Source: an uncultured Candidatus Saccharibacteria bacterium
GTDB lineage: Bacteria; Patescibacteriota; Saccharimonadia; Saccharimonadales; CAZNVG01
NCBI GenBank assembly: GCA_964576475.1
Contig: CAZNVG010000001.1
Location: 8,367 to 72,366 of the forward strand
Length of the DNA stretch: 64,000 nucleotides
Direction of reading: 5' to 3'
Shown: piece by piece, positions 1-64,000 of the stretch
Position numbering within the stretch: the first letter of the stretch is position 1
How the letters are laid out: every line of letters starts with the position of its first letter
Notes under the pieces: generated by a model
What the model saw: only the letters and a program-made list of their open reading frames with translations
Told to the model about the DNA's origin: nothing
Databases searched by the model: none
Position numbers and translations under genes: made by a program

Positions 1-378
1 GAATCAGTGTTTGGTGGTGAGATTACTCAGGTCATACGATTCAAAGACCTCGAGGGTCCTGAGTTTCTTGTACCTACAGACGAAGCTGAAAGTATCATGC
101 GGATTGTGCTGCCAATTGGAAATAATACGTTAATAGCGAATGACGTCCCTAAGGGCATGGGGCCTGTGAACGAGCAAGAAAACCGATCGAAGATCTCGGT
201 TACTGCCAATACACGCGAAGAAGCGGATAAAATCTTTACAGGTCTCTCAGATGGCGGATCAGTCGAAATGCCAATGAGCGACAGTCCATGGGCGACGTAT
301 TTCGGAATGCTTAGGGATAAATACGGCATTGAATGGACGGTTGAGTTCACTCAGAGCACAGATACTCCGTCTCAATAA
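1..378 (+). CDS. VOC/glyoxalase-fold protein (PhnB-like), probably 5'-truncated by the window edge
   Basis: C-terminal motif DSPWATYFGMLRDKYGIEW is typical of PhnB/VOC-family proteins. The reading frame is open from base 1. Confidence 0.5.
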   Translation, partial: ESVFGGEITQVIRFKDLEGPEFLVPTDEAESIMRIVLPIGNNTLIANDVPKGMGPVNEQENRSKISVTANTREEADKIFTGLSDGGSVEMPMSDSPWATYFGMLRDKYGIEWTVEFTQSTDTPSQ

Positions 379-517
379 GACAGGGGTTTACTTGATCTGC
401 TACATCAACTAAACCAATGAGACATAGACCTCTTTACCTTTTATGGTAGTGAATATTTCAAAGAGACGATATAATAGATCACGAAATATTAAATAATCAG
501 TTTGAAGGATTATAAAC

Positions 518-709
518 ATGGTTACAGGATACTGCGTTAAGTGTAAAGAAAAGGGCGTTGAGCTCTCAGCTGCTGAAATTGTACAGACTGCAAAGGGCGG
601 ATTCATGGCTAAGGGCAAGCACGAAAAGTGTGGAACAACTGTATGCGCAATGATGTCTAAGGACAACGCTGAAAAAGCTGTAGAAGACGGCGCTAAAAAA
701 GCGTACTAA
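518..709 (+). CDS. small Cys-containing protein (CxxC...CxxxxC), hypothetical
   Basis: 63-aa ORF. A TATAAT -10 lies at 470-475 upstream and a rho-independent terminator follows downstream, so it is a monocistronic unit. Confidence 0.45.
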   Translation: MVTGYCVKCKEKGVELSAAEIVQTAKGGFMAKGKHEKCGTTVCAMMSKDNAEKAVEDGAKKAY

Positions 710-741
710 GTTTACAAACGAATAAAGCGTTACGCTTTACA

Positions 742-768
742 AGAGCTCCCGAACTAGGGAGCTTTTTG
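742..768 (+). terminator. rho-independent terminator (stem AGAGCTCCC/GGGAGCT, loop GAACTA, then TTTTT)
   Basis: Perfect GC-rich hairpin followed by a T-run, directly after the 518-709 ORF. Confidence 0.6.
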
Positions 769-781
769 TTATATTGAGTTT

Positions 782-1069
782 ATGTCATTTCAAGCATATC
801 TAGACAACATCGAACGCCAAACTGGTAAAACTCCTAATGAATTCATACAAATGGCCGAAGAAAAGGGTTTTGGAGCAGATACGAAAGCTAGCGAAATCGT
901 TTCATGGCTAAAGCAAGATTTCGAGCTGGGACACGGTCATGCGATGGCGTTGGTGCATGTGATTAAAAAAGGCCCAAAGATTGGCGACAAGCACGTCAAT
1001 ACCAGTGGAACCCATAGTGATGATAGCGACACATTGCGACTAGATGGAATAGACAACAGAGAGAAGTAG
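782..1069 (+). CDS. DUF4287 domain protein
   Basis: N-terminus MSFQAYLDNIERQTGKTPNEF matches the conserved DUF4287 start. Confidence 0.55.
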   Translation: MSFQAYLDNIERQTGKTPNEFIQMAEEKGFGADTKASEIVSWLKQDFELGHGHAMALVHVIKKGPKIGDKHVNTSGTHSDDSDTLRLDGIDNREK

Positions 1070-1099
1070 TTATTATCGGAAACGGCCGCCCGCACTTAT

Positions 1100-1504
1100 C
1101 TATTTCGATTTATTCTTTTTCGCCTTGTTGAACTCAATCGCTTTGCTAACCAAGTCTTGTAGGGCTTGAGTATTTACGGAGTCACCTTCTCGGTACTCAA
1201 TAGCTCGAATATCTTTGCTCATAAGTCGTGCATTGAATTGCTTTTGCGGATCGCTCAACTCAGCGCCGTAGCTAAACAAAAGTTTGATGTTGTCTTTCCA
1301 GATTTCTGCAAAACAAATGATTCCGTTATGCGTCCAGACTGCTAGACCTTCTGGTCGAGTTGCCATTCGCCACTTAATTTCCTCTGCTATTTCCGCGTTC
1401 GATTCCAATATTGCTGTGCGAATGTCTTTCAGTATGTCGGCCTTCCAGCCGCCATGTTTCTCAATAATGTCATCTATCTGCTGTGCAACTGGCTTGTCTT
1501 CCAT
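1100..1504 (-). CDS. DUF1801 (YdhG-like) domain protein
   Basis: Size and sequence pattern (KHGGWKADILKDIR..., NIKLLFSYGAEL) resemble the DUF1801 family. Confidence 0.5.
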   Translation of the reverse strand: MEDKPVAQQIDDIIEKHGGWKADILKDIRTAILESNAEIAEEIKWRMATRPEGLAVWTHNGIICFAEIWKDNIKLLFSYGAELSDPQKQFNARLMSKDIRAIEYREGDSVNTQALQDLVSKAIEFNKAKKNKSK

Positions 1505-1589
1505 CGATACGTTCCTCGTTATCTACTAGTTTTAGTATACGGTAGTGTCGCGTGCGTAGTACTCTCCATATGTTTGCTATGATTGATGC

Positions 1590-1940
1590 ATGGACGAGCA
1601 CAGGATATATGATATGAGCTTTGCGAGTGTATACCCACTCTACGTAGCCAAGGCAGAGCGAAAAGAGCGAACTGGTGCTGAGGTTGATGAGATTATTACA
1701 TGGTTAACTGGCTACACGGCAGAGCAACTCAGCGAGCAGATCGCACAGGATACGACATTTCGAGAGTTCTTTGCGAAAGCGCCGCACTTGAATCCTGCTC
1801 GCAAACTAATTACCGGAGTGGTGTGTGGAGTACGCGTTGAAGACATAGAGCAACCTTTAATGCAAGAGATCCGTTACCTAGACAAACTTGTCGATGAGCT
1901 TGCTAAGGGAAAGAGTATGGAGAAAATACTTCGAGCCTGA
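1590..1940 (+). CDS. DUF2200 domain protein
   Basis: [25 protein letters not shown]...ITWLTGYT is a characteristic DUF2200 N-terminus. Confidence 0.55.
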
Positions 1941-1975
1941 AAAGGCTGTATCAATGCTAAAGGAATGGGAAAAGT

Positions 1976-2257
1976 ATGAATCGAGCATTAATTAATTACA
2001 CTTTTATTGCTGTCGGCGTAGTTATGACTGCGCCCATTATCCTATCGCTATTTGCAAAAGACTCAGCAATGTCTACACAGGACTATGTTTCGTGGGCAGT
2101 ATTTATGGTCATGTTGGGTCTACTGTATTGGGTAACGACTACTGTTATTGCTGAGCGATGGAGAAGTTTGGCGACAATATTCTTTTCGATAACCGTGCTT
2201 CTCGTTTGGGTTGAGCTTGCAGTGGGGCTATTTGGCTCATCAATAGCAGGTAGCTGA
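1976..2257 (+). CDS. small membrane protein (2-3 TM), hypothetical
   Basis: Hydrophobic 93-aa ORF with no recognisable family. Confidence 0.35.
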   Translation: MNRALINYTFIAVGVVMTAPIILSLFAKDSAMSTQDYVSWAVFMVMLGLLYWVTTTVIAERWRSLATIFFSITVLLVWVELAVGLFGSSIAGS

Positions 2258-2287
2258 GTAGATCGAAGTATTGCAAAATAAGCATAA

Positions 2288-3235
2288 ATGTGTTATATTG
2301 TTGCAATGTTACACGACAATTTAGAGCAAGAGAGTTCACATTTTGAGTATCTATTACCTGAAGAGTTAGGTGGCGGTAGTCTGCATGAGGCTGACTATCA
2401 AGTGTCGCCTGGCACAGAGGCACTTATACGAAAAATGAGCGGTGAATCTGTTGATCCTAAGCTTCAAGCTTCTGGCATCGTAAAGCTGGTATGTGCAGAG
2501 TATGTCACGCCGGGCGATATGGCTATTTTGGAAGAGCTCACGCTCAATCCAGACACTGATCTTCTTCGGACAATGAGCGACACGGATGACCTGCTTCATG
2601 ACCAGTACGACCTTAACGAAGCGCTTCGCATTTTTCGTCCTGTTGCCACTCTGCTTGAAGCAAAACTAGATGTTTCGATAGAACTTACTGAAAAAGAACG
2701 AAGTACCCTGCAAACATTTCACGCTTTTTCTGCCATAGCCCACACAATTGATACTGAGTTGGCTAAAGGTTACCGTGCCGAAGAAGAGAGCCCAATAAGC
2801 TCTGTAGTTCCTGAAGGATCTTACGTGATCGATTATGATTATAAAAAGTCGGTCGCTCTGAGTCCTCGTCGAGTAAGCGCTAGTATCGGTCGACCTATGA
2901 CACCTGTCTATACACTGGAAGGCGAATTTAGTAATGAATCAATAGACGATTCAGTTGTAGAAGCGGACGGGAATAAAACCAAAGGAAGTTTCGACCGTGT
3001 GCTCGCATTTGTTAACGGCGAAACTGACCGTGCTGACATGTATGACATTTCATTAGTGGACACGCTACTTGGCGAGGAAGCTTTGGTTTCGTTGTCTATG
3101 CAGTCTCGTTTAGGACGTATTGCTGCAGTTGCTGCTGGTTATAGAGAGCGACTTGAAGCTTGGGGCGGAAGCCAAACTGTCTTCAAAGTAGACTGGGTGC
3201 AAGTTGTTCGAGGTGGACTTGTCTCTCCTAAGTAA
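2288..3235 (+). CDS. hypothetical protein (acidic, soluble, 315 aa)
   Basis: Long ORF with no recognisable motif. Its stop is 2 nt before the next ORF's ATG, indicating translational coupling. Confidence 0.5.
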   Translation: MCYIVAMLHDNLEQESSHFEYLLPEELGGGSLHEADYQVSPGTEALIRKMSGESVDPKLQASGIVKLVCAEYVTPGDMAILEELTLNPDTDLLRTMSDTDDLLHDQYDLNEALRIFRPVATLLEAKLDVSIELTEKERSTLQTFHAFSAIAHTIDTELAKGYRAEEESPISSVVPEGSYVIDYDYKKSVALSPRRVSASIGRPMTPVYTLEGEFSNESIDDSVVEADGNKTKGSFDRVLAFVNGETDRADMYDISLVDTLLGEEALVSLSMQSRLGRIAAVAAGYRERLEAWGGSQTVFKVDWVQVVRGGLVSPK

Positions 3236-3237
3236 GC

Positions 3238-4011
3238 ATGATGTTTGAGGAACCACTACTTACACGACACGATCTAGATGTTCGTGCGCGCGAAATTTCT
3301 CGCAGTGAGCTAGAGTTTACGTTTCCTGATCAAATACCTCAACTCGTAGACTCAGAAGCCGACACTTCAGCATTGCTGTCAAGAACACTAGAAGAGGCTA
3401 GGATATATATTCGCTTCGGAAGTATTGGAGCACTGGCTGTAGCGCTTAGTGAGCCAGGCGTGCCACCAAAAGGTAGCATCAAAGAGTTTGCGCAATACCG
3501 CAAGGATTTACATTTAGTGATAGCTGGCTTGCAGCTGTTTTCATCATCAAAAGCGCCTGACAGCATCCGAACTTTGGCGCGAGCAATGGGAAGAGTTAAG
3601 GATTCACGAGGTACGGCTACTCAATCTGTAGACGATCTTGCGCTTGTACATCAGTTAGCAGGAGTGTCTCGTCTTGGCTCACATGAACCCGTTGCGCCAA
3701 AATCTGCCCGCAAACGTATGCATGCTCGCGAAAAGGCGATACTACACCTCTCGTCAGGCGAGCCTATGACAGAGCATGAGTACCATAAGGCTCGAAGGCA
3801 CGTTCGGCAACTACGCTACGCCTATGCGATCGGTGCGACTTTGACGCGAGATATTGATGGTCCAATGGCGCGAACCGCAGTAGCGCTACTGAAGCTCAAT
3901 AACCTATTGGGTGCAGGGCTTGGTTCGCAGACAAACGAGGATAGTTTTCAGCCGCCCGAGCAAGCGAAGGCTCTGCTAGAGCAATGGAAGCAAGCTGCTC
4001 GCGTAAAATAA
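3238..4011 (+). CDS. hypothetical protein (257 aa, basic C-terminal half)
   Basis: Long ORF immediately downstream of and coupled to 2288-3235. No recognisable family. Confidence 0.5.
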   Translation: MMFEEPLLTRHDLDVRAREISRSELEFTFPDQIPQLVDSEADTSALLSRTLEEARIYIRFGSIGALAVALSEPGVPPKGSIKEFAQYRKDLHLVIAGLQLFSSSKAPDSIRTLARAMGRVKDSRGTATQSVDDLALVHQLAGVSRLGSHEPVAPKSARKRMHAREKAILHLSSGEPMTEHEYHKARRHVRQLRYAYAIGATLTRDIDGPMARTAVALLKLNNLLGAGLGSQTNEDSFQPPEQAKALLEQWKQAARVK

Positions 4012-4091
4012 CAGATTGACAGCATTGCTTCTAACTGCTAAAGTTTTTCAGGTCAATAAGGGACACCAACAAGAGTTACCGTAGACACGAT

Positions 4092-4646
4092 ATGCGGCGA
4101 CTCTTTTATTTTGCTATGCAACCTATTCCAAAATCATGTATCACTAACGAAATCAAAGAAGATGATTATCTTCCGATTAACCCTCAAGAAGTGGGGCGTT
4201 TTGAAGGCAACATCACGAATGCCGGCACCTATCTTGCAAACCTTGTACTTCCTATGCCGTCTTTGGATAGAGGGGTGCCGACAGTCTTTACGCACTTCGA
4301 TGGTGTTGATGCGCTCAATAAGTTTGACCCATCAGGTAAAGATGCCATCGACGACGACGAACGGACTATTAATTACAGTGGTTTGATCACCATGCGGCGC
4401 GCCAGTGACGTCGGGCGGCTGGTCGTTGTTGCTGCAGTCGTAGAACGACGCGGTTTTGCTTCAATTGGAAGAATTGGAGCGCAAAGGGGAACGAAGAAGA
4501 ATACAGCAGATGCGCTAGATATAGTTCGGTTTGGCATTGAGAAGCCGGAGCTAGGATTTGATACCGAACGCGGCGAAATGGTGGTCGTGTCAGGCGCTTC
4601 GATGATTACTCGTGGTATTCATCATCTCTTTCCAAAAACTCAGTAG
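4092..4646 (+). CDS. hypothetical protein (184 aa)
   Basis: Third unrecognised ORF in the same orientation, 80 nt downstream of 3238-4011. Confidence 0.45.
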   Translation: MRRLFYFAMQPIPKSCITNEIKEDDYLPINPQEVGRFEGNITNAGTYLANLVLPMPSLDRGVPTVFTHFDGVDALNKFDPSGKDAIDDDERTINYSGLITMRRASDVGRLVVVAAVVERRGFASIGRIGAQRGTKKNTADALDIVRFGIEKPELGFDTERGEMVVVSGASMITRGIHHLFPKTQ

Positions 4647-4735
4647 ATGACTACACAAAGTGCTTGTGCTGTAGCTAATTTTTCGCTATTCTATTTGTAA
4701 GTTCTTCAAAAAATCAAAAAAAGAGGTGGAAAAAA

Positions 4736-4885
4736 ATGAAACAAACAATTGCTATTCGTGTTTTCAGTGAACTAGGTGATTCAGTAGTACCGGTACGACT
4801 AAGTAGTGCTATGAAATCATGTCAGTCAATCAGGCTAGAACACTACACATCAAGCCAAACAGTTGTCGTTCGACGCGTCGCTTAG
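4736..4885 (+). CDS. possible 49-aa miniprotein (MKQTIAIRVFSELGDSVVPVRLSSAMKSCQSIRLEHYTSSQTVVVRRVA)
   Basis: Strong SD (AAGAGGTGG) 6 nt upstream of the ATG. The ORF is below the track's 60-aa cutoff and its end overlaps the convergent glycosidase gene by 4 nt. Confidence 0.25.
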   Translation: MKQTIAIRVFSELGDSVVPVRLSSAMKSCQSIRLEHYTSSQTVVVRRVA

Positions 4886-6258
4886 GCTTCGTGCGCGAGG
4901 TCTAGAGCAAGCGCAGCAGTCCATGTAAAATTCTCGCCGCCCAGACCGTGACCCGTGAATGGATCAAAGTATTCTCGCATACCCGCGATTTCGATTGTCT
5001 CCAAAGTTCTATCTCGCACTAACCGTGCCTCGTCATGATAACCGTAGTCTTTTAGTCCCTGAATGATCATCCAGTTCATGTTCACCCAGACAGGGCCTTG
5101 CCAGTATTTTTGTGAATGAAAAATTGATGAACTTGTTGGTACTGTCGGTATAGGTAGTGGCGTACTAAAGCGTTCTGGACGCAACAATAACCCTTCCACT
5201 AACTCTTTTGCACGTTTTTTCGTAATCCCACCACCGTATAGCGGTAACAGTGTCGCAATACTACTGCTTCGAATGAGATTTTTAGTTCGATAACTACGTG
5301 AATAGTAGGTCTTATGCTCATCGTCCCAAAATAGCTCCATCGCTGATTCTGTTTTTCGGGCATTCTTTCGTAGCTTCTCAGGCAAGGGAACTCTAATCTC
5401 GGCAGAGATGTTTTCTAATTGCCTGTTGGCTTTGCAAAACATGGCGTTAAATGCAAGGTCCTCAAGCGCAAACTTCGTAGTGGCTAATACTTTCTTGGTT
5501 TCATAGTTTTTGCGTTTGATTTGTCGTTGAATGCTATACAGCGTTAGGTTATCTATCGTATCTGTTCGCTGTCCAAAAGGAGCATACTTCTTATCTCGTC
5601 GTACCTGTGCCAGCACTAAGTCTAGTTGCAGAAAATCTACCGCCTTAACCCACAGAGGACGGCCGTGACGTTTCAATTGAGTAATCCAGGGCGGAGAGTC
5701 GTCCATTCCAGACTCCCAAGGGTGAAGCAGTACGACAAGACCTGAGTTCTGCGGGTCACGATCTTCATACAACCATGTGTGATATCTAACTATTTTTGGC
5801 AACATTGCGTGATAAAAACTGTGTCGCTCGGCTTTTGGCATTTTCTGACCCACAAGCCAAACGGCTTCGGCAAGTATGGGGGGTTGCGTGATCCCACTTG
5901 TCGCTATATCTGTTGGTGCATCGGGATGCTGTCTGCCTTGCCACACCCAGAATTCTTTTGAATCGCCCGGATGGAGAAGCATGTGTGGCAACATGCCATT
6001 TTTCCATTGACCTCGCACAAGGCTACGTAACTCTTTGGCTGCGCGTTGAGCGTCAACATGCCGAAGACCAATTGCCGTGAAGCAGCTATCCCACAACCAC
6101 TGATGCGGGTAGAGCCCAGTCGCGGGAATCGTATAATTACCACGATCATTGAGTGCGAATACTCGATGAGCGAGTGTTTCTATTTCCTTGTGTTTCCTTT
6201 GTACCATCTCTGCGAGTAAGTATAACCAATATGTACTCGTATAACTATTAGTAACCAC
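4882..6258 (-). CDS. six-hairpin (alpha/alpha)6 glycoside hydrolase, GH63/MGH/GDE_C-like
   Basis: Motifs LWDSCF, HPWESGMDDSP and YFDPFTGHGLGGENFTWTAAL resemble GH63-type or debranching-type glucosidases. Confidence 0.55.
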   Translation of the reverse strand: MVTNSYTSTYWLYLLAEMVQRKHKEIETLAHRVFALNDRGNYTIPATGLYPHQWLWDSCFTAIGLRHVDAQRAAKELRSLVRGQWKNGMLPHMLLHPGDSKEFWVWQGRQHPDAPTDIATSGITQPPILAEAVWLVGQKMPKAERHSFYHAMLPKIVRYHTWLYEDRDPQNSGLVVLLHPWESGMDDSPPWITQLKRHGRPLWVKAVDFLQLDLVLAQVRRDKKYAPFGQRTDTIDNLTLYSIQRQIKRKNYETKKVLATTKFALEDLAFNAMFCKANRQLENISAEIRVPLPEKLRKNARKTESAMELFWDDEHKTYYSRSYRTKNLIRSSSIATLLPLYGGGITKKRAKELVEGLLLRPERFSTPLPIPTVPTSSSIFHSQKYWQGPVWVNMNWMIIQGLKDYGYHDEARLVRDRTLETIEIAGMREYFDPFTGHGLGGENFTWTAALALDLAHEA

Positions 6259-6290
6259 TAATTACTGCAGTTTGTTTGCGCGTGAGCTGT

Positions 6291-6791
6291 TTATCTGTAG
6301 TTGGTGAAGTCGACTGGAAAAGGCAGGTCGGCGGATCGTAGCAAATTCATAACTGACTGAAGTTCGTCTTTTTTGGGACTAGTAACGCGAACTTCTTCTC
6401 CTTGGATCTGAGTTTTCACTTTCGGATATGTATCACGAATCATTTTAGTGATTTGCTTAGCTTTTTCTTGATCGAGACCCTTAACGAGCGTTAAGCGCTT
6501 TCGAATGATCATATTATGCTGCATTGGTTCTGCGGAAGTATCGAGGACCAGCGGACTTATGCCGGCGCCGGCGAGACGTTTACGTAAGATGTCTTCAATA
6601 CTGGCGATATGAAAATCATTATCTCCATAGATCATGAGTGTTTTCTTAGTACCATCTTCAAACTCTGCCTTAGCGTTGGTGCCCTTGAAGTCATAGCGTG
6701 CCGCAATGTCCCGCTGCGTCTGCTCAAGTGCATTCGTGAGTTTGGCGATATCGTAGTCAGAAACAATGTCGAATGATGAATCCTTTGCCAT
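6291..6791 (-). CDS. yajQ: YajQ family (UPF0234) nucleotide-binding protein
   Basis: Start MAKDSSFDIVSDYDIAKLTNALEQ and end LPFPVDFTNYR match the YajQ pattern. The start was moved to the internal ATG, because the track ORF carries a spurious 32-aa hydrophobic extension. Confidence 0.7.
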   Translation of the reverse strand: MAKDSSFDIVSDYDIAKLTNALEQTQRDIAARYDFKGTNAKAEFEDGTKKTLMIYGDNDFHIASIEDILRKRLAGAGISPLVLDTSAEPMQHNMIIRKRLTLVKGLDQEKAKQITKMIRDTYPKVKTQIQGEEVRVTSPKKDELQSVMNLLRSADLPFPVDFTNYR

Positions 6792-6870
6792 ATAACGTAG
6801 CTTAACACAATACACACCGGTATGTGTCGCACCTGCTATACTTTTTAAAGCAAAACGAAGGAGTAAAGTA

Positions 6871-7458
6871 ATGAAAATAGTTATCATATCTGGCAGTCAT
6901 CGTAAGGGTAGTGAATCTTTACGTGTTGCAGAGTATTTGTCGAGTCGTGTTCAATCTCTTAAGCTCGCCGAAAGTACTGTCCTGGATCTATACGCGCAAC
7001 CCATAAGTTTCGATCCAGATGTCATATGGAGCGGTCAGGACGAAAACTTCAATAACCACGAGAAAGTTCTCACAGAAGCGGACGCGGTGGTTGTAGTGTC
7101 GCCAGAGTGGGGCGGCGTCGCCAGTCCAATGCTTAAGAATTATCTTATCTTTTCAAAAGCTCTATATCACAAACCGGGCCTTGCGGTCGGCGTATCCAGT
7201 AGTAGGGGTGGTGCCTATCCTATTGCAGAGTTACGCAATGCAAACAAAAACAACCATATAGTTTGGGTACCTGAGCACGTTATTTTTAGAAACGTTGAAA
7301 GTTTGCTTATTGCAAGCGAGCCGGCAGACAAAGACGACAGTTACATTCGTGACAGGAGTGACTATGCACTAGGAGTACTTGCACAATATGCTACGGCGAT
7401 CAAACAGGTCAGAGAAAGTGATGTGCTCGATCGAGAGACATATCCTAATGGAATGTAA
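6871..7458 (+). CDS. NADPH-dependent FMN reductase / flavodoxin-like NAD(P)H oxidoreductase
   Basis: MKIVIISGSHRKGSES...VVVVSPEWGG is typical of the FMN_red family. Divergent from yajQ. Confidence 0.6.
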   Translation: MKIVIISGSHRKGSESLRVAEYLSSRVQSLKLAESTVLDLYAQPISFDPDVIWSGQDENFNNHEKVLTEADAVVVVSPEWGGVASPMLKNYLIFSKALYHKPGLAVGVSSSRGGAYPIAELRNANKNNHIVWVPEHVIFRNVESLLIASEPADKDDSYIRDRSDYALGVLAQYATAIKQVRESDVLDRETYPNGM

Positions 7459-7505
7459 TGGATGAATCTACAGAGATAGAATTCTGAACAATATACCGTA
7501 TAATC

Positions 7506-8552
7506 ATGAGTAATATGAACTATTCGAATCCACGCATTGCTGAAGTTGCCGCTATGCTTTTCAAGCGACTAGAGGAGACAGAAGACAAATCTTCTATCCT
7601 ACGAGCTACCGAATTACATGCTCTCTACGCAGAGATACCTACGCTTGCACAGGAAAAACGTGGTGCGTTTGGCAAAGAACTCAACATGCTCAAGACCGAA
7701 TTAACTGAAAAGGTAGCTGCGCATGCAGATGCTGCAGTTGTGCGTACACCAATCGATGTTACTGCACCTTATGACGAAAACATCACACCAAAACAACGAC
7801 CAACATTACTTGGTCCGTCAAAAGGCAGCAAACACCCTCTAATGGCCGAATTAGAGATAGTGCTCGATATATTTTCACGAATGGGCTTTGACACTATTGA
7901 AAGCCGGCAGATAGATGATGAGTATCATATGTTTGATAGTCTCAACTTTCCTGCAGAACACCCTGCTCGCGACGACTATGACACTTTCATGACGACCGAT
8001 GGATTCATTGCGCCAGCACATGCCAGCATTATGCAGAATCGCATCCTAAAAGATGGAGCTTCGTCTTTAGACAAAGGCAATGAAATAAGTGCCGTCTACG
8101 CAGGTAGAACTTTTCGCAATGAAGATGTCGATGCGCGTCATGAGCACACCTTTTATCAGGTGGAAATAATGCACGTCGGTAAGTCAGTTACAGCCGGTAA
8201 TCTCATCGCAACGTTCAAAACGTTTCTCGAGGAGTATTACGCACAAGAATTAGAAGTAAAATCACAGCCGTACTACTTTCCTTTCACTGAACCGAGTTTT
8301 GAGCTGGCGCTCAGTTGTCCGTTCTGCAAGAAGGCAGGCTGCCATGTTTGTAGCTACTCTGGTTGGATTGAATTGCTTGGTATGGGTCTTGTTCATCCGA
8401 ATGTGCTTCGTCAAGGCGGTATCGATCCTGATACATACACTGGTTTCGCAGGTGGATTGGGGCTTGATAGACTCGTCATGATGAAATACGGCATCGAAGA
8501 TGTTCGCCTCTTCCACAGCGGTAAACTTGAGTTTTTGAGGCAATTCTCATGA
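7506..8552 (+). CDS. pheS: phenylalanine--tRNA ligase alpha subunit
   Basis: Class II aaRS motifs (FRNEDVDARHEHTFYQVE, GFAGGLGLDRLVMMKYGI). Confidence 0.9.
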   Translation: MSNMNYSNPRIAEVAAMLFKRLEETEDKSSILRATELHALYAEIPTLAQEKRGAFGKELNMLKTELTEKVAAHADAAVVRTPIDVTAPYDENITPKQRPTLLGPSKGSKHPLMAELEIVLDIFSRMGFDTIESRQIDDEYHMFDSLNFPAEHPARDDYDTFMTTDGFIAPAHASIMQNRILKDGASSLDKGNEISAVYAGRTFRNEDVDARHEHTFYQVEIMHVGKSVTAGNLIATFKTFLEEYYAQELEVKSQPYYFPFTEPSFELALSCPFCKKAGCHVCSYSGWIELLGMGLVHPNVLRQGGIDPDTYTGFAGGLGLDRLVMMKYGIEDVRLFHSGKLEFLRQFS

Positions 8553-8881
8553 GCCAAGTAGTAACATTGACTAGGCTTCAAGAAAGCGCGTATGAAGTTG
8601 CGTCGTTGTATCGTCGTGCTGGTGGTATAAAAGGATATACAACATGGACGAGCCGAGACTACGCTCAAGGTTTCAGCAAGGATGTTGGAGACCTCCAAAA
8701 CATTCTGATGGCAAGAGAAAAACTTCGCGATGGTGACGGTAGTGATGAGACGCTCGCACATGAGCTAAGCGACTGCTTGTATTCAATACTTGTGATCGCC
8801 AAGACAGAAGGAATTGACCTTCAAACCGCATTTATGCAGAACATGAACATGTTGAAATCAAAGATTGAGGAGCAACTATGA
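8549..8881 (+). CDS. MazG-like nucleoside triphosphate pyrophosphohydrolase domain protein
   Basis: LAHELSDCLYSILVIAKTEGIDLQTAF resembles the MazG/NTP-PPase helix pair. Overlaps the pheS stop and the pheT start. Confidence 0.5.
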   Translation: MSQVVTLTRLQESAYEVASLYRRAGGIKGYTTWTSRDYAQGFSKDVGDLQNILMAREKLRDGDGSDETLAHELSDCLYSILVIAKTEGIDLQTAFMQNMNMLKSKIEEQL

Positions 8882-11403
8882 AAATATCGCTCCAATGGGC
8901 ACAGTACTTTAGCAATGTAGACCTCCGTACAATTTCGGATGAACTGCTGGTTTCCAAAATCGGATCGCAAATCGGAGAAGTCGAAGGCGTAGAGGACTGG
9001 GGCAAAAAATACAAAGGTGTTGTCGTCGCGAAAGTGGTGAGCTGCGAACCGCATCCCAACGCTGACAAGCTGCACGTTTGTCGCATAGACGACGGAGGAG
9101 TTGTAGAAGGAGTCGAGCGAGATACTGAAGGTCTGGTGCAAGTGGTTTGTGGAGCGCCAAATGTAACCAAAGACGTACTCGTCGCTTGGCTACCTCCAGG
9201 TGCAACAGTTCCAACTACGTTAGAGAAAGATCCGTTTGTGCTTGAGGCACGCGAATTAAGAGGTGTGGTTAGTAATGGTATGCTTGCAAGCCTGAAGGAG
9301 CTGGGCATTGCTGATGATCATAGCGGCATACTACTCATCGATTCTGAAGAAGTAGGCACAGAGCTTGCCAAACCTGGCACACCGTTTGAGAAGTTATATG
9401 GGCTAGATGACCTCGTTATAGATATTGAAAATAAAATGTTCACCCATAGACCAGATTGTTTTGGCGTGCTTGGTGTTGCTCGAGAAATCGCTGGCATCCA
9501 ATCGTTGTCATTTGAAAGTCCGAAATGGTACACAACGTCTCCTCAATTCGCTACTCCAGACCTACTGCCACTACGCGTCATGAATGAGGCACCTGATAGT
9601 GTGTATCGCTTCATGGCTGTAGCGATGAAGAATGTTCGAATGATACCAAGTCCTATCTGGCTACAAGCGGGATTGACTCGTGTCGGTATACGACCAATTA
9701 ATTATCTCGTAGACTTAACTAACTTCTACATGCATCTTACTGGTCAACCAATGCATGCCTATGACTACGATAAGGTGAAATCGCTTAGCGGTGAGAACGC
9801 AACGCTCGTAGCACGAGAGGCAACCAAGTCAGAGAAACTTACCTTGTTGAGTGGCAAGGAAGTACTCATCGATGCACCAAGCCTTGTGATTGCCACCGAC
9901 AAAGAAGCAATAGGATTAGCTGGGGTAATGGGCGGTGCAAATACTGAAGTGGATGAGACAACAACGAACATCATCCTAGAGTGCGCATCATTTGATATGT
10001 ATTCTATCCGACGCACTGCAATGAAATATGGGTTATTTACGGACGCAGTCACACGTTTCACTAAGGGGCAAAGCCCGTTGCAAAACGACTACATACTTGC
10101 CAAAATCATGGACGACATCATACAGAACACGGGTGCTGAGCAAGCAAGTGTCGTCTACGATCTGCATAATGAACTACCATCGTCGCCTGCTGTTACTGTT
10201 AGTACAGAGTTCATCAATGATCGCTTGGGCAGCGAACTATCAAGTGAACAGATGGCGAAACTTCTACAAAACGTAGAATTTAGTGTAGCCACAAATGATG
10301 CTGAAGGCTTGAGTGTTACTGCACCGTTCTGGCGAACTGATATTGAGCAGCCAGAAGATATAGTAGAAGAGGTTGGTCGACTCTATGGGTATGACAATCT
10401 ACCCATCCAGCTGCCAACTCGATCGTCATCACCTTCTCGACAAAGTACGATACTGTCATTGAAATCGCGCATACGATCCGCGCTAACAAGCGCCGGTGCC
10501 AATGAAGTGCTGACTTACAGTTTTGTGCACGGAGATTTGCTAGAAAAAGTATCACAGCCTGTTGACCAGGCATACAAGCTCACTAATGCGATTAGCCCTG
10601 ATCTACAATATTTCCGACTGAGTATTATTCCTAGCTTACTAGACAAGGTGTACATGAACGTACGCGCAGGATTTGACGAGTTTGGGATATTTGAACTGAA
10701 CAAAAGCCACGTGAAGCAGCATGGACTTGATGAGTTGCAGGTGCCGAAAGAAATAGAAGCCACAGCTTTCGTATTTGCTGCCAGTGACAAACATGCCAAG
10801 CAGTTGTCTGGATCAGCCTTTTACTATGCACGTGCATACTTAGATGAAATGGCACGACAGCTAGGCTTAAAGCTTGTCTACGACGTGATAAACGAAGAGT
10901 CAGCATATCCTGTAGCCCAGCCTTTCGACCAAACACGATCAGCAATGGTGAGAGACAGTAGAACGGGGACTGTCCTCGGTATGATTGGTGAGTTTAAGCA
11001 GTCGACTCTCAGAAGCTTGAAGCTACCTAAGTTTACAGCAGGATTTGAACTCGGTACCGATTTGTTACTTGGCTGCGTTGAGGATCATGTTGAATACATA
11101 CCGTTGTCTAAATTTCCGTCAACTGAACAAGACATCTGCCTCCAAGTAGATTCGAGCACTACGTATGCAGCGCTACAAGGCTGCATCTTAGATGCATTAG
11201 CGTTCATTGCAAAGGAGAAGCAATATCGCTTTGTGCTTACTCCTGTTGATGTCTATAGAGCCGAGGCTAGATCACAAAAGAACATTACTTTTAGAATTAC
11301 CTTGTCTCATCCTGAGCGTACTTTGGTCACCCGAGAGATAAACGAGTTGCTTGAGCATATTTCTACTGAAGCGCACGATAAACTTGCAGCGACTCGACAG
11401 TAG
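8878..11403 (+). CDS. pheT: phenylalanine--tRNA ligase beta subunit
   Basis: 841 aa with an N-terminal tRNA-binding domain followed by B3/4 and B5 domains. Immediately follows pheS. Confidence 0.9.
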   Translation: MKISLQWAQYFSNVDLRTISDELLVSKIGSQIGEVEGVEDWGKKYKGVVVAKVVSCEPHPNADKLHVCRIDDGGVVEGVERDTEGLVQVVCGAPNVTKDVLVAWLPPGATVPTTLEKDPFVLEARELRGVVSNGMLASLKELGIADDHSGILLIDSEEVGTELAKPGTPFEKLYGLDDLVIDIENKMFTHRPDCFGVLGVAREIAGIQSLSFESPKWYTTSPQFATPDLLPLRVMNEAPDSVYRFMAVAMKNVRMIPSPIWLQAGLTRVGIRPINYLVDLTNFYMHLTGQPMHAYDYDKVKSLSGENATLVAREATKSEKLTLLSGKEVLIDAPSLVIATDKEAIGLAGVMGGANTEVDETTTNIILECASFDMYSIRRTAMKYGLFTDAVTRFTKGQSPLQNDYILAKIMDDIIQNTGAEQASVVYDLHNELPSSPAVTVSTEFINDRLGSELSSEQMAKLLQNVEFSVATNDAEGLSVTAPFWRTDIEQPEDIVEEVGRLYGYDNLPIQLPTRSSSPSRQSTILSLKSRIRSALTSAGANEVLTYSFVHGDLLEKVSQPVDQAYKLTNAISPDLQYFRLSIIPSLLDKVYMNVRAGFDEFGIFELNKSHVKQHGLDELQVPKEIEATAFVFAASDKHAKQLSGSAFYYARAYLDEMARQLGLKLVYDVINEESAYPVAQPFDQTRSAMVRDSRTGTVLGMIGEFKQSTLRSLKLPKFTAGFELGTDLLLGCVEDHVEYIPLSKFPSTEQDICLQVDSSTTYAALQGCILDALAFIAKEKQYRFVLTPVDVYRAEARSQKNITFRITLSHPERTLVTREINELLEHISTEAHDKLAATRQ

Positions 11404-11411
11404 ATATTTAC

Positions 11412-11442
11412 TTGTAATTTTTTAATTAAAGTGGCATAATCC
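11412..11442 (+). promoter_or_regulatory. sigma70-like promoter with extended -10 (TTGTAA, 17-nt spacer, TGgCATAAT)
   Basis: Near-consensus hexamers with 17-bp spacing. A perfect hairpin GCTCGC-TTTG-GCGAGC lies just downstream. Confidence 0.4.
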
Positions 11443-11560
11443 TTCAAGCTCGCTTTGCGAGCGAACCTTAACAGGCGTGGTACACCACCGGACAATCTGG
11501 ATGGCTCTTTTAGGTATATATGATTTTCTATATCTAAATGAGTTATTCAGAAATGTCCTA

Positions 11561-11628
11561 GGGGGCGCGAGGCAGGTAGTTGGGGGTTATAGCCTAAACT
11601 ACGCAGGGTTCGAATCCCGCCGTCTCCA
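11561..11628 (+). ncRNA. tRNA-like element: GGGGGCG 5' strand pairs with CGUCUCC 3' strand (2 G.U pairs), T-loop GGTTCGAATCC, discriminator A, internal 6-bp hairpin GTAGTT/AACTAC. Not a canonical cloverleaf
   Basis: Seen directly in the sequence. It is only 68 nt, has no D-arm or anticodon-arm solution, and the T-stem has mismatches. It could be a degenerate tRNA or tmRNA 3' fragment, or an att-site remnant. Confidence 0.3.
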
Positions 11629-11776
11629 CTGGGTTAGCTAGCATATGGACTTTCACTAGTTCCTCAAATGCGAAAAGCGACGGATAAGCAACGCCGTTGC
11701 CTGCTAACCCGCCAATCGTTCGTTTCCATCGATGACCATCAGGTTATCCAGAGCACCACCGAGAGGGGGTGATTGA

Positions 11777-11923
11777 ATGGGTAAGTTCACGGGGACCAGC
11801 AAGCCTTCCGGGGCGGTCAACAACGTGCGGGTCACCTGCGGCAACTGTCGGAACACTTACTATGTGAACCCAAATCTCGCAAGGAGAATGGGGGGATCCA
11901 GGTGTCCGAAGTGCGGCAAGTAG
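11777..11923 (+). CDS. 48-aa zinc-ribbon miniprotein (MGKFTGTSKPSGAVNNVRVTCGNCRNTYYVNPNLARRMGGSRCPKCGK)
   Basis: SD GAGGGGGTGA 6 nt upstream of the ATG. Two CxxC pairs. Lies in a visibly GC-rich segment and is below the ORF-track size cutoff. Confidence 0.4.
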   Translation: MGKFTGTSKPSGAVNNVRVTCGNCRNTYYVNPNLARRMGGSRCPKCGK

Positions 11924-11930
11924 CCCACCC

Positions 11931-12368
11931 ATGGAAACGAACAGTTCTCTTACCAGAGAAATTGACGAAGGCTTAACATGCCATCATCAATCGCGTACCA
12001 CGCCTGTTAGTTTCCAAGTTATGAAAAGTCAAGAACTACACACGATTATTAAAGAACGAGTAGCCGCTGGCGAGAGTCGAGCGGTACTACGATTTATCCA
12101 ACAGAATGAAAGTGCCGAAACGCTTATACCCGAATGTCCTGGCTGTGATCAAAAGATTAAATATCGCGCTGAATCAACAGCAAAGCGCATGGGCGAGGCA
12201 GTCGTAAAGGTGGTTTGCAATATATACGAAGATGGCAGATGGAATCGCGAAGAAGATTGGCACGACACTTGCTACCATGACGCGGGCGATCCATACGGCG
12301 AAGTACTAGATGGAAGAGAAGCAGGACGAGCCACTCAGCGCAGCAAGAGCGAAGCCGCAATTGAGTAG
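11931..12368 (+). CDS. hypothetical Cys/His-containing protein (CPGC...C..C.H), start uncertain (alternative ATG at 12021)
   Basis: ORF with a possible zinc-binding motif ECPGCDQ...CNIYEDGRWNREEDWHDTCYH. No SD at either candidate start. Confidence 0.35.
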   Translation: METNSSLTREIDEGLTCHHQSRTTPVSFQVMKSQELHTIIKERVAAGESRAVLRFIQQNESAETLIPECPGCDQKIKYRAESTAKRMGEAVVKVVCNIYEDGRWNREEDWHDTCYHDAGDPYGEVLDGREAGRATQRSKSEAAIE

Positions 12369-12401
12369 TGCATCAACTACAATGTACCGTACAATAGTCT
12401 C

Positions 12402-14192
12402 ATGAAACATATATGGAGAATTATTCGCTATTCGCGCGAGTTATGGCCGCTATACGTAGCGATTAGCTTCTTCACTATAGTCTTGGCACTACTTAATCAG
12501 TCGATACCGATACTGACGAAAGTAGGACTGGATGAAATATCAAATCTCATAAGTGGCCTTCCTGCATCGCAACAAAAGGTTATTTGGGTGGTTGTCATCA
12601 TTTTCCTGGTTGATGTTGCCTCGACGATTAGTTCAAACATCGGCGGCTATTATGGTGATATTTTAGCGCAGAGACTACGTAAACTGCTTAGTGAAAAATA
12701 CTATGAACACCTCCTCAAGCTGCCGCAAACGTATTATGACGGAGAGCTCAGCGGCAAGATTATATCCAGGCTAAATCGAAGCATCTCGCAGATAACCAAC
12801 TTTATGAACATGCTGAGTAATAACTTCTTGCAGTTTATTCTCTCAACAGTATTTACACTTGTCATTGTTGCTTACTACAGCTGGGAAGTCGCACTTATGC
12901 TCGGCCTTCTGTACCCAATTTTCTTGTACCTAACGTCAAGAACTTCAAGTAAGTGGCAGAAATGGCAACACAAACTTAATCATCATTTAGATGTGGCAGG
13001 CGGCCGATTTGCTGAAGCAATCAGCCAGATTAAAGTTGTCAAAACCTTCCTTTATGAAGATCGCGAGTTGAAGTTTCTCAAGCGTGAGTTTGGCGAAACG
13101 CTACTCATAGGCCGCAGGCAATCAGCCTACTGGCACAAACAAGACGTCGGACGGCGTCTAGTACTAAATATAATATTCTTCGCTGTATATGGATTCATAT
13201 TCGTTCGCGCAGGACAGGGTCGCTTTACTATTCCCGAGATGGTTCTGCTTATTCAATACGCAAACTATATACGTATTCCAATTTTCAGTATGAGCTTTAT
13301 TGTCGACAACACACAGCGTGCTATTGCAGATAGCAAGGATTTCTTTGAAGTAATGGCCATTGAGCCTGCAATATCTGACAAGCCTCACGCTGCAGATTTA
13401 CAAGTTGGCGATGCAAGCATTGAGTTCCGACACGTAAGCTTTGCCTATGATGATGAGCCGGTTCTGAAGGGCGTAAACTTCACAATACCCAAGGATAGTA
13501 AAGTTGCGCTCGTCGGCGAAAGCGGTGAAGGTAAAACAACCCTGACTAACCTATTGCTACGACTTTATGAACCACAGAAAGGTGCAATCTTTATTGACGA
13601 ACAAGACATCTCAGCAGTTACGCAATCTAGCCTCAGAGAAAACATTGGTGTTGTGTTTCAGGAACCCGCGTTATTCTCAGGGACTATTAGGGAAAATATA
13701 GCGTACGGTCGGCCAAAAGCAACATTAGCTCAGATTCAAGCGGCAGCAAAAGCAGCTAATGCCCATGAGTTTATAGAAAAATTCGAGAAAGAATACGACA
13801 CAGAGATTGGCGAGCGAGGTCTAAAACTTAGTGGCGGTCAGAAGCAACGAATTGCAATCGCCCGTGCACTACTCAAGGACGCGCCTATTTTGATTCTTGA
13901 CGAGGCAACGAGCAGCCTCGACAACAGATCTGAACGTCTTGTACAAGAAGCACTAGAGCGTCTTATGAAAAATCGTACAACTATAATCATTGCGCACAGA
14001 CTCAGTACTATCGCAGACGTGGATATCATTGTGACACTGACAAAAGGCAAAGTAGATGAAATTGGATCTCCTAAAGAGCTTGCGAAAACAAACGGCATCT
14101 ACTCGCAGCTGCTTGATCTGCAACGGGGCGGAAATACATCTACAGCTAAGCTCAAAGAGTTTGATTTAGAAGTTGCTAAAACTGAGTTGTGA
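12402..14192 (+). CDS. ABC transporter, fused permease/ATP-binding (type I exporter, MsbA-like)
   Basis: N-terminal 6-TM domain. Walker A GESGEGKTT, signature LSGGQKQR, Walker B ILILDEATS. Confidence 0.85.
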   Translation: MKHIWRIIRYSRELWPLYVAISFFTIVLALLNQSIPILTKVGLDEISNLISGLPASQQKVIWVVVIIFLVDVASTISSNIGGYYGDILAQRLRKLLSEKYYEHLLKLPQTYYDGELSGKIISRLNRSISQITNFMNMLSNNFLQFILSTVFTLVIVAYYSWEVALMLGLLYPIFLYLTSRTSSKWQKWQHKLNHHLDVAGGRFAEAISQIKVVKTFLYEDRELKFLKREFGETLLIGRRQSAYWHKQDVGRRLVLNIIFFAVYGFIFVRAGQGRFTIPEMVLLIQYANYIRIPIFSMSFIVDNTQRAIADSKDFFEVMAIEPAISDKPHAADLQVGDASIEFRHVSFAYDDEPVLKGVNFTIPKDSKVALVGESGEGKTTLTNLLLRLYEPQKGAIFIDEQDISAVTQSSLRENIGVVFQEPALFSGTIRENIAYGRPKATLAQIQAAAKAANAHEFIEKFEKEYDTEIGERGLKLSGGQKQRIAIARALLKDAPILILDEATSSLDNRSERLVQEALERLMKNRTTIIIAHRLSTIADVDIIVTLTKGKVDEIGSPKELAKTNGIYSQLLDLQRGGNTSTAKLKEFDLEVAKTEL

Positions 14193-14200
14193 TCTGAAAG

Positions 14201-14539
14201 CTACGAACTAGCCTCAGTGTCCATCTTATCCCGTCTACTGCCACCAATAAGTAGTGCGCCCGATGCTGCTACGAGCGTTCCGCTTAAAACAACCGTTGGC
14301 CACATTAAGTCATCCCATATTTCATCTGTCGCTTGCCGGTACTCATCCCTAACGTCCTTACTGATTCGCTCATCGCTGACGACAGTTTCGTACGCAGATA
14401 TTGTGGCAACCCTATCAACCGAATGAGACATCACCAGCCAGACAGCAGTAGTACCTAACACTGATGCCACGACACGGAGTGATCCCTTTTTACGCTCCGG
14501 TTTATTGTCCCTGGTTGATTCCGTATTTTTCATATGCAT
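14201..14539 (-). CDS. small membrane protein, hypothetical
   Basis: 112-aa ORF with two hydrophobic segments. Divergent from the NUDIX gene. Confidence 0.35.
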   Translation of the reverse strand: MHMKNTESTRDNKPERKKGSLRVVASVLGTTAVWLVMSHSVDRVATISAYETVVSDERISKDVRDEYRQATDEIWDDLMWPTVVLSGTLVAASGALLIGGSRRDKMDTEASS

Positions 14540-14580
14540 ACGGTACTACAATTTTGTGTATTGCGCGAATCGGCTAATCG

Positions 14581-15084
14581 ATGTTTCTGTTGTATCATGC
14601 TTGCATGAACGAGGACTATCAACCCAACTATCAAAACACATCGCGTAAGGTCGCGAGAGCCGTGCTGCTGCATGATAGCCATGTTCTTCTCATCAAGCGT
14701 CATACGGCAACCCAAGATTTCTACGCTTTTCCTGGCGGCGGCGTTGAGGCTAATGAATCATTTGAGCACGCGGTTGTTCGAGAGCTTAACGAGGAGGCCT
14801 CAATTATCGCAGCAGTAGAGCGTTTAGTGTATGTTTACACATCTCCCAAATGGGGAAAACAACAGTTCTACAAGTGTCGGTATATTTCTGGTGAACCCTT
14901 GCTACGAGCAGATAGTATTGAAGCTCAAATACAGGAACATGAGGAAAACAGTTTTACCCCAATGTGGGTGGATGTTGCGTCTTTGTCTAGTCTCGCTGTG
15001 TATCCAAGCCCTCTTGTAGACCAGCTCATAAAAGATATTGCCTCCGGGTTTGCAGCTAAAGTTCAGCATTTTACCGACGACTAA
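14581..15084 (+). CDS. NUDIX hydrolase
   Basis: Nudix box GGGVEANESFEHAVVRELNEEASI. Confidence 0.7.
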   Translation: MFLLYHACMNEDYQPNYQNTSRKVARAVLLHDSHVLLIKRHTATQDFYAFPGGGVEANESFEHAVVRELNEEASIIAAVERLVYVYTSPKWGKQQFYKCRYISGEPLLRADSIEAQIQEHEENSFTPMWVDVASLSSLAVYPSPLVDQLIKDIASGFAAKVQHFTDD

Positions 15085-15121
15085 TGCTATAATAAAATTT
15101 CGTAAATTGAGGGAGAATATT

Positions 15122-15637
15122 GTGGCGACAAGCAATTCGCAGCGAGTAAGTATTATTATAATTTTAGTATTGTTTGCACTTATGGGGGCGGGCGGAACAC
15201 TACTGACAATATTTGGCGCTGACAAAAACGAGTCGTCGACAAGTACTACAACCAACCCTAATGAACTACAAGGAAAACCAATGAAAGACTTTACGCCAGT
15301 TGCAAAAATTGAAAAACTTGAAATTATTGACCAGAAGGTAGGCGACGGCCAAGAAGCAAAAGCGACTGACACTGTTACCGCCCACTACACTGGTGCAGTC
15401 GCAGCAACTGGTAAAGTCTTTCAGAGTTCATATGACACCGGCCAACCTGCTACATTCCCTCTTAGCCAAGTAATTAAAGGCTGGACAGACGGTGTTCCCG
15501 GCATGAAAGTTGGTGGCAAGCGACGACTATTAATTCCTGCTGCGCTAGCATATGGTGAACAGTCGCCAGAAGGCTCAGGAATTCCTGCAAACGCAGACCT
15601 CGTGTTCGACATCGAGCTCGTATCTATTGGCGAATAG
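15122..15637 (+). CDS. FKBP-type peptidyl-prolyl cis-trans isomerase with N-terminal membrane anchor
   Basis: FKBP core VTAHYTG...GKVFQSSYD...IKGWTDGVPGMKVGGKRRLLIP...LVFDIELVSI. Start set at the in-frame GTG preceded by GAGGGAG; the track ORF start overlaps the NUDIX gene. Confidence 0.7.
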   Translation: MATSNSQRVSIIIILVLFALMGAGGTLLTIFGADKNESSTSTTTNPNELQGKPMKDFTPVAKIEKLEIIDQKVGDGQEAKATDTVTAHYTGAVAATGKVFQSSYDTGQPATFPLSQVIKGWTDGVPGMKVGGKRRLLIPAALAYGEQSPEGSGIPANADLVFDIELVSIGE

Positions 15638-15676
15638 GACAACACCTCAATAGATCAAATAAGTAGTTAAAATTAC

Positions 15677-15719
15677 TATATATGGTGCCTTGACATAAGC
15701 ACAATGCACCATATATACT
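15677..15719 (+). promoter_or_regulatory. promoter (TTGACA 15690-15695, TATACT 15714-15719) bracketed by a perfect 12-bp inverted repeat TATATATGGTGC / GCACCATATATA (arms 15677-15688 and 15706-15717)
   Basis: Seen directly. The IR arms flank the -35 and overlap the -10, upstream of the glutaredoxin-like gene. This is a candidate operator. Confidence 0.4.
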
Positions 15720-15758
15720 TGATTTCAGAAACGATTAAAACGAAAACAGAGGGAAATT

Positions 15759-16007
15759 ATGGCTAAAAACATCACCATATATACAAGTAACACGTGTGCT
15801 TACTGCGTCATGGTAAAGAAATGGCTCAAGCTAAAGGGACATAACTACGATGAGGTAAACATCGAGACAAATCCTGAGCGACAGCCAGAAATGATGCAGG
15901 CTAGCGGACAAATGGCAGTACCTGTAACTATCATTACTAAAGAGGATGATAGTCGTGAAGTTGTTGTCGGTTATAACATTGCTAAACTAGCTCCGGCAGT
16001 TGCGTAA
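15759..16007 (+). CDS. glutaredoxin-like protein (NrdH/Grx family, CAYC active site)
   Basis: MAKNITIYTSNTCAYCVMVKKWL...PVTII is a thioredoxin-fold glutaredoxin signature. Confidence 0.65.
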   Translation: MAKNITIYTSNTCAYCVMVKKWLKLKGHNYDEVNIETNPERQPEMMQASGQMAVPVTIITKEDDSREVVVGYNIAKLAPAVA

Positions 16008-16031
16008 AATAGACTGTGCGATAATACAGTC

Positions 16032-16688
16032 GTGACCTCACAAAAAACTGTTCTTCTCGATTTTGACGGTACCGTAGCTGACTCTTTTGCTATGGCCGTT
16101 GATATTGCTCAGACGTTACTTAAAGCCTACGAATATCCTGTGCCTACTCAGGAGGAAATATTTGCCATGCGTGAATTGTCTGCTGCGCAGATCATAAAGG
16201 CAGCCAAGATTTCGCCAAGACACATACCAGCAATGGTTAAATACGTACGCGGCGAGCAAAAAAGTAGGATCAATACAGTAAAGCCGATACACGGTATCGA
16301 ACCAGTGCTCAAACAGCTCGCCAAGAGCTATCACTTGGGTATTGTTAGTTCATCGGATGCGCCGCTCATTCAGAATTTTCTTAAGAAGTACGAACTAGAT
16401 CACGTCATTACATCGGTTATTGGTGGGGCTGGTATATTTCAGAAGCATCGCTCTATACGTCGTTATATGAAGAAGCACAAATTGCACAATGATGACGTCG
16501 TTTATATTGGCGACGAAGCCAGGGACGTTGATGCTGCTCGCAAGGCTCGTGTTGGTTCGATCTCTGTTAACTGGGGATTTAATGGCATGAAGCCACTTAC
16601 TAAAGCCGGTCCCGATATACTTGTAACGAAAGTAAGTGATTTAGCGGCGGCAGTTAATACAATGTTTTCTAATAACGAGGATGATTAG
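16032..16688 (+). CDS. HAD-superfamily hydrolase (subfamily IA, phosphatase-like)
   Basis: Motif I LLDFDGTVADS and a C-terminal GDEARD motif. Confidence 0.65.
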   Translation: MTSQKTVLLDFDGTVADSFAMAVDIAQTLLKAYEYPVPTQEEIFAMRELSAAQIIKAAKISPRHIPAMVKYVRGEQKSRINTVKPIHGIEPVLKQLAKSYHLGIVSSSDAPLIQNFLKKYELDHVITSVIGGAGIFQKHRSIRRYMKKHKLHNDDVVYIGDEARDVDAARKARVGSISVNWGFNGMKPLTKAGPDILVTKVSDLAAAVNTMFSNNEDD

Positions 16689-16689
16689 T

Positions 16690-17679
16690 ATGGATGATTC
16701 AGTTGTTGACGTAGCAATAATCGGGGCTGGTCCCGCTGGCTTAAGTGCCGCAATTTACACAACACGAGAAGACCTAAAAACAGTGCTATTCGATAAGGGT
16801 GTCATCGGTGGACTCGCCGCAATTACTGACTGGGTAGACAACTATCCAGGATTCAAGGATGGTGTAAGTGGTCTCGCGCTAGCAGAGCAACTTCAGGCTC
16901 AAGCAGAACGATTCGGTGCCGACATTCGACTCGGAGAAGTCACCAAAATTTCAGAAGATAAAGGCCTCAAGCTACTCGATACAACAGAAGGTCCGCTTCA
17001 CGCACGCAGTGTATTAATTGCTACAGGTAGCGAATATAAAATGCTTGGCATACCGGGGGAGAAAGAATTCTACGGACGGGGTGTGCACTACTGCGCTACG
17101 TGTGACGGCGCTTTTTACAGAGACAAGCGTCTCGTCGTAATAGGCGGAGGTAACTCTGCCGTACAAGAAGCTTTATTTTTAACCAAATTTGCATCACATA
17201 TAGACCTGCTCGCACGTTCGACAGTCAAAGCCAGCGAGGTTCTACAACACGAGCTAGAAAAGAACGACAAAATTACTGTCCATGAGGGCATTACTCCGAT
17301 TGAGATAGTTGGCGACAAAGCACCAGCCGATGGCGGGAAAATAGTTCGGGTTGCTGCGAAGAAAACTGACGGGGGCGATAGTGTTGATTTTGAAACAGAT
17401 GGCGTGTTCGTGTTTATAGGATTGAAACCGCAGAGCGAATTTGTTCAAAATAGTGCTATTGAGCTTGATGAAGTAGGGCTAATAAAAACTGACGAGATGC
17501 TCGAGACTTCAATTCCAGGTGTATTCTGTGCGGGTGATGTACGACATAACGCTACTATGCAAATTGCCAGTGCTGTCGGCGAAGGTGCGACTGCTGCGTT
17601 AAAAATCCGTGAATACCTGGAAGGCGTTGAGCGTGGCGAAAAACCAAGCCTTACAACCCAGTCTGCTGCTAAAGACTAG
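16690..17679 (+). CDS. trxB: thioredoxin-disulfide reductase
   Basis: FAD-binding site IIGAGPAGLSAA, redox-active CATCDG, NADPH-binding GGGNSA. Start set at the ATG 8 nt after GAGGA. Confidence 0.85.
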   Translation: MDDSVVDVAIIGAGPAGLSAAIYTTREDLKTVLFDKGVIGGLAAITDWVDNYPGFKDGVSGLALAEQLQAQAERFGADIRLGEVTKISEDKGLKLLDTTEGPLHARSVLIATGSEYKMLGIPGEKEFYGRGVHYCATCDGAFYRDKRLVVIGGGNSAVQEALFLTKFASHIDLLARSTVKASEVLQHELEKNDKITVHEGITPIEIVGDKAPADGGKIVRVAAKKTDGGDSVDFETDGVFVFIGLKPQSEFVQNSAIELDEVGLIKTDEMLETSIPGVFCAGDVRHNATMQIASAVGEGATAALKIREYLEGVERGEKPSLTTQSAAKD

Positions 17680-18108
17680 CTACTGAAGATCGCCAATCTT
17701 GAGCTTTGAAAGTTCATTTGAAGCTTGCGACGAATGTTGCCCTTCACCACCCTGAGTGGCAAATAATTGCGAGCCATCTCGACCACATGCCTGGGTAATA
17801 ACACCACCGCCCGGATGCTGAGAAATATAGCTAGTAAGGTCGTATACGCTATTGTTGATAATTGTCCAACAATCAGACGAACTGTTGTGCATAGCAACAA
17901 TATCCTGCGTTAGACCCTCGGCGGTACTTGGAGTAGCCGTATTGTCCGTCGTGGGACTTTGCGATGACTGAGTGGTGGGTTGATTTTGCAAAGTGGTTGA
18001 CTGCGAACCTACTGAGCTAGGGCGATCTTTTGCGAACGCCAGCGCAGCACCTCCACCAATTAATATAACTGCTATGACACTAATAATCGCGATCGTTGAT
18101 TTTGGCAT
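17680..18108 (-). CDS. membrane-anchored cytochrome b5-like heme-binding domain protein
   Basis: N-terminal TM, Ser/Thr/Gln-rich linker, then C-terminal HNSSSDCWTIINNSVYDLTSYISQHPGG, which is the cytochrome b5 HPGG motif. Confidence 0.5.
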   Translation of the reverse strand: MPKSTIAIISVIAVILIGGGAALAFAKDRPSSVGSQSTTLQNQPTTQSSQSPTTDNTATPSTAEGLTQDIVAMHNSSSDCWTIINNSVYDLTSYISQHPGGGVITQACGRDGSQLFATQGGEGQHSSQASNELSKLKIGDLQ

Positions 18109-18152
18109 GTATGCTCCTCGTATAACTGTTTCTAAGAAACTAGTATACCGCT

Positions 18153-18818
18153 CTATAGCTTTATTTTTGCTGAAGGATTGTTTCGAACAACGCCCATGAC
18201 ACCAAGTTTTTGCAGTCTACGTACTCGTGTAGGACTGTCGACGGTGTAGACAAACACCTCTAGACCTTGCATTTTTGCGCGCATTAAGGCGAGTCGATTA
18301 GCGATTACCCACTTAAGGGCAAGATAGCTAAGACCAAGTTTTTGCTGTTCTCTTGCACTTACAAACGGCCATTTGTTACGTAGTAGCGCTCGTGGTATTT
18401 CTGGCAACTCTTTCTTTGTCTCTTCAAGTGCCTGCGGCAGAAATGAGCTGATAATGACTGTAGCAGTCGTTGCGTCCAAGCACTCTCGTACTAACGGAGT
18501 GCAACCGGTCTCCTTAAGTTCAATGTTTACTCCAGTTCTGGTGCCGATTGTACGAAGAGCACTTTTGAGGTCCACACTGTGTGTGCCATCTAATCTTGGC
18601 ATTTCGACAATTTCAGCCAAACGCAGTGAACGTATAGGTTTGTCTATTCCATATAAGCGCTTCAAATCAGGATCATGCATAACAATAAGCTGGTCATCCA
18701 AGGTTTTGCGTACATCTAGCTCTACAAAGTCCACGCCCGCTGATATTGCTCTCTCAAAACCGAGCAAAGTATTTTCCGCCACTTCACCCATAGCACCACG
18801 ATGTCCAAATATCTTCAT
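18153..18818 (-). CDS. glycerophosphodiester phosphodiesterase family protein
   Basis: MKIFGHRGAMGEVAENTLLGFERAISAGVDFVELDVRKTLDDQLIVMHD is a GDPD signature. Start moved to the internal ATG. Confidence 0.7.
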   Translation of the reverse strand: MKIFGHRGAMGEVAENTLLGFERAISAGVDFVELDVRKTLDDQLIVMHDPDLKRLYGIDKPIRSLRLAEIVEMPRLDGTHSVDLKSALRTIGTRTGVNIELKETGCTPLVRECLDATTATVIISSFLPQALEETKKELPEIPRALLRNKWPFVSAREQQKLGLSYLALKWVIANRLALMRAKMQGLEVFVYTVDSPTRVRRLQKLGVMGVVRNNPSAKIKL

Positions 18819-18866
18819 TACTTGTAAGTGTAGTACACTTAAGTAAGAAATAAGAGGAGAAAACCT

Positions 18867-19394
18867 GTGCCAGATTTCAATGCCGTACTTAATCCCGGTG
18901 ACTACGAAAACAACATCATACACACTGTCATTGAGATACCTAAAGGTTCCAGTCACAAAATAGAATGGAACCGTGAGAAAGCTGCCTTTCAACTTGATCG
19001 TGTTGAACCAGCCATATTTGCAAAGCCCACAAACTACGGATTTATTCCTCAGACATTAGATGAAGATGGTGATGAACTTGATACTCTAGTTATTACAGAT
19101 GAGCCACTGCCTACGGGCATCTTCCTTGAAGCAAAAGTTATCGGAGTATTAAACTTTGAAGACGATGGCGAGATGGATCACAAAATAGTATGCGTACCGG
19201 CAGACGATAGAAACACAGGCGATGCTATCGCATCACTAGATGACATATCAGACGCACTCAAAAACCAGATAGCACACCACTTTACACACTACAAAGATCT
19301 CAAAAAACCAGGCAGCACAAAAGTATTAGGTTGGGGCGACATTGAGGAAGCAAAAAAGATTATTGCTGAGTGTATAGATCGTTACGTTGCATAA
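18867..19394 (+). CDS. ppa: inorganic pyrophosphatase
   Basis: Family I PPase pattern (IEIPKGS..K.E, DGDELD). GTG start after AAGAGGAG. Confidence 0.8.
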   Translation: MPDFNAVLNPGDYENNIIHTVIEIPKGSSHKIEWNREKAAFQLDRVEPAIFAKPTNYGFIPQTLDEDGDELDTLVITDEPLPTGIFLEAKVIGVLNFEDDGEMDHKIVCVPADDRNTGDAIASLDDISDALKNQIAHHFTHYKDLKKPGSTKVLGWGDIEEAKKIIAECIDRYVA

Positions 19395-19454
19395 AAACTA
19401 TCAAAACATCGCCAATTAAAAAACACTTGCCAACAAGCTTCTCATAGACGCAGT

Positions 19455-19483
19455 TTAACGCTTAAGCGTAAGCATGATACAAT
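19455..19483 (+). promoter_or_regulatory. sigma70-like promoter (TTAACG, 17-nt spacer, TGaTACAAT) containing the 12-bp palindrome ACGCTTAAGCGT
   Basis: Seen directly, upstream of gap and the long sugar-phosphate operon. Confidence 0.4.
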
Positions 19484-19509
19484 TTCCTTGATATAAATCG
19501 GGGGGATTG

Positions 19510-20526
19510 ATGAAAGTTACAGTAGCAATTAATGGATTCGGAAGAATAGGACGAAACGCATTTAAGATTGCTTTTGATCGAGCTGATCTTGAGATTGTTG
19601 CGATTAATGACCTTACAGATACAAAAACGCTGGCGCACCTACTAAAGCACGATAGTAACTACGGTGCATATGATCATGAGGTCACCTACGACGACACGAA
19701 TATAGTCGTTGATGGACAAAGAATAAAAGTCTTGGCTGAAAAAGATCCAAAAAACCTACCCTGGAAAGATTTAAATGTTGATATCGTCATTGAATCTACT
19801 GGATTCTTTACCAAGCACGATCAACTGCTGATGCATATTGAGGCAGGTGCTAAACGTGTCATCCTCTCAGCCCCCGAGAAAGACGACACTCACCACGACA
19901 CGTATGTTATGGGCGTCAATGAGCAAGATCTAAAGAAGGACCATCAGATAATTTCAAACGCCAGTTGTACTACAAACTGTATTACACCTGTTATGGGTGT
20001 GATGGAGTCGGTTTTTGGAATTGAAAAAGCAATGATGACAACTGTGCATAGTTACACTGCGTCACAAAGACTACAGGATGCTCCAGCTAAAGATCTTAGG
20101 GAGGCACGAAACGCAGCCGAGAACATTGTGCCCACCACTACGGGGGCGAGTATAGCCGCAGGTTTAGCGCTGCCGGCTTTAAAGGGTATCTTTGGCGGCA
20201 TGAGTGTACGTGTACCCACTCCAGTTGTGTCACTGAGCGACTTCGTCATCATCACTAAGCGTAATGTTACGGTAGATGAAGTAAAAAAAGCGTTTAAAGA
20301 CGCAGCTGCACAACCTTACTACCAAGGAATACTTGCGGCTACTGAAGAAGAATTGGTGAGCAGTGACTACATAGGTAACTCACACAGCGCTACTGTTGAT
20401 TTACCATTAACTGCGGTCGTTGGCGGCAACATGGTGAAGATCGTAGCTTGGTACGATAACGAATGGGGCTATAGTAACCGACTCGTTGAAATGGTTGCTG
20501 AAGCAGGCCGACAACTACAAAGCTGA
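19510..20526 (+). CDS. gap: glyceraldehyde-3-phosphate dehydrogenase
   Basis: NGFGRIGR N-terminus and catalytic SNASCTTNC. Confidence 0.9.
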   Translation: MKVTVAINGFGRIGRNAFKIAFDRADLEIVAINDLTDTKTLAHLLKHDSNYGAYDHEVTYDDTNIVVDGQRIKVLAEKDPKNLPWKDLNVDIVIESTGFFTKHDQLLMHIEAGAKRVILSAPEKDDTHHDTYVMGVNEQDLKKDHQIISNASCTTNCITPVMGVMESVFGIEKAMMTTVHSYTASQRLQDAPAKDLREARNAAENIVPTTTGASIAAGLALPALKGIFGGMSVRVPTPVVSLSDFVIITKRNVTVDEVKKAFKDAAAQPYYQGILAATEEELVSSDYIGNSHSATVDLPLTAVVGGNMVKIVAWYDNEWGYSNRLVEMVAEAGRQLQS

Positions 20527-20966
20527 TGAAGATAATACTTGGATCCGACCATAACGGCTTTCACTTAAAACTCGAGCTTATGGAGTATCTTGATAAGCAT
20601 GGGTACGAGGTAGAAGATGCTGGCGATAAGGAACTGAACCCAGATGACGATTTTCCGCAGTTCGCAGCATCTGCAGTCACAAAACTTATCGGCGGCAACG
20701 ACGATGACAAGGCGATTCTGATTTGTGGATCTGGACAAGGAATGGCTATGGCAGCAAACCGCTTTACTGGCATAAGGGCAGCGCTCGTGTGGGACGAAGC
20801 ATCGGCAAAATCTTCACGTCGTGAAGACGACAGCAACGTTCTCGTCTTACCTGCGCATGTCATTGCTTCAGACACGGCGAATACTATTGTTGAGTCTTGG
20901 CTAAACACTCCGTTCGATAATGCGCCGCGTAGAATTCGTCGGCTCAAAGAGCTAGACAGTTTATAG
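20526..20966 (+). CDS. rpiB: ribose-5-phosphate isomerase B
   Basis: MKIILGSDHNGFHLK...ILICGSGQGMAMAANR is the RpiB/LacAB pattern. Confidence 0.85.
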   Translation: MKIILGSDHNGFHLKLELMEYLDKHGYEVEDAGDKELNPDDDFPQFAASAVTKLIGGNDDDKAILICGSGQGMAMAANRFTGIRAALVWDEASAKSSRREDDSNVLVLPAHVIASDTANTIVESWLNTPFDNAPRRIRRLKELDSL

Positions 20967-20985
20967 CAGTGCTACAATAAACTAC

Positions 20986-21612
20986 ATGGCAATTATCGCA
21001 CCCTGTATTACGGCACTTACACTAGATGACTATGCACAACAACTTGCAAAGATAGAAGCATTTGCGCAGCGCCTTCATATCGATCTAGCCGACGGTGACT
21101 TTGCGCCCGTCAGCTTAGTGCCACCACAGAACGTGCATTGGCCAAAGACTGCAACAGCTGACATACATGTCATGTATCAACAGCCCTTGTCTATTCTAGA
21201 AACGCTCATTAGCCTCCATGCCCAGACTCTTATTCTTCAAATTGAAGCTGATGATGTAATGGTTTGTCTGCAAAATCTAACACAACTTGGCGTGCGTAGA
21301 GGTCTATCACTGCTACCAGACACACCAGCCGAAGCGCTTAAACCTTTCTTGGAATTTGTGGATCATGTCTTAATTTTTAGTGGCGATCTAGGTCATTTTG
21401 GCGGCAAAGTTAATACCGCGCACTTAAGCAAAGTGGCTGAAATAAAGTCATGGCGGAGTGAACTTGAAATAGGTTGGGATGGCGGAGTGAACGCAGACAA
21501 CGCGAGGCAGCTTATGCAGGGCGGTGTCGATGTCTTAAACAGTGGCGGATTCATACAAAAGTCTGATGATCCGCAACGAGCGTACCAACAACTTGTTGAC
21601 GCCATTAGCTAG
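20986..21612 (+). CDS. rpe: ribulose-phosphate 3-epimerase-like TIM-barrel protein
   Basis: IAPCI...HIDLADGDFAP...DIHVM...WDGGV parallels the Rpe motifs. Operon context with rpiB and tkt supports the call. Confidence 0.6.
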   Translation: MAIIAPCITALTLDDYAQQLAKIEAFAQRLHIDLADGDFAPVSLVPPQNVHWPKTATADIHVMYQQPLSILETLISLHAQTLILQIEADDVMVCLQNLTQLGVRRGLSLLPDTPAEALKPFLEFVDHVLIFSGDLGHFGGKVNTAHLSKVAEIKSWRSELEIGWDGGVNADNARQLMQGGVDVLNSGGFIQKSDDPQRAYQQLVDAIS

Positions 21613-21672
21613 CTCACTAACTCTTTTTGCTTATGGTACTATTAATTTCAGACGAGGGGGTTTTACGTAAAC

Positions 21673-22527
21673 ATGCAAAAACTAACACTGCAGGAGTTAG
21701 AACTACAGGCGAATGATATTCGCGAAAGTATCATCAAGATGCTCGTCGCGGCCGGCAGCGGACATTCTGCCGGGCCACTAGGTCTCGCTGATATATTCGC
21801 AGCACTGTATTTTGATGTTATGAATCACGATCCTAAGAACCCAGAGTGGGAGGATCGAGACATTTTAATACTTAGTAATGGTCACTGTGCGCCAGTACGC
21901 TACGCCGCAATGGCTCATGCCGGCTTTTTCCCACTCGAGGAGCTTAAGACCCTGCGAAAATTTGGATCAAGACTTCAAGGTCATCCTGAGAGAACCAAGC
22001 TACCTGGGCTCGAAACAACCAGTGGACCACTCGGATCTGGGTTGTCGCAAGCTTCTGGAATGGCTCGAGCGCTGCAGATCGACAATGACCACCATCGTTG
22101 GGTTTACTGTATCTGTGGCGACGGTGAACTAGATGAGGGAAATATTTGGGAGGCTGCGATGTTTGCAGCCAAGTATCGACTTTATAACCTCACACTCATA
22201 ATCGATAGAAACAATATCCAGATTGATGGGCCTACCGAGCATGTTATGCCACTCGAAGATCTAAAACGGAAGTGGGACGCCTTTGGTTGGCACGTGCTTG
22301 AAATCGACGGCAACAATATTGAGGCCATCATTGATGCATGCAGTATGAGCCGTGCTGTCGTGGAGAAGCCAACGGTTATCATTGCGCACACTATTCCTGG
22401 TAAAGGAGTGGATTTCATGGAGTTTGACTATCGTTGGCATGGTAAGCCGCCCAAGCCGGACGAAGCGAAAAAGGCACTACATGAACTGCGCACTTTAGAA
22501 GGTAAGATACGATCGGAGCACCAATGA
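21673..22527 (+). CDS. transketolase, N-terminal subunit (split tkt)
   Basis: TPP-binding GHSAGPLGLADIFAALY...GDGELDEGNIWEA. Confidence 0.85.
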   Translation: MQKLTLQELELQANDIRESIIKMLVAAGSGHSAGPLGLADIFAALYFDVMNHDPKNPEWEDRDILILSNGHCAPVRYAAMAHAGFFPLEELKTLRKFGSRLQGHPERTKLPGLETTSGPLGSGLSQASGMARALQIDNDHHRWVYCICGDGELDEGNIWEAAMFAAKYRLYNLTLIIDRNNIQIDGPTEHVMPLEDLKRKWDAFGWHVLEIDGNNIEAIIDACSMSRAVVEKPTVIIAHTIPGKGVDFMEFDYRWHGKPPKPDEAKKALHELRTLEGKIRSEHQ

Positions 22528-23483
22528 GCCTCATACACACGCTAAACGATGACCTTCCTACTGAGCCAATACGAGCGGGTTTTGGACGAGGGTTGCTAGC
22601 TGCTGGTAAGGAAAATGACTCAATCGTCGCGCTGTGTGCGGATCTTACAGAGTCCACGCAAATGCACCTATTTGCAGAAGAATTTCCCGAGCGTTTTGTA
22701 GAAATAGGTGTTGCTGAACAAAACCTTGCAACCGTAGCTGCAGGAATGGCAGCAATGGACAAAATTCCTTTCTGTAGTTCATACGCAGCGTTTAGCCCAG
22801 GTAGAAACTGGGAACAGATTAGAACAACTGCATGTCTTAACGATCGACCGGTAAAGATTATAGGCTCGCACGCCGGAGTCTCGGTTGGTCCGGATGGCGC
22901 AACTCACCAAATGTTAGAAGATATTGCTCTGATGCGGGCACTCCCGAATATGGTTGTTATTGCTCCGTGTGATGCAGTAGAGGCCGAGAAGGCCACATTA
23001 GCAATGGCAGGTGATTCGCGACCTAACTACATGCGCTTAGCGCGCGAGGCTACGCCCGTTTTTACAAAAAAGGACACACCATTTGATCTCAACAAAGCAC
23101 AAGTGTTCAAAGAGGGCAGCGATCTTACTATCATTGCAACAGGCGCAATGACATATCAGGCCCTCATGGCTGCGGAACATCTTAAAAAAGATGGCATAAG
23201 TGCGGAAGTGGTACATGTCGCTGTAATCAAACCACTAGATAGTACGACTATACTAGCCAGTGCCAAAAAGACAGGTAGGGTAATTACTTGTGAAGAACAC
23301 CAAATAACCGGAGGACTTGGTGGAGCTATTGCCGAGCTTCTGAGTGAAAAACATCCAACACGCATTCGCAGAATCGGTATACCAGATGTCTTTGGTGAAT
23401 CGGGTACTACACAAGAGCTATTTGAGCACTTTGGCCTTACTGGCAAACAGATTGCTGCCGTCGCTCACGAAATCTTAGACTAA
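22524..23483 (+). CDS. transketolase, C-terminal subunit (split tkt)
   Basis: Pyrimidine-binding and C-terminal transketolase domains. Start overlaps the N-terminal subunit stop. Confidence 0.85.
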   Translation: MSLIHTLNDDLPTEPIRAGFGRGLLAAGKENDSIVALCADLTESTQMHLFAEEFPERFVEIGVAEQNLATVAAGMAAMDKIPFCSSYAAFSPGRNWEQIRTTACLNDRPVKIIGSHAGVSVGPDGATHQMLEDIALMRALPNMVVIAPCDAVEAEKATLAMAGDSRPNYMRLAREATPVFTKKDTPFDLNKAQVFKEGSDLTIIATGAMTYQALMAAEHLKKDGISAEVVHVAVIKPLDSTTILASAKKTGRVITCEEHQITGGLGGAIAELLSEKHPTRIRRIGIPDVFGESGTTQELFEHFGLTGKQIAAVAHEILD

Positions 23484-23534
23484 AATACTACCTCTCCGTG
23501 GTACCATAAGCTTAAGAATTAACAGGGAATTACC

Positions 23535-24449
23535 ATGCCACTGACACTAAGAGAAATACGAGAAAACTGCCAAAAAGCTCGAGAGACGATGAAGCGAGCA
23601 CGTGACGAACACTTTGCGCTTGGCGCATTTAACCTTGATAACCAAGAAACGCTAATCGCGGTAGCACGAGCAGCTGCCGCTAAAAAGGCGCCACTAATGG
23701 TTGAAGTTTCTCAGGGCGAAGTAGAGGTCCTCGGACTCGAAAACGTGCGCGATATGGTCGAAAACTACAAGGCGCAGTATGGCATTGAGATGTATATTAA
23801 CCTTGACCATAGTCCATCTGTCGAAAATGCAATCGCAGGCATTGAAGCTGGATTCGAGTTTATCCATATAGACATAAGCCAAGCAAACCATGACGCTACC
23901 CACGAAGAAATAGTTAGCAAAACACGTGAAGTGGTTGAGGCAGCCAAACTGACCGGTGCACTCGTCGAGAGTGAACCACATTACTTTGGTGGCGGCTCTA
24001 ACAAGTTCACTGAAGCTTTTGATCCAGAAGAAATTAAAAAGTTCTTTAGTACTCCAGAGGGCGCGCGTTCCTTCGTAGAAGAAACTGGCATAGATACCTT
24101 TGCTGCCAGTGTCGGCAATTTGCATGGTCAGTACCCGGTACCTAAGGAGTTGCATCTAGATTTACTACAACAAATTAGAGATGCACTGCAGTGCAACATT
24201 AGCTTGCATGGAGGCTCCGGCACGCCAGGACATTTCTTTGAGGAAGCTGTTCGAATTGGTGTTAATAAGATAAACATCAACTCCGATATGCGCGTAGCTT
24301 ACAGAGACACACTTGAAAAGGTGCTCGCAGAAAACAAAACAGAATATGCCGTCGTCAAGCTCATGGGCACAGTTATCAGCGAAGTTCAAAAAGTCGTGGA
24401 GAGCAAGCTAGATATGTTTCAGTCGAGCGGGAAGGCTCGTGTTTACTAG
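23535..24449 (+). CDS. fba: class II fructose-bisphosphate (ketose-bisphosphate) aldolase
   Basis: FbaA/KbaY-like pattern (NLDHS, HGGSG). Confidence 0.8.
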   Translation: MPLTLREIRENCQKARETMKRARDEHFALGAFNLDNQETLIAVARAAAAKKAPLMVEVSQGEVEVLGLENVRDMVENYKAQYGIEMYINLDHSPSVENAIAGIEAGFEFIHIDISQANHDATHEEIVSKTREVVEAAKLTGALVESEPHYFGGGSNKFTEAFDPEEIKKFFSTPEGARSFVEETGIDTFAASVGNLHGQYPVPKELHLDLLQQIRDALQCNISLHGGSGTPGHFFEEAVRIGVNKININSDMRVAYRDTLEKVLAENKTEYAVVKLMGTVISEVQKVVESKLDMFQSSGKARVY

Positions 24450-24452
24450 TCC

Positions 24453-25412
24453 ATGGGTATAAAAGTTGTGAGTATTGGGGCAGCGGTTCAGGATGTGTTT
24501 TTGCAAGGCAAAATTTTTACGCCCAAGACTGAATCTGATGGCTCACAAGTTGAAGAGTTCGTACTCGGAAGCAAGAACGACATCGAAGGCGTTGTCTACA
24601 GCACAGGGGGTGGTGCTACTAACGCGGCAGTCACCTTTGCACGGCAAGGACTTGAGTCTTGTTATATGGGGAAAGTAGGTAATGACATGGCGGGTCAGGC
24701 CGTTAGGCACGACCTAGAAAAAGAATCCGTCGATACAACTCTTATGGGACAATCGACAAAATTCGGTACAGGGTATTCAGCGCTATTATTAGCACCTAAT
24801 GGAGAAAGAACAATTCTTACCTATAGAGGTGCAAGTACACACTACGAAATAACTAAAGACGACCTAACCCATGTCGAGGCTGACTGGTTCTATATAAGTT
24901 CCCTTGAAGGTAATTTCGAAGTAGTTGAGACATTGTTGCTTTATGCAGCTGAAAAAGGAATTAAAGTCGCATGGAATCCTGGCAAGAAAGAGTTAGACAA
25001 TAAGGATGAAATACTGACGTTGCTGCCCCACGTGACTATCCTTAGTCTCAATAAAGAAGAGATGCAGCTTTTATTTACAGGGGATAGTATTGAAACTCTA
25101 GCTCAGGCCGCTGCACAGAAAGTACAGTTTGCAGTCGTAACAGATGGGCCGCGCGGTCTGGCTGCTGCGAGTAACAACGAAACGCTAAAAGCAGGTATGT
25201 ATGAAGACGTACCCGTCGTAGACCGGACAGGAGCAGGTGATGCGTTTTGCTCAGGTTTTAGTGCGGCAATAATGCAGGGGCAGTCACTGAGAGACGCGAT
25301 ACTACTGGGTAGCGCTAATTCAACGAGTGTTGTGAGTAAAATTGGTGCCAAAGCCGGAATTTTGCAAAAAGATGCTCAACTGCACGACATGCCAATAGAG
25401 GCGGTTAATTAG
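24453..25412 (+). CDS. PfkB-family sugar kinase (ribokinase or phosphofructokinase-like)
   Basis: GGGATNAAV near the N-terminus and DRTGAGDAFCSGF near the C-terminus are PfkB signatures. Confidence 0.75.
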   Translation: MGIKVVSIGAAVQDVFLQGKIFTPKTESDGSQVEEFVLGSKNDIEGVVYSTGGGATNAAVTFARQGLESCYMGKVGNDMAGQAVRHDLEKESVDTTLMGQSTKFGTGYSALLLAPNGERTILTYRGASTHYEITKDDLTHVEADWFYISSLEGNFEVVETLLLYAAEKGIKVAWNPGKKELDNKDEILTLLPHVTILSLNKEEMQLLFTGDSIETLAQAAAQKVQFAVVTDGPRGLAAASNNETLKAGMYEDVPVVDRTGAGDAFCSGFSAAIMQGQSLRDAILLGSANSTSVVSKIGAKAGILQKDAQLHDMPIEAVN

Positions 25413-25453
25413 CATGATGCTTATGCTATACTTGACCTAAAAGGTAAACAAAC

Positions 25454-26695
25454 ATGTGCAGAATTATTGCTGAATTATTACAAGCCAAACAACCAGAATT
25501 TAAACTAGCCCTTCAACAGCTCGAGCAATCAAGCGGACGACCTGGAGTCGATCTGCAGCTATTAGGCAACATACTCGAGTCATCGTTTAGGAAGATTCAA
25601 GAGCTTGGCTTAGATCCCAACGACACTACTGGGCCCGAGCTCTATCATGCACTCAAAGGTCTTATGAAAAAACACGACCAGCATCTGGCACGAAAAATTG
25701 GCGGTAAGAGTACAGACAAGCCAAGCACACTGATACCGTTAATCAAGCAAGCTGTAGAGAAAGTCGACATTCCCAAAACCTGTTGGGTGCTTAAGAAATC
25801 TGTTGCTCGCCAAATGTTACGCGATAATCCCCCGCCGCAGATTATGAAACTCATGGGCTATCGATCCATAGAGCAGCTTCTCAAGAAGGAAGAATTATTT
25901 GAAGTATACGGAGCACTTCGTTTTGCAGAAGGACCTGAGTGGCTCAACCACTTCGACGAGCAGTACAAAAACCTAAAACCGAGCGACTTCGAGACTCGTC
26001 ATATCGAAATTGTTGTCATGCCCGCTGAGAGATGGGCCGATATCTGCGAGCCCTTCATACATAAAAAGAAACATAATATTACACATCTGAAGGAACTTGG
26101 TGTCATTTTAATGCTCCCAATCAAGAAAGAGCACATGCCAGGCATAGTTTTATTCGCAACAAGTTTGCTATTCCACTACATTAACGAGATAAGGCTCTAT
26201 AGTTCTTTCTTTAAGCTGCAACAGGTCAAAAAGAATTTCGCTGAGATATTTATTGAGACCCTTATTGCCGATCCCGCTAAGCACGCAGTCATGTCGGGTA
26301 ATCATATACACTGGCGCGTTATCCAGCGTTACTTCGGAAAACTCAAGAACGAGTATCATCCAGAAATATTCGAGCCGCACGTACAACCCGAGGACCTCCA
26401 TTGGCGTAAAGCCGAGGAAGCACTGTATGCTATTGATCCTGAACTCGAGTACTGGAAGAACATGGACTATGTGGGTCGAATGTATGAGGACGGCCCGGTT
26501 ACATTCAACATGATGGATATCGCAGCTAGTTATGCCAACGGAACTCCGTACGAAGAACGCGAGCTATATCATTTCCGTGAGTCACTTTGGAACGAAATCT
26601 TTATCAGATACATGGGCCAGAAAACTCTTGAGTCCCAAATTTTAAAGCAGTTAGATAACGACATGATTGCTCCAGAGAAGCTTGTACCGGCATGA
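25454..26695 (+). CDS. hypothetical protein (413 aa, soluble), translationally coupled to the downstream LOG-family gene
   Basis: No recognisable family. Sits inside the sugar-phosphate operon. Its stop overlaps the next ATG in ATGA. Confidence 0.5.
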   Translation: MCRIIAELLQAKQPEFKLALQQLEQSSGRPGVDLQLLGNILESSFRKIQELGLDPNDTTGPELYHALKGLMKKHDQHLARKIGGKSTDKPSTLIPLIKQAVEKVDIPKTCWVLKKSVARQMLRDNPPPQIMKLMGYRSIEQLLKKEELFEVYGALRFAEGPEWLNHFDEQYKNLKPSDFETRHIEIVVMPAERWADICEPFIHKKKHNITHLKELGVILMLPIKKEHMPGIVLFATSLLFHYINEIRLYSSFFKLQQVKKNFAEIFIETLIADPAKHAVMSGNHIHWRVIQRYFGKLKNEYHPEIFEPHVQPEDLHWRKAEEALYAIDPELEYWKNMDYVGRMYEDGPVTFNMMDIAASYANGTPYEERELYHFRESLWNEIFIRYMGQKTLESQILKQLDNDMIAPEKLVPA

Positions 26696-27306
26696 AATAC
26701 TCGATTTGCGTCTCTGGCGCCGCTTCAGGCAAGACCGTAGAACTCGCCCATGACATGGCGAGCAAGTTAGGTCAGATCATTGCAAAACGCGGCCATATTC
26801 TAACTACGGGAGCAACGGTAGGGCTTCCGTATTATGCGGCTGTTGCTGCGAGCAAGGCCGGTGGTATGAGTATTGGCTTTTCACCAGCCTCAAGCCTCCG
26901 TGAGCACGCTTTCAAATACAATCTGCCCATTGGTGTCTATGACTTCATAAACTTCACAGGCATGCACTATGTTGGACGAGACGTACATCTCGTACAGTCT
27001 AGTGACGCAATCATTACAGTCGGCGGCCGATTCGGCAGTTTGCATGAATTCACAACCGCTCTTGAATCATATATGCCGTGCGGCGTACTGCTTGGAAGCG
27101 GGGGGACTGCAGACGTCATTCCCGAACTTATGAATAGACTTGAGTACGAAAGTAAAAAACTAGTGATTTTTGATACCGATCCTGAAGAATTAGTAGATAA
27201 AATTATCAAAAAACTGGATGAAGAGTTTAAAGACATAGATACTCATGCACTGAAAGCTCGTTGGGCAGTTCCTGAAAAGAAAGAATCTTCAGGCCATAAA
27301 GGCTAG
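26692..27306 (+). CDS. LOG/TIGR00725-family Rossmann-fold protein (putative nucleotide 5'-monophosphate phosphoribohydrolase)
   Basis: MKYSICVSGAASG...TTGATVGLPYYAA...VGGRFGSLHEFTTAL parallels the LOG motifs GGGxGxM...PGGxGTxxE. Confidence 0.5.
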   Translation: MKYSICVSGAASGKTVELAHDMASKLGQIIAKRGHILTTGATVGLPYYAAVAASKAGGMSIGFSPASSLREHAFKYNLPIGVYDFINFTGMHYVGRDVHLVQSSDAIITVGGRFGSLHEFTTALESYMPCGVLLGSGGTADVIPELMNRLEYESKKLVIFDTDPEELVDKIIKKLDEEFKDIDTHALKARWAVPEKKESSGHKG

Positions 27307-27327
27307 GTTGCTTGCTACAATGTCTGT

Positions 27328-29292
27328 ATGCCGCGATTTGAGCTCAATGCACAATACAAACCCACAGGAGATCAACCGAGCGCTATAGCGCAGCTTAATG
27401 CTGGATTGGAGTCTGGACAGAGAGAACAGGTGTTGCTCGGTGTAACTGGCTCGGGCAAGACCTTTACTATGGCTAATTTAATTGCCAAACGACAGAAGCC
27501 GACATTAGTACTAAGCCACAATAAAACTCTAGCAGCACAGCTGTATAACGAATTCAAAGAATTCTTTCCAAACAACTCAGTTCATTATTTTGTTAGCTAT
27601 TTTGATTATTACCAGCCAGAAGCATACGTGGCACGCTCAGATACCTACATAGAAAAAGATTCACAAATAAACGAAGAGATCGATCGACTTAGACACGCGG
27701 CAACCTCTGCGCTACTTACACAAAAAGACGTCATAATTGTAGCCAGCGTAAGTTGCATTTATGGAATTGGCTCAGTTGAAGACTACGACTCGTTAGCGGT
27801 CAGTATAGAACGGGGTGAAAAACGACGTCGAGATAAGTTGCTTCGTCACCTGTCAGACATCCAGTATCAACGAAATGACGTAGACTTTCATAGGTCAACA
27901 TTTCGAGTTCGCGGTGATGTGGTCGATATTTTCCCAGCTGGCGAACAATCAGCATTTCGTGTGGAGTTCTTCGGCGACGAGGTTGATAGAATTACACAAA
28001 TCAACCCTCTAACTGGTGAGATACTTGGCGATAAGCAGTCAATTAAAGTATTCCCAGGAAGTCACTACGTAACACCACAAGAAAAACTAAAAGACGCCAT
28101 CGATAAAATACGACAAGAGTTAGCATTACGATTAACATACTTTCGTTCGCAGGGATTGCTACTAGAAGCACAAAGACTAGAACAACGAACAAACTTTGAT
28201 TTAGAAATGCTTGAGGAGACCGGTTTTGTCAAAGGTATTGAAAACTATTCTAGGTACTTAACCAACCGCGAACCTGGTGAGCAGCCGGCGACTCTGATGG
28301 ACTATTTTCCTGATGACTATCTGATGTTTATTGATGAATCACATATGACACTACCGCAACTAAGGGGTATGTATAACGGGGATAGAGCTCGCAAAGAAGT
28401 ATTAGTTGAACACGGGTTCCGATTACCAAGCGCACTCGACAACAGACCTCTTATGTTCCAGGAATTTGAAAGACACATTAATCAAGTGGTGTACGTGTCA
28501 GCGACACCGAGCGAGTACGAACTTTCTCGGGGAGGCAAACCAGCTCAGCAAGTCATTCGCCCAACGGGTCTGCTCGATCCTGTGATAGAAATTAGACCAG
28601 TTAAAGGTCAGGTTGATGACTTACTAGCGGAGATCAGGTCTACCGTCGCGAAACATCAACGCGTCCTCGTCACAACGCTCACCAAACGTATGGCGGAAGA
28701 CCTAAGTGAATATCTGTCTGAGCTTAAAGTAAAAGTCCAATATCTACATTCTGACGTAGACACTATGGATAGAACAGACATATTACGAGACCTTAGACTT
28801 GGAGTGTACGACGTACTTATAGGCATAAACTTGCTTCGTGAAGGACTTGATCTGCCTGAAGTCTCGCTTGTCGCTATCCTTGATGCGGATAAAGAAGGTT
28901 TCCTACGCAGCGAGCAGGCACTTATACAGACTGTTGGTCGAGCAGCTAGGCATCAGGAAGGCCGTGTCATCATGTATGCCGACGTCATCACAGGATCAAT
29001 GAAGCGCACCATAGACGAGACAAACCGTCGTCGACTTATTCAGGACAAGCATAATAAAGACCACGACATAACACCTACGGGCGTTTTTAAATCCATTGGC
29101 GATGGCCTGCCAAGAGCTAAGAAAGATGAAGACGAGCCAGCTCGTATTGACCTTAAGAAAATACCTAAGGACGAATACACACACCTAGTGCGCGAACTAT
29201 CCTCACAAATGGAACTGGCAGCAGCAAATCTTGAGTTTGAGAAAGCAGCAGAGTTGCGCGACATAATTGACGACATCAAGTCTAAAATGTAG
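27328..29292 (+). CDS. uvrB: excinuclease ABC subunit B
   Basis: Walker [11 protein letters not shown], helicase motifs, and a C-terminal UVR domain ([10 protein letters not shown]). Confidence 0.9.
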
Positions 29293-29339
29293 TCACCCTT
29301 TGATAGTGCCGCAGTACTACTGGTATACTAGACAGCAAC

Positions 29340-29627
29340 ATGACACTAAACAACGATGATGTACTGCGCCTTGCGCAACTTTCAAAACTGCGACTAAACA
29401 AAGATGAGCAAGCACAAATGCTTGTTGAGTTGAACGCAATTATTGGGTACGTAGAGAAGTTGCAACAGGTTGATATAAGTGGCTTCGATCCTACGGCGCA
29501 GGTTACCGGCCTCACTAACGTGTTTCGTGAGGATAAGATTGAAGACCTGCACGTTTCAAAAGAAGAGCTGCTCAAGAATGCTCCCATGCAGCAAGATGGT
29601 TATATCAAAGTTAGGCGAGTGTTGTAG
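29340..29627 (+). CDS. gatC: Asp/Glu-tRNA amidotransferase subunit C
   Basis: 95 aa with the GatC pattern (LAQLSKLRLNKDE...GYV..L). Precedes gatA. Confidence 0.8.
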   Translation: MTLNNDDVLRLAQLSKLRLNKDEQAQMLVELNAIIGYVEKLQQVDISGFDPTAQVTGLTNVFREDKIEDLHVSKEELLKNAPMQQDGYIKVRRVL

Positions 29628-29629
29628 CC

Positions 29630-31042
29630 ATGAACACCATACTTATTGCCGATATTCAAAGTGCTCTGCAATCTGGAACAACTGTACGCACGATTGTCGA
29701 ACAATCAATTGCTCGAGCTAAGGCGGATGAAACTCACGCGTTGTTAGAGATAACAGAAGACTACGCACTTGCACAGGCAGATAAAGTCGACAAGGCTCTT
29801 CAAAATGGTGAAAACTTTGGCCCGCTTGCAGGTGTTCCCTTTGTCGCGAAAGACAATTTCCTAACATTTGCCGGACATACCACTGCCGCGAGCCATATAC
29901 TCGAAAACTTCCAAGCACCCTACCAGTCAACCGCAATACAAAAGCTAGAAGATGCCGGCGCCATACTCATAGGTAAGGCAAATCTTGATGCGTTCGCCCA
30001 TGGAAGCAGTACCGAGAACAGCGATTTCGGAGCTACAAAGAACCCATCAAATTTGAGTAAAGTACCCGGTGGTTCTTCTGGTGGGTCTGTCGCAGCAGTT
30101 GCCAGTGGCATCGTGCCGTTTGCTTTAGGTACAGACACTGGTGGATCTGTTCGACTACCCGCAAGCTTCTGCGGAGTCGTTGGGTTGAAGCCAACGTATG
30201 GTCTCATCTCAAGATTTGGCGTTATAGCAATGGCAAGCTCTACGGACTGCATTGGACCCATTGCGAACTCCTCAGGTGATGTCGCATTAGTGCTTGACAT
30301 ACTTAGTGGACGCGATCGAAGAGATGGCACAACGATAGACCGTGATGAAGCAAGCTATGTAAGCAAGCAAGAAACTATGAAAGGTAAGCGCTTTGGACTC
30401 ATTAAACAGTTCATGGATGCCGGACTAGCGCAGCCTGTTCGCGAAGCAATTGAGAAGGCGTGCAAAACAATTGAAAACGCCGGCGGCGAAGTGATTACGA
30501 TAGACCTACCTTCACTAGAATTAGCGCTTGCGTGCTACTACATCATCGTACCCGCAGAGATTAGCTCTAACCTTAATAGATACGACGGCATCCGCTATGG
30601 GCTCAGTGAGGACTCGGCCACATCACTCGATGAAACGTATGAACTCTCGCGATCTATTGGCTTCAATACGGAGAATAAGCGCCGTATTATGATTGGCACC
30701 TTTGTCACAAGTAGTGGCTATCATGATGCGTACTATCTCAAAGCTCAAACAGTACGGAGCAAGCTTATTGCTGAATTTACGAGCGCATTTGCGACTGTAG
30801 ATTTTCTCATTGGCCCCGTAGCTGCGAATACAGCTTTTGATTTAGGCTCCAAATCAAATGATCCTTTGGAAATGTATCTAACCGATATTATGACTGTAGC
30901 CGCAAATCTTGTCGGTATACCTAGTGTCAGCCTGCCGATTCCTGTCACAGACATGCCGGTAGGCCTGCAGGTTATGGCGCAACAGCGACATGATCGAAGC
31001 TTATTAGCAGTCGCTGGAGAACTTGAAAAGGAGTTAGCATGA
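29630..31042 (+). CDS. gatA: Asp/Glu-tRNA amidotransferase subunit A
   Basis: Amidase signature GGSSGGSVAAVASG...GTDTGGSVRLPA. Confidence 0.9.
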   Translation: MNTILIADIQSALQSGTTVRTIVEQSIARAKADETHALLEITEDYALAQADKVDKALQNGENFGPLAGVPFVAKDNFLTFAGHTTAASHILENFQAPYQSTAIQKLEDAGAILIGKANLDAFAHGSSTENSDFGATKNPSNLSKVPGGSSGGSVAAVASGIVPFALGTDTGGSVRLPASFCGVVGLKPTYGLISRFGVIAMASSTDCIGPIANSSGDVALVLDILSGRDRRDGTTIDRDEASYVSKQETMKGKRFGLIKQFMDAGLAQPVREAIEKACKTIENAGGEVITIDLPSLELALACYYIIVPAEISSNLNRYDGIRYGLSEDSATSLDETYELSRSIGFNTENKRRIMIGTFVTSSGYHDAYYLKAQTVRSKLIAEFTSAFATVDFLIGPVAANTAFDLGSKSNDPLEMYLTDIMTVAANLVGIPSVSLPIPVTDMPVGLQVMAQQRHDRSLLAVAGELEKELA

Positions 31043-31443
31043 TCATATCGCTTATCGCAATCGTACTACTTGGAGTATTAGCATTGCTAGCAGGCTACGG
31101 TGCATCAAGACTTAGGCGCACCGGCCTTGACCGAAGCTACTACCAGAAACGTTGGGATGAAATACAGTCTCTGCTCAAGTCTGCCGAGGGGCAACAGCTC
31201 TCGATAATTGAAGCAGACAAATTATTGGACGAAGCTCTCAGAAAGCTACGATTTTCCGGCAAGACAATGGGTGAAAGACTCGTATCGGCACAACGCAACT
31301 TTAGCAACCCCAACAACGTATGGACTGCACATAAGTTAAGAAATCGGGTTGTACATGAAGCAAGTGTTAAATTACAGAAGAGACAACTACAAGCCGCACT
31401 GGCTGCAATCCGCGTCGCTTTGAAGGATCTGGGAGCGCTATGA
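31039..31443 (+). CDS. hypothetical N-terminally anchored protein inserted between gatA and gatB
   Basis: 134-aa ORF that overlaps the gatA stop and the gatB start. N-terminal TM. No recognisable family. Confidence 0.45.
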   Translation: MIISLIAIVLLGVLALLAGYGASRLRRTGLDRSYYQKRWDEIQSLLKSAEGQQLSIIEADKLLDEALRKLRFSGKTMGERLVSAQRNFSNPNNVWTAHKLRNRVVHEASVKLQKRQLQAALAAIRVALKDLGAL

Positions 31444-32894
31444 TAATTACTGACGAAATTCGTGCCCAGTACAAACCGACAATTGGTATCGAATGTCACG
31501 TGCAGCTAAAGACTAAAACTAAGTTATTTGCACCCGTTGATAATGATGCTCGTGAATCAGAACCAAACACGAAAGTATCCGCTATCTGTTTAGGGCTACC
31601 CGGTGTACTGCCGGTACTTAATAAGTCGGCCGTTGACCTTGCAATACGAGCAGGAAGAGCATTGAATGCAACCATAAACACCCATAGCAGTTTTGACCGA
31701 AAGCATTATTTTTATCCAGACCTTCCAAAAGGTTATCAAATAACTCAGTTCCAAGCACCAATTGTTGGCGAAGGCGCAGTCGTAGTACCTACAGAGAAGG
31801 GGAGTATAACAGTTCGAATTACACGTGCACATCTAGAAGAAGACGCTGGCAAGTCTACCCATCCTTCTGGAGCCGATTACTCATTAGTAGATTTAAATAG
31901 AGCTGGCACACCACTTCTTGAAATTGTCTCAGAGCCAGACATGCATTCGCCTGCAGAAGCAAGAGCTTTCGCTCATGAACTCTATTTGCTCATGAAATAT
32001 GCAGATGTTTCTGAGGCAGATTTATTTCACGGTAATATGCGCTTCGATGTAAACGTCTCTCTAGCGCCAGTAGACAGTAACGAACTCGGTCTAAGAGCAG
32101 AAGTGAAAAACATAAACTCGTTTCGTAGCGTCGAACGTGCTGTTGAATACGAAATTAAACGCCAGATCGAGCTACTTGAAAAAGGACAGACGATCGTTCA
32201 GGAAACGCGTGGTTGGGATGAAGATAAAGGAAAAACTATCTCTCAGCGTAGCAAGGAAAATGCCCACGACTATCGCTATTTTCCCGATCCTGACATACCT
32301 CCCGTGCTACTCACCCAACAATACATTGATAATGCCGTAAGCAATATGCCTACATTGCCGCAAGAATATAGGAGCGAATTTACGACTATTGGTCTTACTC
32401 CGAGTGTAACTGAAAGTCTATTAGAGAATCCGGAAGAGACGCAACTAATCCATGATGTACATGCAACCTATGGACTTGAAAATGCGAGACAGATTGCTCT
32501 ATGGATTGTTAATGTTTTACGAGCAGATCAGAACGACCTTACTGTAAAAAACACGCCTGATACTAGAGACAGACTTCAAAAACTTGCTGCGATGGTCGAA
32601 GCGAACGAACTAAGCTCAACTGCAGCAAAAGAAGTTTTCTTGACTGTAGTTGCAAACGGTAGTGATCCCCGGAAAGTCGCTGAGCAATCTGGCTTACTCC
32701 AGAATTCAAATGCAGATGATATAGCTATCTACGTACAGGAAGCCATTGCAGCCAACCCTAAAGCGGCCGAAGACGTCACAAACGGTGAAATGAAGGCGAT
32801 AGGCTTTTTGGTGGGCCAAATAATGAAGAAGAGCAAAGGGCAGGCAAATCCTAGTCTGGTTACACAAGAAATCAAAAAGCAACTAGGCGCTTAA
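31440..32894 (+). CDS. gatB: Asp/Glu-tRNA amidotransferase subunit B
   Basis: GatB N-terminal pattern (IGIECHVQL...) and a C-terminal GatB/YqeY domain. Confidence 0.9.
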   Translation: MIITDEIRAQYKPTIGIECHVQLKTKTKLFAPVDNDARESEPNTKVSAICLGLPGVLPVLNKSAVDLAIRAGRALNATINTHSSFDRKHYFYPDLPKGYQITQFQAPIVGEGAVVVPTEKGSITVRITRAHLEEDAGKSTHPSGADYSLVDLNRAGTPLLEIVSEPDMHSPAEARAFAHELYLLMKYADVSEADLFHGNMRFDVNVSLAPVDSNELGLRAEVKNINSFRSVERAVEYEIKRQIELLEKGQTIVQETRGWDEDKGKTISQRSKENAHDYRYFPDPDIPPVLLTQQYIDNAVSNMPTLPQEYRSEFTTIGLTPSVTESLLENPEETQLIHDVHATYGLENARQIALWIVNVLRADQNDLTVKNTPDTRDRLQKLAAMVEANELSSTAAKEVFLTVVANGSDPRKVAEQSGLLQNSNADDIAIYVQEAIAANPKAAEDVTNGEMKAIGFLVGQIMKKSKGQANPSLVTQEIKKQLGA

Positions 32895-32968
32895 AGTCGA
32901 TACACATATAATTTGTAGTATATTTTAGCAATAGAGTATACTGGACATAACAGAGGGGAAAACTAATC

Positions 32969-33223
32969 ATGGACGCATACAATATACTGGTAATAGTTCT
33001 TTCGCTAACGCTAGCAGTGTTACTGATAGCTACAATCGTACTAATTATAAGTATTACGAAGCTTGTTAAATACCTGCAGCATTTAACAGAGAGAGCTGAA
33101 GATGTCATGGATGACGTAGAGGCCGTAGGAGAGTTTTTCAAAAAAAGTAGCGCACCTATCGCACTAGCAAAGCTAGTAGGTAATATAGTGTCAAATTATA
33201 GTAACCACAAGAAAAAGGGGTAA
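32969..33223 (+). CDS. small membrane protein, hypothetical
   Basis: 84-aa ORF with one TM. First of a trio of small genes. Confidence 0.35.
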   Translation: MDAYNILVIVLSLTLAVLLIATIVLIISITKLVKYLQHLTERAEDVMDDVEAVGEFFKKSSAPIALAKLVGNIVSNYSNHKKKG

Positions 33224-33225
33224 GT

Positions 33226-33630
33226 ATGTCCAAGAAAAATGATGCAAAAAAAGGTCTCGCAGTTGGAGCCGTATTTGGAGCAATTGCTGGTTTAGTAACA
33301 GGTTTTTTGACTGCTCCTAAAAGCGGCAAAGAAACTCGTGAGAAAATCAAGGAAAAAGCTGAGCAAGTCACATCAGATGGTGAAAAACAGCTTAAAAACC
33401 TTTATCGTGATCTTTCGTCACAAGGCGAAGACCTCGCAAAAAAGGCCGAGAAGGCAGTCGGAAAAGCTAAGTCTGAAGTAGAAAGCGTATTACCAAAAAT
33501 TGATGACGCTAAGGATAAGATAAAGGAACTCCTAAGTACGGTTCGCGATGGAGAAGCCGACGAAAAGACAGTCCAAAAGGCAATCAAAGAAGCAAAATCA
33601 CTTCGAGACGAAATTTCTAAAAAGAAGTAG
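33226..33630 (+). CDS. YtxH-like domain protein (general stress protein family)
   Basis: N-terminus GLAVGAVFGAIAGLVTGFLTAPKSGKETREKIKEKAE is a YtxH signature. Lys/Glu-rich helical remainder. Confidence 0.5.
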   Translation: MSKKNDAKKGLAVGAVFGAIAGLVTGFLTAPKSGKETREKIKEKAEQVTSDGEKQLKNLYRDLSSQGEDLAKKAEKAVGKAKSEVESVLPKIDDAKDKIKELLSTVRDGEADEKTVQKAIKEAKSLRDEISKKK

Positions 33631-33633
33631 CGT

Positions 33634-33897
33634 ATGCCCGTCAAAACACAAACCAAAGATATAGATTACGAAAGAATTGGACGAGCTATTGAAGAAGTAG
33701 TTATTTCCGGCCATGCCCGAAAACTTCGCCTAATGTGGCATAACTTTTTGCGTGGCGTATGTTTCGGACTAGGTAGTGTTATCGGCGGTACGGTCATGGT
33801 AGCTTTTGTACTATGGATTCTGTCTGCATTTGACTCTGTACCTCTTGCAGGTCATTTTATCCAGTCACTGCGAGACACTATACACAACGTTCGCTAG
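33634..33897 (+). CDS. small membrane protein (DUF-type, often paired with YtxH)
   Basis: 87 aa, one or two TM. Translationally adjacent to the YtxH gene. Confidence 0.35.
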   Translation: MPVKTQTKDIDYERIGRAIEEVVISGHARKLRLMWHNFLRGVCFGLGSVIGGTVMVAFVLWILSAFDSVPLAGHFIQSLRDTIHNVR

Positions 33898-33944
33898 AGT
33901 AATCTCTAGATCACCAACACTAATTCTAAGGAAATGCTACACCA

Positions 33945-36900
33945 GTGCAAAAGAAACTCACTGCCAAAGATTATGTTCATTTGCATAATCACACCCATCA
34001 CAGCCTTCTGGACGGACTACAGAAAATTCCTGCAATGGTTGAGCGCGCCAAGGAATTGGGAATGGAGTCTATCGCTATCACCGATCATGGCACGTTGTCG
34101 GGTGCTATAGAGTTTTATAAGGAAGCAACAGCACAGGGTATAAAACCAATAATCGGCATAGAGACCTACGTAGCATCTCGGTCGCACACTGATAAAGACC
34201 CTACCAAGGATAAAGGACGTTTTCATCTTATCTTGTTGGCGATGAATAACACTGGCTATGAAAACTTGATGCGTCTTTCAACCATAGCGAACTTAGACGG
34301 CTTCTATCACAAGCCTCGTATTGATCATGAACTGCTAGAGAAGTATAACGAAGGTCTTATTTGTTTATCAGGCTGCATTGGTGGCGAGATAGGCGACGCT
34401 TATAGGTCAGGACGAGATAAGGATGCAGAGCAAATAGCATCATGGTACAAAAGTATATTTGGTGATAGATATTACTTTGAGGTACAGGACCACGGCCATT
34501 CTTGGCAAGAGCAGAAGGTAGTTAACGAGAAACTCCTTGCGCTAAGTAAAAAGCTAGACATTCCTGCAGTCGTTACATGTGATGCACATTATCTTACACA
34601 CGAAGATCAAGAAGCGCATGAGATATTGCTCTGTGTGCAAACTGGCTCGTTTTTATCAGATCAGGATAGGATGAGTCTCAAGGACACAGATCTCTACCTT
34701 ACCGATCCTAAAGACGTGATAGAGAGATGGGGCGACAATCCTGAAGTCATTAGCAACACGAAAGCTATTGCAGACCGTTGTCATATTGATATTGAAATTG
34801 GTAAGATTCTAATTCCAAAGTTCGAAGTGCCTGAGGGCGAGACGGAAAAAACGTTCCTTATTAAGAATGTCTATCAAGGCCTCGCTTGGCGCTATGGAGA
34901 CATGACTGAGTCGGAGGCCGAGCAACTCACAATCGAACAAGCAAAACAAATGCTTCCGAATGAAGTATTGAGTCGCGTTGAATTCGAACTTGGCGTAATA
35001 GACACAATGGGCTTCTGCGGATACTTTTTGATTGTTTCTGATTTTATTCAATGGGGAAAAGACCAAGGTATTGTATTTGGACCTGGGCGCGGATCGGCTG
35101 CAGGTTCCATTGTTGCTTATTCTCTAAAGATTACCGACTTGGATCCAATAAAGTACGATTTACTGTTTGAAAGATTCCTTAATCCAGACCGTATCTCTAT
35201 GCCTGATATTGATATTGATATCCAGGATACGAGACGGGATGAGGTAATTCAGTATTGTGTACACAAATATGGGCAAGAACGAGTCGCCAACATCGTGACA
35301 TTCGGTACTATGGCTGCTCGAAATGCCATCCGCGATGTCGCGCGAGTACTTCAAGTTCCGTACGCAGACGCAGATCATCTCGCAAAACTAGTACCTCCAC
35401 CTGTCCAGGGTAGACATATTCCACTGAAGAAGTCTATTCAGGACGATCCTGATCTAAAAAGTGAATATGATAACAACGAACAGAGTCGTCGCGTCATGGA
35501 CCTTGCGGTCAAAATGGAAGGCACCATTCGATCTCATGGCGTGCATGCCGCTGGTGTCGTCATCGCTCCAGCTGAATTAGTACGCTACGCACCGCTTGAA
35601 ATGGCACAGAAGGGTGTTGTCACTACACAGTACTCTATGGGTATCATTGAAGATCTTGGCTTGCTCAAGATGGACTTTTTGGGACTTTCGAACTTAACGA
35701 TTATTAAAAATGCCCTGAGAATTATTAAACGTGTCCATAACGAAGACGTAGACATTAACACACTGCCACTAGACGATGTACCAACTTTTGAATTACTTGG
35801 AAGGGGTGATACGACTGGAGTATTTCAGTTTGAATCGTCAGGAATGAAACGTTACCTTCGTGAATTAAAGCCCACGGTTTTTGATGACATCATTGCTATG
35901 GGTGCACTATACAGGCCAGGGCCGCTTACGGCAGGACTGACCCAAAAATTTATCGACAGAAAAAATGGACGTGAACCGGTCACTTTTGAACACGAAAAAA
36001 TGAAGAACGCGCTCGGTAATACTTACGGTGTGCTTGTTTTTCAGGAACAAGTGATGCAAATAGCTAAAGACATGTCCGGGTTTACTGGGGGTCAAGCTGA
36101 CACCTTAAGAAAAGCTATCGGTAAGAAAAAACGCGACGTCATGGATAAGATGAAGCAAGATTTCGTAAACGGCGCAGCGGAACATTCAGGTGTTAAGAAA
36201 CAAGTCGTTGAAAAATTTTGGAAAGATCTTGAAGGCTTCGCCGACTATGCCTTCAACAAGTCGCACGCTGCCTGTTATGCGCTAATTTCATATTGGACCG
36301 CATACCTTAAAGCGCATTATCCTGCGGCCTTTATGGCGGCATTAATGACGAGTGACTACGATGATACTGATCGTTTAGCAATTGAGATTAGCGAATGTAA
36401 GAACATGGGTTTAACAGTGTTGGCGCCAGATATAAATCAGTCATTTGCCGAATTCGCAGTGGTGCCGGACACGAATCAGATTAGATTTGGGCTTTCAGCA
36501 ATCAAAAACGTAGGTGTTGGTGCTGTCGAAATGATAGTAAAAGAACGTGACGGCGGTGGTGAATTCAAGACTATTGAAGACTTTGTAAAGCGCGTTAGCA
36601 CTCGTACTGTAAACAGAAAAGTATGGGAGAGCTTGGTAAAGTCAGGTGCCTTTGATCGTTTCGGAGATCGTGGCGATATTCTCTATAGCTTGGACGATAT
36701 ACTCGGGTTCGGCGCTAAGTATCAAAAAGATACTGCAAGCGGTCAGACGGATCTGTTTGGTGGTTTGGCTGGACAAATCATAGAAACCTCACACCTTGCA
36801 CTGAAACGCAACCCGACTCCTGTCGAGGAAAAAGAATGGCTACAATGGGAGCGAGAACTGCTAGGAATCTATCTTTCCTCACACCCTCTCGAACCATACG

Positions 36901-37541
36901 AACGTTTCTTGCAAGAAATGGCGGTACCGATGAATAAACTAGAAGCAAACATGGACAACAAGACAGCGACCATAGGCGGACTCGTCACTACAATCCGTGA
37001 AATTGTTACGAAAAATGGGCAGAAAATGGCATTTGTAGGAATGGCTGACTTAATGGGCGAGCTGGAAGTAATTATATTTCCAAGCATTTACACAGAACAA
37101 CCCGAGTTATGGGTTAAGGACAAAGTGCTACTCGTCAAAGGTAAGCTCAATGCAAAAGATCGAGACGGCAGGATGACAAGTGAAGTCAAGTTATTGGCAG
37201 CTGAAGCAAGCGAGATTACTACTGATGTCTTAGCGGCGTTTCGGCCAACCGGTAAAACAGCGAAACTTCCTAAAGCTAAAAAAGAAAGCGACACCAGCAC
37301 TCCAGAGACACCTTCGCACAGCACACTCTATATGCAAATAGAGTCTGCAAACGACCAAGACAAACTTGCGTCCATAAAGTCTCTCTTGGAATCACACCCG
37401 GGAACACAGAAAGCAGTGCTCGTAATTGGTAAAGAACTCAATAAAAGAGCAATTAGATTACCGTTCGGAGTTAGCATCTCACCCAAAATCAAAGAAGAAC
37501 TTGAAGCACTACTAGGCAAAGATTGCGTTGCTCTGCGCTAG
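33945..37541 (+). CDS. dnaE: DNA polymerase III alpha subunit
   Basis: PHP domain (HLHNHTHHSLLDG), polymerase core, OB fold. 1198 aa. GTG start. Confidence 0.9.
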   Translation: MQKKLTAKDYVHLHNHTHHSLLDGLQKIPAMVERAKELGMESIAITDHGTLSGAIEFYKEATAQGIKPIIGIETYVASRSHTDKDPTKDKGRFHLILLAMNNTGYENLMRLSTIANLDGFYHKPRIDHELLEKYNEGLICLSGCIGGEIGDAYRSGRDKDAEQIASWYKSIFGDRYYFEVQDHGHSWQEQKVVNEKLLALSKKLDIPAVVTCDAHYLTHEDQEAHEILLCVQTGSFLSDQDRMSLKDTDLYLTDPKDVIERWGDNPEVISNTKAIADRCHIDIEIGKILIPKFEVPEGETEKTFLIKNVYQGLAWRYGDMTESEAEQLTIEQAKQMLPNEVLSRVEFELGVIDTMGFCGYFLIVSDFIQWGKDQGIVFGPGRGSAAGSIVAYSLKITDLDPIKYDLLFERFLNPDRISMPDIDIDIQDTRRDEVIQYCVHKYGQERVANIVTFGTMAARNAIRDVARVLQVPYADADHLAKLVPPPVQGRHIPLKKSIQDDPDLKSEYDNNEQSRRVMDLAVKMEGTIRSHGVHAAGVVIAPAELVRYAPLEMAQKGVVTTQYSMGIIEDLGLLKMDFLGLSNLTIIKNALRIIKRVHNEDVDINTLPLDDVPTFELLGRGDTTGVFQFESSGMKRYLRELKPTVFDDIIAMGALYRPGPLTAGLTQKFIDRKNGREPVTFEHEKMKNALGNTYGVLVFQEQVMQIAKDMSGFTGGQADTLRKAIGKKKRDVMDKMKQDFVNGAAEHSGVKKQVVEKFWKDLEGFADYAFNKSHAACYALISYWTAYLKAHYPAAFMAALMTSDYDDTDRLAIEISECKNMGLTVLAPDINQSFAEFAVVPDTNQIRFGLSAIKNVGVGAVEMIVKERDGGGEFKTIEDFVKRVSTRTVNRKVWESLVKSGAFDRFGDRGDILYSLDDILGFGAKYQKDTASGQTDLFGGLAGQIIETSHLALKRNPTPVEEKEWLQWERELLGIYLSSHPLEPYERFLQEMAVPMNKLEANMDNKTATIGGLVTTIREIVTKNGQKMAFVGMADLMGELEVIIFPSIYTEQPELWVKDKVLLVKGKLNAKDRDGRMTSEVKLLAAEASEITTDVLAAFRPTGKTAKLPKAKKESDTSTPETPSHSTLYMQIESANDQDKLASIKSLLESHPGTQKAVLVIGKELNKRAIRLPFGVSISPKIKEELEALLGKDCVALR

Positions 37542-38560
37542 AGTATTGTGCCGCTCGTGCCGGCAAACAATAGTATCATTGCTATGCTCAGTAGACTTAC
37601 CTCAACCGCAGGGTGTGTCAGTACAAACTCTTCACCTTCCACGAGTGCGCGCTTAAGTCTCATTGTGTGCTTGGCAGCAAACCATACGCTTCCTAGTGAC
37701 AGTGCGATAAAAGAGACGTAGATACTTAGCCCTGCCGAGCCTGACATGAGTCTGCTAAATCGAGAGGCCGATTTACTCGTGGGCTGATCTGAAGCAAGCC
37801 TGAGGCTCGTAAACGGCTTCTCTTCTTCTGGTTCCGCGGGTGGTTCTATGGGTGTTTCTGGTGCGGGTGTTGGCGTAGGAGTGGGTGCGGGAGTGGGTGC
37901 GGGGGTTGGTGCGGGAGTGGGTGCGGGGGTTGGTGCAGGAGGTGATGGCTTTATTGAGCTTGGCGGGGTTGGTGCAGGGGTTGGTGCAGGGGTTGGTGCA
38001 GGGGTTGGTGCAGGGGTTGGTGCAGGCTGACCATACATCGCGACAACAACTGTGTTTTGACCTCCTTGAAAGTTTGCTCCATTTGCAATACCGAAACCTA
38101 CGTCTACATAGGCCGCATCAAGCACGTTAGCGCGATGAGTCGCACTATTCATCCAACCAGTCACGACGGCGCTACTATTATCAAATCCATACGCCAGATT
38201 CTCCCCAGCCTTATAGTATGAGTATCCTGCGTTCGTTATGAAAACCCACGGTGGATTTCCTTCAGGTGTATTGTGGCTCCAATAGTTACGGGCGATCATG
38301 TCATTCGCCTTAGCTTGTGCGGCACTCGTAAGCTTACTATTTAGATTCAATGAAGGAAGGCCGTTTTGTGAACGCTGCCCATTCTGAGATGACTGTAGTC
38401 CATCAACTGAAATATTAGTAGCATATGCGAGCACATGCGTGCGCTGAGGTACATGCGCTGCTAGCTGGGCAATTATTGATACGCTGAGCAGTGCTATAAC
38501 ACCATACCGTGCTATGAATGACTGATGACGTTTTGCTTTGTGTTGTTTATTTTTGGGCAT
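37538..38560 (-). CDS. CAP (SCP/PR-1-like) domain protein with Pro-Thr-Ala repeat linker and C-terminal TM anchor
   Basis: CAP core NYWSHNTPEGNPPW...GENLAYGF...ATHRANVLD. Linker (PAPTPAPT)n. N-terminal signal/TM and C-terminal hydrophobic anchor. Confidence 0.6.
   Translation of the reverse strand: MPKNKQHKAKRHQSFIARYGVIALLSVSIIAQLAAHVPQRTHVLAYATNISVDGLQSSQNGQRSQNGLPSLNLNSKLTSAAQAKANDMIARNYWSHNTPEGNPPWVFITNAGYSYYKAGENLAYGFDNSSAVVTGWMNSATHRANVLDAAYVDVGFGIANGANFQGGQNTVVVAMYGQPAPTPAPTPAPTPAPTPAPTPPSSIKPSPPAPTPAPTPAPTPAPTPAPTPTPTPAPETPIEPPAEPEEEKPFTSLRLASDQPTSKSASRFSRLMSGSAGLSIYVSFIALSLGSVWFAAKHTMRLKRALVEGEEFVLTHPAVEVSLLSIAMILLFAGTSGTIL
37855..38030. repeat. tandem 12/24-nt repeats (GGGGTTGGTGCA and GGGAGTGGGTGCGGGGGTTGGTGC units) encoding the PT-repeat linker
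   Basis: Seen directly. On the + strand these are spurious GVGAG ORFs; on the coding strand they give PAPTPAPT. Confidence 0.7.
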
Positions 38561-38635
38561 ATATAAGCCTTACGCTTATACTTATTCTACGAGAGTTTTT
38601 GACAGATGGCAATGTGTTTTGCGAGTCTTTTGGGG

Positions 38636-40069
38636 CTATTTATTTTCAGTCGAACTGCCACCAAGAACGTAGTAGAGCGCGCCTAGGGTTGCAATACCTA
38701 TTAGCCACCAATACCACTGACTTGTAGATGTCTTTGCGGTATTTTCCTCTGGTTCATTCTTTGTCTCGTCAGGCGTGGTCTCCTTGACCTTAGCATCCTC
38801 AGTCTTTGTAGTAGATTCCTGAGAAGTAGCCGGAGCACTTTGAGCGTTCGTTTGTTCGCTAATTTGCGCTACAGCAGCGAGAAGCACTGGTGTTGTTCCT
38901 GTTGCGGCAGATTTATCTACGGTTCCAGCACCGCTACCAGGAGTCACGTAATGAAGTACATCATTACGAATCGTCAAACCGAGCAACTCTCCGACACTCT
39001 CTGTGTCTACTGCCAATGAACGAGCCACAACTGTGAAAATGGTGTCTAGCTTTGCAGGATCTAGCTGCACAACACCAGCTGGGACAACCCAAGTGCCATC
39101 ACCTTTATTAGTGGCCGTGTAGGCAACTCCGTTTATGCGAACTTGCACTGTGGCGTCTTCGCTGGCAACTCGTCCTGTCAACTCTGGGGAAGTAATATTC
39201 GTATACACGTCATCAATGTCTACGTTAGTGCTCTGTGGTCTAATAATGCTATCGATGACATGGAGCACGCTATTCAAGTAGACGGCGTTATCGGCGTTTG
39301 TGACAGTGGCGTCGTTTACGACTACAGTTGTAGCATCGGTTGAAGGAGCTACAGTAAGTGGATCATTAGAATTGTTTAACGGCTGCACTTGGACCGGATC
39401 GGTAACTGCTGACGAAGGAACTGCGACTGGCAAAATATGTGTCGCTACAAGAGCGCAGAGTTCATCAGGAGCATCCAACAAAGCCGCTAGCTCTTCAGCC
39501 GGCAAAGCGCTAAATGCGCCGTTATTTGGACCAAATACTGTAATCGGGTTAGTAGTAGCCAAAACTTCTGCAACTGCACATGATGCAGGATCTAGCCCAG
39601 ACAGAGTTTCAACGACTGCGTGGAAGATTTCAGCGTCTGGCACACTATACACATAAGGACCAAAGCTAAAGTCTGTTACCGTATCGAGATCATCTACTAC
39701 ACGCACCGCAATTACTATGTTACGAGACGTAAGATCTATAGGTATTAAATTCTTATTTAGTTGCAGAATCCAGGTTCCTGATTCGTTCACTGTGACAGGA
39801 ATTGGACCAGAAATCGGCGCACTTGTGTCTGCTCTCTCAAAAGTAACAGCAACACTCTTAACACCATCCGCGTCGGATGCAGTTCCTCCTATAAACGACG
39901 TATTATAGAAAGTTACTCCGCTACTGAGACTTACGGTTGCACTTGATGGAGCAAGTGCTTGCGCATGAGCTGCTGGAATAGCGCCCAAACTAATACCTAG
40001 TGTGAATACAAATGCAATTGCACTCGCAAACAATTTTCTACTATTTAATGTGTGGCTGAACCTGGACAT
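38636..40069 (-). CDS. secreted fasciclin (FAS1) domain protein with Ig-like regions and C-terminal TM anchor
   Basis: FAS1 pattern TVFGPNNGAFSALP...LL...HILP...VNDATVT..D....NSVLHVIDSIIRP. N-terminal signal peptide and C-terminal WYWWLIGIATLGALYYV anchor. Confidence 0.55.
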   Translation of the reverse strand: MSRFSHTLNSRKLFASAIAFVFTLGISLGAIPAAHAQALAPSSATVSLSSGVTFYNTSFIGGTASDADGVKSVAVTFERADTSAPISGPIPVTVNESGTWILQLNKNLIPIDLTSRNIVIAVRVVDDLDTVTDFSFGPYVYSVPDAEIFHAVVETLSGLDPASCAVAEVLATTNPITVFGPNNGAFSALPAEELAALLDAPDELCALVATHILPVAVPSSAVTDPVQVQPLNNSNDPLTVAPSTDATTVVVNDATVTNADNAVYLNSVLHVIDSIIRPQSTNVDIDDVYTNITSPELTGRVASEDATVQVRINGVAYTATNKGDGTWVVPAGVVQLDPAKLDTIFTVVARSLAVDTESVGELLGLTIRNDVLHYVTPGSGAGTVDKSAATGTTPVLLAAVAQISEQTNAQSAPATSQESTTKTEDAKVKETTPDETKNEPEENTAKTSTSQWYWWLIGIATLGALYYVLGGSSTENK

Positions 40070-40173
40070 ATACCCTCCGTTAGTTAAACCCCACCCGGCT
40101 TAATCGAATAGTATAAGCATAAAATCCATCTGCGCTTTTTACAAGTTGGTTTTACTGCTGTCTGTGGATAAGT

Positions 40174-40665
40174 TCACAGTGTCCACTGAAAAAGCGCAAT
40201 TGCTGTAGCAGACGCGACGTTCAGCGACTCTTTTGCGCCATGCATTACTATTTCAACGACACTGTCGCATGCATCTAGAACATCTACATCAATGCCGAGC
40301 GGCTCGTTACCCAGCACTAGCGCAGTTTTGGTAGCAGGCTTCCATCGCCGTATGTCTAGCGATCGTGCATTTTGTTCCAAACCTACAAGTGTGTAGCCTT
40401 CTACTTTGAGCTCTTTGAAGAGCTGCCTAATATCTTGATGATGTTTTACTGTTAGGCTTTGCTCAGCACCTAATGCAGTTTTGGCGATCTTATTGGAGAG
40501 CGCTATTACCTCATGAGGAAGCCGGGTGTCGTTGTGAATCTTCGGGTATGGCGTATATCCCGTACAGTAGACGTCAAAATCCCCAAAACAAGCGGCGTTT
40601 CTTAGAATGGCGCCGACATTGTGAGCTGATCGTATATCGTTCAGAATAAGAACTTTGTCGTTCAT
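40174..40665 (-). CDS. SpoU/TrmH-family RNA 2'-O-methyltransferase (TrmL-like size)
   Basis: SPOUT motifs (HNVGAILRNAACFG, LVLGNEPLGI, ESLNVASATAIALF). 163 aa. Confidence 0.7.
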   Translation of the reverse strand: MNDKVLILNDIRSAHNVGAILRNAACFGDFDVYCTGYTPYPKIHNDTRLPHEVIALSNKIAKTALGAEQSLTVKHHQDIRQLFKELKVEGYTLVGLEQNARSLDIRRWKPATKTALVLGNEPLGIDVDVLDACDSVVEIVMHGAKESLNVASATAIALFQWTL

Positions 40666-40712
40666 GTTTCTACTCTACGACGTATGTAGCTGTTCATGCT
40701 ATCATAAGCACA

Positions 40713-42329
40713 ATGAATCCTGACGACAACCAGGCTAAATTTAGAGCAACCGAAGAGGAGACAACTCTTCGTCGTGCTCGATTATTAGGTCTAGAATATG
40801 TCGACACTCGTCAGCTCGAGCAAAAGAATATTTTTCCAGATGTGTTGAGCATAGAGGAAATGCGACAGAGAAAGGTAATACCTCTCGAATACAGAGAGGG
40901 ATTTGTCAGGTTCGGTATCACAGTCACGACACCGCAACCAACACTTAAAGAACTACATGACCAAATGCCAGATTTTCAGATTTCTTTCGCAATGATTTCT
41001 GAATCAGGGTTTCGCGAGTACATGGAAATATACGACCCGCCTAAGAAGGTCGAATACCAAGATATTTCAGTAGGCGGCGATAATCGTGATCTAGTCACAA
41101 AAGTATCTGAAACGATCGCTTCGGTTAAGGCTGATGATATCTTTGCATATCTTGTACAGCAGGCTCATAGACTGAATGCGTCTGACATCCATTTAGAGTC
41201 ACAGAAAGATCATGTGCGCGTTAGAATTCGCATTGACGGTGTACTACATACAATCGCACGTCTAAGCCCAGATAAATACCGGACGCTTATTGGCACTATC
41301 GCGATCGCTGGCAACATATCTACAAGTTCTCCGGAAGCACAACAAGGTCACATAGCTCAGACGGTAGTTATGGCCGATTCATCAAAAGTGCAGATAAATA
41401 TGCGACTCGAAACCGTTCCAACTGTGTTTGGCATGGACATAGTCATGCGTTTATTCAATATGTCGAGCGACATGTACATGCTCGACAAACTTGGTCTAAC
41501 TGATTCAGAAAGAAGCGTAGTCGACGATATCATAAATAAACCAACAGGATTAGTGCTCGTCGTCGGACCGACTGGATCAGGTAAAACAACGACTCTCTAT
41601 TCCATGCTGAACTCACTTAATACTGATGAGAGAAAAATCATAACTCTAGAAGACCCGGTCGAATACCAGTTTGCTGGTATCTCACAAGTTTCACTGGCAA
41701 CTAGAAAAACCACCGAATTAGCGTTTGCAGATCATTTGCGGGCAGTTCTTCGACTCGACCCTGACATTGTGATGATCGGAGAAATTCGAGACTTAGATAC
41801 GGCCAAGACAGCCATGCAGGCTTCACTTACGGGCCACCTCGTGCTTGCGACATTCCACGCCGGCTCAGCTGCGGCGGCCCTCACGAGACTGATGGACGTG
41901 ATAGGTGAAAACCCTTTGTATCTTTCTGCCATCCGGCTCGTTATGGCACAGCGGCTAATCCGAAAGCTCGACGATACTACCAAGCAGTCATACCAACCAG
42001 ACGACGCTACCAAACAAAAAATTCACGATATCCTCGCTACTATGCCAGAGGGTTACCAGTGGCCAGACATGGACAACCTTACGCTATTTAAACCTGGTAG
42101 CTCAGAAGAAAATCCCTATGGCTTTAGCGGTCAAATAGCACTTCGAGAACAGCTACAGGTGACTGATGCGTTGCGAAATTTGCTACAGCAGCCTGCAAGC
42201 CATCTATCTACACAAGCAATTGAAGAAACAGCAAGCAAAGCAGGCATGAAAACCATGCTGCAAAATGGTATTGAGCGGGTGGTCGCGGGCGAGACGTCTT
42301 TTGAAGAAGTATTCCGCGTACTTGGCTAA
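40713..42329 (+). CDS. pilB: type IV pilus assembly ATPase (GspE/PilB family)
   Basis: N-terminal GSPII_E_N-like domain, Walker A GPTGSGKTTT, Asp box, His box. Confidence 0.8.
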   Translation: MNPDDNQAKFRATEEETTLRRARLLGLEYVDTRQLEQKNIFPDVLSIEEMRQRKVIPLEYREGFVRFGITVTTPQPTLKELHDQMPDFQISFAMISESGFREYMEIYDPPKKVEYQDISVGGDNRDLVTKVSETIASVKADDIFAYLVQQAHRLNASDIHLESQKDHVRVRIRIDGVLHTIARLSPDKYRTLIGTIAIAGNISTSSPEAQQGHIAQTVVMADSSKVQINMRLETVPTVFGMDIVMRLFNMSSDMYMLDKLGLTDSERSVVDDIINKPTGLVLVVGPTGSGKTTTLYSMLNSLNTDERKIITLEDPVEYQFAGISQVSLATRKTTELAFADHLRAVLRLDPDIVMIGEIRDLDTAKTAMQASLTGHLVLATFHAGSAAAALTRLMDVIGENPLYLSAIRLVMAQRLIRKLDDTTKQSYQPDDATKQKIHDILATMPEGYQWPDMDNLTLFKPGSSEENPYGFSGQIALREQLQVTDALRNLLQQPASHLSTQAIEETASKAGMKTMLQNGIERVVAGETSFEEVFRVLG

Positions 42330-42334
42330 ATTGC

Positions 42335-42631
42335 TTGCAGACTGCAACCATAGGCGTATACTCCATCTACAATCAATATCAATATGGAGTTGATGTGATA
42401 GAGAGAGCTTGTCCAGACACTGACAGCAAAGAAATGTGCCATGAAGCAAGATTTACGGCGCGATTCTATGAATTTGCGTTCACCGCCCCTAGAGTGCTCG
42501 CAAACACCTGTGTAGATTGTGGCAAGATTGCATTGTCCAGTGTTAATAACGTTTTAGATTTTGAAAAGCTTCTAGACCAAGGAGCTACTATCGTAAAGCC
42601 TGAAGATTCAATGACAGAGACTAGTGAATAA
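42335..42631 (+). CDS. questionable small ORF (TTG start; alternative ATG at 42434), hypothetical
   Basis: Fills the pilB-maeB convergent intergenic region. No SD and no recognisable family. Confidence 0.2.
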   Translation: MQTATIGVYSIYNQYQYGVDVIERACPDTDSKEMCHEARFTARFYEFAFTAPRVLANTCVDCGKIALSSVNNVLDFEKLLDQGATIVKPEDSMTETSE

Positions 42632-43760
42632 CACGCGCTACAGTCCCAACGAGTCGGTCGTCGAGAATTGAAGGAATGATTTCCTGCTGAGACGGAGCTA
42701 CAACTAACGAAGCGATAGCTTCTGCCGCAGCTAACTTATGTTCCTCAGTAATTGCACTGACACCGTTATCCAGAGCTCCTCTAAAAATACCGGGAAATGC
42801 CAAGGCGTTATTTATCTGATTAGGGAAGTCACTGCGACCTGTTGCAACGATAAATGCACCGGCAGCATGGGCGTCGTCGGGTGTAATTTCAGGGTTCGGG
42901 TTTGCGAGAGCAAATATAATCGGTTTGTCAGCCATACTTTTTACGTGTGACTCCTGCAGCAAACCTGCCTTACTCACACCTATAAATATGTCGGCGTCTT
43001 TGATTGCCTCTTCTAAGTTTCCAGCACCGGGATCAAAGTCGACTGTGTGTAGTAGGGCTTTTTTCTCTTCGTTCAGATCATTCCGTGATGACGTAATGAT
43101 TCCTTTACTATCAACAAGCGTTATCTTAACTCCATGAGCATAGCTTTTAATGAGCTTCACTACCGCTGTACCCGCAGCGCCAGCACCGACAACTGTTATT
43201 CGGCAGCTATCAAGTGCTTTACCCGCAAGTTTTGTCGCGTTTATGAGACCTGCTAGTACAACTATTGCCGTGCCGTGTTGGTCGTCATGCATAATTGGAA
43301 TGCGTAGTTTGTTTTTAAGCGTATCTTCGATAGCAAAACACTTCGGTGCAGAAATATCCTCCAAGTTAATGGCACCAAAGCTGGGCGCGATTGCAGTAAT
43401 GGCGGCTATAATTTCGTCCGGTTCATGTACATCAAGCACAATTGGCACTGCATCAATATCTGCAAAGTGCTTAAACAACATAGCTTTGCCCTCCATGACG
43501 GGCATCGCACCATATGGCCCTATATCGCCAAGCCCTAGTACTGCTGAACCGTCTGAAATAATTGCTACTAAATTATTTGTCCACGAATAATCTCTAAGCT
43601 CGTCAGGATGGGCTGCCACGTATGAAGAAACGGCTCCAACTCCAGGACTATAATAAGCACTAAGTTTATCCTTTGAATCAGGAACATCTCGAAGACTGGT
43701 TTGAATTTTACCCTTGTATTTCTTATGTAGTTCGAGCGCTAATTGTGCGTAATCCATCAT
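42621..43760 (-). CDS. NAD(P)-dependent malic enzyme (small-form, MaeB-like)
   Basis: Malic enzyme N-terminal and NAD-binding domains (VYTPGV-like start region, GAGAAG Rossmann). Confidence 0.8.
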   Translation of the reverse strand: MMDYAQLALELHKKYKGKIQTSLRDVPDSKDKLSAYYSPGVGAVSSYVAAHPDELRDYSWTNNLVAIISDGSAVLGLGDIGPYGAMPVMEGKAMLFKHFADIDAVPIVLDVHEPDEIIAAITAIAPSFGAINLEDISAPKCFAIEDTLKNKLRIPIMHDDQHGTAIVVLAGLINATKLAGKALDSCRITVVGAGAAGTAVVKLIKSYAHGVKITLVDSKGIITSSRNDLNEEKKALLHTVDFDPGAGNLEEAIKDADIFIGVSKAGLLQESHVKSMADKPIIFALANPNPEITPDDAHAAGAFIVATGRSDFPNQINNALAFPGIFRGALDNGVSAITEEHKLAAAEAIASLVVAPSQQEIIPSILDDRLVGTVARVIH

Positions 43761-43807
43761 GACCCCAATGCTTTAGTGTACTGGTCTACAGTATATCCCA
43801 TTCGTTA

Positions 43808-44254
43808 TTACGAAACTTGCGTGATCATTAATTTATGGAGCACAAGTATAAATAAGGCACAGTACAGTAGTTCGTATATCCAACCATAAGGCCTCTCGCC
43901 CCATTGTAGCCAGCTGTGAAACCTATAAAATGCATTCTTTGGCAGTTTTCGCTTTCCGAAAATTAACCAGGTAAAGTCAGGTAGTGCCGCAAAGAACATG
44001 CCAACTACAGCAGCTTGCCACAGAGTTGGCCAGGTCAATAGTATAATAGCCAAGGCCGTAAAGCACGCAGTCGCGTCAATAAACAATATGGTTGTAAAGG
44101 TTCTGTCCCAATGTTTCATATTCTTGACACGTCCAAAGTGCGGCAGAGAGTCGCATACAAAATGTGACGCAAATGCAATTGGCGCAACAAGATATGGCTG
44201 CTTGACTGTCAGTCCGACAATTGCACCAACAAGCGTATGATTAATTCCTGTCAT
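43808..44254 (-). CDS. membrane protein, possibly DUF457/YdjM-like metal-dependent hydrolase family
   Basis: MTGINHTLVGAIVG start and His-containing TM segments. Weak family resemblance only. Confidence 0.35.
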   Translation of the reverse strand: MTGINHTLVGAIVGLTVKQPYLVAPIAFASHFVCDSLPHFGRVKNMKHWDRTFTTILFIDATACFTALAIILLTWPTLWQAAVVGMFFAALPDFTWLIFGKRKLPKNAFYRFHSWLQWGERPYGWIYELLYCALFILVLHKLMITQVS

Positions 44255-44296
44255 TACGCTTAACTATACAGTATGCTCATTTTACCCTTATAAGGG

Positions 44297-44325
44297 TTGC
44301 TATAGGGGCGAAAAGCTGCTAGACT
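44297..44325 (+). promoter_or_regulatory. sigma70-like promoter (TTGCTA, 17-nt spacer, TAGACT) giving a very short leader for rplS
   Basis: Seen directly. The -10 ends about 12 nt before the rplS ATG. Confidence 0.35.
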
Positions 44326-44336
44326 ACACCCTCGTT

Positions 44337-44777
44337 ATGTCAACAACAGCAGCAATTCAAGCAAAGTATCTCAAACCCAAAGTAGTCGACGTGCAAAGCG
44401 GCGACACAGTTAAAGTGCACCAGCGAATTCGCGAGGGCAATAAGACTCGTGTCCAGGTATTCGAAGGCATGGTCATACGGACAAAGCGAACCGGTTCACT
44501 GACGAGCAGCATTACTGTTCGGAGAATCGCAAGCGGCGTTGGGGTAGAGAAGAGTTATCTTTTGCACAGTCCGCTTATCGAAAAAGTGGAAGTTGTTAAA
44601 CGTAGCAAAGTACGCCGCAATTTCTTAAGCTACATGCGAAACCGTAGTGGTAAGTCAGCTCGACTAAGCGGTGTTGATTTTGATCGTGAGAAAGTAAACG
44701 ATACGTCAGTTGCTGAGGAGCAAACAAAAAAGACTACTGATTCATCAGAAGTCACAGACGAAAAAACTGAAGAATAA
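44337..44777 (+). CDS. rplS: 50S ribosomal protein L19 (with C-terminal extension)
   Basis: VHQRIREGNKTRVQVFEGMVIRTKRTGSLTSSITVRRI is the L19 core. Confidence 0.9.
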   Translation: MSTTAAIQAKYLKPKVVDVQSGDTVKVHQRIREGNKTRVQVFEGMVIRTKRTGSLTSSITVRRIASGVGVEKSYLLHSPLIEKVEVVKRSKVRRNFLSYMRNRSGKSARLSGVDFDREKVNDTSVAEEQTKKTTDSSEVTDEKTEE

Positions 44778-44819
44778 AAAACTTCTTCATAGTCATAGTG
44801 CTCATGCTAAGATAACTGC

Positions 44820-45587
44820 ATGAGCACTATTTCTTTACCAACACTTAACAAACTAAATATCTACGCTTCTCTGGCACATCTTTTGCAAGCGCTGGCAGTC
44901 TTCATGCTAGCTCGCGACTTCACGCTTCCTATAAATATATCCTTACTAAGATTCAATCAATCTACCCAAGGTCTCGATCCAGGCGTGCAGGAAATATACA
45001 GATTACCCTTAGCCTCACTTATTATTGGGTTCTTTTTGTTATCAGCTTTTTTTCACGCTATTATCTCTACTTTGTATCGTCGACGCTACGAACAAGATCT
45101 CTCCCAGGGTATTAATCGCCTTCGATGGATTGAGTACGCACTTAGCGCCAGTACTATGATGGTAGCCATAGCAATGCTCGTAGGTGTCTATGACCTAGCT
45201 AGTCTACTTATGATTTTCGCACTGACAGCTGGCATGAACTTGATGGGGCTTGTTATGGAGGTGACAAATAAGAAATCCAAGAATCCTAGCTGGCTAAGTT
45301 ACCTCATAGGCTGCGGCGCAGGAATAGTACCGTGGATTGTCATTGCCTTATACTTCTGGGCTAGTAGCCACTACGCAAATAGCGCACCACCAACTTTCGT
45401 ATATTACATTTATGGCTCAATCTTCATATTCTTCAACGGATTTGCAATCAATATGTGGCTACAATATAAGCGACTAGGGAAGTGGAGTAACTACTTGTAC
45501 GGCGAACGAACCTATATCATATTAAGCCTCGTCGCTAAGTCCGCTTTAGCCTGGCAAGTATTTGCTGGCACTCTTCGACCAAACTAG
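44820..45587 (+). CDS. heliorhodopsin (7-TM, inverted-topology microbial rhodopsin)
   Basis: Strong motif-level match to the heliorhodopsin family as I recall it: LAHLLQALAV...RWIEYALSAS...GCGAGIVPW...KWSNYLYGERTYIILSLVAKSALAWQVF. The last block contains the TM7 Lys (retinal Schiff base). Confidence 0.75.
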   Translation: MSTISLPTLNKLNIYASLAHLLQALAVFMLARDFTLPINISLLRFNQSTQGLDPGVQEIYRLPLASLIIGFFLLSAFFHAIISTLYRRRYEQDLSQGINRLRWIEYALSASTMMVAIAMLVGVYDLASLLMIFALTAGMNLMGLVMEVTNKKSKNPSWLSYLIGCGAGIVPWIVIALYFWASSHYANSAPPTFVYYIYGSIFIFFNGFAINMWLQYKRLGKWSNYLYGERTYIILSLVAKSALAWQVFAGTLRPN

Positions 45588-46151
45588 ATGATAGGCATAG
45601 ATGAAGTTGGTCGTGGAACTTGGGCGGGTCCGCTTCTTGTAGCCGCAGTGCGACTTCACGGTGATATAGCTGGCTTGACTGATAGTAAGTTACTGTCAGC
45701 TAAGAAACGTGCGATTTTAGCCCTTCAGATACAAAAGACTGCCGATATAGGTCTCGGCTGGGTATCGGCAGAAACCATAGACTCATTAGGTCTAACACGG
45801 TGTCTGGAGATAGGTGCCTTGCGTGCTGTTTCTGAACTGAGGGCTAATTCTTCTGAACCTATCATCATAGACGGCACACAGAATTTCTTGCCAGAAACGT
45901 ACGCAGTTGAGACTCACGTTAAAGCCGAGCTCAACTTTCCGTCTGTAGCGGCCGCCTCAATTATCGCTAAAGAGCTCAGGGACTCCTATATGCGCGCAAT
46001 TGCCACAAAACATCCTGAGTATGCATTCGAATCACACGTCGGCTATGGTACAGCAGTACACGCGCAGGCGCTGCAACAATTCGGAGTCATTGAATCGTTA
46101 CACCGACTGAGCTTTAAGCCAATTAAGGCACTACTCCTCAACGCGAGGTAA
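45588..46151 (+). CDS. rnhB: ribonuclease HII
   Basis: MIGIDEVGRGTWAGPLLVAAV and a DSK catalytic region. ATG directly abuts the upstream stop. Confidence 0.85.
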   Translation: MIGIDEVGRGTWAGPLLVAAVRLHGDIAGLTDSKLLSAKKRAILALQIQKTADIGLGWVSAETIDSLGLTRCLEIGALRAVSELRANSSEPIIIDGTQNFLPETYAVETHVKAELNFPSVAAASIIAKELRDSYMRAIATKHPEYAFESHVGYGTAVHAQALQQFGVIESLHRLSFKPIKALLLNAR

Positions 46152-47075
46152 CTCGGTCATTTTCCGGTAGTCACCTAACTCCAGTGTCTTCTCGTACGGG
46201 TGAGAAGGTAATTCTTGCTCTCGCTTTTTTCGCGCCTTATCAAACGCCTCATTTGCGTCAAATGCTGCAGCGAGCACGCCAAGATGATACATAATGTTGT
46301 ACTCATCAAAGTCATTCGCTTCAAATCGATAGTCTTTACTCATACGCATCGCTCCAACTGATAGTGGATGCAGTCTGCTCTTGGGCTTGAGAGGTTTTTT
46401 AACTTCTTGTTTAAAGTCAGCTGGATTTACTGAATACTCTTTTTCAGTCCAAGAACCTAGGTTCTCCATAGATCGAATATGTCTTTTAAGTGACAGTGAT
46501 ACCATTTGACCAGCTCTTACTTCGTCTTTCATGAGTGCATATTTAAAGTCCGCACCGTGAACCGCTCGTGCATTATCGTGAAGACGTGAGAAATCCGATG
46601 ATTCCTGTGGCAAGGCTAGCGACCGCATAGCTGCATCCCGTGCAGCAGTAAAGTAGCGTGCTGAAACAACGTATTTTGAAAAGTTTAGTATCCAGCCGTC
46701 ATCATCTCTCTTAAGTGAGCGTCTAGCGACAAGTATCTCTAGTAATTCAGGTTCCTTGGGCATTAACCGCTCCCCAATGACAAAACCTGCGTAATTTTCA
46801 GGAATATCTACAACATAACTGCGCGCAACGCCAACATACTCTGGGCTATCGGTTAACGCTAGTGCTCCGCTTTTGCCGGTCTCGACTTTAGTCGCAATTG
46901 CACCGATTACCGATCCGACAAAACGAAAGTTAGTCTGCCATGCCTCAATTGCATATTCGGTTGTTTCTATTGCCAGTCCAGCAACACCCTTTAATTGAGC
47001 TTCACGTAGTTCACGCATGCTCTCGCGTATATTTCGGAGGGCTAATTCCGTTTGATCAACGGGCTCATTTTCCAT
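46131..47075 (-). CDS. hypothetical protein (314 aa)
   Basis: Long ORF convergent with rnhB, overlapping its end by about 20 nt. No recognisable family. Confidence 0.45.
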   Translation of the reverse strand: MENEPVDQTELALRNIRESMRELREAQLKGVAGLAIETTEYAIEAWQTNFRFVGSVIGAIATKVETGKSGALALTDSPEYVGVARSYVVDIPENYAGFVIGERLMPKEPELLEILVARRSLKRDDDGWILNFSKYVVSARYFTAARDAAMRSLALPQESSDFSRLHDNARAVHGADFKYALMKDEVRAGQMVSLSLKRHIRSMENLGSWTEKEYSVNPADFKQEVKKPLKPKSRLHPLSVGAMRMSKDYRFEANDFDEYNIMYHLGVLAAAFDANEAFDKARKKREQELPSHPYEKTLELGDYRKMTELPRVEE

Positions 47076-47116
47076 AAGAGTGAACTATACAACTTTATGC
47101 TACATTAGTAAATAAT

Positions 47117-47455
47117 ATGTCTACGTATATAGGTCGAACTGCAGAGAATATGGCTCTTCAAGAGCTTGAACTGCTTGGCTTCAATCTAGTAGCCCAAAAC
47201 TGGCGAACAAGACTATGCGAAGTAGATATAATCGTCTCTAAAGGTGACACTATCTATTTCGTCGAAGTAAAGTATCGTCGGTCTTCAGTATCGGGCGATG
47301 GCATAGACTATATTACTTCTAAGAAGTTACAGCAGATGCGCTTTGCGGCTGAACTATGGTGCGCACAGAACAGGTGGCTGGGCGACTATGAACTGGCAGC
47401 AATCGCCGTATCAGGGAGTGACTATACTGTTGGCGACTTAGTGCTCTGTGGCTGA
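47117..47455 (+). CDS. yraN: YraN-family endonuclease (UPF0102)
   Basis: GRTAENMALQELELLGFNLVAQNWRTRLCEVDIIVSKGDTIYFVEVKYRRS matches the YraN pattern. Confidence 0.75.
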   Translation: MSTYIGRTAENMALQELELLGFNLVAQNWRTRLCEVDIIVSKGDTIYFVEVKYRRSSVSGDGIDYITSKKLQQMRFAAELWCAQNRWLGDYELAAIAVSGSDYTVGDLVLCG

Positions 47456-50107
47456 ATACCGAACAAGCCATTTCTTGACGGCCTCATGATCGCGATTACG
47501 CCAGGCAACTCTCGCAGCAATATCTGAGTACCCAACAAGAATGTTTCTATGAAGCATTTTATGTGATTCAAGCGGCTCGAAAAATTCATGATAGCGCTTC
47601 TGCCAAGCCTCGTCATTCATCGCACCGGCACAATATGTGGGTAAGTAGTCAAATGATTTACTTTTGCCCAGAGTATCTTGAATCCATTCCCAGTTCTCAG
47701 TCATATACTCCCAAGTTATTTCACGAAGTCGATAATTGCGCATAAATAGTGCAATCCATCTCAGGAGATCCTGCGGTCGCACAAACCCATTTATCCCAAG
47801 AGCCTTTTCAAGTATTCGTTTTGCGAGCATAGGATCCTTAGTACTACTGAGAGCGCCCGTTATGTCGCTTTGCACTTCAGGATGCGCTGATGGATACTGC
47901 TCAAGCAAGTCCATTGCATACGAATCATCATCGTGCCGTACCATTACGGATAGGATTGTGCCACGTATTTCAGCAGGAAGAGACTCGATTGAGTCCGCTT
48001 TTTTGAAACGTGCTTTCGCTTCATTAAGCGCAGACTCGTCTTCAGAACCTACCATTAGCGACAGGGCAGTATGACGAAGTTGTTTCGTGTTTGGATCATC
48101 GTCTTTTTGATCATCCCATCCAAGCGTCGTATACCATTGTTGCGACAATTGCTTGCGCAGGGTACGGAGTGCCGCTTCTGATTCTTCATCGCCTTCAGTG
48201 ATAACACTCGCACTACCAATCACCCGCGTAATCAGCCCCCAAACGTTATCTCGAGGCTCGCTTGCTGTGTGCTCAATAATCTGAAGTGCTTTGGTAAGTG
48301 AGTCATCGCCACGCCGCGCCAGCAGCAGTAAATCATTTAGCATGTTTATTCTGGCTTCAGCTGAAATCTTTTGGTTTTGTAACTGAGTGATGAGGTGCTG
48401 TGTATGATTGTCGCCAATATATTGGGTGACAAAATGTGCGCTACCTTGATGATTCAGCAGGATAGGGTTCTTGCTTTCACTGACGATCGTGGCTTCTTTT
48501 GTCTTCAAGAGGTCAGGTTTTAATGTTTCATTAGCCAATAGCGGTATAGGCCAGAGTGTTGTATCGTTTTGCGCATCTAATACAAACCGCTCCTGTGACA
48601 AATGAACTTTTTCGGCATCTTGTGAAACACGGACAAGCGCCAAGCCCGGTTGCGTTATCCAAGGGGTCATGAGCGCACCAATGTCCTTGCCGCTCACTTC
48701 ACTCATGGCACGCCATAAGTCTTCCCTGGTGGTGTTCCCGTATTCGTGTCGATGAAAATATATCTGGAGAGCTTTCGAAAAATCTTTGTCTCCAATGTAG
48801 TCTCGAAGCATTTTCAGTAGTCTTCCACCCTTGGCATAGACGATACCCGGATCAAACAGTGTTTCTATTAGCTCTGGGTCTGTAACCTTAACTCCGACTG
48901 GTTGTATGTCTTTATATATGTCTCTGTTCGACGAACTAATTATGTCGAGCGCAGTATAGTGCTCCCATTGCTTCCATTCTGGATGAATTACGTCGAGAGA
49001 AAGGTGCTCCATGATACTTGCGAAGCTTTCGTTTAACCACAAGTCATCCCACCATTGCATTGTGACAAGATTGCCAAACCACTGATGAGAAAGTTCATGT
49101 GCGACAACGATCGACACATATTGCTCTGAACTTATTGATCTATTTTGAGGATCGGCCAACAACGCTACTTCACGGTAAGTGATGAGCCCCCAGTTTTCCA
49201 TGGCTCCTGCATCAAAGTCAGGTAACGCGACCTGATCACACTTACTCAGCGGAAAAGGCACACCAAAGTACTCTGTATAGAATTCCAAGAGCTTAACTGC
49301 TTCGTGAGTGGCATACGTAAGCTGCTCTACTGGTCTCGCGACAGCTGACCACGATCTGACAACAATGCCATCTTTGGTTTTTGCCTCAAAGCAGTGCATC
49401 TTACCAATGACAAAAGCAAGCAAGTATGTACTCATACGAGGGGTTTTTTCAAAGCTAATCCGCGAAAGCCCGTCACTAGATTCTCGGCTCAGCTCAGGTG
49501 TGTTACTTAATACAACCTGACCCTCAATAGCTGGCGTCTCTATACTTAGCGAGAACGTCGCTTTTGCTGCCGGCTCATCAATACATGGAAACGCCTCTCG
49601 GGCATGATGGCTTTCAAACTGCGTTGCTAAAATGACTTCCTCAACACCGTCATGATCAAAGCGACTAGGATAAATACCATTCATTACATCAGTAATGCTA
49701 CCCTTGAATTCTACTGTAACCGTGTAGTTCCCTGGATATAATTTATCTTCCGTATGCAAGCGAACTTCTTCGAGCTTTTTGTGGTGATGAATCCGTGTAA
49801 CCTCAGGACTATGTTCACGTTTTCGTTCATGTCGAGTAATCGTTGCGCCAGTTATAGTCAGGTCACGTTGGTGCAGCGTTATTCGTTGAGCGGGTTTTTT
49901 TAACTGCCCTGTAATGACCGCTGAGCCACTGAAACTTTTGCTACCCTCGGCAATTTTAAGAGTTAATTCGTAGTGTTCTGGAGCGAATGATGCATGGAGG
50001 CGTTTGGCAGATGACATGTAATTAATCGTAGCATGGCTTGATGAAAGCTGTGTCGTTATGCTATAGTTAACACGTTGTCCGGCCGTTCTCAGGTCGGCTT
50101 TTTTCAT
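47438..50107 (-). CDS. pepN: aminopeptidase N (M1 family); alternative start at 50017
   Basis: HELSHQWFGNLVTMQWWDDLWLNESFA (HEXXH + E) and GAMEN. The N-terminus from MSSAKRLHASFAPEHYEL aligns with typical PepN starts. The upstream ATG at 50107 has a GGGGG SD. Confidence 0.8.
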   Translation of the reverse strand: MKKADLRTAGQRVNYSITTQLSSSHATINYMSSAKRLHASFAPEHYELTLKIAEGSKSFSGSAVITGQLKKPAQRITLHQRDLTITGATITRHERKREHSPEVTRIHHHKKLEEVRLHTEDKLYPGNYTVTVEFKGSITDVMNGIYPSRFDHDGVEEVILATQFESHHAREAFPCIDEPAAKATFSLSIETPAIEGQVVLSNTPELSRESSDGLSRISFEKTPRMSTYLLAFVIGKMHCFEAKTKDGIVVRSWSAVARPVEQLTYATHEAVKLLEFYTEYFGVPFPLSKCDQVALPDFDAGAMENWGLITYREVALLADPQNRSISSEQYVSIVVAHELSHQWFGNLVTMQWWDDLWLNESFASIMEHLSLDVIHPEWKQWEHYTALDIISSSNRDIYKDIQPVGVKVTDPELIETLFDPGIVYAKGGRLLKMLRDYIGDKDFSKALQIYFHRHEYGNTTREDLWRAMSEVSGKDIGALMTPWITQPGLALVRVSQDAEKVHLSQERFVLDAQNDTTLWPIPLLANETLKPDLLKTKEATIVSESKNPILLNHQGSAHFVTQYIGDNHTQHLITQLQNQKISAEARINMLNDLLLLARRGDDSLTKALQIIEHTASEPRDNVWGLITRVIGSASVITEGDEESEAALRTLRKQLSQQWYTTLGWDDQKDDDPNTKQLRHTALSLMVGSEDESALNEAKARFKKADSIESLPAEIRGTILSVMVRHDDDSYAMDLLEQYPSAHPEVQSDITGALSSTKDPMLAKRILEKALGINGFVRPQDLLRWIALFMRNYRLREITWEYMTENWEWIQDTLGKSKSFDYLPTYCAGAMNDEAWQKRYHEFFEPLESHKMLHRNILVGYSDIAARVAWRNRDHEAVKKWLVRYSATEH

Positions 50108-50131
50108 CTTAAACCCCCGGAAGGAACCACA

Positions 50132-51358
50132 ATGGATCTAGAAATTAAACAGTTAGTACTCGCCATCAAACAAATCGCGGAAGAGAAAAACCTACCAGAA
50201 GAAGTCGTACAAGACGTTATCCAGCAGGCACTCGCCGCTGCATGGCGCCGTGACTTTGGTGATCGCGAACAAGAAGTGCGCGCAGAGTTAAATCAAAGCA
50301 ACGGCGATGTGACTATCTTTGCCAGCAAAGAAGTCGTTGAAGTCGTAGGTGACCCACAAGTAGAGATTAATGTTGCCGACGCACAGAAAATCCGAAAAGA
50401 TGCTGCAGTGGGCGAATTTGTAGAAATAGTCGAGAAGCCAACAACCTTTGGTCGTGTCGCTGCACAAACTGCTCGACAGGTTATTATCCAGAAACTACGT
50501 GAAGCTGAACGAGAAGTCGTGCTTAGTCTTTTTGAAGATAAAATCGGTACGATTATCAACGCTACTGTGCAACGAGCTGAAGCTCGAATTGTACGTGTTG
50601 ATCTTGGAAAAGCTACGGGCATTATGCCTATCAGCGAACAAATTCCTGGTGAGCGCTACTATCCCGGTGCCCGAATCAAAGTGTATCTAAAAGATGTTGA
50701 GCGCGGCACTCGAGGTCCACAGCTAATTCTCTCGCGCGCCACAGGTGAGTTCGTGAAACAGCTTTTCATGAACGAAGTTCCTGAGATGGAAAGTGGCGCA
50801 GTAGAGATCAAAGAAATCGCGCGTGAAGCTGGTGTCCGTACAAAGATTGCAGTGGCTAGCAACGTTGCCGGCGTTGATCCCGTAGGGACATTTGTTGGTG
50901 GTCATGGAACTCGCGTACAAGCTGTTATGGGCGAAATTGGTGATCAGGAAAAGATAGACATCATTGTATATGACGAAGATCCAGCGACTTTCATTAAGAA
51001 CGCACTTTCACCTACAGAAGTAGTTAAAGTAGAGATCTACGAATCAGAAAAGAAGGCAATTGTACGAGTTGGCGAAGATCAGCTATCAATTGCTATCGGA
51101 AAAAACGGTCAGAACGTACGATTGGCAAGCAAACTTACAGGCTACGAACTAGATATTGCTCCGAGCAACACACCTAAACCAGTTGAAAAGGCTACAGAGC
51201 CTGAAGCTGAAGAACCAGCTGCCGCACCAGTTGTCACATCAACGCCAACCCCTGCGAAGCCGCGACTAAAGCGAAAAGAAGAGCTTGAAAGCAGTCTGCT
51301 GAGCGCCATAGAAGAGCACGGCGAAGCAGCTGATAGTACAGACGAATCCAAAGAATAG
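50132..51358 (+). CDS. nusA: transcription termination/antitermination factor NusA
   Basis: MDLEIKQLVLAIKQIAEEKNLPEEVV start, S1 and KH domains. SD GGAAGGA. The track ORF start at 50075 is a spurious upstream extension. Confidence 0.9.
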   Translation: MDLEIKQLVLAIKQIAEEKNLPEEVVQDVIQQALAAAWRRDFGDREQEVRAELNQSNGDVTIFASKEVVEVVGDPQVEINVADAQKIRKDAAVGEFVEIVEKPTTFGRVAAQTARQVIIQKLREAEREVVLSLFEDKIGTIINATVQRAEARIVRVDLGKATGIMPISEQIPGERYYPGARIKVYLKDVERGTRGPQLILSRATGEFVKQLFMNEVPEMESGAVEIKEIAREAGVRTKIAVASNVAGVDPVGTFVGGHGTRVQAVMGEIGDQEKIDIIVYDEDPATFIKNALSPTEVVKVEIYESEKKAIVRVGEDQLSIAIGKNGQNVRLASKLTGYELDIAPSNTPKPVEKATEPEAEEPAAAPVVTSTPTPAKPRLKRKEELESSLLSAIEEHGEAADSTDESKE

Positions 51359-51376
51359 TTGTTCTATCAAAAAGAC

Positions 51377-51420
51377 GAATTAGCACTCTTGCAATGGGAG
51401 TGCTAATTCGATACACTTTT
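51377..51420 (+). terminator. 12-bp perfect hairpin (GAATTAGCACTC/GAGTGCTAATTC) followed by a weak T-tract, after nusA
   Basis: Seen directly. A second 7-bp hairpin (GACAGTC/GACTGTC) follows at 51427-51449, just before the clpC SD. Confidence 0.35.
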
Positions 51421-51462
51421 ACGTATGACAGTCACCTTAACAGACTGTCGTGAGGGAACACT

Positions 51463-53937
51463 ATGGACGAACAAAAAGAATTTCATGATTTTTTAGAACA
51501 CTTGACGGACAACGCCAAGAACAGTCTGCAGCATGCTGAGGCAATCGCGCGCGGCTTTGGCTCAGCCTATATTGGCACAGAGCATTTATTACTCGGCGTA
51601 CTAGCCCAAGAATCATCTATCGCCGCCAAGGTACTAGAATCGATTGGTGTAACACTTGATCGCGCTAAACTTGCGCTGGATTTGACTCCAAAATCAATGA
51701 TTGTACAAGTCGGCAATAGAGGCCTGAGCGAGACCGCAAAGCTTACCCTAAAGATGAGCTGGGAAGTCGCCCAAGAATTTAACCAAGATTATTGCGGTAC
51801 TGAGCATATTCTCTACAGCATTCTCAATCAAAAGAACGCGCGAGCTACTGTTTTACTTCGAGACATGAATGTCAGTATCGAGGGTCTGTTAGGCGAGCTT
51901 GAAAGCTATTTGAGTCGACAGCAATATGATCAGGGAGAGGGTACGTCAGGGCGCACAAAACGGCGACGACGAAGTAGCGGCTCAGCACTCGACTATTTTG
52001 GTACAGACCTTACTGCACGCGCCAAAGCCGGTGAGCTTGATCCTGTTATTGGCCGCGAAGACCAAATAAAGCGCATGATCACGATACTCGGTCGTAGAAC
52101 AAAAAATAATCCAGTACTCATAGGTGAACCAGGTGTGGGTAAAACAGCAATTGTAGAAGGTCTCGCACAACGTATAGTCGCTGAAGAGGTGCCTGAAATA
52201 TTGCTAGATCGCCGTATTGTCATGCTTGATCTCGCCGCCATGATAGCGGGAACGAAGTATCGAGGTGAATTTGAAGAGCGACTGAAGAAAGTACTCGATG
52301 AGCTCACTGATGATAAAAAGACTATCGTTTTTATAGATGAGATGCATCTGTTGGTCGGCGCAGGAGCTGCAGAAGGCGCAATGGACGCCGGCAACATGCT
52401 TAAGCCGGGACTGGCACGTGGTGCAATTCGTATGATCGGCGCCACGACTATGGATGAGTACAGTAAGTATATAGAGAAAGATGCGGCTCTTGAACGTCGC
52501 TTCCAACCAGTCATGGTGCCCGAGACAACCATACCTGAAACAATTGCAATCATTCGCGGACTAAAAAAGCACTATGAAGATTTCCATGGTGTGAAGATTT
52601 CTGACGAAGTTGTTAAAGACGCAGTCGCTATGGCAAAACGCTACATAAATGATCGCTTTATGCCTGACAAAGCTATAGACCTTATAGACGAGGCAGCGTC
52701 ACAGGCCAGAATAGAACGTCGAAAAACACCCGTTGAAGCACGAAAGCTACAGCGCGAGCTTCGTATAGTGACGAGCCGCATGGAAGACGCAGTCGACAAC
52801 GAAGACTATGAGCGAGCTGCAAAGTTCAAAACTAGAATGAGCCAAATAAACAAACGGCTTGAAGAACTTCACGCAAATCAAGATAAATCCCATCAGGTGT
52901 CGCTCACTAGCGACGACATAGCTCGAGTAGTGAAGATGATTACAGGTGTGCCGTTAACGAAGCTCAAGAAAACAGAATCGCACTGGCTGATGGAGCTTGA
53001 TAGACACCTTAAGAAACATGTAATCGGTCAAGACGTCGCTGTTGAATCCATCGTAAAAGCAATCCGACGAAATCGTTCCGGAATCACTCCTGCCAATAAG
53101 CCGATTGGATCATTCGTGTTCCTCGGCCCTACGGGTGTCGGTAAAACTGAGCTTGCTCGGGTACTAGCACGTGAGTACTTCGACTCAGAGGATGCACTAA
53201 TCAAGATCGATATGTCGGAGCTTTCCGAGCGTCACACCGTTGCTCGACTCGTCGGTGCGCCAGCAGGCTACGTCGGCTACGAAGAGGGTGGTCAGTTGAC
53301 CGATAAGATTCGCCGCCAACCATATTCGCTTATATTGCTGGATGAGATTGAAAAAGCACATCCAGATGTGTTCCACATTTTGCTGCAGATTTTGGAAGAC
53401 GGCTACTTAAGCGATGCAAAAGGCAGACGTGTAGATTTCAGTAACACCATTATCATTATGACGAGTAATGTTGGTGCTGAAAAAATGCAAAAAGAAGCAA
53501 AGCTTGGCTTTAGAGCTTCGAGCAGTTCTGACCTTAACCAATTAACAGAGCTGCACGACGAAACGAGTGAAGCTGTTAAGGACGAACTCAAGCGAATCAT
53601 GCGACCTGAATTGCTAAATCGCATAGATAAAGTAGTGAGTTTTAATGCTCTTACTAAGAAAGATGTCCAAAAGATCCTTGAGCTACAGATAAAAGATCTG
53701 GTACATCGCATAGGTGAGCAGAAATTTGGCCTTAGGGTGCAACCTTCCGCTAAACACCGTCTACTTGAACTCGGTTTTGATGCATACAATGGCGCAAGAC
53801 CTATGCGTCGAGCAATTCAAGATCACCTTGAAGATACGCTTGCAGAGCATATAATTTCTGGTGCAGCAGAAAAGGGTCAAGTCTTCGTTGTAGGGGCTCG
53901 AAAAAACACCTTCACAGTCGCAGTTGAATCCGAATAG
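51463..53937 (+). CDS. clpC: ATP-dependent Clp protease ATP-binding subunit ClpC
   Basis: Clp N-repeats, two AAA+ modules (GEPGVGKT; GPTGVGKT), UVR-like middle domain. Confidence 0.9.
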   Translation: MDEQKEFHDFLEHLTDNAKNSLQHAEAIARGFGSAYIGTEHLLLGVLAQESSIAAKVLESIGVTLDRAKLALDLTPKSMIVQVGNRGLSETAKLTLKMSWEVAQEFNQDYCGTEHILYSILNQKNARATVLLRDMNVSIEGLLGELESYLSRQQYDQGEGTSGRTKRRRRSSGSALDYFGTDLTARAKAGELDPVIGREDQIKRMITILGRRTKNNPVLIGEPGVGKTAIVEGLAQRIVAEEVPEILLDRRIVMLDLAAMIAGTKYRGEFEERLKKVLDELTDDKKTIVFIDEMHLLVGAGAAEGAMDAGNMLKPGLARGAIRMIGATTMDEYSKYIEKDAALERRFQPVMVPETTIPETIAIIRGLKKHYEDFHGVKISDEVVKDAVAMAKRYINDRFMPDKAIDLIDEAASQARIERRKTPVEARKLQRELRIVTSRMEDAVDNEDYERAAKFKTRMSQINKRLEELHANQDKSHQVSLTSDDIARVVKMITGVPLTKLKKTESHWLMELDRHLKKHVIGQDVAVESIVKAIRRNRSGITPANKPIGSFVFLGPTGVGKTELARVLAREYFDSEDALIKIDMSELSERHTVARLVGAPAGYVGYEEGGQLTDKIRRQPYSLILLDEIEKAHPDVFHILLQILEDGYLSDAKGRRVDFSNTIIIMTSNVGAEKMQKEAKLGFRASSSSDLNQLTELHDETSEAVKDELKRIMRPELLNRIDKVVSFNALTKKDVQKILELQIKDLVHRIGEQKFGLRVQPSAKHRLLELGFDAYNGARPMRRAIQDHLEDTLAEHIISGAAEKGQVFVVGARKNTFTVAVESE

Positions 53938-53957
53938 CACTGCTATACTAGGTTTAC

Positions 53958-54926
53958 ATGAAACATTCACGAATCATTTCGATCGTTATTCTGATTATTG
54001 GTATCGTAGTCGGTTACGGCGTGGTCACCAATCAGTCATATCTCAGGGACCAATGGCAGCTATACAACTACACTCCTAGCGAAGAAGTCAGCAATCTTGG
54101 GGCTGCCGCATTACTAAATGGAACGGGTAAGCGTTATTACTACCTGTCTGAACCACAAATTGAGGACAAACAAACATTTGCTCAACACTGTCCTGTCGAA
54201 GAATCTACTATAGTGCTCGGCTGTTACGATGGTCGTGTCATGTATCTGCTAAACGTAGACGATGACAGACTGCGTGGCGTAGAAGAAGTCACTGCTGCTC
54301 ATGAGACGCTGCATGCAGTCTACTCGAGACTTACAGATAAAGAACGTGCAAGAATTGATACGCTCGTCGACGCAGTCTACAAAAAGCAAAACAATGCACG
54401 ACTCACAAAAGTTATAGATGCATATAGAGTGCGCGAGCCAAATGATATAAACAATGAGCTTCATTCAATCCTCGCGACAGAAGTAAGGGATATCGGGTCC
54501 GAACTAGAAGACTATTATGCTAAATACTTTACTGACCGAATGCGTCTCGTCTCGATGGCAGAAACGTATCAGAGTGTATTTACTGATCTTGAAGACCAAG
54601 TCGCCAGCTATGACGAGCAGCTAAAGAATCTTCGCAAGTCTATAGAATCTTCGCAAGGTACACTCACAAGCAAACAAAATGCCATAACCTCGCAACGTAC
54701 AAGGATGGACACCCTGCTTCGCAACAACCAAATTAGTGAATATAACAGTCTAGTTGCTTCCTATAATGCAAGTGTTGTCGATTATAACAATCGCGTAGAC
54801 GACCTAGAGAGCGATATCGACAAATACAACGATCTTGTCATTAAGCGCAATGAAGTAGCTACGGCTCAGAAAAATCTCGTCGAAAGTATCAACGCTGGCT
54901 TCAGCACAATTAAGCAGGAGCCCTGA
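53958..54926 (+). CDS. hypothetical membrane-anchored protein with HExxH motif (HETLHAVY) and C-terminal coiled coil
   Basis: N-terminal TM, possible zinc-binding HETLH, heptad-rich Asn/Gln/Ser C-terminus. Inserted between clpC and radA. Confidence 0.4.
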   Translation: MKHSRIISIVILIIGIVVGYGVVTNQSYLRDQWQLYNYTPSEEVSNLGAAALLNGTGKRYYYLSEPQIEDKQTFAQHCPVEESTIVLGCYDGRVMYLLNVDDDRLRGVEEVTAAHETLHAVYSRLTDKERARIDTLVDAVYKKQNNARLTKVIDAYRVREPNDINNELHSILATEVRDIGSELEDYYAKYFTDRMRLVSMAETYQSVFTDLEDQVASYDEQLKNLRKSIESSQGTLTSKQNAITSQRTRMDTLLRNNQISEYNSLVASYNASVVDYNNRVDDLESDIDKYNDLVIKRNEVATAQKNLVESINAGFSTIKQEP

Positions 54927-54929
54927 GCC

Positions 54930-56273
54930 ATGGCGAAGAAATCTGCAGCACAATATATCTGTAGTAACTGTGCTGCGACGTTTACGCGCTGGGAAGGCAA
55001 ATGCAGCAATTGTGGTGCATGGAATACACTTGAGCAACAAGTTAGCGGTACAGGCTCTGTCGTTACGTCAGGCAAGGTGCTTGAAGCGACTTTAGTAGGT
55101 GACAAGAACGCATTCCATGAAAAACCGCGAATCCAAACTACCATGAGGGATGTAGATGCGGTTTTGGGCGGCGGGTTCGTGCCTGGCAGCGTTATTCTTA
55201 TAACGGGGCAGCCTGGCATTGGTAAGTCGACGCTACTCCAGCAAATTGCACACTTAGTAGCCAAGCAAAACGATGTACTCTACGTGAGCGGCGAGGAATC
55301 CGCACAGCAGGTATTTTTGCGCTCACAACGACTCGGAGCGAGTGCGAAAGATTCGCTGTTCATCGCCAACTCAAATAGTGCAGATGATATTATCGCGAGC
55401 ATGCAAAAGACACAGTATTCACTTGTTATTGTTGATTCAATTCAAACAATTCAAACAAGTAATGTGCCTACGAGTCCAGGGTCACCAACACAGATCATGC
55501 AGAGTACGCACGTCCTTATGGCGGCGGCCAAGCAGACAAATACCGCCATAATCCTCGTAGGACACGTAACCAAAGACGGCGACATGGCAGGTCCTAAACT
55601 GCTAGAACATCTCGTTGATGTTGTTCTGACGCTTGAAGGAGACCGCTACGGTGGATTTAAGCTATTGAGAAGTGTTAAGAATCGTTTTGGATCAACTAAT
55701 GAGTCAGGAATCTTTGAAACAACCGAAACGGGCCTCAAAGAAGTAGTCAACCCATCAGCCGCCCTTTTGGCTGAACGACAGGTGAGCGATGGTTCGGTGG
55801 TGCTTGCGACAATGGAAGGGAGCAGACCACTGCTCGTAGAAGTTCAGGCATTGGTCACTACAACCAGTTTTGGATATCCCAAACGTGCGTCATCGGGGTA
55901 TGACTTAAACAGACTGAGTTTGCTTATAGCTATGATATCCCGACGAACTAAACTCGATCTCTCACAGTCAGATGTATTCATCAACATCGTTGGCGGACTA
56001 CGCATAAGTGAGCCCGCAGCAGACCTCGCCGTCTGTTTAAGTATCGCCTCGGCAGCTAAGGGCATCCAGCTCAATGAAGATCTTGTGGTGTTTGGAGAAG
56101 TTGGATTATCTGGCGAAGTTCGACACGTGCCATTCATGGAAGCTCGCATGCGAGAAATCAAGAAACTTGGCTTCAAGGGTGCAATTGGTCCAACTCACAC
56201 GCCAAAAGTAGCTGGATTACACAGTGTTAAAAACATTCAAGAAGCTGTCGCTGTCGCGCTAAAGTCTACGTAG
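54930..56273 (+). CDS. radA: DNA repair protein RadA (Sms)
   Basis: N-terminal C4 zinc finger CSNCAATFTRWEGKCSNCGAW, RecA-like Walker A GQPGIGKST, KNRFG motif, Lon-like C-terminus. Confidence 0.9.
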   Translation: MAKKSAAQYICSNCAATFTRWEGKCSNCGAWNTLEQQVSGTGSVVTSGKVLEATLVGDKNAFHEKPRIQTTMRDVDAVLGGGFVPGSVILITGQPGIGKSTLLQQIAHLVAKQNDVLYVSGEESAQQVFLRSQRLGASAKDSLFIANSNSADDIIASMQKTQYSLVIVDSIQTIQTSNVPTSPGSPTQIMQSTHVLMAAAKQTNTAIILVGHVTKDGDMAGPKLLEHLVDVVLTLEGDRYGGFKLLRSVKNRFGSTNESGIFETTETGLKEVVNPSAALLAERQVSDGSVVLATMEGSRPLLVEVQALVTTTSFGYPKRASSGYDLNRLSLLIAMISRRTKLDLSQSDVFINIVGGLRISEPAADLAVCLSIASAAKGIQLNEDLVVFGEVGLSGEVRHVPFMEARMREIKKLGFKGAIGPTHTPKVAGLHSVKNIQEAVAVALKST

Positions 56274-59225
56274 CTACGGTTTTGTGACGGTGATAGATTT
56301 CGTATCTATAACTGAATTTGAACCATCTCTAGCTTCCACAGTAATCGTATGTGAGCCGTTTCCAACCGATACGGCTTTTTGCGTAGTTGGTGCTGCGACA
56401 GTCGAAGTAGAACCTCCGTTACCGGATACAGTAACTTTGTATGAACTTGCTCCACTTTTTGCAGACCAAATGATCGTAAAGTTTGCTCCAACACTCGATC
56501 CATTACCCGGGCTAGTTATATCAAAAGACGCACTTGATCCGGATCCTCCGCCGACGCTCTGAGTTGCATTGTCAGAAGCGTCGTATAGTCCTTTGTCGAT
56601 GACTACTACACTGAACCTGTGTTCACCGGCAGAAAGTCCAGTTGCAGTAAACTCCATCGTTCCAGCACCAGCTGTTTGGTTTGACACTATTTGGTCGTCC
56701 ACTATGAACTGGATGGCGTCGAGTTCAAACTTACCCTGAGTGACACTTGCAGTCATCTTCGCACTACTATCGACACTGAGCGTAACAGTCGGTTTCGCAT
56801 CATCACAGTTGTGTACATCATCCTTATCGACAGGTGCGGCACCACCACCGCCTCCACCAGCTTGAGGGAAGCGCGTCTTTACACCTGCAAGCCATCTGCC
56901 GTACGCAGGGTCTGAGGACGGAATCTCTGCATCAACATTTCCAGCGCCCGTCATTTCTTTTCGTGCTCGCTGAGGCGTACAGTCTGTCGCCAATTTGCCA
57001 CTCACGGAGTCGACTGTATATTTGCTGTTACTATTTGCCTTCTTTGGAGTAAAGAATGATGCAAAACGATCGACTCTACCGCCGTTATCTACTTGGAACC
57101 CAGTGGTTGGATCTAAACGAACCTCTTTAATTCCTGCCGGCTTGTTGAACTTCTCGTCACCCATTCCGGCGTGTGCCGCTTTCATATAGGCAGTCCACAT
57201 TGGACCAGTCTGAAGATGCGTCGTACTGTTCATCGCGCGGTTGTCATGGTTACCAACCCAAATCCCGGTCACAATTCTGGTGGAATAACCCATCATCCAA
57301 CCATCTTTTGCATCGTTCGTCGTTCCCGTTTTACTAGCAGTAGTGATTCCTGGAATAGTAAAGTACGCATTTGAGTTGCCGAACGTCGGCACACGTGCAG
57401 CATTATCGGAGAGTATGTCATTAATGTTGTACGCTACTTGCTCATCAAGTATTCGCTTGCCTTCTGCATCTTTCCAATCCTTCAGCACTTTACCTGTTGG
57501 GCTTTCTACTCTTAATACGTACGTTTGTGGTTTGTATATACCACCACGAGCAAATAGTGAGTAAGCGTGGGTATGTTCTGCCAACTTAACTTCCGCACCA
57601 CCAATAGCCATTGAGAGACCGACTTGTGGGCAACCATCTGCACAGAACGAAGGCTCGCCTGCATCACGAATAAAGTTCATGACGTTGCCTTGACCTGCGA
57701 TATACATTGCCTTAATCGCCGGGATGTTACGAGATTCAGCCAAGGCTGATCGTATGCTTATTGCACCGCGATATCCCTTGTCAAAGTTCAGAGGTTTGTA
57801 CGCACCAAAGTCAGTAGCGACATCGTACATAGTTGAGCCTGGACCCCATTTGCCCGTCTCAAAGAGTTTTGAGTACTCAAACGGCTTGATAGAAGATCCT
57901 GGCTGTCGCATAGCTTGAGCCGCATCATAGTTTCCATAGCCAGGGTAGGTATACCCTCGTGAGCCAACGTATGCCAATACCTGGCCAGTTGCAATATCCT
58001 CAGAGACGAGTGCGGCATTATCACCTTTAGGTTCAACAGATTTCATGTTCTCAGCCATGGCTTTTTCTGCTGCTTTTTGCTTGTCGTAATCTAGTGTTGT
58101 GATGACCTTAAGCCCACCATTTAGCACCGTATTGGCGCCAAGTTCATTTTCAAGCTGTCCTTGGACTTCCTTGACGAAGTGCGGTGCATCGGGCGGCACG
58201 TCGCCGACTTTTTTATCAAGCGGAATCACCTTAGCAAGTGTATCGACTTTCTTGGCTGCCTCTGCTTCTTCTTCTTTGATATATCCTTGGTCCTTCATAA
58301 GATCAAGTACGCGATCGCGCTTAGCAATCAGACGATCAGTATTGTCACCATATGGAGAGAAAAAGGTCGGTGACTGAGGAATAGAGGCCAGCATCGCAGC
58401 CTCATCTAAGGTTAGGTCATTAGACTTCTTGTTAAAGAAACTTTTACTTGCCGACTCAATACCGTATTCGCGCGGCCCGCCGTAAGGAATCTGGTTGAGA
58501 TAAAATGCAAGGATCTGATCCTTTGAATATTTAGCTTCAATTTCTTCTGATAAAATAACTTCTTTCACTTTTCTGGTGTACGTTCTCTCGTTGCTGAGGA
58601 GCGCGTTCTTGACGAACTGCTGAGTAATAGTTGAACCGCCACCCTTACTTGAATCGCCTGTTATAACTCCAAGTGCCGCTCGAGACAGACCACTGTAGCT
58701 GAAACCGCCATGTTTATAGAAATCTTTGTCTTCAAGTGCCACAGTCGCGTTGCGAATGTATGGCGACATGTCCTTAAAGTCTATGATCGTTCTGTTCTCA
58801 GTACCTGACGTCTGGTACAACAAATGCGTACCGCTGCGATCATAGAAACGAGTAGCCTGCTTGATTTTTGCAAGTTCAGCATTGATGTCGCTCGGGAGAT
58901 CCTTTTTAAAGTATGCAAATACTGCCGCTGCCAGCAGTATCATCAGAAATAAACCAATTCCAGCAATTTTAAGCAGTTGCGTAGCGCCTTCTCGGCTAAA
59001 TACATACTTAGCGACGCGTTTAGGATGCAGTCTCCAAATGATTCGCTTCATGCGACCTTTGGGCATCAATGCAAGTCGATCTGCTTTGCGACGCATCTTT
59101 ACATCCTTACGATGCTTGAATCGATCAGCCAGATTGGTGTTTTGCTTGATTGAACTAGCTCGCGTTTTTGCCGCGCTATGTGTGTGAGATTTACGGCCAC
59201 GGCGACGGAGTGGGTTTGCATTCAT
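56274..59225 (-). CDS. class A penicillin-binding protein (PBP1A-type transglycosylase/transpeptidase) with basic N-terminal tail and C-terminal Ig-like repeats
   Basis: GT51 motifs (ALEDKDFYKHGGFS, TITQQF), transpeptidase SxxK (SSIKP) and SxN. About 95-aa Arg/Lys-rich cytoplasmic N-terminus. Confidence 0.8.
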   Translation of the reverse strand: MNANPLRRRGRKSHTHSAAKTRASSIKQNTNLADRFKHRKDVKMRRKADRLALMPKGRMKRIIWRLHPKRVAKYVFSREGATQLLKIAGIGLFLMILLAAAVFAYFKKDLPSDINAELAKIKQATRFYDRSGTHLLYQTSGTENRTIIDFKDMSPYIRNATVALEDKDFYKHGGFSYSGLSRAALGVITGDSSKGGGSTITQQFVKNALLSNERTYTRKVKEVILSEEIEAKYSKDQILAFYLNQIPYGGPREYGIESASKSFFNKKSNDLTLDEAAMLASIPQSPTFFSPYGDNTDRLIAKRDRVLDLMKDQGYIKEEEAEAAKKVDTLAKVIPLDKKVGDVPPDAPHFVKEVQGQLENELGANTVLNGGLKVITTLDYDKQKAAEKAMAENMKSVEPKGDNAALVSEDIATGQVLAYVGSRGYTYPGYGNYDAAQAMRQPGSSIKPFEYSKLFETGKWGPGSTMYDVATDFGAYKPLNFDKGYRGAISIRSALAESRNIPAIKAMYIAGQGNVMNFIRDAGEPSFCADGCPQVGLSMAIGGAEVKLAEHTHAYSLFARGGIYKPQTYVLRVESPTGKVLKDWKDAEGKRILDEQVAYNINDILSDNAARVPTFGNSNAYFTIPGITTASKTGTTNDAKDGWMMGYSTRIVTGIWVGNHDNRAMNSTTHLQTGPMWTAYMKAAHAGMGDEKFNKPAGIKEVRLDPTTGFQVDNGGRVDRFASFFTPKKANSNSKYTVDSVSGKLATDCTPQRARKEMTGAGNVDAEIPSSDPAYGRWLAGVKTRFPQAGGGGGGAAPVDKDDVHNCDDAKPTVTLSVDSSAKMTASVTQGKFELDAIQFIVDDQIVSNQTAGAGTMEFTATGLSAGEHRFSVVVIDKGLYDASDNATQSVGGGSGSSASFDITSPGNGSSVGANFTIIWSAKSGASSYKVTVSGNGGSTSTVAAPTTQKAVSVGNGSHTITVEARDGSNSVIDTKSITVTKP

Positions 59226-59442
59226 AGGTTTAGTTATCTAAATCCTTCATTTGATTAACTCTAGTCTAACGCTAGCAGTATATCGCAAGCTCGCGGGCAC
59301 GTGAAGATTGCGCTACAATGAATATCATGATAAAAAATCAAACTTATTATTCTCATTCAGAGTATCGCTAACACAAAAGATACTTTATGCTTAGTACTAA
59401 GGTAAGCGTCATCGCAGACGCAGTAATAGGATTAAAAAAACC

Positions 59443-60690
59443 GTGACACTATCAGAAGAACTCACCTGGCGGGGCTTTACGAACCAAACAACGCTTAAGG
59501 ACCGCAATCAACTCGATGCCGAGAAATTTACCGTTTATTTTGGTGTTGACCCTAGTTCTGACTCCATGACCATTGGCAACCTTGCGGGCATGATGATGGT
59601 TCGGCACTTTCAGCAGTATGGATGTAAGGTATTTCTTCTGGTTGGCGGGGCAACAGGCTTCATCGGAGACCCAGACGGCAAAGACACAGAGCGTAACTTA
59701 CAGCCACTTGAAGTAATTGATCACAACAAAAAAGCAATTGCCTCACAATTTTCTACACTCCTCGGTGAAGGCAGCTTCACGCTTGTCGACAACTACGACT
59801 GGTTCAAGGATATAAACGTTTTGGATTTTTTGCGCAACACAGGCAAACATTACTCAGTCACACAGCTACTCGATCGTGATTTCATTGCAAGTCGCATTGG
59901 TGAAGGCGGAAGTGGAATTAGCTACGCAGAGTTCAGCTACTCCTTATTACAAGGTTATGACTTCTTGCACCTTTTTAGAGAATACGGTGTAAACATGCAA
60001 CTATGCGGCGCTGACCAATGGGGTAACTCTATCAGTGGCGTTGATCTAGTTCGCAAGGTGACAGGAAAAGAAGTGCACATTTGGTCTGCGCCACTTGTCA
60101 TGAACAAATCTACAGGTAAAAAGTTTGGCAAAAGTGAAGATGGTGCGGTTTGGCTAGATGCCAAAAAGACAAGTATCTACAGCTTCTATCAGTTTTGGCT
60201 TAACACAGACGACGCAGGAGTTATTGATTATCTAAAAATCTACACGCTGCTTTCGCAGGACGAAATTGAGAAGCTTGCACAGACGACAGCAGATGAACCT
60301 GAAAAGAGAGCAGCACAAAAAACACTCGCCTATGAAGTAACAAAGCTTGTTCATGGTTTCGACGCCGCAGACAGTGTGTCGCGCATCACCCAAGTACTGT
60401 TTGGAGGTTCTTCGTACGAATTACTCCAGCCAGACGATTTTGTACAACTTGCTGAGCAATTACCGCTGGCAAATGTATCGCTCGGTGATCAGCTTATCGA
60501 GTCACTCGTAGCAACAAATCTAGCGAGTTCCAATACTGAAGCTCGTCGCTTCCTGCAAGCCGGTGCTGTTTCCCTTAACGGACAGTCCGTCACGCTTGAA
60601 ACCACTTTGGAAAAAGAAGCATTTTTGCATAATCACGCTATTCTGAAGCGAGGCAAGAACGCTACTGCTATTCTGCAGTTAGTACCATAG
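59443..60690 (+). CDS. tyrS: tyrosine--tRNA ligase
   Basis: Class I HIGH-region variant (DPSSDSMTIGNL) and KMSKS variant KFGKS. C-terminal S4-like domain. 415 aa. Confidence 0.8.
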   Translation: MTLSEELTWRGFTNQTTLKDRNQLDAEKFTVYFGVDPSSDSMTIGNLAGMMMVRHFQQYGCKVFLLVGGATGFIGDPDGKDTERNLQPLEVIDHNKKAIASQFSTLLGEGSFTLVDNYDWFKDINVLDFLRNTGKHYSVTQLLDRDFIASRIGEGGSGISYAEFSYSLLQGYDFLHLFREYGVNMQLCGADQWGNSISGVDLVRKVTGKEVHIWSAPLVMNKSTGKKFGKSEDGAVWLDAKKTSIYSFYQFWLNTDDAGVIDYLKIYTLLSQDEIEKLAQTTADEPEKRAAQKTLAYEVTKLVHGFDAADSVSRITQVLFGGSSYELLQPDDFVQLAEQLPLANVSLGDQLIESLVATNLASSNTEARRFLQAGAVSLNGQSVTLETTLEKEAFLHNHAILKRGKNATAILQLVP

Positions 60691-60700
60691 GGCACGCAAT

Positions 60701-62737
60701 ATGCGTCTAACTGACTCGATACAGTACCTAAAAGGTGTTGGTCCAGAAACAGGGATCAAACTTCAACGATTAGGTATACGTACAATCTTTGACTTAATTA
60801 ATCACTGGCCTCGACAGTATGAAGATTACTCAAAGATACAATCTATCAGGAACATCACTCCGGGCCCGGTTACTCTAGAAGTACAATTTCGTTCCGTAAA
60901 ATCTCGCTACGTTCGTCGCGGCATGCACATAACAGAAGCAACGGCTTTCGATGCGACGGGAGCTGTCAAAATAGTATGGTTCAACCAGCCGTATAGAGCA
61001 GACTCTCTAAGAAACAGTCACAGCTATTTCCTATCAGGCGAGTTGTCATTTAATAACATGCAGCTAAGCATCGTTAATCCAGCTATTGAGCTTGCTACTG
61101 ATATGCCAGCAAACACCGCACGGATTCTGCCTAAATATCGAGAAACAAAAGGCATAACATCAAATCAGCTTCGAAAACTATTCGCATCAGCACGTTCACT
61201 CATGCACGATTTACCAGAAAACTTGCCAAGCTGGATGATAGCGGAGAACGACCTCATTCCTCATGCTGCGGCAATTGAGACATTGCACTTTCCACACAGT
61301 ATAGAAGACCTTAGCGCCGCCAAGCGCCGTTTGGCATTTGAGGAGGCACTTGGGCTAACGCTCGCTACCCAAATAACACGAAAAGAAATAGAGCATGAAA
61401 AGGGAATAGCCCTGGAATATGATGAACTACTCATCAAAAACTTTGTTGCCAACCTTCCATTCACGCTAACGAAAGATCAGAAGATAGTCAGCTGGAAAAT
61501 TCTTGGCGATTTACAAGCCGCCCGTCCAATGAATCGACTCGTAGAAGGTGATGTGGGATCCGGCAAGACGGTGGTGGCAGCTATAGCCGCGCTACATACC
61601 CTCAATGCTGGCCACCAAGTGTTGCTGCTTGCGCCAACAGAGCTACTGGCTAGACAACATTATAAATCTGTCACAAATCTTCTTAAGGGATTCATCGATC
61701 CTGATCAGATCGCCTTACTAGTCGGTGGACTCAAAAAGCCTGAGAAAGAAACCGTGAAACGCTCTGCAGCCGCAAACACGCAGCGTCTCATTATAGGAAC
61801 GCACGCACTTCTAGAAGAGTCATTGGAAATGTCTTCACTTGGGCTCATCATCATTGATGAACAGCATCGGTTCGGCGTTCGTCAGCGTCAGAAACTCGTA
61901 GCAAAAGCAGGCCACATGCCGCACGTACTCAGCTTAACAGCCACACCAATTCCAAGAAGTCTGGCGCTTACGCTGTATGGCGAACTTGACGTTAGTATTA
62001 TTGCTGAGAAACCAGCAGACAGATTACCAATCCTTACTTCAATCCACTCACCTGATTCAAGGATGCAACTCTATCGTGATATAGATACCGTGATAGAGAA
62101 AGGTCAACAGCTGTATGTCGTTTGCCCGCTCATTAAAGAATCAGATGTCGTAAAGCATGTTAGCGCTCATGAGATGTATGATCTGCTGACCAAACAATAC
62201 CTCCAGCATCGCAAAATAGGGCTTCTACACGGCAAGCTAAAGGCTGCCGACAAAGACGCTGTTATGCAATCGTTTGCAAGCGGAAAGCTAGATGTTCTCG
62301 TGAGCACGACAGTTATCGAAGTAGGTGTCGACGTACCAGACGCTACAGCAATTGTGATTGAAGGAGCTGACGCTTTTGGACTGGCGCAACTCCACCAGCT
62401 GCGAGGAAGAGTCGGACGTGGCGCCGTGCAGTCACACTGCTACTTAGTCCCATCTACATCTCAAAATCCTAGTAAGCGACTTCGGGCGCTTGCATCAAGT
62501 AACGATGGCTTTAAACTCGCCGAACTAGACCTAGAGCTGCGCGGGCCTGGGCAAATTTATGGTACTTTTCAACACGGCCAACTTGATCTTCGTTTAATAC
62601 GATTGAGCGATACTAAGTTGATCGCTGCTGCACGTGAAGCTGCCAAGGCGTTTATTCAGAAGGGTGAAAGTCTGGTAGACTATCCTGAGTTAGATGCTCG
62701 AATCACTAAACTTAAACAAATAACGCACTTAAACTAA
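60701..62737 (+). CDS. recG: ATP-dependent DNA helicase RecG
   Basis: Wedge domain and SF2 helicase motifs (GDVGSGKT, DEQH, LTATPIPR). Confidence 0.9.
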   Translation: MRLTDSIQYLKGVGPETGIKLQRLGIRTIFDLINHWPRQYEDYSKIQSIRNITPGPVTLEVQFRSVKSRYVRRGMHITEATAFDATGAVKIVWFNQPYRADSLRNSHSYFLSGELSFNNMQLSIVNPAIELATDMPANTARILPKYRETKGITSNQLRKLFASARSLMHDLPENLPSWMIAENDLIPHAAAIETLHFPHSIEDLSAAKRRLAFEEALGLTLATQITRKEIEHEKGIALEYDELLIKNFVANLPFTLTKDQKIVSWKILGDLQAARPMNRLVEGDVGSGKTVVAAIAALHTLNAGHQVLLLAPTELLARQHYKSVTNLLKGFIDPDQIALLVGGLKKPEKETVKRSAAANTQRLIIGTHALLEESLEMSSLGLIIIDEQHRFGVRQRQKLVAKAGHMPHVLSLTATPIPRSLALTLYGELDVSIIAEKPADRLPILTSIHSPDSRMQLYRDIDTVIEKGQQLYVVCPLIKESDVVKHVSAHEMYDLLTKQYLQHRKIGLLHGKLKAADKDAVMQSFASGKLDVLVSTTVIEVGVDVPDATAIVIEGADAFGLAQLHQLRGRVGRGAVQSHCYLVPSTSQNPSKRLRALASSNDGFKLAELDLELRGPGQIYGTFQHGQLDLRLIRLSDTKLIAAAREAAKAFIQKGESLVDYPELDARITKLKQITHLN

Positions 62738-63558
62738 TGTTCTCAGGTACTACTTTTACGAATTACTCAGGCAATGTGCTTGGCGGCCATCAGAAAATTG
62801 ATCGCTCTGCGTATAGCATTCTTAATAAAACAGTCGATATTTCGCTGTTTCCATCTATAAAGAACATCATCCAGTTTGAGGGACGCAACGGTCCGGACGG
62901 CATTAAAGCTAAGAGTCCAGGCAAGGATGAGCCCTGGCACTACTATGATCCGTACGACGATCACGATCACAACATTATCGACATAATGGAGCATCATTAT
63001 GAAGAACTGGTCGAGGCGCTACGTGAGGGCAATCGAGAGAAGTCTGCCTTTGAAGCAGCGTGGTTAGCCCATGCCGTGGTAGACGGACTAACACCTGCTC
63101 ACCATTACCCATATGAAGAAGAGCTTGAACGACTTCGCGGAGGTCAGGGCTTAGAGTCTCGCGATAGTGTCATCAAAAAACTACTCATACCAGGAGACAA
63201 TCTAGCAGATGCAATCAAAAAGAACTGGGAAATGTGGGGGAGCAAAGGGCTGCTTAGTACCCATGCATTGTTTGAATGGGGAGTCGCACTATTAATCGCA
63301 CCTCTTCACCTTGGTAGAAAGCCGCTGTCAAAACACACCTGCAAACAAGCCGCCGAGAACGGCGTGGCTACAACGTTTAAACTAGCAGCACGTGAAATTG
63401 CTGATCAAGATATCTTCCATGCCTATTACAGATACGGCTGGAATCAAAAAATGGTTAAAGTCGTCAAAGGCTATCTGGCCCCAAAAATAGTAGAATCACT
63501 GGCAATTATTTGGTACTTGGCACTAGATGAAGCTAAAAGCGGCGAGTCACGGTTCTAG
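62737..63558 (+). CDS. hypothetical His/Asp-rich protein (possible metal-binding hydrolase fold)
   Basis: Start codon overlaps the recG stop. Motifs WHYYDPYDDHDHN and AHHYPYEE. No confident family. Confidence 0.35.
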   Translation: MFSGTTFTNYSGNVLGGHQKIDRSAYSILNKTVDISLFPSIKNIIQFEGRNGPDGIKAKSPGKDEPWHYYDPYDDHDHNIIDIMEHHYEELVEALREGNREKSAFEAAWLAHAVVDGLTPAHHYPYEEELERLRGGQGLESRDSVIKKLLIPGDNLADAIKKNWEMWGSKGLLSTHALFEWGVALLIAPLHLGRKPLSKHTCKQAAENGVATTFKLAAREIADQDIFHAYYRYGWNQKMVKVVKGYLAPKIVESLAIIWYLALDEAKSGESRF

Positions 63559-63560
63559 AC

Positions 63561-64000
63561 ATGCGCATCATAGCTGGGAGATTGGGCGGAAGAGTATTTC
63601 AATCAGGAAATCATGCCGTGACTCACGGAATGAGCGAAAAGGTACGCGGGGCGTTGTTTAATATCCTTGGAGATGTAACAGACAAAACAATGCTTGATGC
63701 TTTTGCCGGTACTGGAGCTATAGGCATAGAAGCATTGAGCCGAGGTGCAAGGAGCGCACTCATGATAGAAAAAGATCGCTCAGCGGCAGCCAGTATCAAA
63801 ACAGCGTTGAGTGAGCTGGGTCTGCAAAATCATGGAAAAGTAGTTGCCGCTAACTGTCGTTCATGGAGTGAAAATAACCCGTCAATATATTTCGACATCA
63901 TAATTTGCGACCCGCCGTACCATGACATGCAGTTATCCACAGTTAATTTGTTAACTAGGCATATGAAAAGCGAGAGCATTATGGTAATATCCCACCCAGG
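63561..64000 (+). CDS. rsmD: 16S rRNA (guanine966-N2)-methyltransferase RsmD, 3'-truncated by the window
   Basis: MRIIAGRLGGRVF...LDAFAGTGAIGIEALSRGA...DPPY are RsmD SAM-MTase motifs. Confidence 0.7.
   Translation, partial: MRIIAGRLGGRVFQSGNHAVTHGMSEKVRGALFNILGDVTDKTMLDAFAGTGAIGIEALSRGARSALMIEKDRSAAASIKTALSELGLQNHGKVVAANCRSWSENNPSIYFDIIICDPPYHDMQLSTVNLLTRHMKSESIMVISHP

Follow-up and report, generated by a model that had tools for sequence, protein, structure and literature searches.

The locus poses the question of what a tRNA-like sequence that is no tRNA does in front of two small protein genes. In the window, the whole 64-kb stretch of DNA that was analysed, a cassette on the + strand downstream of pheT combines a 68-nt tRNA-like element with the genes zr48 and p115 (Table 1). 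The element may be a tRNA-like module of the alanine type that is transcribed and processed like a tRNA, within the leader of a cassette of acquired small-protein genes. We give this reading a probability of about 40%.

Table 1. Features of the cassette downstream of pheT, with positions in the window.
Feature	Position	Strand	Remarks
Sigma-70-type promoter-like site	11412..11440	+	TTGTAA 11412-17, 17-nt spacer, TG 11432-33, CATAAT 11435-40 (TGgCATAAT, extended -10)
Perfect 6-bp hairpin GCTCGC-TTT-GCGAGC	11448..11462	+	At predicted 5' end of transcript
Left arm, perfect 15-nt inverted repeat	11469..11483	+	TAACAGGCGTGGTAC; pairs with 11995-12009
AT-rich long hairpin, ~30 bp, almost perfect	11490..11558	+	-31.6 kcal/mol, z -7.3; ends 2 nt before the 68-nt element
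tmRNA-TLD-like mini element	11561..11628	+	RF00023 ends-only match; minimum-energy fold; only T-loop motif in the 64-kb window
Closed multi-hairpin domain	11630..11711	+	Helix of GGGTTAGCT / GGCTAACCC type, 11630-38 with 11703-11, encloses two hairpins
Left arm, inner inverted repeat	11718..11729	+	GTTCGTTTCCAT; pairs with 11931-11942, thus encloses the zr48 ORF
SD-masking hairpin (predicted)	11754..11771	+	CACCACC opposite GGGGGTG, the zr48 Shine-Dalgarno region
zr48, 48-aa CxxC...CxxC zinc-ribbon protein	11777..11923	+	Divergent member of an unnamed ~49-aa family; GC 0.58
Right arm, inner inverted repeat	11931..11942	+	ATGGAAACGAAC
Right arm, perfect 15-nt inverted repeat	11995..12009	+	GTACCACGCCTGTTA
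p115, orphan 115-aa protein gene	12021..12368	+	CPGC plus further Cys/His; no recognisable Shine-Dalgarno sequence

The anatomy of the element was read from its sequence and its unconstrained minimum-energy fold. A 7-bp acceptor stem (11561-67 with 11621-27) contains G3:U70. It is followed by an 8-nt, GG-containing linker (CGAGGCAG, 11568-75), one long central hairpin (11576-11602), a T-arm (11603-20) with the sequence GGUUCGAAUCC, a bulged A in the T-stem and the loop TTCGAAT, and the discriminator A at 11628. CCA is not encoded. These parts bear out the preliminary description of a 68-nt segment with a 7-bp acceptor-like stem, a canonical T-loop and an A discriminator. The central hairpin, described as a single one of 6 bp, is indeed the only one, with no D and anticodon arms, but it consists of 6 bp, a mismatch and 3-4 bp with a small loop. 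The fold energy of the element is ordinary for its composition and no better than that of shuffled sequences (z -0.66); its significance rests on the covariance-model match. A chance origin of the 5' acceptor strand is unlikely, as about 0.015 occurrences of a 7-nt complement inside the right 30-nt interval are expected (calculated from base frequencies).

A canonical tRNA was rejected: the element has no D-arm and one long hairpin, and RF00005 did not match it even at E values up to 10 in a 1-kb search. ARAGORN predicted no tRNA or tmRNA gene in the whole window, also none in tmRNA mode including permuted forms, and Rfam searches of the window at gathering scores were without a match. Normal or permuted tRNA and tmRNA genes were thereby discarded, in line with the initial judgement that this is not a functional tRNA. 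The tmRNA model RF00023 aligned to the element with 24.8 bits (gathering score 47). The alignment covers model positions 1-374 with both termini and intact pairs, and 326 internal model positions are replaced by 31 nt. The tRNA-like termini of tmRNA (paired 5' and 3' ends, G3:U70, A73 and T-arm) are present. The mRNA-like domain with resume codon, tag reading frame and pseudoknots is absent from the element, and reading the downstream sequence revealed no plausible tag reading frame. The 3'-terminal 23 nt are identical to the 3' ends of bona fide tmRNAs. In viral contigs, the exact 23-mer matched only genuine tmRNAs (one of staphylococcal type by its tag sequence) and prophage ends, so this end is generic and not diagnostic of origin. 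The resemblance to the tRNA-like domain (TLD) of tmRNA noted earlier therefore holds, for the termini. A mini-helix covariance model from viral mini elements gave 31.9 bits for the element, its only match in the window; the model is not class-specific, as ordinary tRNA-Ala genes score 33-42 bits. With tmRNA-type acceptor stem and T-arm, alanine identity elements and no mRNA-like region, the element has the features of a reduced, TLD-only tmRNA. As far as sequence and predicted structure tell, it is a genuine, self-contained tmRNA-type tRNA-like module in which one hairpin replaces the anticodon arm.

A chance resemblance, in which a GC-rich stretch carries a fortuitous T-loop-like motif and a complementary end, is hardly credible. 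It would fit the ordinary fold energy of the 68-mer and an Rfam score under the gathering threshold. The covariance-model E value of 6.7e-8 in the 1-kb search, or about 4e-6 scaled to the window, speaks against it, as do the 23-nt identity with real tmRNA 3' ends and the single window match of the independent mini-helix model.

The likeness to the TLD of tmRNA (ssrA) extends to details. The acceptor stem starts with GGGG, G3:U70 and the discriminator A correspond to alanine identity, a helix without anticodon takes the place of the anticodon arm and a GG-containing single strand that of the D-arm. Unlike tmRNA, the element has 68 nt instead of ~350, its D-loop analogue is cut to 8 nt, and it sits inside the leader of a protein-coding cassette. 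A tblastn search with the E. coli SmpB as query found no smpB match in the 64-kb window. In bacteria, tmRNA is considered almost universal and dependent on both of its halves. To our knowledge, accepted TLD-only forms of tmRNA are confined to jakobid mitochondria. A reduced mitochondrial tmRNA of jakobids is said to have been reported by Jacob et al. in 2004, and aminoacylation of the reduced tmRNA of Jakoba libera has reportedly been demonstrated. Among the reduced tmRNAs of jakobid mitochondria, that of Jakoba libera is contiguous (Burger et al. 2013, PMC3590771). The element shares with them the tmRNA-type acceptor and T-arm, the alanine identity elements and the lack of an mRNA-like region. 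The jakobid form is organellar and stems from an alpha-proteobacterial two-piece tmRNA, whereas the element is located on a Saccharibacteria chromosome and not at a conserved ssrA locus. A cloverleaf-less tRNA-like fold within a longer RNA, putatively excised by RNase P and RNase Z, is also known from mascRNA (MALAT1, RF01684) and bacterial tRNA-mRNA co-transcripts. However, mascRNA is eukaryotic and located at a 3' end, and the weak RF01684 match of 17.6 bits, far under the threshold of 42.5 bits, gives no evidence of homology.

The promoter-like site begins 8 nt past the pheT stop codon and lies 120 nt upstream of the element. It had been described as near-consensus. Both boxes, the spacer and the extended -10 are present, but shuffled sequences contain about 2.7 sites of equal quality (9/12 plus TG) per 1.8 kb. 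The match alone is not significant, and the site is plausible as a promoter. The perfect hairpin described after it was found again. Given this position upstream of the element, and with no terminator-like site and no further promoter-like site on the + strand before zr48, co-transcription of the element and zr48 is plausible. GC contents of up to 0.60 in 150-nt windows, against a mean of 0.455 for the window (sd 0.042), place the cassette at the 99.6th percentile and rank it second among the GC islands of the 64 kb. This supports an atypical composition of the DNA downstream of the element and confirms its earlier description as GC-rich.

Two zinc-ribbon proteins had been proposed for the cassette. 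The first, a 48-aa CxxC...CxxC miniprotein with an excellent Shine-Dalgarno sequence, was confirmed as zr48, with GAGAGGGGGTGA preceding the start. Small homologues were found by phmmer with E 4e-8, and a profile search assembled 41 clusters of an unnamed family of ~49 aa. zr48 carries the family pattern (44-56 aa; G12, N15, V19, C21-x2-C24, G40, C43-P-x-C46), with Ser in place of the nearly invariant W41. The AF2 model (pLDDT 80) is a generic zinc ribbon without a match in the PDB below E 0.9. The closest relatives of zr48 live mostly in organisms with 62-70% GC, which fits a reading as acquired DNA; a donor of high GC content is the probable source of zr48, at least. The second Cys/His-rich ORF is, by its substitution pattern, a real gene, though with a start at 12021 and 115 aa instead of 145. 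The longer ORF was over-extended: a 1-nt indel in a sister strain (L025) puts stops in its first 30 codons. p115 differs from the copy in this strain by 11 synonymous and 4 non-synonymous codons, with 13 of 17 changes at third positions. Its homologues form a single cluster of 115-aa proteins with 97% identity, without a match in Pfam, NCBIfam or PHROG. Apart from a single CxxC (CPGC), the Cys and His residues of p115 are scattered, and neither family nor structural evidence extends the zinc-ribbon assignment to it.

The nearest homologue of zr48, P0004, is encoded on contigs with 44% GC (loci L104-106), ~130 nt downstream of a tRNA-like element and a tRNA. This tRNA-like element is also anticodon-less and uncalled, and the tRNA has G3:U70 and A73. 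The P0004 leader has the layout of the zr48 leader, including an SD-masking hairpin; the two leaders defy alignment, and homology is not demonstrable. P0004 has lost the second CxxC. Its loss and the missing W41 of zr48 could both mean decay. A pairing of TLD and zr gene across the whole family was considered and failed in the high-GC members. Upstream of these zr genes no tRNA-like element occurs, and their gene neighbourhoods are not conserved, so the family as a whole does not share the link; besides zr48, it applies only to the one other low-GC locus, L104-106.

Conservation was assessed in 500-nt windows along a 20-kb alignment with the sister strain L025, which is 95.4% identical. The segment 11334-11950 has 3 changes in 617 nt against a mean of 23 per 500 nt, the lowest of all windows in the 20 kb. 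Two other segments of the alignment have 5-6 changes per 500 nt, and the low divergence could reflect a recent recombination tract. The element is identical in L025 and in L026; as only near-identical copies exist, there is no covariation to draw on. zr48 has no differences to L025 in 49 codons, where ~4.7 synonymous ones are expected from the rates of the neighbouring p115 and ABC genes. The three leader substitutions include one in an unpaired position. The change at 11508 improves a pair, as it converts the only internal U.U of the long hairpin into A-U. The change at 11697, the sole one in the closed domain 11630-11711, turns a predicted A-U into A.C and breaks the pair.

Lineage specificity of the cassette is supported by 24 related pheT loci without the T-loop motif and without homologues of zr48 or p115; their PheT proteins are at most 53% identical, and every one of these loci has a rearranged region. 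The region downstream of pheT is variable among the relatives. An ancestral ssrA locus at this place was rejected, since 0/24 Saccharibacteria pheT loci have a tRNA, a tmRNA or a T-loop motif there. The element was not found in JGI metagenomes, where a scan for the bulged T-arm signature gave one unrelated AT-rich phage-like match. This absence from metagenomes and 24 related genomes leaves long-term selection on the element without support.

These observations raise the possibility of a decaying mobile-element remnant. A phage or integrative element with a tmRNA/tRNA-type att sequence or a TLD-only gene, together with zr48, would have inserted downstream of pheT and lost its integrase and most other parts, and the tRNA-like piece would be a fossil without present function. 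We consider this unlikely. In its favour are the absence of the cassette from 24/24 relatives in a variable region, the GC island, the otherwise mostly high-GC hosts of the zr family, the mini TLD elements in viral contigs, and the signs of divergence or truncation in zr48 and P0004. The tmRNA 3' end is a classic integration target (PMC4131195), and a weak second 'CGTTTCCA' occurs 93 nt downstream of the element (11721-28). Like tRNA/tmRNA att fragments at island borders (Williams and co-workers; PMC4131195, PMC9897764), the element edges lineage-specific, atypical DNA. Unlike them, it includes the complementary 5' acceptor strand and folds completely, with linker and hairpin, parts that an att fragment does not need. 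A second copy of its 3' segment CCCGCCGTCTCCACTG is missing in the 64 kb at up to 3 mismatches, with no other relevant direct repeat, and no recombinase or integrase was found among the Pfam-annotated genes within +/-10 kb on the sister contig. The earlier idea of an integrase attachment-site remnant or scar is not supported on these grounds. A phage or plasmid origin was rejected, as neither the cassette DNA nor the zr proteins match phage or plasmid records. Moreover, the segment is the most conserved in the 20-kb comparison while the adjoining p115 diverged normally.

The perfect 15-nt inverted repeat encloses the element and zr48 with arms 511 bp apart. It is the only inverted repeat of at least 15 nt with a spacing of up to 1 kb in the 64 kb, where 0.05 are expected. 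A DNA-level element bounded by these repeats was considered, either a non-autonomous TIR element (TA-flanked, IS630/mariner MITE-like) with TLD and zr48 as cargo, or a segment inverted by a recombinase encoded elsewhere. The high GC content and the lineage specificity of the cargo speak for it, and TA dinucleotides are present at both outer edges; the flanking TA is palindromic and hence uninformative for a target-site duplication. Terminal inverted repeats are thus in place, but multiple copies and a target-site duplication were not found within the 64 kb, and neither repeat arm has a further copy there. No transposase or invertase is encoded nearby, the cassette has the same orientation in four independent assemblies, the low-divergence tract 11334-11950 does not match the repeat boundaries and the promoter-like site lies outside the segment. 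Such a DNA-level element is very improbable. An integron attC or core-site reading was dismissed, because the sequences do not fit GTTRRRY / RYYYAAC.

In the predicted fold, the 15-nt repeat forms the closing helix of a highly structured RNA. The region 11445-12025 folds far better than shuffled sequences (z -6.1); the z value of 11629-11776 is -2.1. The inner 12-nt inverted repeat is not significant on its own. Its left arm has an alternative predicted pairing with the 5' acceptor strand of the element, and in a 351-nt fold this strand can pair with 11711-27 instead. The 330-nt 5' UTR and the zr48 ORF could be one purely cis-acting RNA domain, closed by the 15-bp and the inner 12-bp helices, which controls translation or stability of zr48 by masking the SD, by offering RNase III sites within the long helices or by pairing the acceptor 5' strand with 11711-27. 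The tRNA-like shape would be an unprocessed sub-domain. The nested long-range helices, the uniqueness of the 15-nt repeat in the window, the shared layout of the L104 leader and the lack of synonymous changes in zr48, as expected under RNA-level constraint on the ORF, all point in this direction. A generic structured leader leaves the match to tmRNA termini with G3:U70, A73 and a canonical T-loop unexplained. A predicted pair is lost through the single substitution in the closed domain, and Rfam has no matching cis-regulatory family. We regard a leader that acts only in cis as rather improbable.

The favoured reading, a tRNA-processed alanine-type module, accommodates the tmRNA-like termini and the structured leader. 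The low divergence from the sister strain, the arrangement at the P0004 locus and the recurrence of the design in phage contigs also speak for it, whereas the promoter match, the ordinary fold energy, the possible recombination tract and the narrow distribution weigh against it. The promoter-like site would drive a transcript of ~570 nt that also carries zr48. For tRNA-maturation enzymes, the coaxial acceptor/T-arm helix constitutes the minimal substrate; acceptor/T-arm minihelices are substrates of RNase P and of the CCA-adding enzyme. We therefore infer that RNase P cuts at 11560/11561, that the 3' end is trimmed back to A11628 and that CCA is added. Maturation would free a small stable RNA of ~71 nt. 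G3:U70 minihelices are substrates of alanyl-tRNA synthetase (AlaRS), and G3:U70 together with A73 would make the released RNA a substrate of this enzyme. The same cuts would determine where the zr48 mRNA begins; a predicted hairpin masks the ribosome-binding site of this mRNA. Downstream, the element may punctuate or stabilise the mRNA, or the released RNA may be active itself; the tRNA-like regulatory RNA suggested earlier is a candidate that the data neither favour nor disfavour. Element, zr48 and p115 together would be a lineage-specific addition to the variable region downstream of pheT.

Elements of 54-70 nt in phage contigs also match RF00023 end-to-end, with scores of 22-32 bits; two of them lie in tandem pairs. 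By these matches, the TLD-only design recurs in phage. A bolder proposal goes further: the element would be functional and belong to a so far unrecognised class of TLD-only mini RNAs that accept alanine, charged by AlaRS after RNase P and CCA maturation. The class would occur in this Saccharibacterium and, encoded singly or in tandem, in the genomes of many phages. We consider it improbable and speculative. If true, one of three roles would apply. With SmpB, the RNA could enter stalled ribosomes for a tag-less rescue or a competitive blocking of trans-translation, it could be a non-decoding alanine donor for aminoacyl-transferases, or it could serve to decoy enzymes that target tRNAs. At its most extreme, the proposal would make the element the organism's only tmRNA.

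If the element is only a fossil or a leader sub-domain, it is a curiosity; even so, it would record that an episymbiont acquired genes, probably from a donor of high GC content. If it represents a real class, together with its look-alikes in phage contigs, which standard tools do not call, a first question would be whether alanine-charged, anticodon-less mini RNAs act themselves, in tag-less rescue, interference with rescue or alanine donation. A second question would be whether TLD-only modules serve as processing punctuation for acquired genes in the reduced genomes of CPR bacteria.

The 68-nt tRNA-like segment reported in the preliminary description was located exactly in the leader of a small cassette between pheT and an ABC exporter gene. 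It is followed by genes for a 48-aa CxxC...CxxC protein (zr48) and a 115-aa orphan protein (p115). The anatomy of the element was taken from the unconstrained minimum-energy fold. ARAGORN called no tRNA and no tmRNA across the window, Rfam gave no match in the 64 kb at gathering thresholds, and the tRNA model did not match the element at all, permissive thresholds included. The statement that it is not a tRNA agrees with these calls. The suggested likeness to the tRNA-like domain (TLD) of tmRNA was borne out by the Rfam tmRNA model RF00023. At permissive thresholds, the model is matched from first to last position via its termini only, with 31 nt in place of 326 internal model positions and a score of 24.8 bits versus a gathering score of 47 (E 6.7e-8 in a 1-kb search). 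The element is neither a decoding tRNA nor, by the defining features of the family, a tmRNA. It forms a complete TLD of the tmRNA type and carries the alanine identity set. The motif GG.TC[GA]A.[TC]CC is found only once in the window, within the element. The 68-mer does not reach a better fold energy than shuffles of the same GC-rich sequence (z −0.66), so the statistical weight is carried by the covariance-model match. A chance resemblance would suit the fold energy, but in view of that match it is very improbable.

Features of the cassette, of a second zr48-family locus (L104) and of look-alikes on phage contigs (L041 to L086)
Feature	Position	Description
Promoter-like site	11412-11440	TTGTAA, 17 nt, TGgCATAAT
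Perfect hairpin	11448-11462
15-nt inverted repeat, perfect	11469-11483 / 11995-12009	encloses long hairpin, element, closed two-hairpin domain and zr48
AT-rich hairpin, near-perfect	11490-11558	~30 bp; z −7.3; ends 2 nt before element
tRNA-like element	11561-11628 (+)	68 nt
Acceptor stem of element		7 bp, GGGGGCG / CGUCUCC; third pair G:U
Linker of element		8 nt, CGAGGCAG
Long hairpin of element	11576-11602
T-arm of element		one bulged A; loop UUCGAAU
3' end of element		discriminator is unpaired A; CCA not encoded
Nested 12-nt repeat	11718-11729 / 11931-11942	encloses zr48 alone; not significant by itself
zr48	11777-11923 (+)	48 aa
Repeat-arm region	11931-12020	inner and outer repeat arms, two small hairpins
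p115	12021-12368 (+)	115 aa
tRNA-like element upstream of P0004	L104 296-377	no call by ARAGORN or Rfam
Canonical tRNA	L104 380-453	3 nt past the tRNA-like element; Rfam 59.6 bits
Anticodon-arm-less tRNA-like genes	L044 1385-1443; L054 5512-5569; L078 676-736	acceptor, D-arm and T-arm; 58-61 nt; no ARAGORN call
TLD-only elements	L041, L045, L056, L065, L068, L072, L076, L086	no ARAGORN call
Copies of TLD-only elements	L072 11205-11270 and 10796-10880; L086 4449-4523 and 4534-4600

Phage contigs contain look-alikes. Scanning IMG/VR for a pattern (GGGG, short gap, the element's T-arm, CTCCA) gave 68 loci; requiring all 7 bp of the acceptor stem to be paired left about 13 elements of 54-70 nt without an ARAGORN call. 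The genes on L044, L054 and L078 are tRNAs minus the anticodon arm only and lie inside phage tRNA arrays. The TLD-only elements ("minis") are 54-75 nt long, with a paired GGGG.../...CTCC acceptor, an A discriminator and a T-arm; the anticodon arm is absent. The architecture of the window element (acceptor, GG-containing linker, hairpin, T-arm) recurs on L041, L045, L068, L072 and L086. RF00023 matched seven minis end to end with 22-32 bits, as for the window element (on L045, L068, L072, L076 and L086), and gave no such match to those on L041, L056 and L065. Second copies were detected by RF00023 on L072 and L086, the latter pair in tandem. A covariance model trained on six phage minis, with the window element left out, found this element as its sole match in the window, at 31.9 bits and within the range of held-out minis. 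The model also matches ordinary tRNA-Ala genes and is therefore not class-specific. The phage-contig minis may represent an undescribed class of TLD-only RNAs. A literature search found no paper describing them; the closest described case is the tmRNA of jakobid mitochondria, which no longer has an mRNA-like region.

Two unrelated minis, on L041 (2549-2616) and L065 (13581-13650), each adjoin a convergent IS1595-family transposase gene (domains DDE_Tnp_IS1595 and Zn_ribbon_IS1595). The window element being the fossil of a mobile element is possible and on the whole unlikely. The narrower proposal of an integrase attachment-site remnant was not supported. The element has its own complementary 5' strand (chance ~0.015), it has no direct repeat and no recombinase gene is nearby, which argues against it being only a 3' remnant of integrase activity.

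The leader is predicted to be highly structured. The promoter-like site is present as described and scores 9/12 plus an extended −10 TG. About 2.7 sites of this grade are expected by chance in the same 1.8-kb region, which makes a promoter plausible but not proven. Also present is the perfect hairpin noted downstream of it. No terminator-like site lies between 11000 and 12800, so p115 and the ABC exporter may be transcribed from the promoter-like site as well. The predicted fold of 11445-12025 has a z of −6.1, and the Shine-Dalgarno sequence of zr48 is paired in it. The sole internal mismatch (U.U) of the AT-rich hairpin is repaired in a sister strain; Rfam miRNA "hits" over this hairpin are spurious. 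A structured leader acting purely in cis would agree with the fold and the masked Shine-Dalgarno sequence and leaves the complete tRNA-like domain aside; it is rather improbable. The 15-nt inverted repeat is the only one of such length with a spacing of ≤1 kb in the 64 kb (0.05 expected). It may act as a closing helix in RNA, as terminal inverted repeats (TIRs) or as an inversion site. A TA dinucleotide is located at both of its outer edges. A TIR-bounded or invertible DNA element would explain the rare repeat, has the lack of a nearby recombinase gene against it, and is quite improbable.

The preliminary description proposed two zinc-ribbon proteins. This applies to zr48; nothing shows a zinc ribbon in the second ORF. 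Judged by sequence, zr48 is a member of a real protein family. Exhaustive searching with phmmer yielded small homologues (44-54 aa, 42-57% identity), and a profile search gave 41 clusters with the consensus M.YKAT..P.G.VNNVKV.C..CG..LYVNP......GGW.CP.CGKRH. The window protein is divergent, with Ser in place of a nearly invariant Trp. The AlphaFold model is a small zinc ribbon predicted with confidence (pLDDT 80). Pfam and NCBIfam gave only generic zinc-ribbon noise, and a structural neighbour search was uninformative. Family members are located mostly on contigs of 62-70% GC, where the loci have no conserved neighbours and no upstream tRNA-like element; none was found in phage or plasmid collections. 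A 62-aa reverse-strand ORF (11744-11932) overlaps zr48. Its counterpart in the sister contig L025 (9723-9911) has a gene call; the ORF most likely arises as an artefact of GC-rich sequence.

The second ORF had been given a misplaced start. A 1-nt indel at 11951 in the sister strain introduces stops into codons 1-30 of the 145-aa ORF (11931-12020), a stretch that is therefore non-coding. From 12021, 11 synonymous and 4 non-synonymous codon differences separate the strains and 13 of 17 changes are in third positions; p115 is accordingly a genuine coding gene. It has no recognisable Shine-Dalgarno sequence upstream. Its sole homologue in 5.8 billion proteins is the 115-aa protein of the sister strain.

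P0004, the nearest homologue of zr48 (55% identity), is truncated and has lost the second CxxC. It is encoded on contigs of 44% GC (L104-106). The tRNA-like element upstream has an acceptor stem, a D-arm with inserted hairpin and a T-arm; a GC tetraloop hairpin replaces the anticodon arm. The adjoining tRNA encodes its CCA and combines the rare anticodon AAA with the alanine identity marks G3:U70 and A73. Both low-GC occurrences of the otherwise high-GC zr48 family are thus just downstream of odd tRNA-like genes. In the P0004 leader the predicted layout matches that of the zr48 leader, with a closed multi-hairpin domain followed by a hairpin and a Shine-Dalgarno-masking hairpin. The two leaders do not align, and descent of the entire module from a common ancestor is therefore not demonstrated.

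The window is unremarkable chromosomal DNA from a Saccharibacteria (TM7, Patescibacteria) genome, with pheS, pheT, dnaE, uvrB, Clp ATPase, class A PBP and other housekeeping genes. The best relatives of its PheT are from Saccharibacteria MAGs (≤53% identity; GTDB, one genome per species). Window-wide GC is 0.455. The gap 11404-11930 is the largest and most GC-rich between long ORFs (0.50 vs 0.37-0.43 in other gaps). The GC-rich island was confirmed by computation: up to 0.60 in 150-nt windows, the 99.6th percentile and second highest peak of the window (element 0.62, zr48 0.58, upstream leader 0.36). The top peak (37714-37986; 0.67 in 150 nt) is within the 3' portion of a gene for a CAP-domain protein of the cysteine-rich secretory protein family (37538-38560, reverse strand), probably a compositionally biased linker or tail.

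The cassette is not conserved in relatives. At 24 related pheT loci there is no T-loop motif, no called tRNA or tmRNA, and no homologue of zr48 or p115. Downstream of pheT, genomes have FKBP directly, tgt, membrane proteins, or the ABC exporter 2-3 kb away. The cassette is therefore lineage-specific within a variable neighbourhood. One related Saccharibacteria MAG (L008) has a SAM riboswitch (RF00162, 49.7 bits; 9968-10079) ~3.7 kb downstream of pheT and ~1.1 kb upstream of an ABC exporter gene (11169-12260). A 110-aa MazG-like ORF (8549-8881) between pheS and pheT, overlapping each by 4 nt, has a counterpart at this position in only 2 of the 24 (L004, L020). Another locus, L010 (JBLMYZ010000011.1), is an Acidobacteriota MAG by title; its PheT is ~45% identical to that of the window, like Saccharibacteria hits, and it may be a mis-binned contig.

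The whole cassette is present in the sister strain (L025-L027; 95.4% identity over 20 kb). Positions 11334-11950 differ by 3 substitutions in 617 nt, compared with an average of 23 per 500 nt. No other 500-nt window of the 20 kb has a value as low; the next lowest have 5 and 6. zr48 has no change in 49 codons, where ~4.7 synonymous differences are expected (Poisson P ~0.01) from ~0.095 per codon in the flanking p115 and ABC genes. The low divergence may reflect constraint acting on more than the protein, or else a tract of recent recombination. No covariation is seen among the three substitutions: one repairs the U.U, another disrupts a predicted A-U pair and the third is unpaired.

Our tentative reading, at a probability of roughly 40%, is a transcribed module cut by tRNA-maturation enzymes from the leader of an acquired small-protein cassette. 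These enzymes would excise the element, yielding a mini RNA of the alanine type together with a processed mRNA for zr48. Processing and charging would follow from established minimal-substrate biochemistry, not from results. A normal ssrA is annotated in other Saccharibacteria genomes. If it is also present in this genome, the element would be an accessory element.

Follow-up and report, generated by a model that had tools for sequence, protein, structure and literature searches.

Saccharibacteria and other Patescibacteria lack the ability to synthesize nucleotides and depend on building blocks from their hosts; the ways in which they obtain carbon and energy are still under study. In archaea and some CPR bacteria, AMP phosphorylase, ribose-1,5-bisphosphate isomerase and form III RuBisCO carry nucleotide ribose into central carbon metabolism by phosphorolysis to R15P and carboxylation. 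LOG proteins act on nucleotides as well, and in cytokinin modules such as the Rhodococcus fas operon and the fungal IPT-LOG fusions they are coupled, and sometimes fused, to the enzyme that makes their ribotide substrate. We know of no stand-alone LOG that requires a partner. [quoted passage not shown] In E. coli PpnN the LOG-like core is flanked by the PAG1 and PAG2 domains, which open the active site upon (p)ppGpp binding (PMC6717881; bioRxiv 10.1101/2025.04.13.648610).

In the 64,000-nt stretch of Saccharibacteria DNA that we analyzed, referred to as the window herein, a gene for a 413-aa protein (X413) is directly followed by a LOG-superfamily gene (Table 1). Both ORFs are real genes. The original prediction had placed them on the + strand, with the X413 stop overlapping the LOG start in an ATGA and with an unbroken run of glycolysis and pentose-phosphate genes upstream, and each of these points was borne out. 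The genes that precede X413 are ppa-gap-rpiB-rpe-tktN-tktC-fba-pfkB, whose products are identified by Pfam as pyrophosphatase, GAPDH, RpiB, Rpe, a split transketolase, class II FBP aldolase and a PfkB kinase. The window pfkB product stays under all NCBIfam equivalog cut-offs; it is probably a pfkB-type phosphofructokinase, as predicted for its TM7x orthologue, which also adjoins fba (PMC12815258). The pair was further thought to close this run. Instead, uvrB starts 21 nt after LOG on the same strand and is followed by gatC, gatA, a small ORF, gatB and dnaE. Of the single promoter proposed at about 19455-19483, the promoter-like site itself is present (9 of 12 matches, with a TG extension), but that it acts as the only one is not demonstrated, because such sites occur in the region at chance frequency (17 observed versus 19.1 ± 3.7 expected). 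Promoter and terminator counts are both at chance level, so the sequence does not allow the limits of operons to be drawn. Our scans found neither a tRNA nor an Rfam family in any part of the window.

Table 1. Features of the X413-LOG locus, in window coordinates.
Feature	Position	Strand	Remarks
gap-rpiB-rpe-tktN-tktC-fba (lower glycolysis and non-oxidative pentose-phosphate genes)	19507-24449	+	Pfam; order kept in 80 Saccharibacteria loci
pfkB-family sugar kinase (context gene)	24453-25412	+	PF00294, 149.7 bits; 41-nt gap before X413
X413 ORF (413 aa, predicted cytosolic; LOG partner)	25454-26695	+	unannotated Saccharibacteria family
X413 central alpha/beta domain, residues 100-270	25751-26263	+	five strands and a helical insert
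X413 residues 286-318, HWRVIQRYFGKLKNEYHPEIFEPHVQPEDLHWR	26309-26407	+	includes invariant W287; candidate ligand or partner site
ATGA stop/start overlap, X413 to LOG gene	26692-26695	+	sequence ggcATGAaa
LOG-superfamily ORF, LDcluster4 type (204 aa; predicted nucleoside-5′-monophosphate N-ribohydrolase)	26692-27306	+	PF18306, 99.9 bits
LOG catalytic segment R96...GGRFGSLHE119	26977-27048	+	Arg96 and Glu119; variant of PGGxGTxxE
uvrB, other boundary of the pair	27328-29292	+	21 nt past LOG stop; function unrelated as far as known

To place the window LOG protein, we compared it with family models and solved structures. It is a member of LDcluster4 (PF18306, cut-off 26.3 bits), with residues 2-167 aligned to positions 1-150 of the 151-position model. 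TIGR00725 gave the best NCBIfam match, although its 72.4 bits fall short of the 106.9-bit cut-off, which makes the protein a relative and not a member, and the canonical LOG models also scored below their cut-offs (PF03641, 21.8 against 27 bits; TIGR00730, 40.6 against 96.35 bits). The earlier description as a LOG/TIGR00725-like protein therefore holds at the level of the SLOG/LOG superfamily, as an LDcluster4 protein, and not for the TIGR00725 or PF03641 families themselves. In alignment with a canonical LOG, R96 and E119 fall on its Arg and Glu; they are separated by the same 23 residues as Arg241 and Glu264 of PpnN, and are invariant in 70 orthologues; the motif Glu on which the original prediction leaned is thus retained. 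In the region of the canonical LPxEQ Glu (PpnN Glu223, an acidic residue that binds the ribose hydroxyls), the window protein carries an 11-residue insertion and does not align, and the insertion holds an invariant Glu, E71. Among PDB entries, 1RCU, 6Y01 and 2IZ5 come nearest; a Moco carrier protein and proteins without an assigned function are among the closest solved relatives. To our knowledge, no LDcluster4 protein has a demonstrated activity, and neither 1RCU nor the Moco carrier protein is an established nucleosidase, so that the chemistry of the window LOG is a prediction. The literature searched on LDcluster4, TIGR00725 and nucleoside catabolism in Saccharibacteria contained nothing directly on point. 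Saccharibacteria LDcluster4 proteins keep the LOG catalytic pair and interchange with true LOGs, as described below, which points to catalysis.

Our searches with X413 yielded 3093 database matches, which form 907 clusters at 50% identity. The protein had been called uncharacterized, and this proved correct: no family in Pfam, NCBIfam, PHROGs or PADLOC matched X413, and a scan of 62 diverse members against Pfam at E ≤ 10 returned only scattered single-member noise. A profile search of PDB sequences found a sole match, to a designed helical protein. The AF2 model of the full protein (pLDDT 90.8, pTM 0.89) had no Foldseek match in PDB or BFVD. When modeled alone, the central domain reached a pLDDT of 96.5 and a pTM of 0.90, and its best Foldseek match in PDB had an E of 2.3 and a TM of at most 0.22. 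The structural comparison suggested along with the original prediction thus gave confident models and no PDB fold match, and in none of these searches did X413 show homology to a housekeeping function.

Within the central domain, K114, S138, K144, E159, W163, D178-F-E180, R182, E214, G216 and K254 are conserved family-wide. Over the whole protein, conservation falls mainly on charged and aromatic residues (E24, D33, D54, E62, K114, K144, E159, D178, E180, R182, E214, H309, D314, N352, D355, E381, R385 and Y386), which suggests an enzyme-like protein, although no catalytic motif or fold could be recognized. Several histidines that are invariant in close relatives are not kept in the wider family. 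Among the closer, Saccharimonadales-type relatives, the top-conserved stretch is residues 286-318. This stretch has the lowest confidence in the chain (pLDDT 70-84), is without regular secondary structure over much of its length, and is unchanged between the types of LOG partner described below.

Several possible origins for X413 were considered and rejected. A defense-system or phage origin found no PADLOC or PHROG match and no BFVD fold match, and tblastn against 50,697 phage and 72,556 plasmid records gave no match either. The strand order of the central domain (beta-alpha-beta-beta-alpha-beta-beta), the D178-x-E180 pair on a strand and non-significant TUTase matches had brought a Pol-beta-type nucleotidyltransferase fold to mind. 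The isolated domain model gave no nucleotidyltransferase match of any weight, and we rejected this fold at the sensitivity of Foldseek. Homology to the gating domains of PpnN was likewise dismissed, as hhalign of the 62-sequence profile against E. coli PpnN gave a probability of 0.2% and neither DUF4478 (PAG1) nor DUF3412 (PAG2) appeared in any of the 62 members even at E ≤ 10. Lastly, we saw no similarity between X413 and isopentenyltransferases, other nucleotide-modifying families or repair proteins.

Comparison of related loci revealed a consistent association of the two genes. Exactly one X413 ORF and one LOG-superfamily ORF were found at all 84 related loci with enough sequence, a count that leaves aside a short contig (L068) with X413 and no LOG beside it; second or partial copies of either gene were found neither in the window nor in the related loci. 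The partner is usually of the LDcluster4 type and most often overlaps X413 or lies within 10 nt. Depending on the start codon chosen, the junction measures -4, -1 or 0 to 10 nt in 38-57 of 69 related loci. It is 100 nt or shorter in 87% of 70 loci, compared with 81% for tktN-tktC and 94% for gatC-gatA, our benchmarks for genes of true subunit pairs. The same partner and context are found for a member that shares just 26% identity with the window X413.

In 9 of the 84 loci, a canonical LOG with GGGxGIMEAANRGA and PGGFGT[LM]DE motifs stands beside X413 or is fused to it. A canonical LOG (PF03641, 100-109 bits) takes the place of the LDcluster4 gene in all seven loci that have sequence on both sides of X413 and lack an LDcluster4 gene (L047, L048, L056, L063, L064, L065 and L079), where it lies divergently upstream, downstream on the + strand or downstream on the - strand; in the L047 clade, X413 and LOG are divergently transcribed. 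These seven loci fall at three to four separate places in the X413 neighbor-joining tree. In two assemblies, X413 is joined through a linker of about 45 aa to a C-terminal canonical LOG, and these two assemblies are only 57% identical. The two LOG subfamilies paired with X413 are about 25% identical, and no X413 residues were found that co-vary with partner type. In the cultured Southlakia epibionticum, X413 is missing from the pfkB-LOG locus, which implies that the LOG protein does not need X413; this LOG gene is non-essential in co-culture. Because X413 and LOG are almost always adjoining, overlapping or fused, they very probably work together. The original prediction had looked to conservation of the pair across genomes, and the pair is in fact kept more strongly than synteny alone would give. 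X413 is a genuine, uncharacterized LOG partner, and in the sampling available the module occurs in Saccharibacteria only.

The flanking junctions are looser. Those of 100 nt or less make up 55% for pfkB-X413 and 46% for LOG-uvrB, hence the pair sits no closer to pfkB and the pentose-phosphate genes than to uvrB. Gene order across all 20 kb, the unrelated uvrB and gatCAB among them, is conserved in 80 Saccharibacteria genomes. In S. epibionticum, LOG abuts pfkB with a 9-nt gap, and about 2.7 kb of small ORFs lie between LOG and uvrB. It is gene position that suggests a tie between the pair and the pentose-phosphate genes, and a role in salvage from nucleotides to ribose-5-phosphate is plausible.

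Taken together, we favor a reading, at a probability of roughly 0.45, in which X413 and LOG form a Saccharibacteria-specific two-gene module, LOG is an N-ribohydrolase, X413 acts on the same nucleotide stream and the ribose-5-phosphate feeds the enzymes encoded upstream. The two genes would constitute one functional module in which the LOG partner cleaves nucleoside 5′-monophosphates, or a derivative of them, to a free base and ribose-5-phosphate. We assign this predicted N-ribohydrolase role because the Arg/Glu pair is conserved and because bona fide PF03641 LOGs have repeatedly replaced the LDcluster4 protein. X413 would depend on LOG activity and would most likely be an enzyme or a ligand-handling protein of unrecognized fold, with a step directly before or after that of LOG, for example in generating or presenting the monophosphate substrate. 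That no X413 residue varies with LOG type is easier to reconcile with shared chemistry than with an interface specific to one partner. The ribose-5-phosphate released could then pass to the RpiB, Rpe, transketolase, aldolase and GAPDH encoded just upstream, an entry into carbon metabolism that we propose on account of gene position and LOG chemistry, and these nucleotide-scavenging epibionts would be able to draw on nucleotides for central carbon metabolism. A bolder version, to which we give only tentative credence, is that X413 founds a new fold and enzyme family that catalyzes or gates an undescribed step of nucleotide catabolism and hands its substrate to LOG, making the pair the point at which environmental Saccharibacteria turn host-derived nucleotides into ribose-5-phosphate for energy and carbon.

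X413 might instead regulate or gate the LOG nucleosidase as a subunit without catalytic activity of its own, that is, a stand-alone functional analogue of PAG1/PAG2 that binds a metabolite or alarmone and switches nucleotide breakdown on and off. We consider this possible, though doubtful. A LOG core with accessory gating domains has a precedent (PMC6717881; bioRxiv 10.1101/2025.04.13.648610), but X413 is homologous neither to PpnN nor to its PAG domains by the hhalign and DUF4478/DUF3412 comparisons above. Whereas the tightness of the X413-LOG junction and its translational coupling match those of true subunit pairs, the divergent genes of the L047 clade imply that co-translational assembly is not required. 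The N-terminal place of X413 in the fusions, its want of a recognizable catalytic fold and the largely loop-like residues 286-318, with the lower pLDDT that interface or ligand loops often have, all suit a gating subunit, as does the persistence of the S. epibionticum LOG without X413, which is expected were X413 dispensable for catalysis. A specific interface is nonetheless hard to square with LOG subfamilies having been swapped several times without a matching change in X413.

It is improbable, in our view, that the module serves a purpose other than carbon salvage, either by cleansing the nucleotide pool of damaged or modified monophosphates through LOG, as would fit the adjoining uvrB, or by making a cytokinin-like free modified base, with X413 modifying the nucleotide and LOG releasing the base. 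The LOG-uvrB junction is about as frequently intact as pfkB-X413; however, the place beside uvrB belongs to a genome-wide syntenic backbone that also takes in the unrelated gatCAB and dnaE, and in S. epibionticum LOG has stayed with pfkB, away from uvrB. That canonical LOGs act on modified ribotides, that the S. epibionticum LOG gene is non-essential, and that X413 almost never occurs without an adjoining LOG while LOG occurs without X413, as for an upstream modifier whose product only LOG processes, would agree with such a role, but X413 resembles no isopentenyltransferase, other nucleotide-modifying family or repair protein. Least credible, and disfavored by us, is that the adjacency is a by-product of rigid Saccharibacteria gene order and that X413 has a function unrelated to LOG. 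The order of the 20-kb region, unrelated genes included, is indeed kept in 80 genomes, and one LOG-containing genome, that of S. epibionticum, lacks X413 at the locus. Rigid order nevertheless leaves unexplained the X413-LOG fusion in two diverged genomes, the appearance of the other LOG subfamily in new orientations whenever LDcluster4 is missing, and an X413-LOG junction tighter than both flanking junctions.

As a widely conserved protein without annotation that is genetically tied to a LOG within the central-carbon gene cluster, X413 offers a specific candidate, open to test, for a step or point of control still missing from nucleotide use, and structural work on it could reveal a new fold. 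The genes are not symmetrical in their occurrence, and this pattern, with LOG present without X413 in a host-adapted lineage and X413 almost never without an adjoining LOG, provides a natural comparative handle. The pfkB that adjoins the pair was only recently proposed as the missing Saccharibacteria phosphofructokinase (PMC12815258).

Among described systems, PpnN shares with this locus a LOG-like catalytic core combined with additional non-LOG protein mass, the same Arg/Glu arrangement, and a reaction, predicted for the window LOG, whose base and ribose-5-phosphate products tie nucleotide pools to central metabolism. It differs in that PAG1 and PAG2 flank the core in the same chain, whereas X413 is a separate polypeptide that is N-terminal when fused, and in being proteobacterial. 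Canonical LOGs (PF03641/TIGR00730, including the longer type with an N-terminal helical extension) have in common with the window LOG the Rossmann-like SLOG fold family and the Arg/Glu pair; the window motif GGRFGSLHE departs from theirs, with Pro replaced, Arg at the second Gly and Ser for Thr, as does the insertion at the LPxEQ Glu. If our reading is correct, it would extend LOG biology to a two-protein form with an unrelated partner, beside the stand-alone cytokinin activators and PpnN with its built-in gating domains. The best solved-structure sequence matches to the window LOG are Thermotoga TM1055 (1RCU, 1.7e-8), of the TIGR00725/LDcluster4 SLOGs, and the Chlamydomonas Moco carrier protein (2IZ5, 6.2e-7), relatives that either have no established enzymatic function or bind the molybdenum cofactor. 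The IPT-LOG modules resemble the locus in that a LOG is genetically coupled, and sometimes fused, to another protein, but X413 is similar neither to isopentenyltransferases nor to any P-loop fold, and we know of no obvious place for cytokinin synthesis in the Saccharibacteria lineage. Lastly, salvage through AMP phosphorylase and RuBisCO embodies the same concept as the proposed module, nucleotide ribose feeding central carbon in nucleotide scavengers, with wholly different enzymes and chemistry and with none of its genes in the window cluster by Pfam. In the bolder version of our reading, X413-LOG would constitute a third route, distinct from both this pathway and the nucleoside phosphorylase routes.

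The 413-aa protein (X413) and the 204-aa LOG-like protein downstream of it lie among plus-strand genes for glycolysis and the pentose-phosphate pathway (PPP) that Pfam named as originally predicted: GAPDH, RpiB, Rpe, transketolase, aldolase, and a PfkB-family kinase. The X413 stop and the LOG start share the sequence ATGA, also as described. The pair had been placed at the end of an operon, but uvrB starts 21 nt past the LOG stop on the same strand and is followed by gatC, gatA, a small ORF, gatB, and dnaE, so the pair sits inside a long co-directional run. A promoter-like site is indeed found at 19455-19483, but it is at most a candidate for the single promoter, as such sites were no more frequent in the region than in shuffled sequence. 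Since a terminator scan of the region also found no convincing terminator between the genes, transcription units are not definable from sequence.

Features of the window around the X413-LOG pair
Feature	Position (nt)	Strand	Basis
NUDIX hydrolase	14581-15084	+	
GDPD (glycerophosphodiester phosphodiesterase), from first TTG	18153-18992	-	
Inorganic pyrophosphatase (ppa)	18867-19394	+	Pfam
GAPDH (gap)	from 19507	+	Pfam
RpiB	from 20526	+	Pfam
Rpe	from 20986	+	Pfam
Split transketolase (tktN, tktC)	from 21673 and 22524	+	Pfam
Class II FBP aldolase (fba)	from 23535	+	Pfam
PfkB-family kinase	24453-25412	+	Pfam
X413, 413-aa ORF	25454-26695	+	ORF call
LOG-like, 204-aa ORF	26692-27306	+	ORF call
134-aa ORF between gatA and gatB	31039-31443	+	

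The 134-aa ORF has an N-terminal hydrophobic helix and overlaps each neighbor by 4 nt; it may encode a small membrane-anchored protein translationally coupled within the gatCAB operon. ORFs of 143 and 139 aa without a Pfam match occupy the same position in the related loci L081 and L083. The GDPD ORF overlaps the pyrophosphatase start by 126 nt, and its true start probably lies further in since the Pfam match starts only at residue 64. The NUDIX hydrolase lies a few kb upstream of the cluster; in the distant locus L081, a NUDIX hydrolase (45-476) directly separates ppa from gap. It makes one more nucleotide-processing gene with a loose tie to this region.

X413 falls outside every described family. 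We obtained zero matches in Pfam, NCBIfam, PADLOC, and PHROGs, only noise when 62 diverse members were scanned at E ≤ 10, and a designed helical protein as the sole match of X413 profiles among all PDB sequences, which agrees with its description as an uncharacterized protein; the housekeeping homology that would have spoken against the prediction was not seen. A database clustered at 90% contains 3093 relatives, almost all of them ∼410 aa long and either without a name or labeled "hypothetical", and a profile search recovered 907 clusters (50% identity), 461 at <1e-30. The closest relatives of both X413 and the whole locus come from Candidatus Saccharibacteria/Saccharimonadales metagenome-assembled genomes, and an identical protein occurs in assemblies of two ENA metagenome samples (ERZ22666005, ERZ22666148). 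An AlphaFold2 model from a 62-sequence alignment (pLDDT 90.8, pTM 0.89) predicts a helical N-terminal region, a five-stranded α/β central domain, and a C-terminal region made up mostly of helices. In Foldseek comparisons this model matched neither a PDB structure (best E 0.32, TM about 0.1) nor a viral model (BFVD). X413 has a fair chance of being a new fold or enzyme family. A nucleotidyltransferase-like core was considered and is unsupported: residues 100-270 modeled alone (pLDDT 96.5, pTM 0.90) gave a best Foldseek E of 2.3 and TM ≤ 0.22. Residues conserved family-wide are for the most part charged or aromatic (E24, D33, D54, E62, K114, K144, E159, W163, D178-F-E180, R182, E214, W287, H309, D314, W334, N352, D355, E381, R385, and Y386). 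Residues 286-318 (HWRVIQRYFGK...PHVQPEDLHWR) are near-invariant in closer relatives; in the model, this stretch is largely without regular secondary structure and scores the lowest confidence within the chain. In one 582-aa homologue (P0121, from a single Logan contig), X413 is preceded in-frame by a "mini" copy of the first ∼75 and last ∼70 profile residues. The arrangement hints at a central domain inserted into a single structural unit made of the N- and C-terminal helices, but could also stem from a mis-joined gene call.

The LOG/TIGR00725-like label of the 204-aa protein stood in part. It is a clear member of PF18306 (SLOG cluster 4, LDcluster4; 99.9 bits) but falls under the curated cut-offs of PF03641 (21.8 versus 27), TIGR00730 (40.6 versus 96.35), and TIGR00725 (72.4 versus 106.9). 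Among solved structures it is closest to Thermotoga TM1055 (1RCU), 6Y01, and the Chlamydomonas Moco carrier protein, with canonical LOGs weaker matches in the PDB sequence comparison. We know of no LDcluster4 protein with demonstrated activity. The catalytic Glu, whose loss would have spoken against the prediction, is kept as E119: R96...GGRFGSLHE119 aligns with R...PGGFGTMDE of a canonical LOG, and both R96 and E119 are unchanged in 70/70 Saccharibacteria orthologues. Their distance of 23 residues equals that between Arg241, which binds ribose, and Glu264, which activates water, in PpnN (bioRxiv 10.1101/2025.04.13.648610). LOG and PpnN hydrolyze the N-glycosidic bond of nucleoside 5'-monophosphates to give base and ribose-5-phosphate (PMC6717881). 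Given the retained catalytic pair and the repeated exchange for bona fide LOGs described below, the simplest reading is that the LDcluster4 partner, a putative nucleosidase, would perform the same reaction.

We compared 84 loci of ∼17 kb each, 80 fetched from species-representative genomes (a search with two exact peptide patterns picked up 341 genomes, a lower bound) and four added by exact-protein look-up. The order ppa-gap-rpiB-rpe-tktN-tktC-fba-pfkB-X413-LOG-uvrB-gatC-gatA was near-universal among the fetched loci; because this synteny extends to unrelated genes, order alone is weak evidence for pairing. Four observations exceed synteny: junction tightness, paralogue displacement, fusion, and depth. 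In 87% of loci X413 and LOG are ≤100 nt apart, a tightness in the class of the true subunit pairs tktN-tktC (81%) and gatC-gatA (94%), while the flanking pfkB-X413 and LOG-uvrB junctions are intact less often (55% and 46%). The two ORFs overlap or lie ≤10 nt apart in 38-57 of 69 loci, the exact count varying with start-codon choice. Where sequence was present on both sides of X413 without an adjoining LDcluster4 gene, all seven loci carried a ∼240-aa canonical LOG (PF03641, 100-109 bits), divergent upstream in five (L047, L048, L056, L063, L065) and downstream on the plus strand in L064 or the minus strand in L079. The two types were mutually exclusive over the 84 loci, with exactly one LOG per locus. 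The seven canonical-LOG loci occupy three or four separate positions in the X413 neighbor-joining tree, only a rough guide, which suggests that the LOG gene was repeatedly replaced beside X413. Two 658-aa proteins from different assemblies, one on an 809-kb contig, fuse X413 through a ∼45-aa linker to a canonical LOG; they share only 57% identity over their full length, linker included. The fused LOG has an N-terminal helix matching the one in the free LOG of L064, whose arrangement is the obvious precursor of the fusion. Lastly, an X413 family member of only 26% identity to that of the window keeps the same neighbors. The predicted pairing is therefore conserved in relatives.

Contig ends account for most other exceptions (L006, L030, and L067, of which L067 belongs to the divergent-LOG clade), and only L068, a 5-kb contig, showed X413 without an adjoining LOG. 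Several genes split the pair only in three related genomes (L003-L005); among the products of these ∼2-2.6-kb inserts are a TrmB-type transcriptional regulator (PF01978) and a protein of 350 aa that belongs to no family. A recurrent ∼200-236-aa family, absent from the window and with only weak, sub-threshold SpoIIIAH-like matches, lies between LOG (or X413) and uvrB in nine loci (L021, L028 at 9908-10498, L033 at 9866-11784 in three tandem copies, L042, L044, L047, L048, L065, L066).

X413 is thus almost never seen without a LOG beside it. In the cultured Southlakia epibionticum, transketolase, fba, and pfkB (SEML1_0547) come in that order and lead after 9 nt into SEML1_0546, a "LOG family protein" of PF18306; five small ORFs then separate this gene from uvrB, and the published tables list no X413-sized gene at this locus (PMC10633639 Tables S1, S2), so LOG is able to stand without X413. 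X413 function would depend on LOG and not the reverse. SEML1_0546 was flagged as a core family and scored as non-essential at all three time points (PMC10633639, Wang et al. 2023). The same genome has a second LDcluster4/TIGR00725 paralogue beside a phosphoribosyltransferase-domain protein (SEML1_0423/0424; PMC10633639 Table S2), a further nucleotide-metabolism association of this subfamily.

Our preferred reading, at a probability of about 0.45, is that X413 is a sequential enzyme or ligand-handling protein, the ribose-5-phosphate salvage frame included. The LOG partner would release base and ribose-5-phosphate from nucleoside 5'-monophosphates, and the latter would enter RpiB/Rpe/Tkt/Fba/Gap. 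This feed is chemically sensible and agrees with LOG directly adjoining pfkB in S. epibionticum and with the pfkB-type gene beside fba in TM7x, predicted as a PFK (PMC12815258). The window kinase, also adjoining fba, is under every NCBIfam equivalog cut-off (best, ribokinase, 130 bits versus 299); with fba it could be an F6P or sedoheptulose-7-phosphate kinase. This gene cluster contains no transaldolase. Related loci carry two distinct kinase versions, whose identities to the window kinase are about 45-68% and about 30-33%.

The subunit-like coupling, the fusions, and the dispensability of X413 where LOG persists would also suit a regulatory or gating subunit, functionally analogous to the PpnN PAG domains. 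We consider this competing reading somewhat less likely: X413 has no homology to PpnN, its partner was swapped between LOG subfamilies that are ∼25% identical with no correlated change in X413, and the pair is divergently transcribed in one clade. The swaps and the divergent clade are also why we favor a sequential enzyme. Junction counts give the PPP side no edge over uvrB, and for this reason a role in pool sanitation or as a base signal keeps a small share of the probability.

Taken together, we classify the pair as a module of a predicted LOG-type nucleosidase and a novel partner dedicated to it. It provides a defined, testable candidate for the use or control of nucleotide-derived ribose in nucleotide-scavenging Saccharibacteria and broadens the range of architectures known for LOG enzymes. 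Closest in sequence to the 204-aa protein is the uncharacterized TIGR00725/LDcluster4 group, whereas the closest system in logic is PpnN, in which accessory domains control a LOG core.

Follow-up and report, generated by a model that had tools for sequence, protein, structure and literature searches.

Within the 64,000-nucleotide stretch of bacterial DNA analysed here (the window, 64 kb), a gene for a putative heliorhodopsin (HeR) lies between rplS and rnhB. This raises the question of whether the gene encodes a true HeR, how it came to lie between two housekeeping genes, and what it could do with no retinal pathway nearby. We put the probability at roughly 0.8 that it encodes a functional HeR of the CPR/TaHeR-like clade, which uses external retinal, is a lineage-specific insertion, and has its own promoter. 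The features of the locus are collected in Table 1.

Table 1 Features of the HeR locus and TM helices of the HeR model
Feature	Position	Strand	Details
rplS (ribosomal protein L19)	44337..44777	+	Ribosomal_L19, 125 bits; TIGR01024, 118 bits
Hairpin	44795..44830	+	perfect 13-bp inverted repeat, 10-nt loop, then TTTCTTT
Extended -10-like element	44805..44813	+	TGCTAAGAT; ends 6 nt before the HeR ATG
HeR gene	44820..45587	+	ATG-started ORF, 255 aa
rnhB (RNase HII)	45588..46151	+	RNase_HII, 107.5 bits; NF000595, 181 bits (cutoff 167)
314-aa near-orphan gene	46131..47075	-	between rnhB and yraN; overlaps the rnhB 3' end by 21 bp
yraN (UPF0102)	47117..47455	+	Pfam PF02021, 67.5 bits; backbone gene
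TM helices, HeR model	residues 6-30, 64-83, 100-120, 126-149, 159-185, 192-217, 225-251		

Family assignment, fold and host

The ORF is a genuine, intact HeR. It matches Pfam PF18761 (306.7 bits, E = 1.3e-91, cutoff 26.7) and the NCBIfam HeR equivalog NF038020 (311.4 bits, E = 4.1e-93, cutoff 100) far above chance and over the full length of both profiles (1-242 of 242 and 1-244 of 244, respectively), and no rival ORF of at least 60 aa overlaps it. The preliminary description had recognised a 255-aa HeR from four motifs, all of which are present in the translation: LAHLLQALAV (residues 18-27), RWIEYALSAS (102-111), GCGAGIVPW (164-172), and KWSNYLYGERTYIILSLVAKSALAWQVF (221-248). It also named three outcomes that would speak against the assignment, namely no significant profile hit, no conserved TM7 lysine in an alignment, and a topology other than seven TM helices. 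All three were examined, and none came out against HeR. In addition, the hallmarks of type-1 rhodopsins are missing. PF01036 (Bac_rhodopsin) gives no match at E ≤ 0.01, TM7 carries SxxxK instead of DxxxK, and the N-terminus is not predicted to lie outside.

The AF2 model of the protein (pLDDT 93.1, pTM 0.89) has seven TM helices. An extracellular β-hairpin (residues 35-63, with DSSP strands 35-46 and 51-63) connects TM1 and TM2, and a short helix (87-95 by DSSP) lies in the TM2-TM3 loop. In Foldseek comparisons, the TM-scores are 0.92-0.95 to TaHeR (6is6/7u55, rmsd 1.5-1.7 Å), 0.87-0.90 to 48C12, and 0.53-0.69 to type-1 rhodopsins, which share 10-17% identity with the model.

The key residues are in place. 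K240 is the predicted Schiff-base lysine within the motif S236-L-V-A-K240, E105 is the counterion glutamate in TM3, and H20 and H79 make up the His pair. More generally, K241/E107/H23/H80/S237/W173/W246/Q247 of 48C12 correspond to K240/E105/H20/H79/S236/W172/W245/Q246 of this HeR. Among the query and 54 relatives (n = 55), 62 alignment columns are invariant, including those of K240, E105, H79, S236, W172, and W245, and every invariant family residue is retained here; H20 is kept in at least 90% of the 55 sequences. The residues of the lateral fenestration are also complete (Y161, C165, G168, F205, N206, and A209). The motif, defined in bioRxiv 10.1101/2025.11.27.691015, consists of aromatic residues at positions 162 and 206, small residues at 166 and 210, Gly169, and Asn207 in 48C12 numbering. 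The protein departs from the usual residues at K151 (Q in 98% of relatives) and A186 (G in 99%), and G166, G207, A19, and A80 are unusual as well. The glycines at 166 and 207, which border the opening, are both rare in the 119 relatives compared.

The best solved match is TaHeR from the Thermoplasmatales archaeon SG8-52-1 (PDB 6is6, 7u55, 7clj; E = 5e-72, 52% identity over 234 residues). The two proteins have in common SLVAK, RW(I/F)EY, the His pair, the fenestration tyrosine (Y161), N140, and M212. The founding HeR, 48C12, comes from an actinobacterial fosmid (PDB 6su3, 6uh3) and is 46% identical (E = 4e-57 in the PDB search). Where it has I142, Q213, N138, and W146, the query has N140, M212, T136, and L144, following TaHeR. 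The query differs from TaHeR in its bacterial (CPR) rather than archaeal host, in a TM5-TM6 extracellular loop that is five residues longer, in ICL2 (TNKKSKNPS versus HNQTTQNTN), and beside the fenestration, where G166 and G207 replace I and C.

The loop charges are consistent with the inverted topology, in which the N-terminus would be in the cytoplasm and the C-terminus outside. On the predicted cytoplasmic side (N-terminus and the TM2-3, TM4-5, and TM6-7 loops), 8 of 37 residues are K or R. The predicted outer side has 4 in 48, three of them within the 33-residue β-hairpin loop.

The nearest named homologues of both HeR and RnhB are from Saccharibacteria/Patescibacteria, and a neighbour-joining tree places this HeR inside the CPR clade. 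The nearest HeR homologues are 62-68% identical, and the closest non-conspecific sequence reaches only 68%. From the named homologues and synteny, the host looks like a member of the Saccharimonadia (CPR). Families of outer-membrane biogenesis are absent from the 59 ORFs scanned in the 64-kb window, which is a part of the genome. A published survey counted 98 HeRs in CPR genomes; Saccharimonadia account for 80, and the commonest motif is SLVAK (PMC9166423). The published CPR HeRs (Chiriac et al. 2022, PMC9166423; Bulzu et al. 2021, PMC8612252) share with the query SLVAK and, probably, the host class, the lack of retinal synthesis, and the monoderm-type host pattern, and the query nests in their clade. 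A HeR in Saccharimonadia is thus a situation already documented, and the gene fits the published picture at every tested point. With HeRs, SLVAK, the missing retinal pathway, and external retinal in Saccharimonadia all published, the locus has little significance beyond correct annotation.

A lineage-specific insertion in the rplS-rnhB-yraN row

The preliminary description placed HeR between rplS and rnhB, and profile matches identify both flanking genes as such (Table 1); RnhB begins with MIGIDEVGRG, the family consensus. It further regarded HeR as part of a compact conserved cluster and for this reason not as a recently acquired island gene. The backbone is indeed conserved. The row spoU-pilB-malic enzyme-hyp-rplS-rnhB-yraN-pepN-nusA is kept in three close relatives (L055-L057), whose rplS is 73-79% identical to that of the window, and yraN adjoins rnhB or is fused to it in many relatives, with RnhB-UPF0102 fusion proteins of ~300 aa among the homologues. 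However, HeR is not a member of this cluster, because relatives with the same gene order have no HeR there: it is missing in all three close relatives and at 80 of 80 further RnhB loci, and neither rplS nor rnhB lies within ~6 kb of HeR at any of 47 HeR loci. The order rplS-HeR-rnhB recurs only in 99-100% identical strains and in no other lineage sampled. Elsewhere the junction holds other genes (a membrane protein of 165 aa, ORFs of 175 aa, NUDIX-like by eye, and of 141 aa, and a Big_7 protein of 548 aa). These observations show that HeR was inserted in a lineage-specific manner into the deeply conserved rplS-rnhB-yraN row, at a junction that varies.

The 314-aa gene downstream of rnhB is a second lineage-specific insertion in the same backbone. 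It is missing in L055 and L057, where the rnhB-yraN gap is 8-13 bp. The gene has no Pfam match and only 20 matches at E ≤ 1e-3 among 1.84 billion representatives. The best of these, apart from the 100%-identical entry, scores 68 bits; dN/dS is 0.022.

The other half of the earlier claim stands: HeR is not a fresh island gene, because its composition is native and it is under strong purifying selection. GC (0.431) and GC3 (0.449) are inside the window's range. Between this HeR and that of the diverged strain L048 there are 27.5 synonymous and 3.5 nonsynonymous differences (dN/dS 0.034), showing that the gene is under strong purifying selection and is maintained.

Two candidate origins were tried and rejected. 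A foreign origin by composition receives no backing from GC, GC3, or codon usage, none of which is an outlier; core rnhB has the same codon-usage z-score (-1.84) and is just as atypical, so that composition is uninformative on the insertion. A phage origin was sought by tblastn of HeR against 50,697 phage records, with no match. Direct repeats in the flanks of HeR are limited to short two-copy ones of a quality expected by chance, with no integrase or transposase nearby, and no tRNA or Rfam family reaches the gathering score in the window. A comparison of the window with the HeR flanks of other CPR genomes gave no 'empty site', only family-level matches and a malic enzyme in one genome (L002), where the HeR context is otherwise unrelated (DinB-like / HeR-MarR-MFS-MFS).

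The preliminary view can be recast as an old, vertically inherited HeR at rplS-rnhB that the sampled relatives have lost. The native GC, GC3, and codon usage, the lack of flanking repeats, integrase, and transposase, and the close integration of HeR with the rplS terminator and the rnhB start all agree with such a history. Nevertheless we consider it unlikely, as HeR would have had to be lost independently from each relative sampled, unrelated genes occupy the junction elsewhere, and the nearest HeR homologues sit in wholly different contexts. As an insertion, the locus is a clean, datable case of an accessory photoreceptor gene inside a deeply conserved housekeeping row. It supports free movement of HeRs among monoderm genomes, with placement regardless of neighbours; guesses at HeR function from neighbours therefore need conservation checks.

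Terminator hairpin and candidate promoter

By its position, the hairpin downstream of rplS is the rplS intrinsic terminator; in each of the three close relatives, too, rplS is followed by a canonical terminator. The 3' arm of the window's hairpin includes the HeR ATG (44820-44822). The RNA of 44770-44860 folds with -22.7 kcal/mol (z = -5.68), and none of 200 shuffles is as stable. In strain L048 the spacer has no substitution though dS in the flanking genes is 0.04-0.18; the sole difference is 1 nt in the length of an A-run upstream of the hairpin.

The extended -10-like element lies in the loop of this hairpin, upstream of the HeR start codon. A TAnnnT ending 6-8 nt before the start codon, a bin picked after examples had been seen, occurs in 12 of 55 window genes (~2.7 expected), and 7 of these 12 have the TG extension (~0.17 expected). 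The same arrangement is present upstream of 16 of 27 CPR HeR genes. This sequence pattern suggests that the rplS terminator hairpin harbours a separate extended -10 promoter for HeR, and transcription from it may yield a leaderless mRNA with both HeR and rnhB. The HeR stop codon directly abuts the rnhB ATG (TAGATG, 0-bp gap), and therefore rnhB must be transcribed through HeR. A scan of 43700-47600 for consensus promoters and terminators gave no more matches than in shuffles; the same scan missed the rplS hairpin because the loop is 10 nt. On leaderless transcription in Saccharibacteria, the searchable literature yielded nothing relevant. With its leaderless-type pattern and its overlapping terminator, putative promoter, and start codon, the locus offers a concrete model, open to testing, of how genes are expressed in these uncultured bacteria.

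Retinal supply and possible functions

No retinal-biosynthesis genes had been seen in the window in the preliminary description. In a Pfam scan of 59 window ORFs, which include every non-nested ORF of at least 110 aa and of which 12 have no Pfam match, this holds for Blh/BCD, RPE65/CCD, phytoene synthase, phytoene desaturase, and lycopene cyclase, and Bac_rhodopsin is likewise absent. The question of where the chromophore would come from is not new, and the literature already answers it for such organisms. Rhodopsin-bearing Saccharibacteria have no blh, retinal from hosts or the environment has been proposed for them, and external retinal enters HeRs fast through a lateral opening (PMC9296517). 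As cited in the same source, the organism of TaHeR also lacks a retinal pathway, and TaHeR loads external retinal fast. From the evidence within the window, the cell would make no retinal, and retinal derived from a host or the environment would be loaded through the fenestration formed by Y161/C165/G168/F205/N206/A209. SacRs, the type-1 rhodopsins of Saccharibacteria (PMC9296517), occur in the same group of hosts and likewise depend on retinal from outside. They differ in being DTS-motif proton pumps with the opposite membrane orientation; the window contains no SacR gene.

By analogy with characterised HeRs, all-trans-retinal on K240 would isomerise in light, a long-lived photointermediate would follow without ion pumping, and the strongly basic cytoplasmic loops (RRR 87-89, KKSK 151-154, and KR..K 217-221) would relay the signal to at least one partner protein. 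Regulation through basic intracellular loops has been described for HeRs that act on glutamine synthetase, photolyase, and an ABC transporter (PMC11109279). This HeR is thus probably a light switch, tied to light or oxidative-stress responses. No conserved neighbour hints at the partner, as the window HeR is outside all recurrent HeR neighbourhoods. In one Saccharibacteria subclade, for example, the recurrent order by eye is msrA ... HeR - rsmE-like - X - serS, from which the window differs. The general question of the cellular role of HeRs is no more tractable through this locus.

An energy or transport device is an improbable alternative to a light switch. The protein could be a proton transporter, as are some giant-virus HeRs, or a two-chromophore harvester with an external xanthophyll. 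It does have the complete fenestration, which is also the carotenoid-binding-site motif, as well as the two rare extra glycines (G166 and G207) at the opening, and a 2025 preprint proposes an exogenous xanthophyll bound at the fenestration site for 91% of HeRs. That proposal, however, was built on docking and not on measured energy transfer. The transporting HeRs belong to a viral subfamily without the binding-site motif. The query is in the CPR clade with TaHeR as its closest solved relative, and according to PMC8612252 no ion pumping has been demonstrated for non-viral HeRs.

It is more doubtful still that HeR is coupled to its operon neighbours through light-dependent binding and modulation of RNase HII, as in HeR-photolyase, or in a variant through L19 or the ribosome. 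The abutting, same-strand HeR and rnhB are within the published spacing of <10 bp for HeR partners (PMC8612252), and in characterised cases the HeR controls a protein encoded on the same transcript, a DNA-repair enzyme among them (PMC11109279). The AbHeR-glutamine synthetase, HeR-photolyase, and OcHeR-OmrDE ABC transporter operons (PMC9529153, PMC9769723, PMC11109279) resemble the query in their basic loops and in an abutting co-directional downstream gene, and the query has an unusually basic ICL2, in which K151 stands in place of the Q of 98% of relatives. Unlike the partners in these operons, however, rnhB is a non-recurrent neighbour whose position is older than the arrival of HeR: its adjacency to HeR is limited to one species-level lineage (0/47 HeR loci, 0/80 RnhB loci), so it is not a co-transcribed gene that recurs beside HeR across genomes. 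Because rnhB directly follows rplS in relatives, it has inherited this position and was not recruited to it. The ten published HeR neighbour groups include neither RNase H nor ribosomal genes, the survey mentions neither in its main text, and tight spacing is normal at 91% coding density.

An even bolder version, in which HeR, after landing between the rplS terminator and rnhB, would have become both transcriptional gatekeeper and physical regulator of RNase HII, we regard as very improbable. If true, it would mean light-gated ribonucleotide-excision or R-loop repair in a genome-reduced episymbiont, and RNase HII would be the second DNA-repair partner in the HeR repertoire, after photolyase.

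Least credible is a relic, decaying or independent of retinal, that does not serve as a photoreceptor, for instance in a dark-living organism: the retinal pathway is absent nearby and the record name of one conspecific contig resembles that of a sewage-surveillance sample, a habitat with little light, but the low dN/dS (0.034) comes with 27.5 synonymous changes, two diverged strains both have an unbroken reading frame, and all invariant residues, including K240, are kept.

Family assignment and structural model

The ORF between rplS and rnhB encodes a heliorhodopsin (HeR) by every available test. It has an ATG start and 255 codons, and no competing ORF of at least 60 residues overlaps it. Its translation contains all four motifs quoted in the preliminary description, and the flanking genes are those named there, each with profile matches. 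The protein matches Pfam PF18761 end to end with 306.7 bits (cutoff 26.7) and the NCBIfam equivalog NF038020 with 311.4 bits (cutoff 100). The best solved relatives are TaHeR, the HeR of Thermoplasmatales archaeon SG8-52-1 (E=5e-72, 52% identity), and 48C12, the founding HeR (E=4e-57, 46% identity). When aligned with these two proteins, the Schiff-base lysine is K240, in the motif S236-L-V-A-K, the counterion is E105, and the His pair is H20/H79. Other family-defining residues (R102, W103, Y106, E147, W172, W245, and Q246) are also present, and the columns of all these residues, K240, E105, H20, and H79 included, are invariant or nearly so among 55 aligned CPR-clade sequences.

An AlphaFold2 model built on the 55-sequence CPR-clade alignment (pLDDT 93.1, pTM 0.89) consists of seven TM helices, a long TM1–TM2 β-hairpin, and a short helix in the TM2–TM3 loop. 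The model superimposes on TaHeR with TM-scores of 0.92–0.95 and rmsd of 1.5–1.7 Å, whereas the TM-scores against type-1 rhodopsins are just 0.53–0.69. The preliminary description named three outcomes that would have refuted the assignment, namely no significant profile match, no TM7 lysine in an alignment, and a topology at odds with seven TM helices; all three were examined, and the assignment stands. Lys and Arg account for 8 of 37 residues on the side of the TM2–3, TM4–5, and TM6–7 loops versus 4 of 48 on the opposite side, a bias that predicts an inverted insertion in the membrane with the N-terminus inside, as in other HeRs. The cytoplasmic face is strongly basic, with RRR 87–89, KKSK 151–154, and K217/R218/K221.

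Features of the window and of the relatives without HeR
Feature	Position	Strand	Remark
rplS	44337..44777		ribosomal protein L19, upstream of HeR
Hairpin after rplS	44795..44830		putative rplS terminator
HeR	44820..45587	+	heliorhodopsin
rnhB	45588..46151		RNase HII, downstream of HeR
314-aa near-orphan gene	46131..47075	-	between rnhB and yraN; no Pfam hit
yraN	47117..47455		UPF0102, separate gene
-10-like boxes (examples)	1590, 20986, 27328 (uvrB), 40713 (pilB), 43808(-), 46131(-), 50075 (nusA), 53958		ahead of start codons
Redox/damage-response genes	7..378, 6871..7458, 16681..17679, 17680..18108(-), 27328..29292		
GGGATCCACCC(T) motif	L055:~4936-4950, L056:~4892-4906, L057:~3229-3243		relatives without HeR

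The rplS–rnhB junction and other HeR contexts

In the preliminary description, HeR was taken to form a conserved gene cluster together with rplS and rnhB. The comparison reverses this: the neighbours are conserved, but HeR is not. Neither rplS nor rnhB lies near HeR in any of 47 HeR loci from species-representative genomes (flanks up to ~6 kb), and the only other occurrences of rplS-HeR-rnhB are on contigs with 99–100% identical genes, that is, the same species. The closest relatives by RnhB (L055–L057) share 58–60% identity in RnhB, 73–79% in RplS, 76–79% in PilB, 69–71% in malic enzyme, and 58–61% in PepN. Their backbone has the same order and orientation as the window, namely spoU, pilB, a small ORF, malic enzyme (-), a small membrane protein (-), rplS, rnhB, yraN, pepN (-), nusA, and clpB, and HeR occupies the junction in none of the three. 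The distance between rplS and rnhB is 65 bp in L055 and 109 bp in L056, and the junction of L057 holds a 548-aa Big_7-domain protein. HeR is also absent from 80 further metagenomic RnhB loci. Among the closer RnhB loci, those with 44% identity or more, almost all have rplS upstream, and wide rplS–rnhB gaps hold a membrane protein of 165 aa, an ORF of 175 aa (NUDIX-like by eye), and a 141-aa ORF. The gap of a distant relative holds what we read as lepB and the GTPase gene rbgA, an arrangement known from Firmicutes. It follows that the rplS–rnhB(–yraN) row is old, that its junctions gain and lose accessory genes, and that HeR is one of the newcomers. The same comparisons make it unlikely that HeR is ancestral at the junction and was lost repeatedly in relatives.

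HeR has no foreign marks in GC, GC3, or codon usage, its flanks are free of repeats, mobile-element genes, and phage matches, and nowhere in the window is there an empty site that fits the HeR surroundings of other genomes. The gene may have been acquired from another CPR bacterium or relocated within its own lineage.

The 314-aa near-orphan gene is a second accessory arrival, directly beside the HeR site. It overlaps the 3′ end of rnhB by 21 bp and encodes a soluble protein with 20 matches at E≤1e-3 among 1.84 billion representatives, the best of which, other than a 100%-identical entry, scores 68 bits. Its dN/dS of 0.022 indicates strong purifying selection. The gene splits yraN from rnhB, which are 8–13 bp apart in L055 and L057. 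In many relatives, RNase HII is fused to a UPF0102/YraN nuclease-like domain within a single protein of ~300 aa (PF01351+PF02021), which speaks for RNase HII and YraN being functionally linked.

In other Saccharibacteria (L004, L020–L026, L028, and L045), HeR lies in a recurrent neighbourhood, msrA ... HeR - rsmE-like - X - serS, with the names MsrA, RsmE, and SerS read by eye from the sequences without an HMM scan. A protein with a GGGCFWC motif (MsrA-like) is encoded upstream of HeR, the RsmE-like gene follows 2–16 bp downstream, and a conserved ~260–295-aa protein and the SerS-like gene complete the neighbourhood. In a Saccharimonadia MAG (L002:5992-10516), a DinB-like gene is followed by HeR, a MarR regulator gene, and two MFS transporter genes, the last four on the same strand, which recalls the published pairing of HeR with a multidrug transporter. 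The nearest homologue of our HeR (68% identical) has a hypothetical/Fic context.

Two Caldisericota-labelled MAGs, L009 (JANLFL010000002.1, a 436,519-bp contig) and L016, carry CPR-type HeRs that are 57% and 54% identical to ours, respectively, and nest in the CPR clade. The flanks of L009 are not CPR-like in look (QueG, radical SAM, Usp, ACR3-like, and MinD-like), and its GC is 0.43 around HeR versus 0.51 upstream. These HeRs could have reached a second phylum by transfer out of CPR bacteria, which would bear on the 'monoderms only' rule for HeRs.

Host, chromophore source, and function

The named homologues of HeR and RnhB come from Candidatus Saccharibacteria/Saccharimonadia and other Patescibacteria, and in a neighbour-joining tree our HeR falls within the CPR clade, separate from sequences of Chloroflexi and Thermoleophilia. 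The window has a coding density of 91%, and its genes form a mix usual for this group, with enzymes of glycolysis and the pentose-phosphate pathway, PilB, a class A PBP, a surface protein with a fasciclin domain, and proteins of DNA repair and replication. Of 98 HeRs reported in CPR genomes, 80 are in Saccharimonadia, and SLVAK is the commonest TM7 motif of CPR HeRs (Chiriac et al., PMC9166423). Ours is an ordinary HeR in a bacterial group already known to carry HeRs.

As first noticed, the window lacks retinal-biosynthesis genes: a Pfam scan of 59 of its ORFs finds no Blh, carotenoid cleavage oxygenase, phytoene synthase/desaturase, lycopene cyclase, or type-1 rhodopsin. The source of the chromophore has already been addressed in print and is no open puzzle. 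No blh was found in rhodopsin-encoding Saccharibacteria, external retinal loads rapidly, with actinobacterial hosts proposed as suppliers, and HeR likewise takes up external retinal through an opening in the protein (Jaffe et al., PMC9296517). This fenestration is defined by positions 162/166/169/206/207/210 of 48C12 (preprint, bioRxiv 10.1101/2025.11.27.691015), and the corresponding residues here (Y161, C165, G168, F205, N206, and A209) are all compatible with it.

Several residues are unusual among 119 relatives. K151 is Q in 98% and A186 is G in 99% of them, A19 and A80, adjoining the two His, are L in 85–90%, and G166 and G207, flanking the fenestration, are each shared with at most one. 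These departures may influence how partners bind, the spectrum, or the access of retinal.

Judging from homologous HeRs that have been characterised, light would isomerise retinal on K240, and the protein would then enter a long-lived state without ion pumping and relay the signal to cytoplasmic partners via its basic intracellular loops. Partners shown to be reached through such loops are glutamine synthetase, photolyase, and an ABC transporter (PMC11109279; see also PMC8612252). No partner can be named here because no HeR neighbour is conserved. The fenestration motif and the two rare glycines beside it are compatible with an energy or transport device, be it a proton transporter like viral HeRs or an antenna with a carotenoid, but such a role is improbable, since the HeRs that do transport form a separate subfamily without the motif and the antenna rests on docking. 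A functional pair of HeR and RNase HII is likewise improbable; the analogy with HeR–photolyase and the 0-bp gap between the genes favour it, but the adjacency is limited to one species and the position of rnhB is older than the arrival of HeR.

The redox/damage-response genes of the window encode UvrB, a protein with a glyoxalase fold, an FMN reductase, a flavoprotein resembling thioredoxin reductase, and a cytochrome b5-like protein. This set agrees with the published proposal that ties HeRs to light and oxidative stress, but it proves nothing, and its genes have no link to HeR here. The record name of the conspecific contig L049 (ENA ERZ22666147), DTU_2022_..._MG_HU_BU_3_201027_GSL..., resembles that of a sewage-surveillance sample; if sewage is the true habitat, a light sensor there is noteworthy.

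Selection and predicted expression

Compared with its counterpart in the diverged strain L048, the HeR gene of the window has 31 nucleotide differences, 27.5 synonymous and 3.5 nonsynonymous. The resulting dN/dS of 0.034, a constraint equal to that of the surrounding core genes, leaves a decaying relic hardly credible.

The hairpin after rplS (-22.7 kcal/mol, z=-5.7) has a loop of 10 nt between the 13-bp arms of a perfect inverted repeat, and TTTCTTT follows it. By position, it is probably the rplS terminator, because a canonical intrinsic terminator occupies this place in the HeR-less relatives. Its 3′ arm includes the HeR start codon, and the end of the 5′ arm plus the loop reads TGCTAAGAT, which stops 6 nt short of the ATG. 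TAnnnT ending 6–8 nt before the start codon, a bin picked after examples had been seen, occurs in 12 of 55 window genes (~2.7 expected), 7 of which have the TG extension (~0.17 expected), usually as TGCTAnnnT. A -10 box at this distance is a signature of leaderless mRNAs. Just 19 of the 55 genes have a Shine-Dalgarno core, and the same -10-like arrangement precedes 16 of 27 CPR HeR genes. The pattern suggests that leaderless transcription is widespread in this Saccharibacteria-like genome; the searchable literature yielded nothing on it in Saccharibacteria.

HeR is predicted to be transcribed from its own extended -10 promoter inside the rplS terminator loop and translated from a leaderless transcript; in a read-through transcript from rplS, its AUG would be buried in the hairpin. 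The HeR stop directly abuts the rnhB start (TAGATG). Therefore, rnhB depends on transcription through HeR. The rplS–HeR spacer has no substitutions relative to L048, only a 1-nt difference in A-run length upstream of the hairpin, compared with dS of 0.04–0.18 in the flanking genes. In all three HeR-less relatives, a conserved GGGATCCACCC(T) motif sits right between the stop codon of rplS and the hairpin of the terminator; it occurs nowhere in the window.
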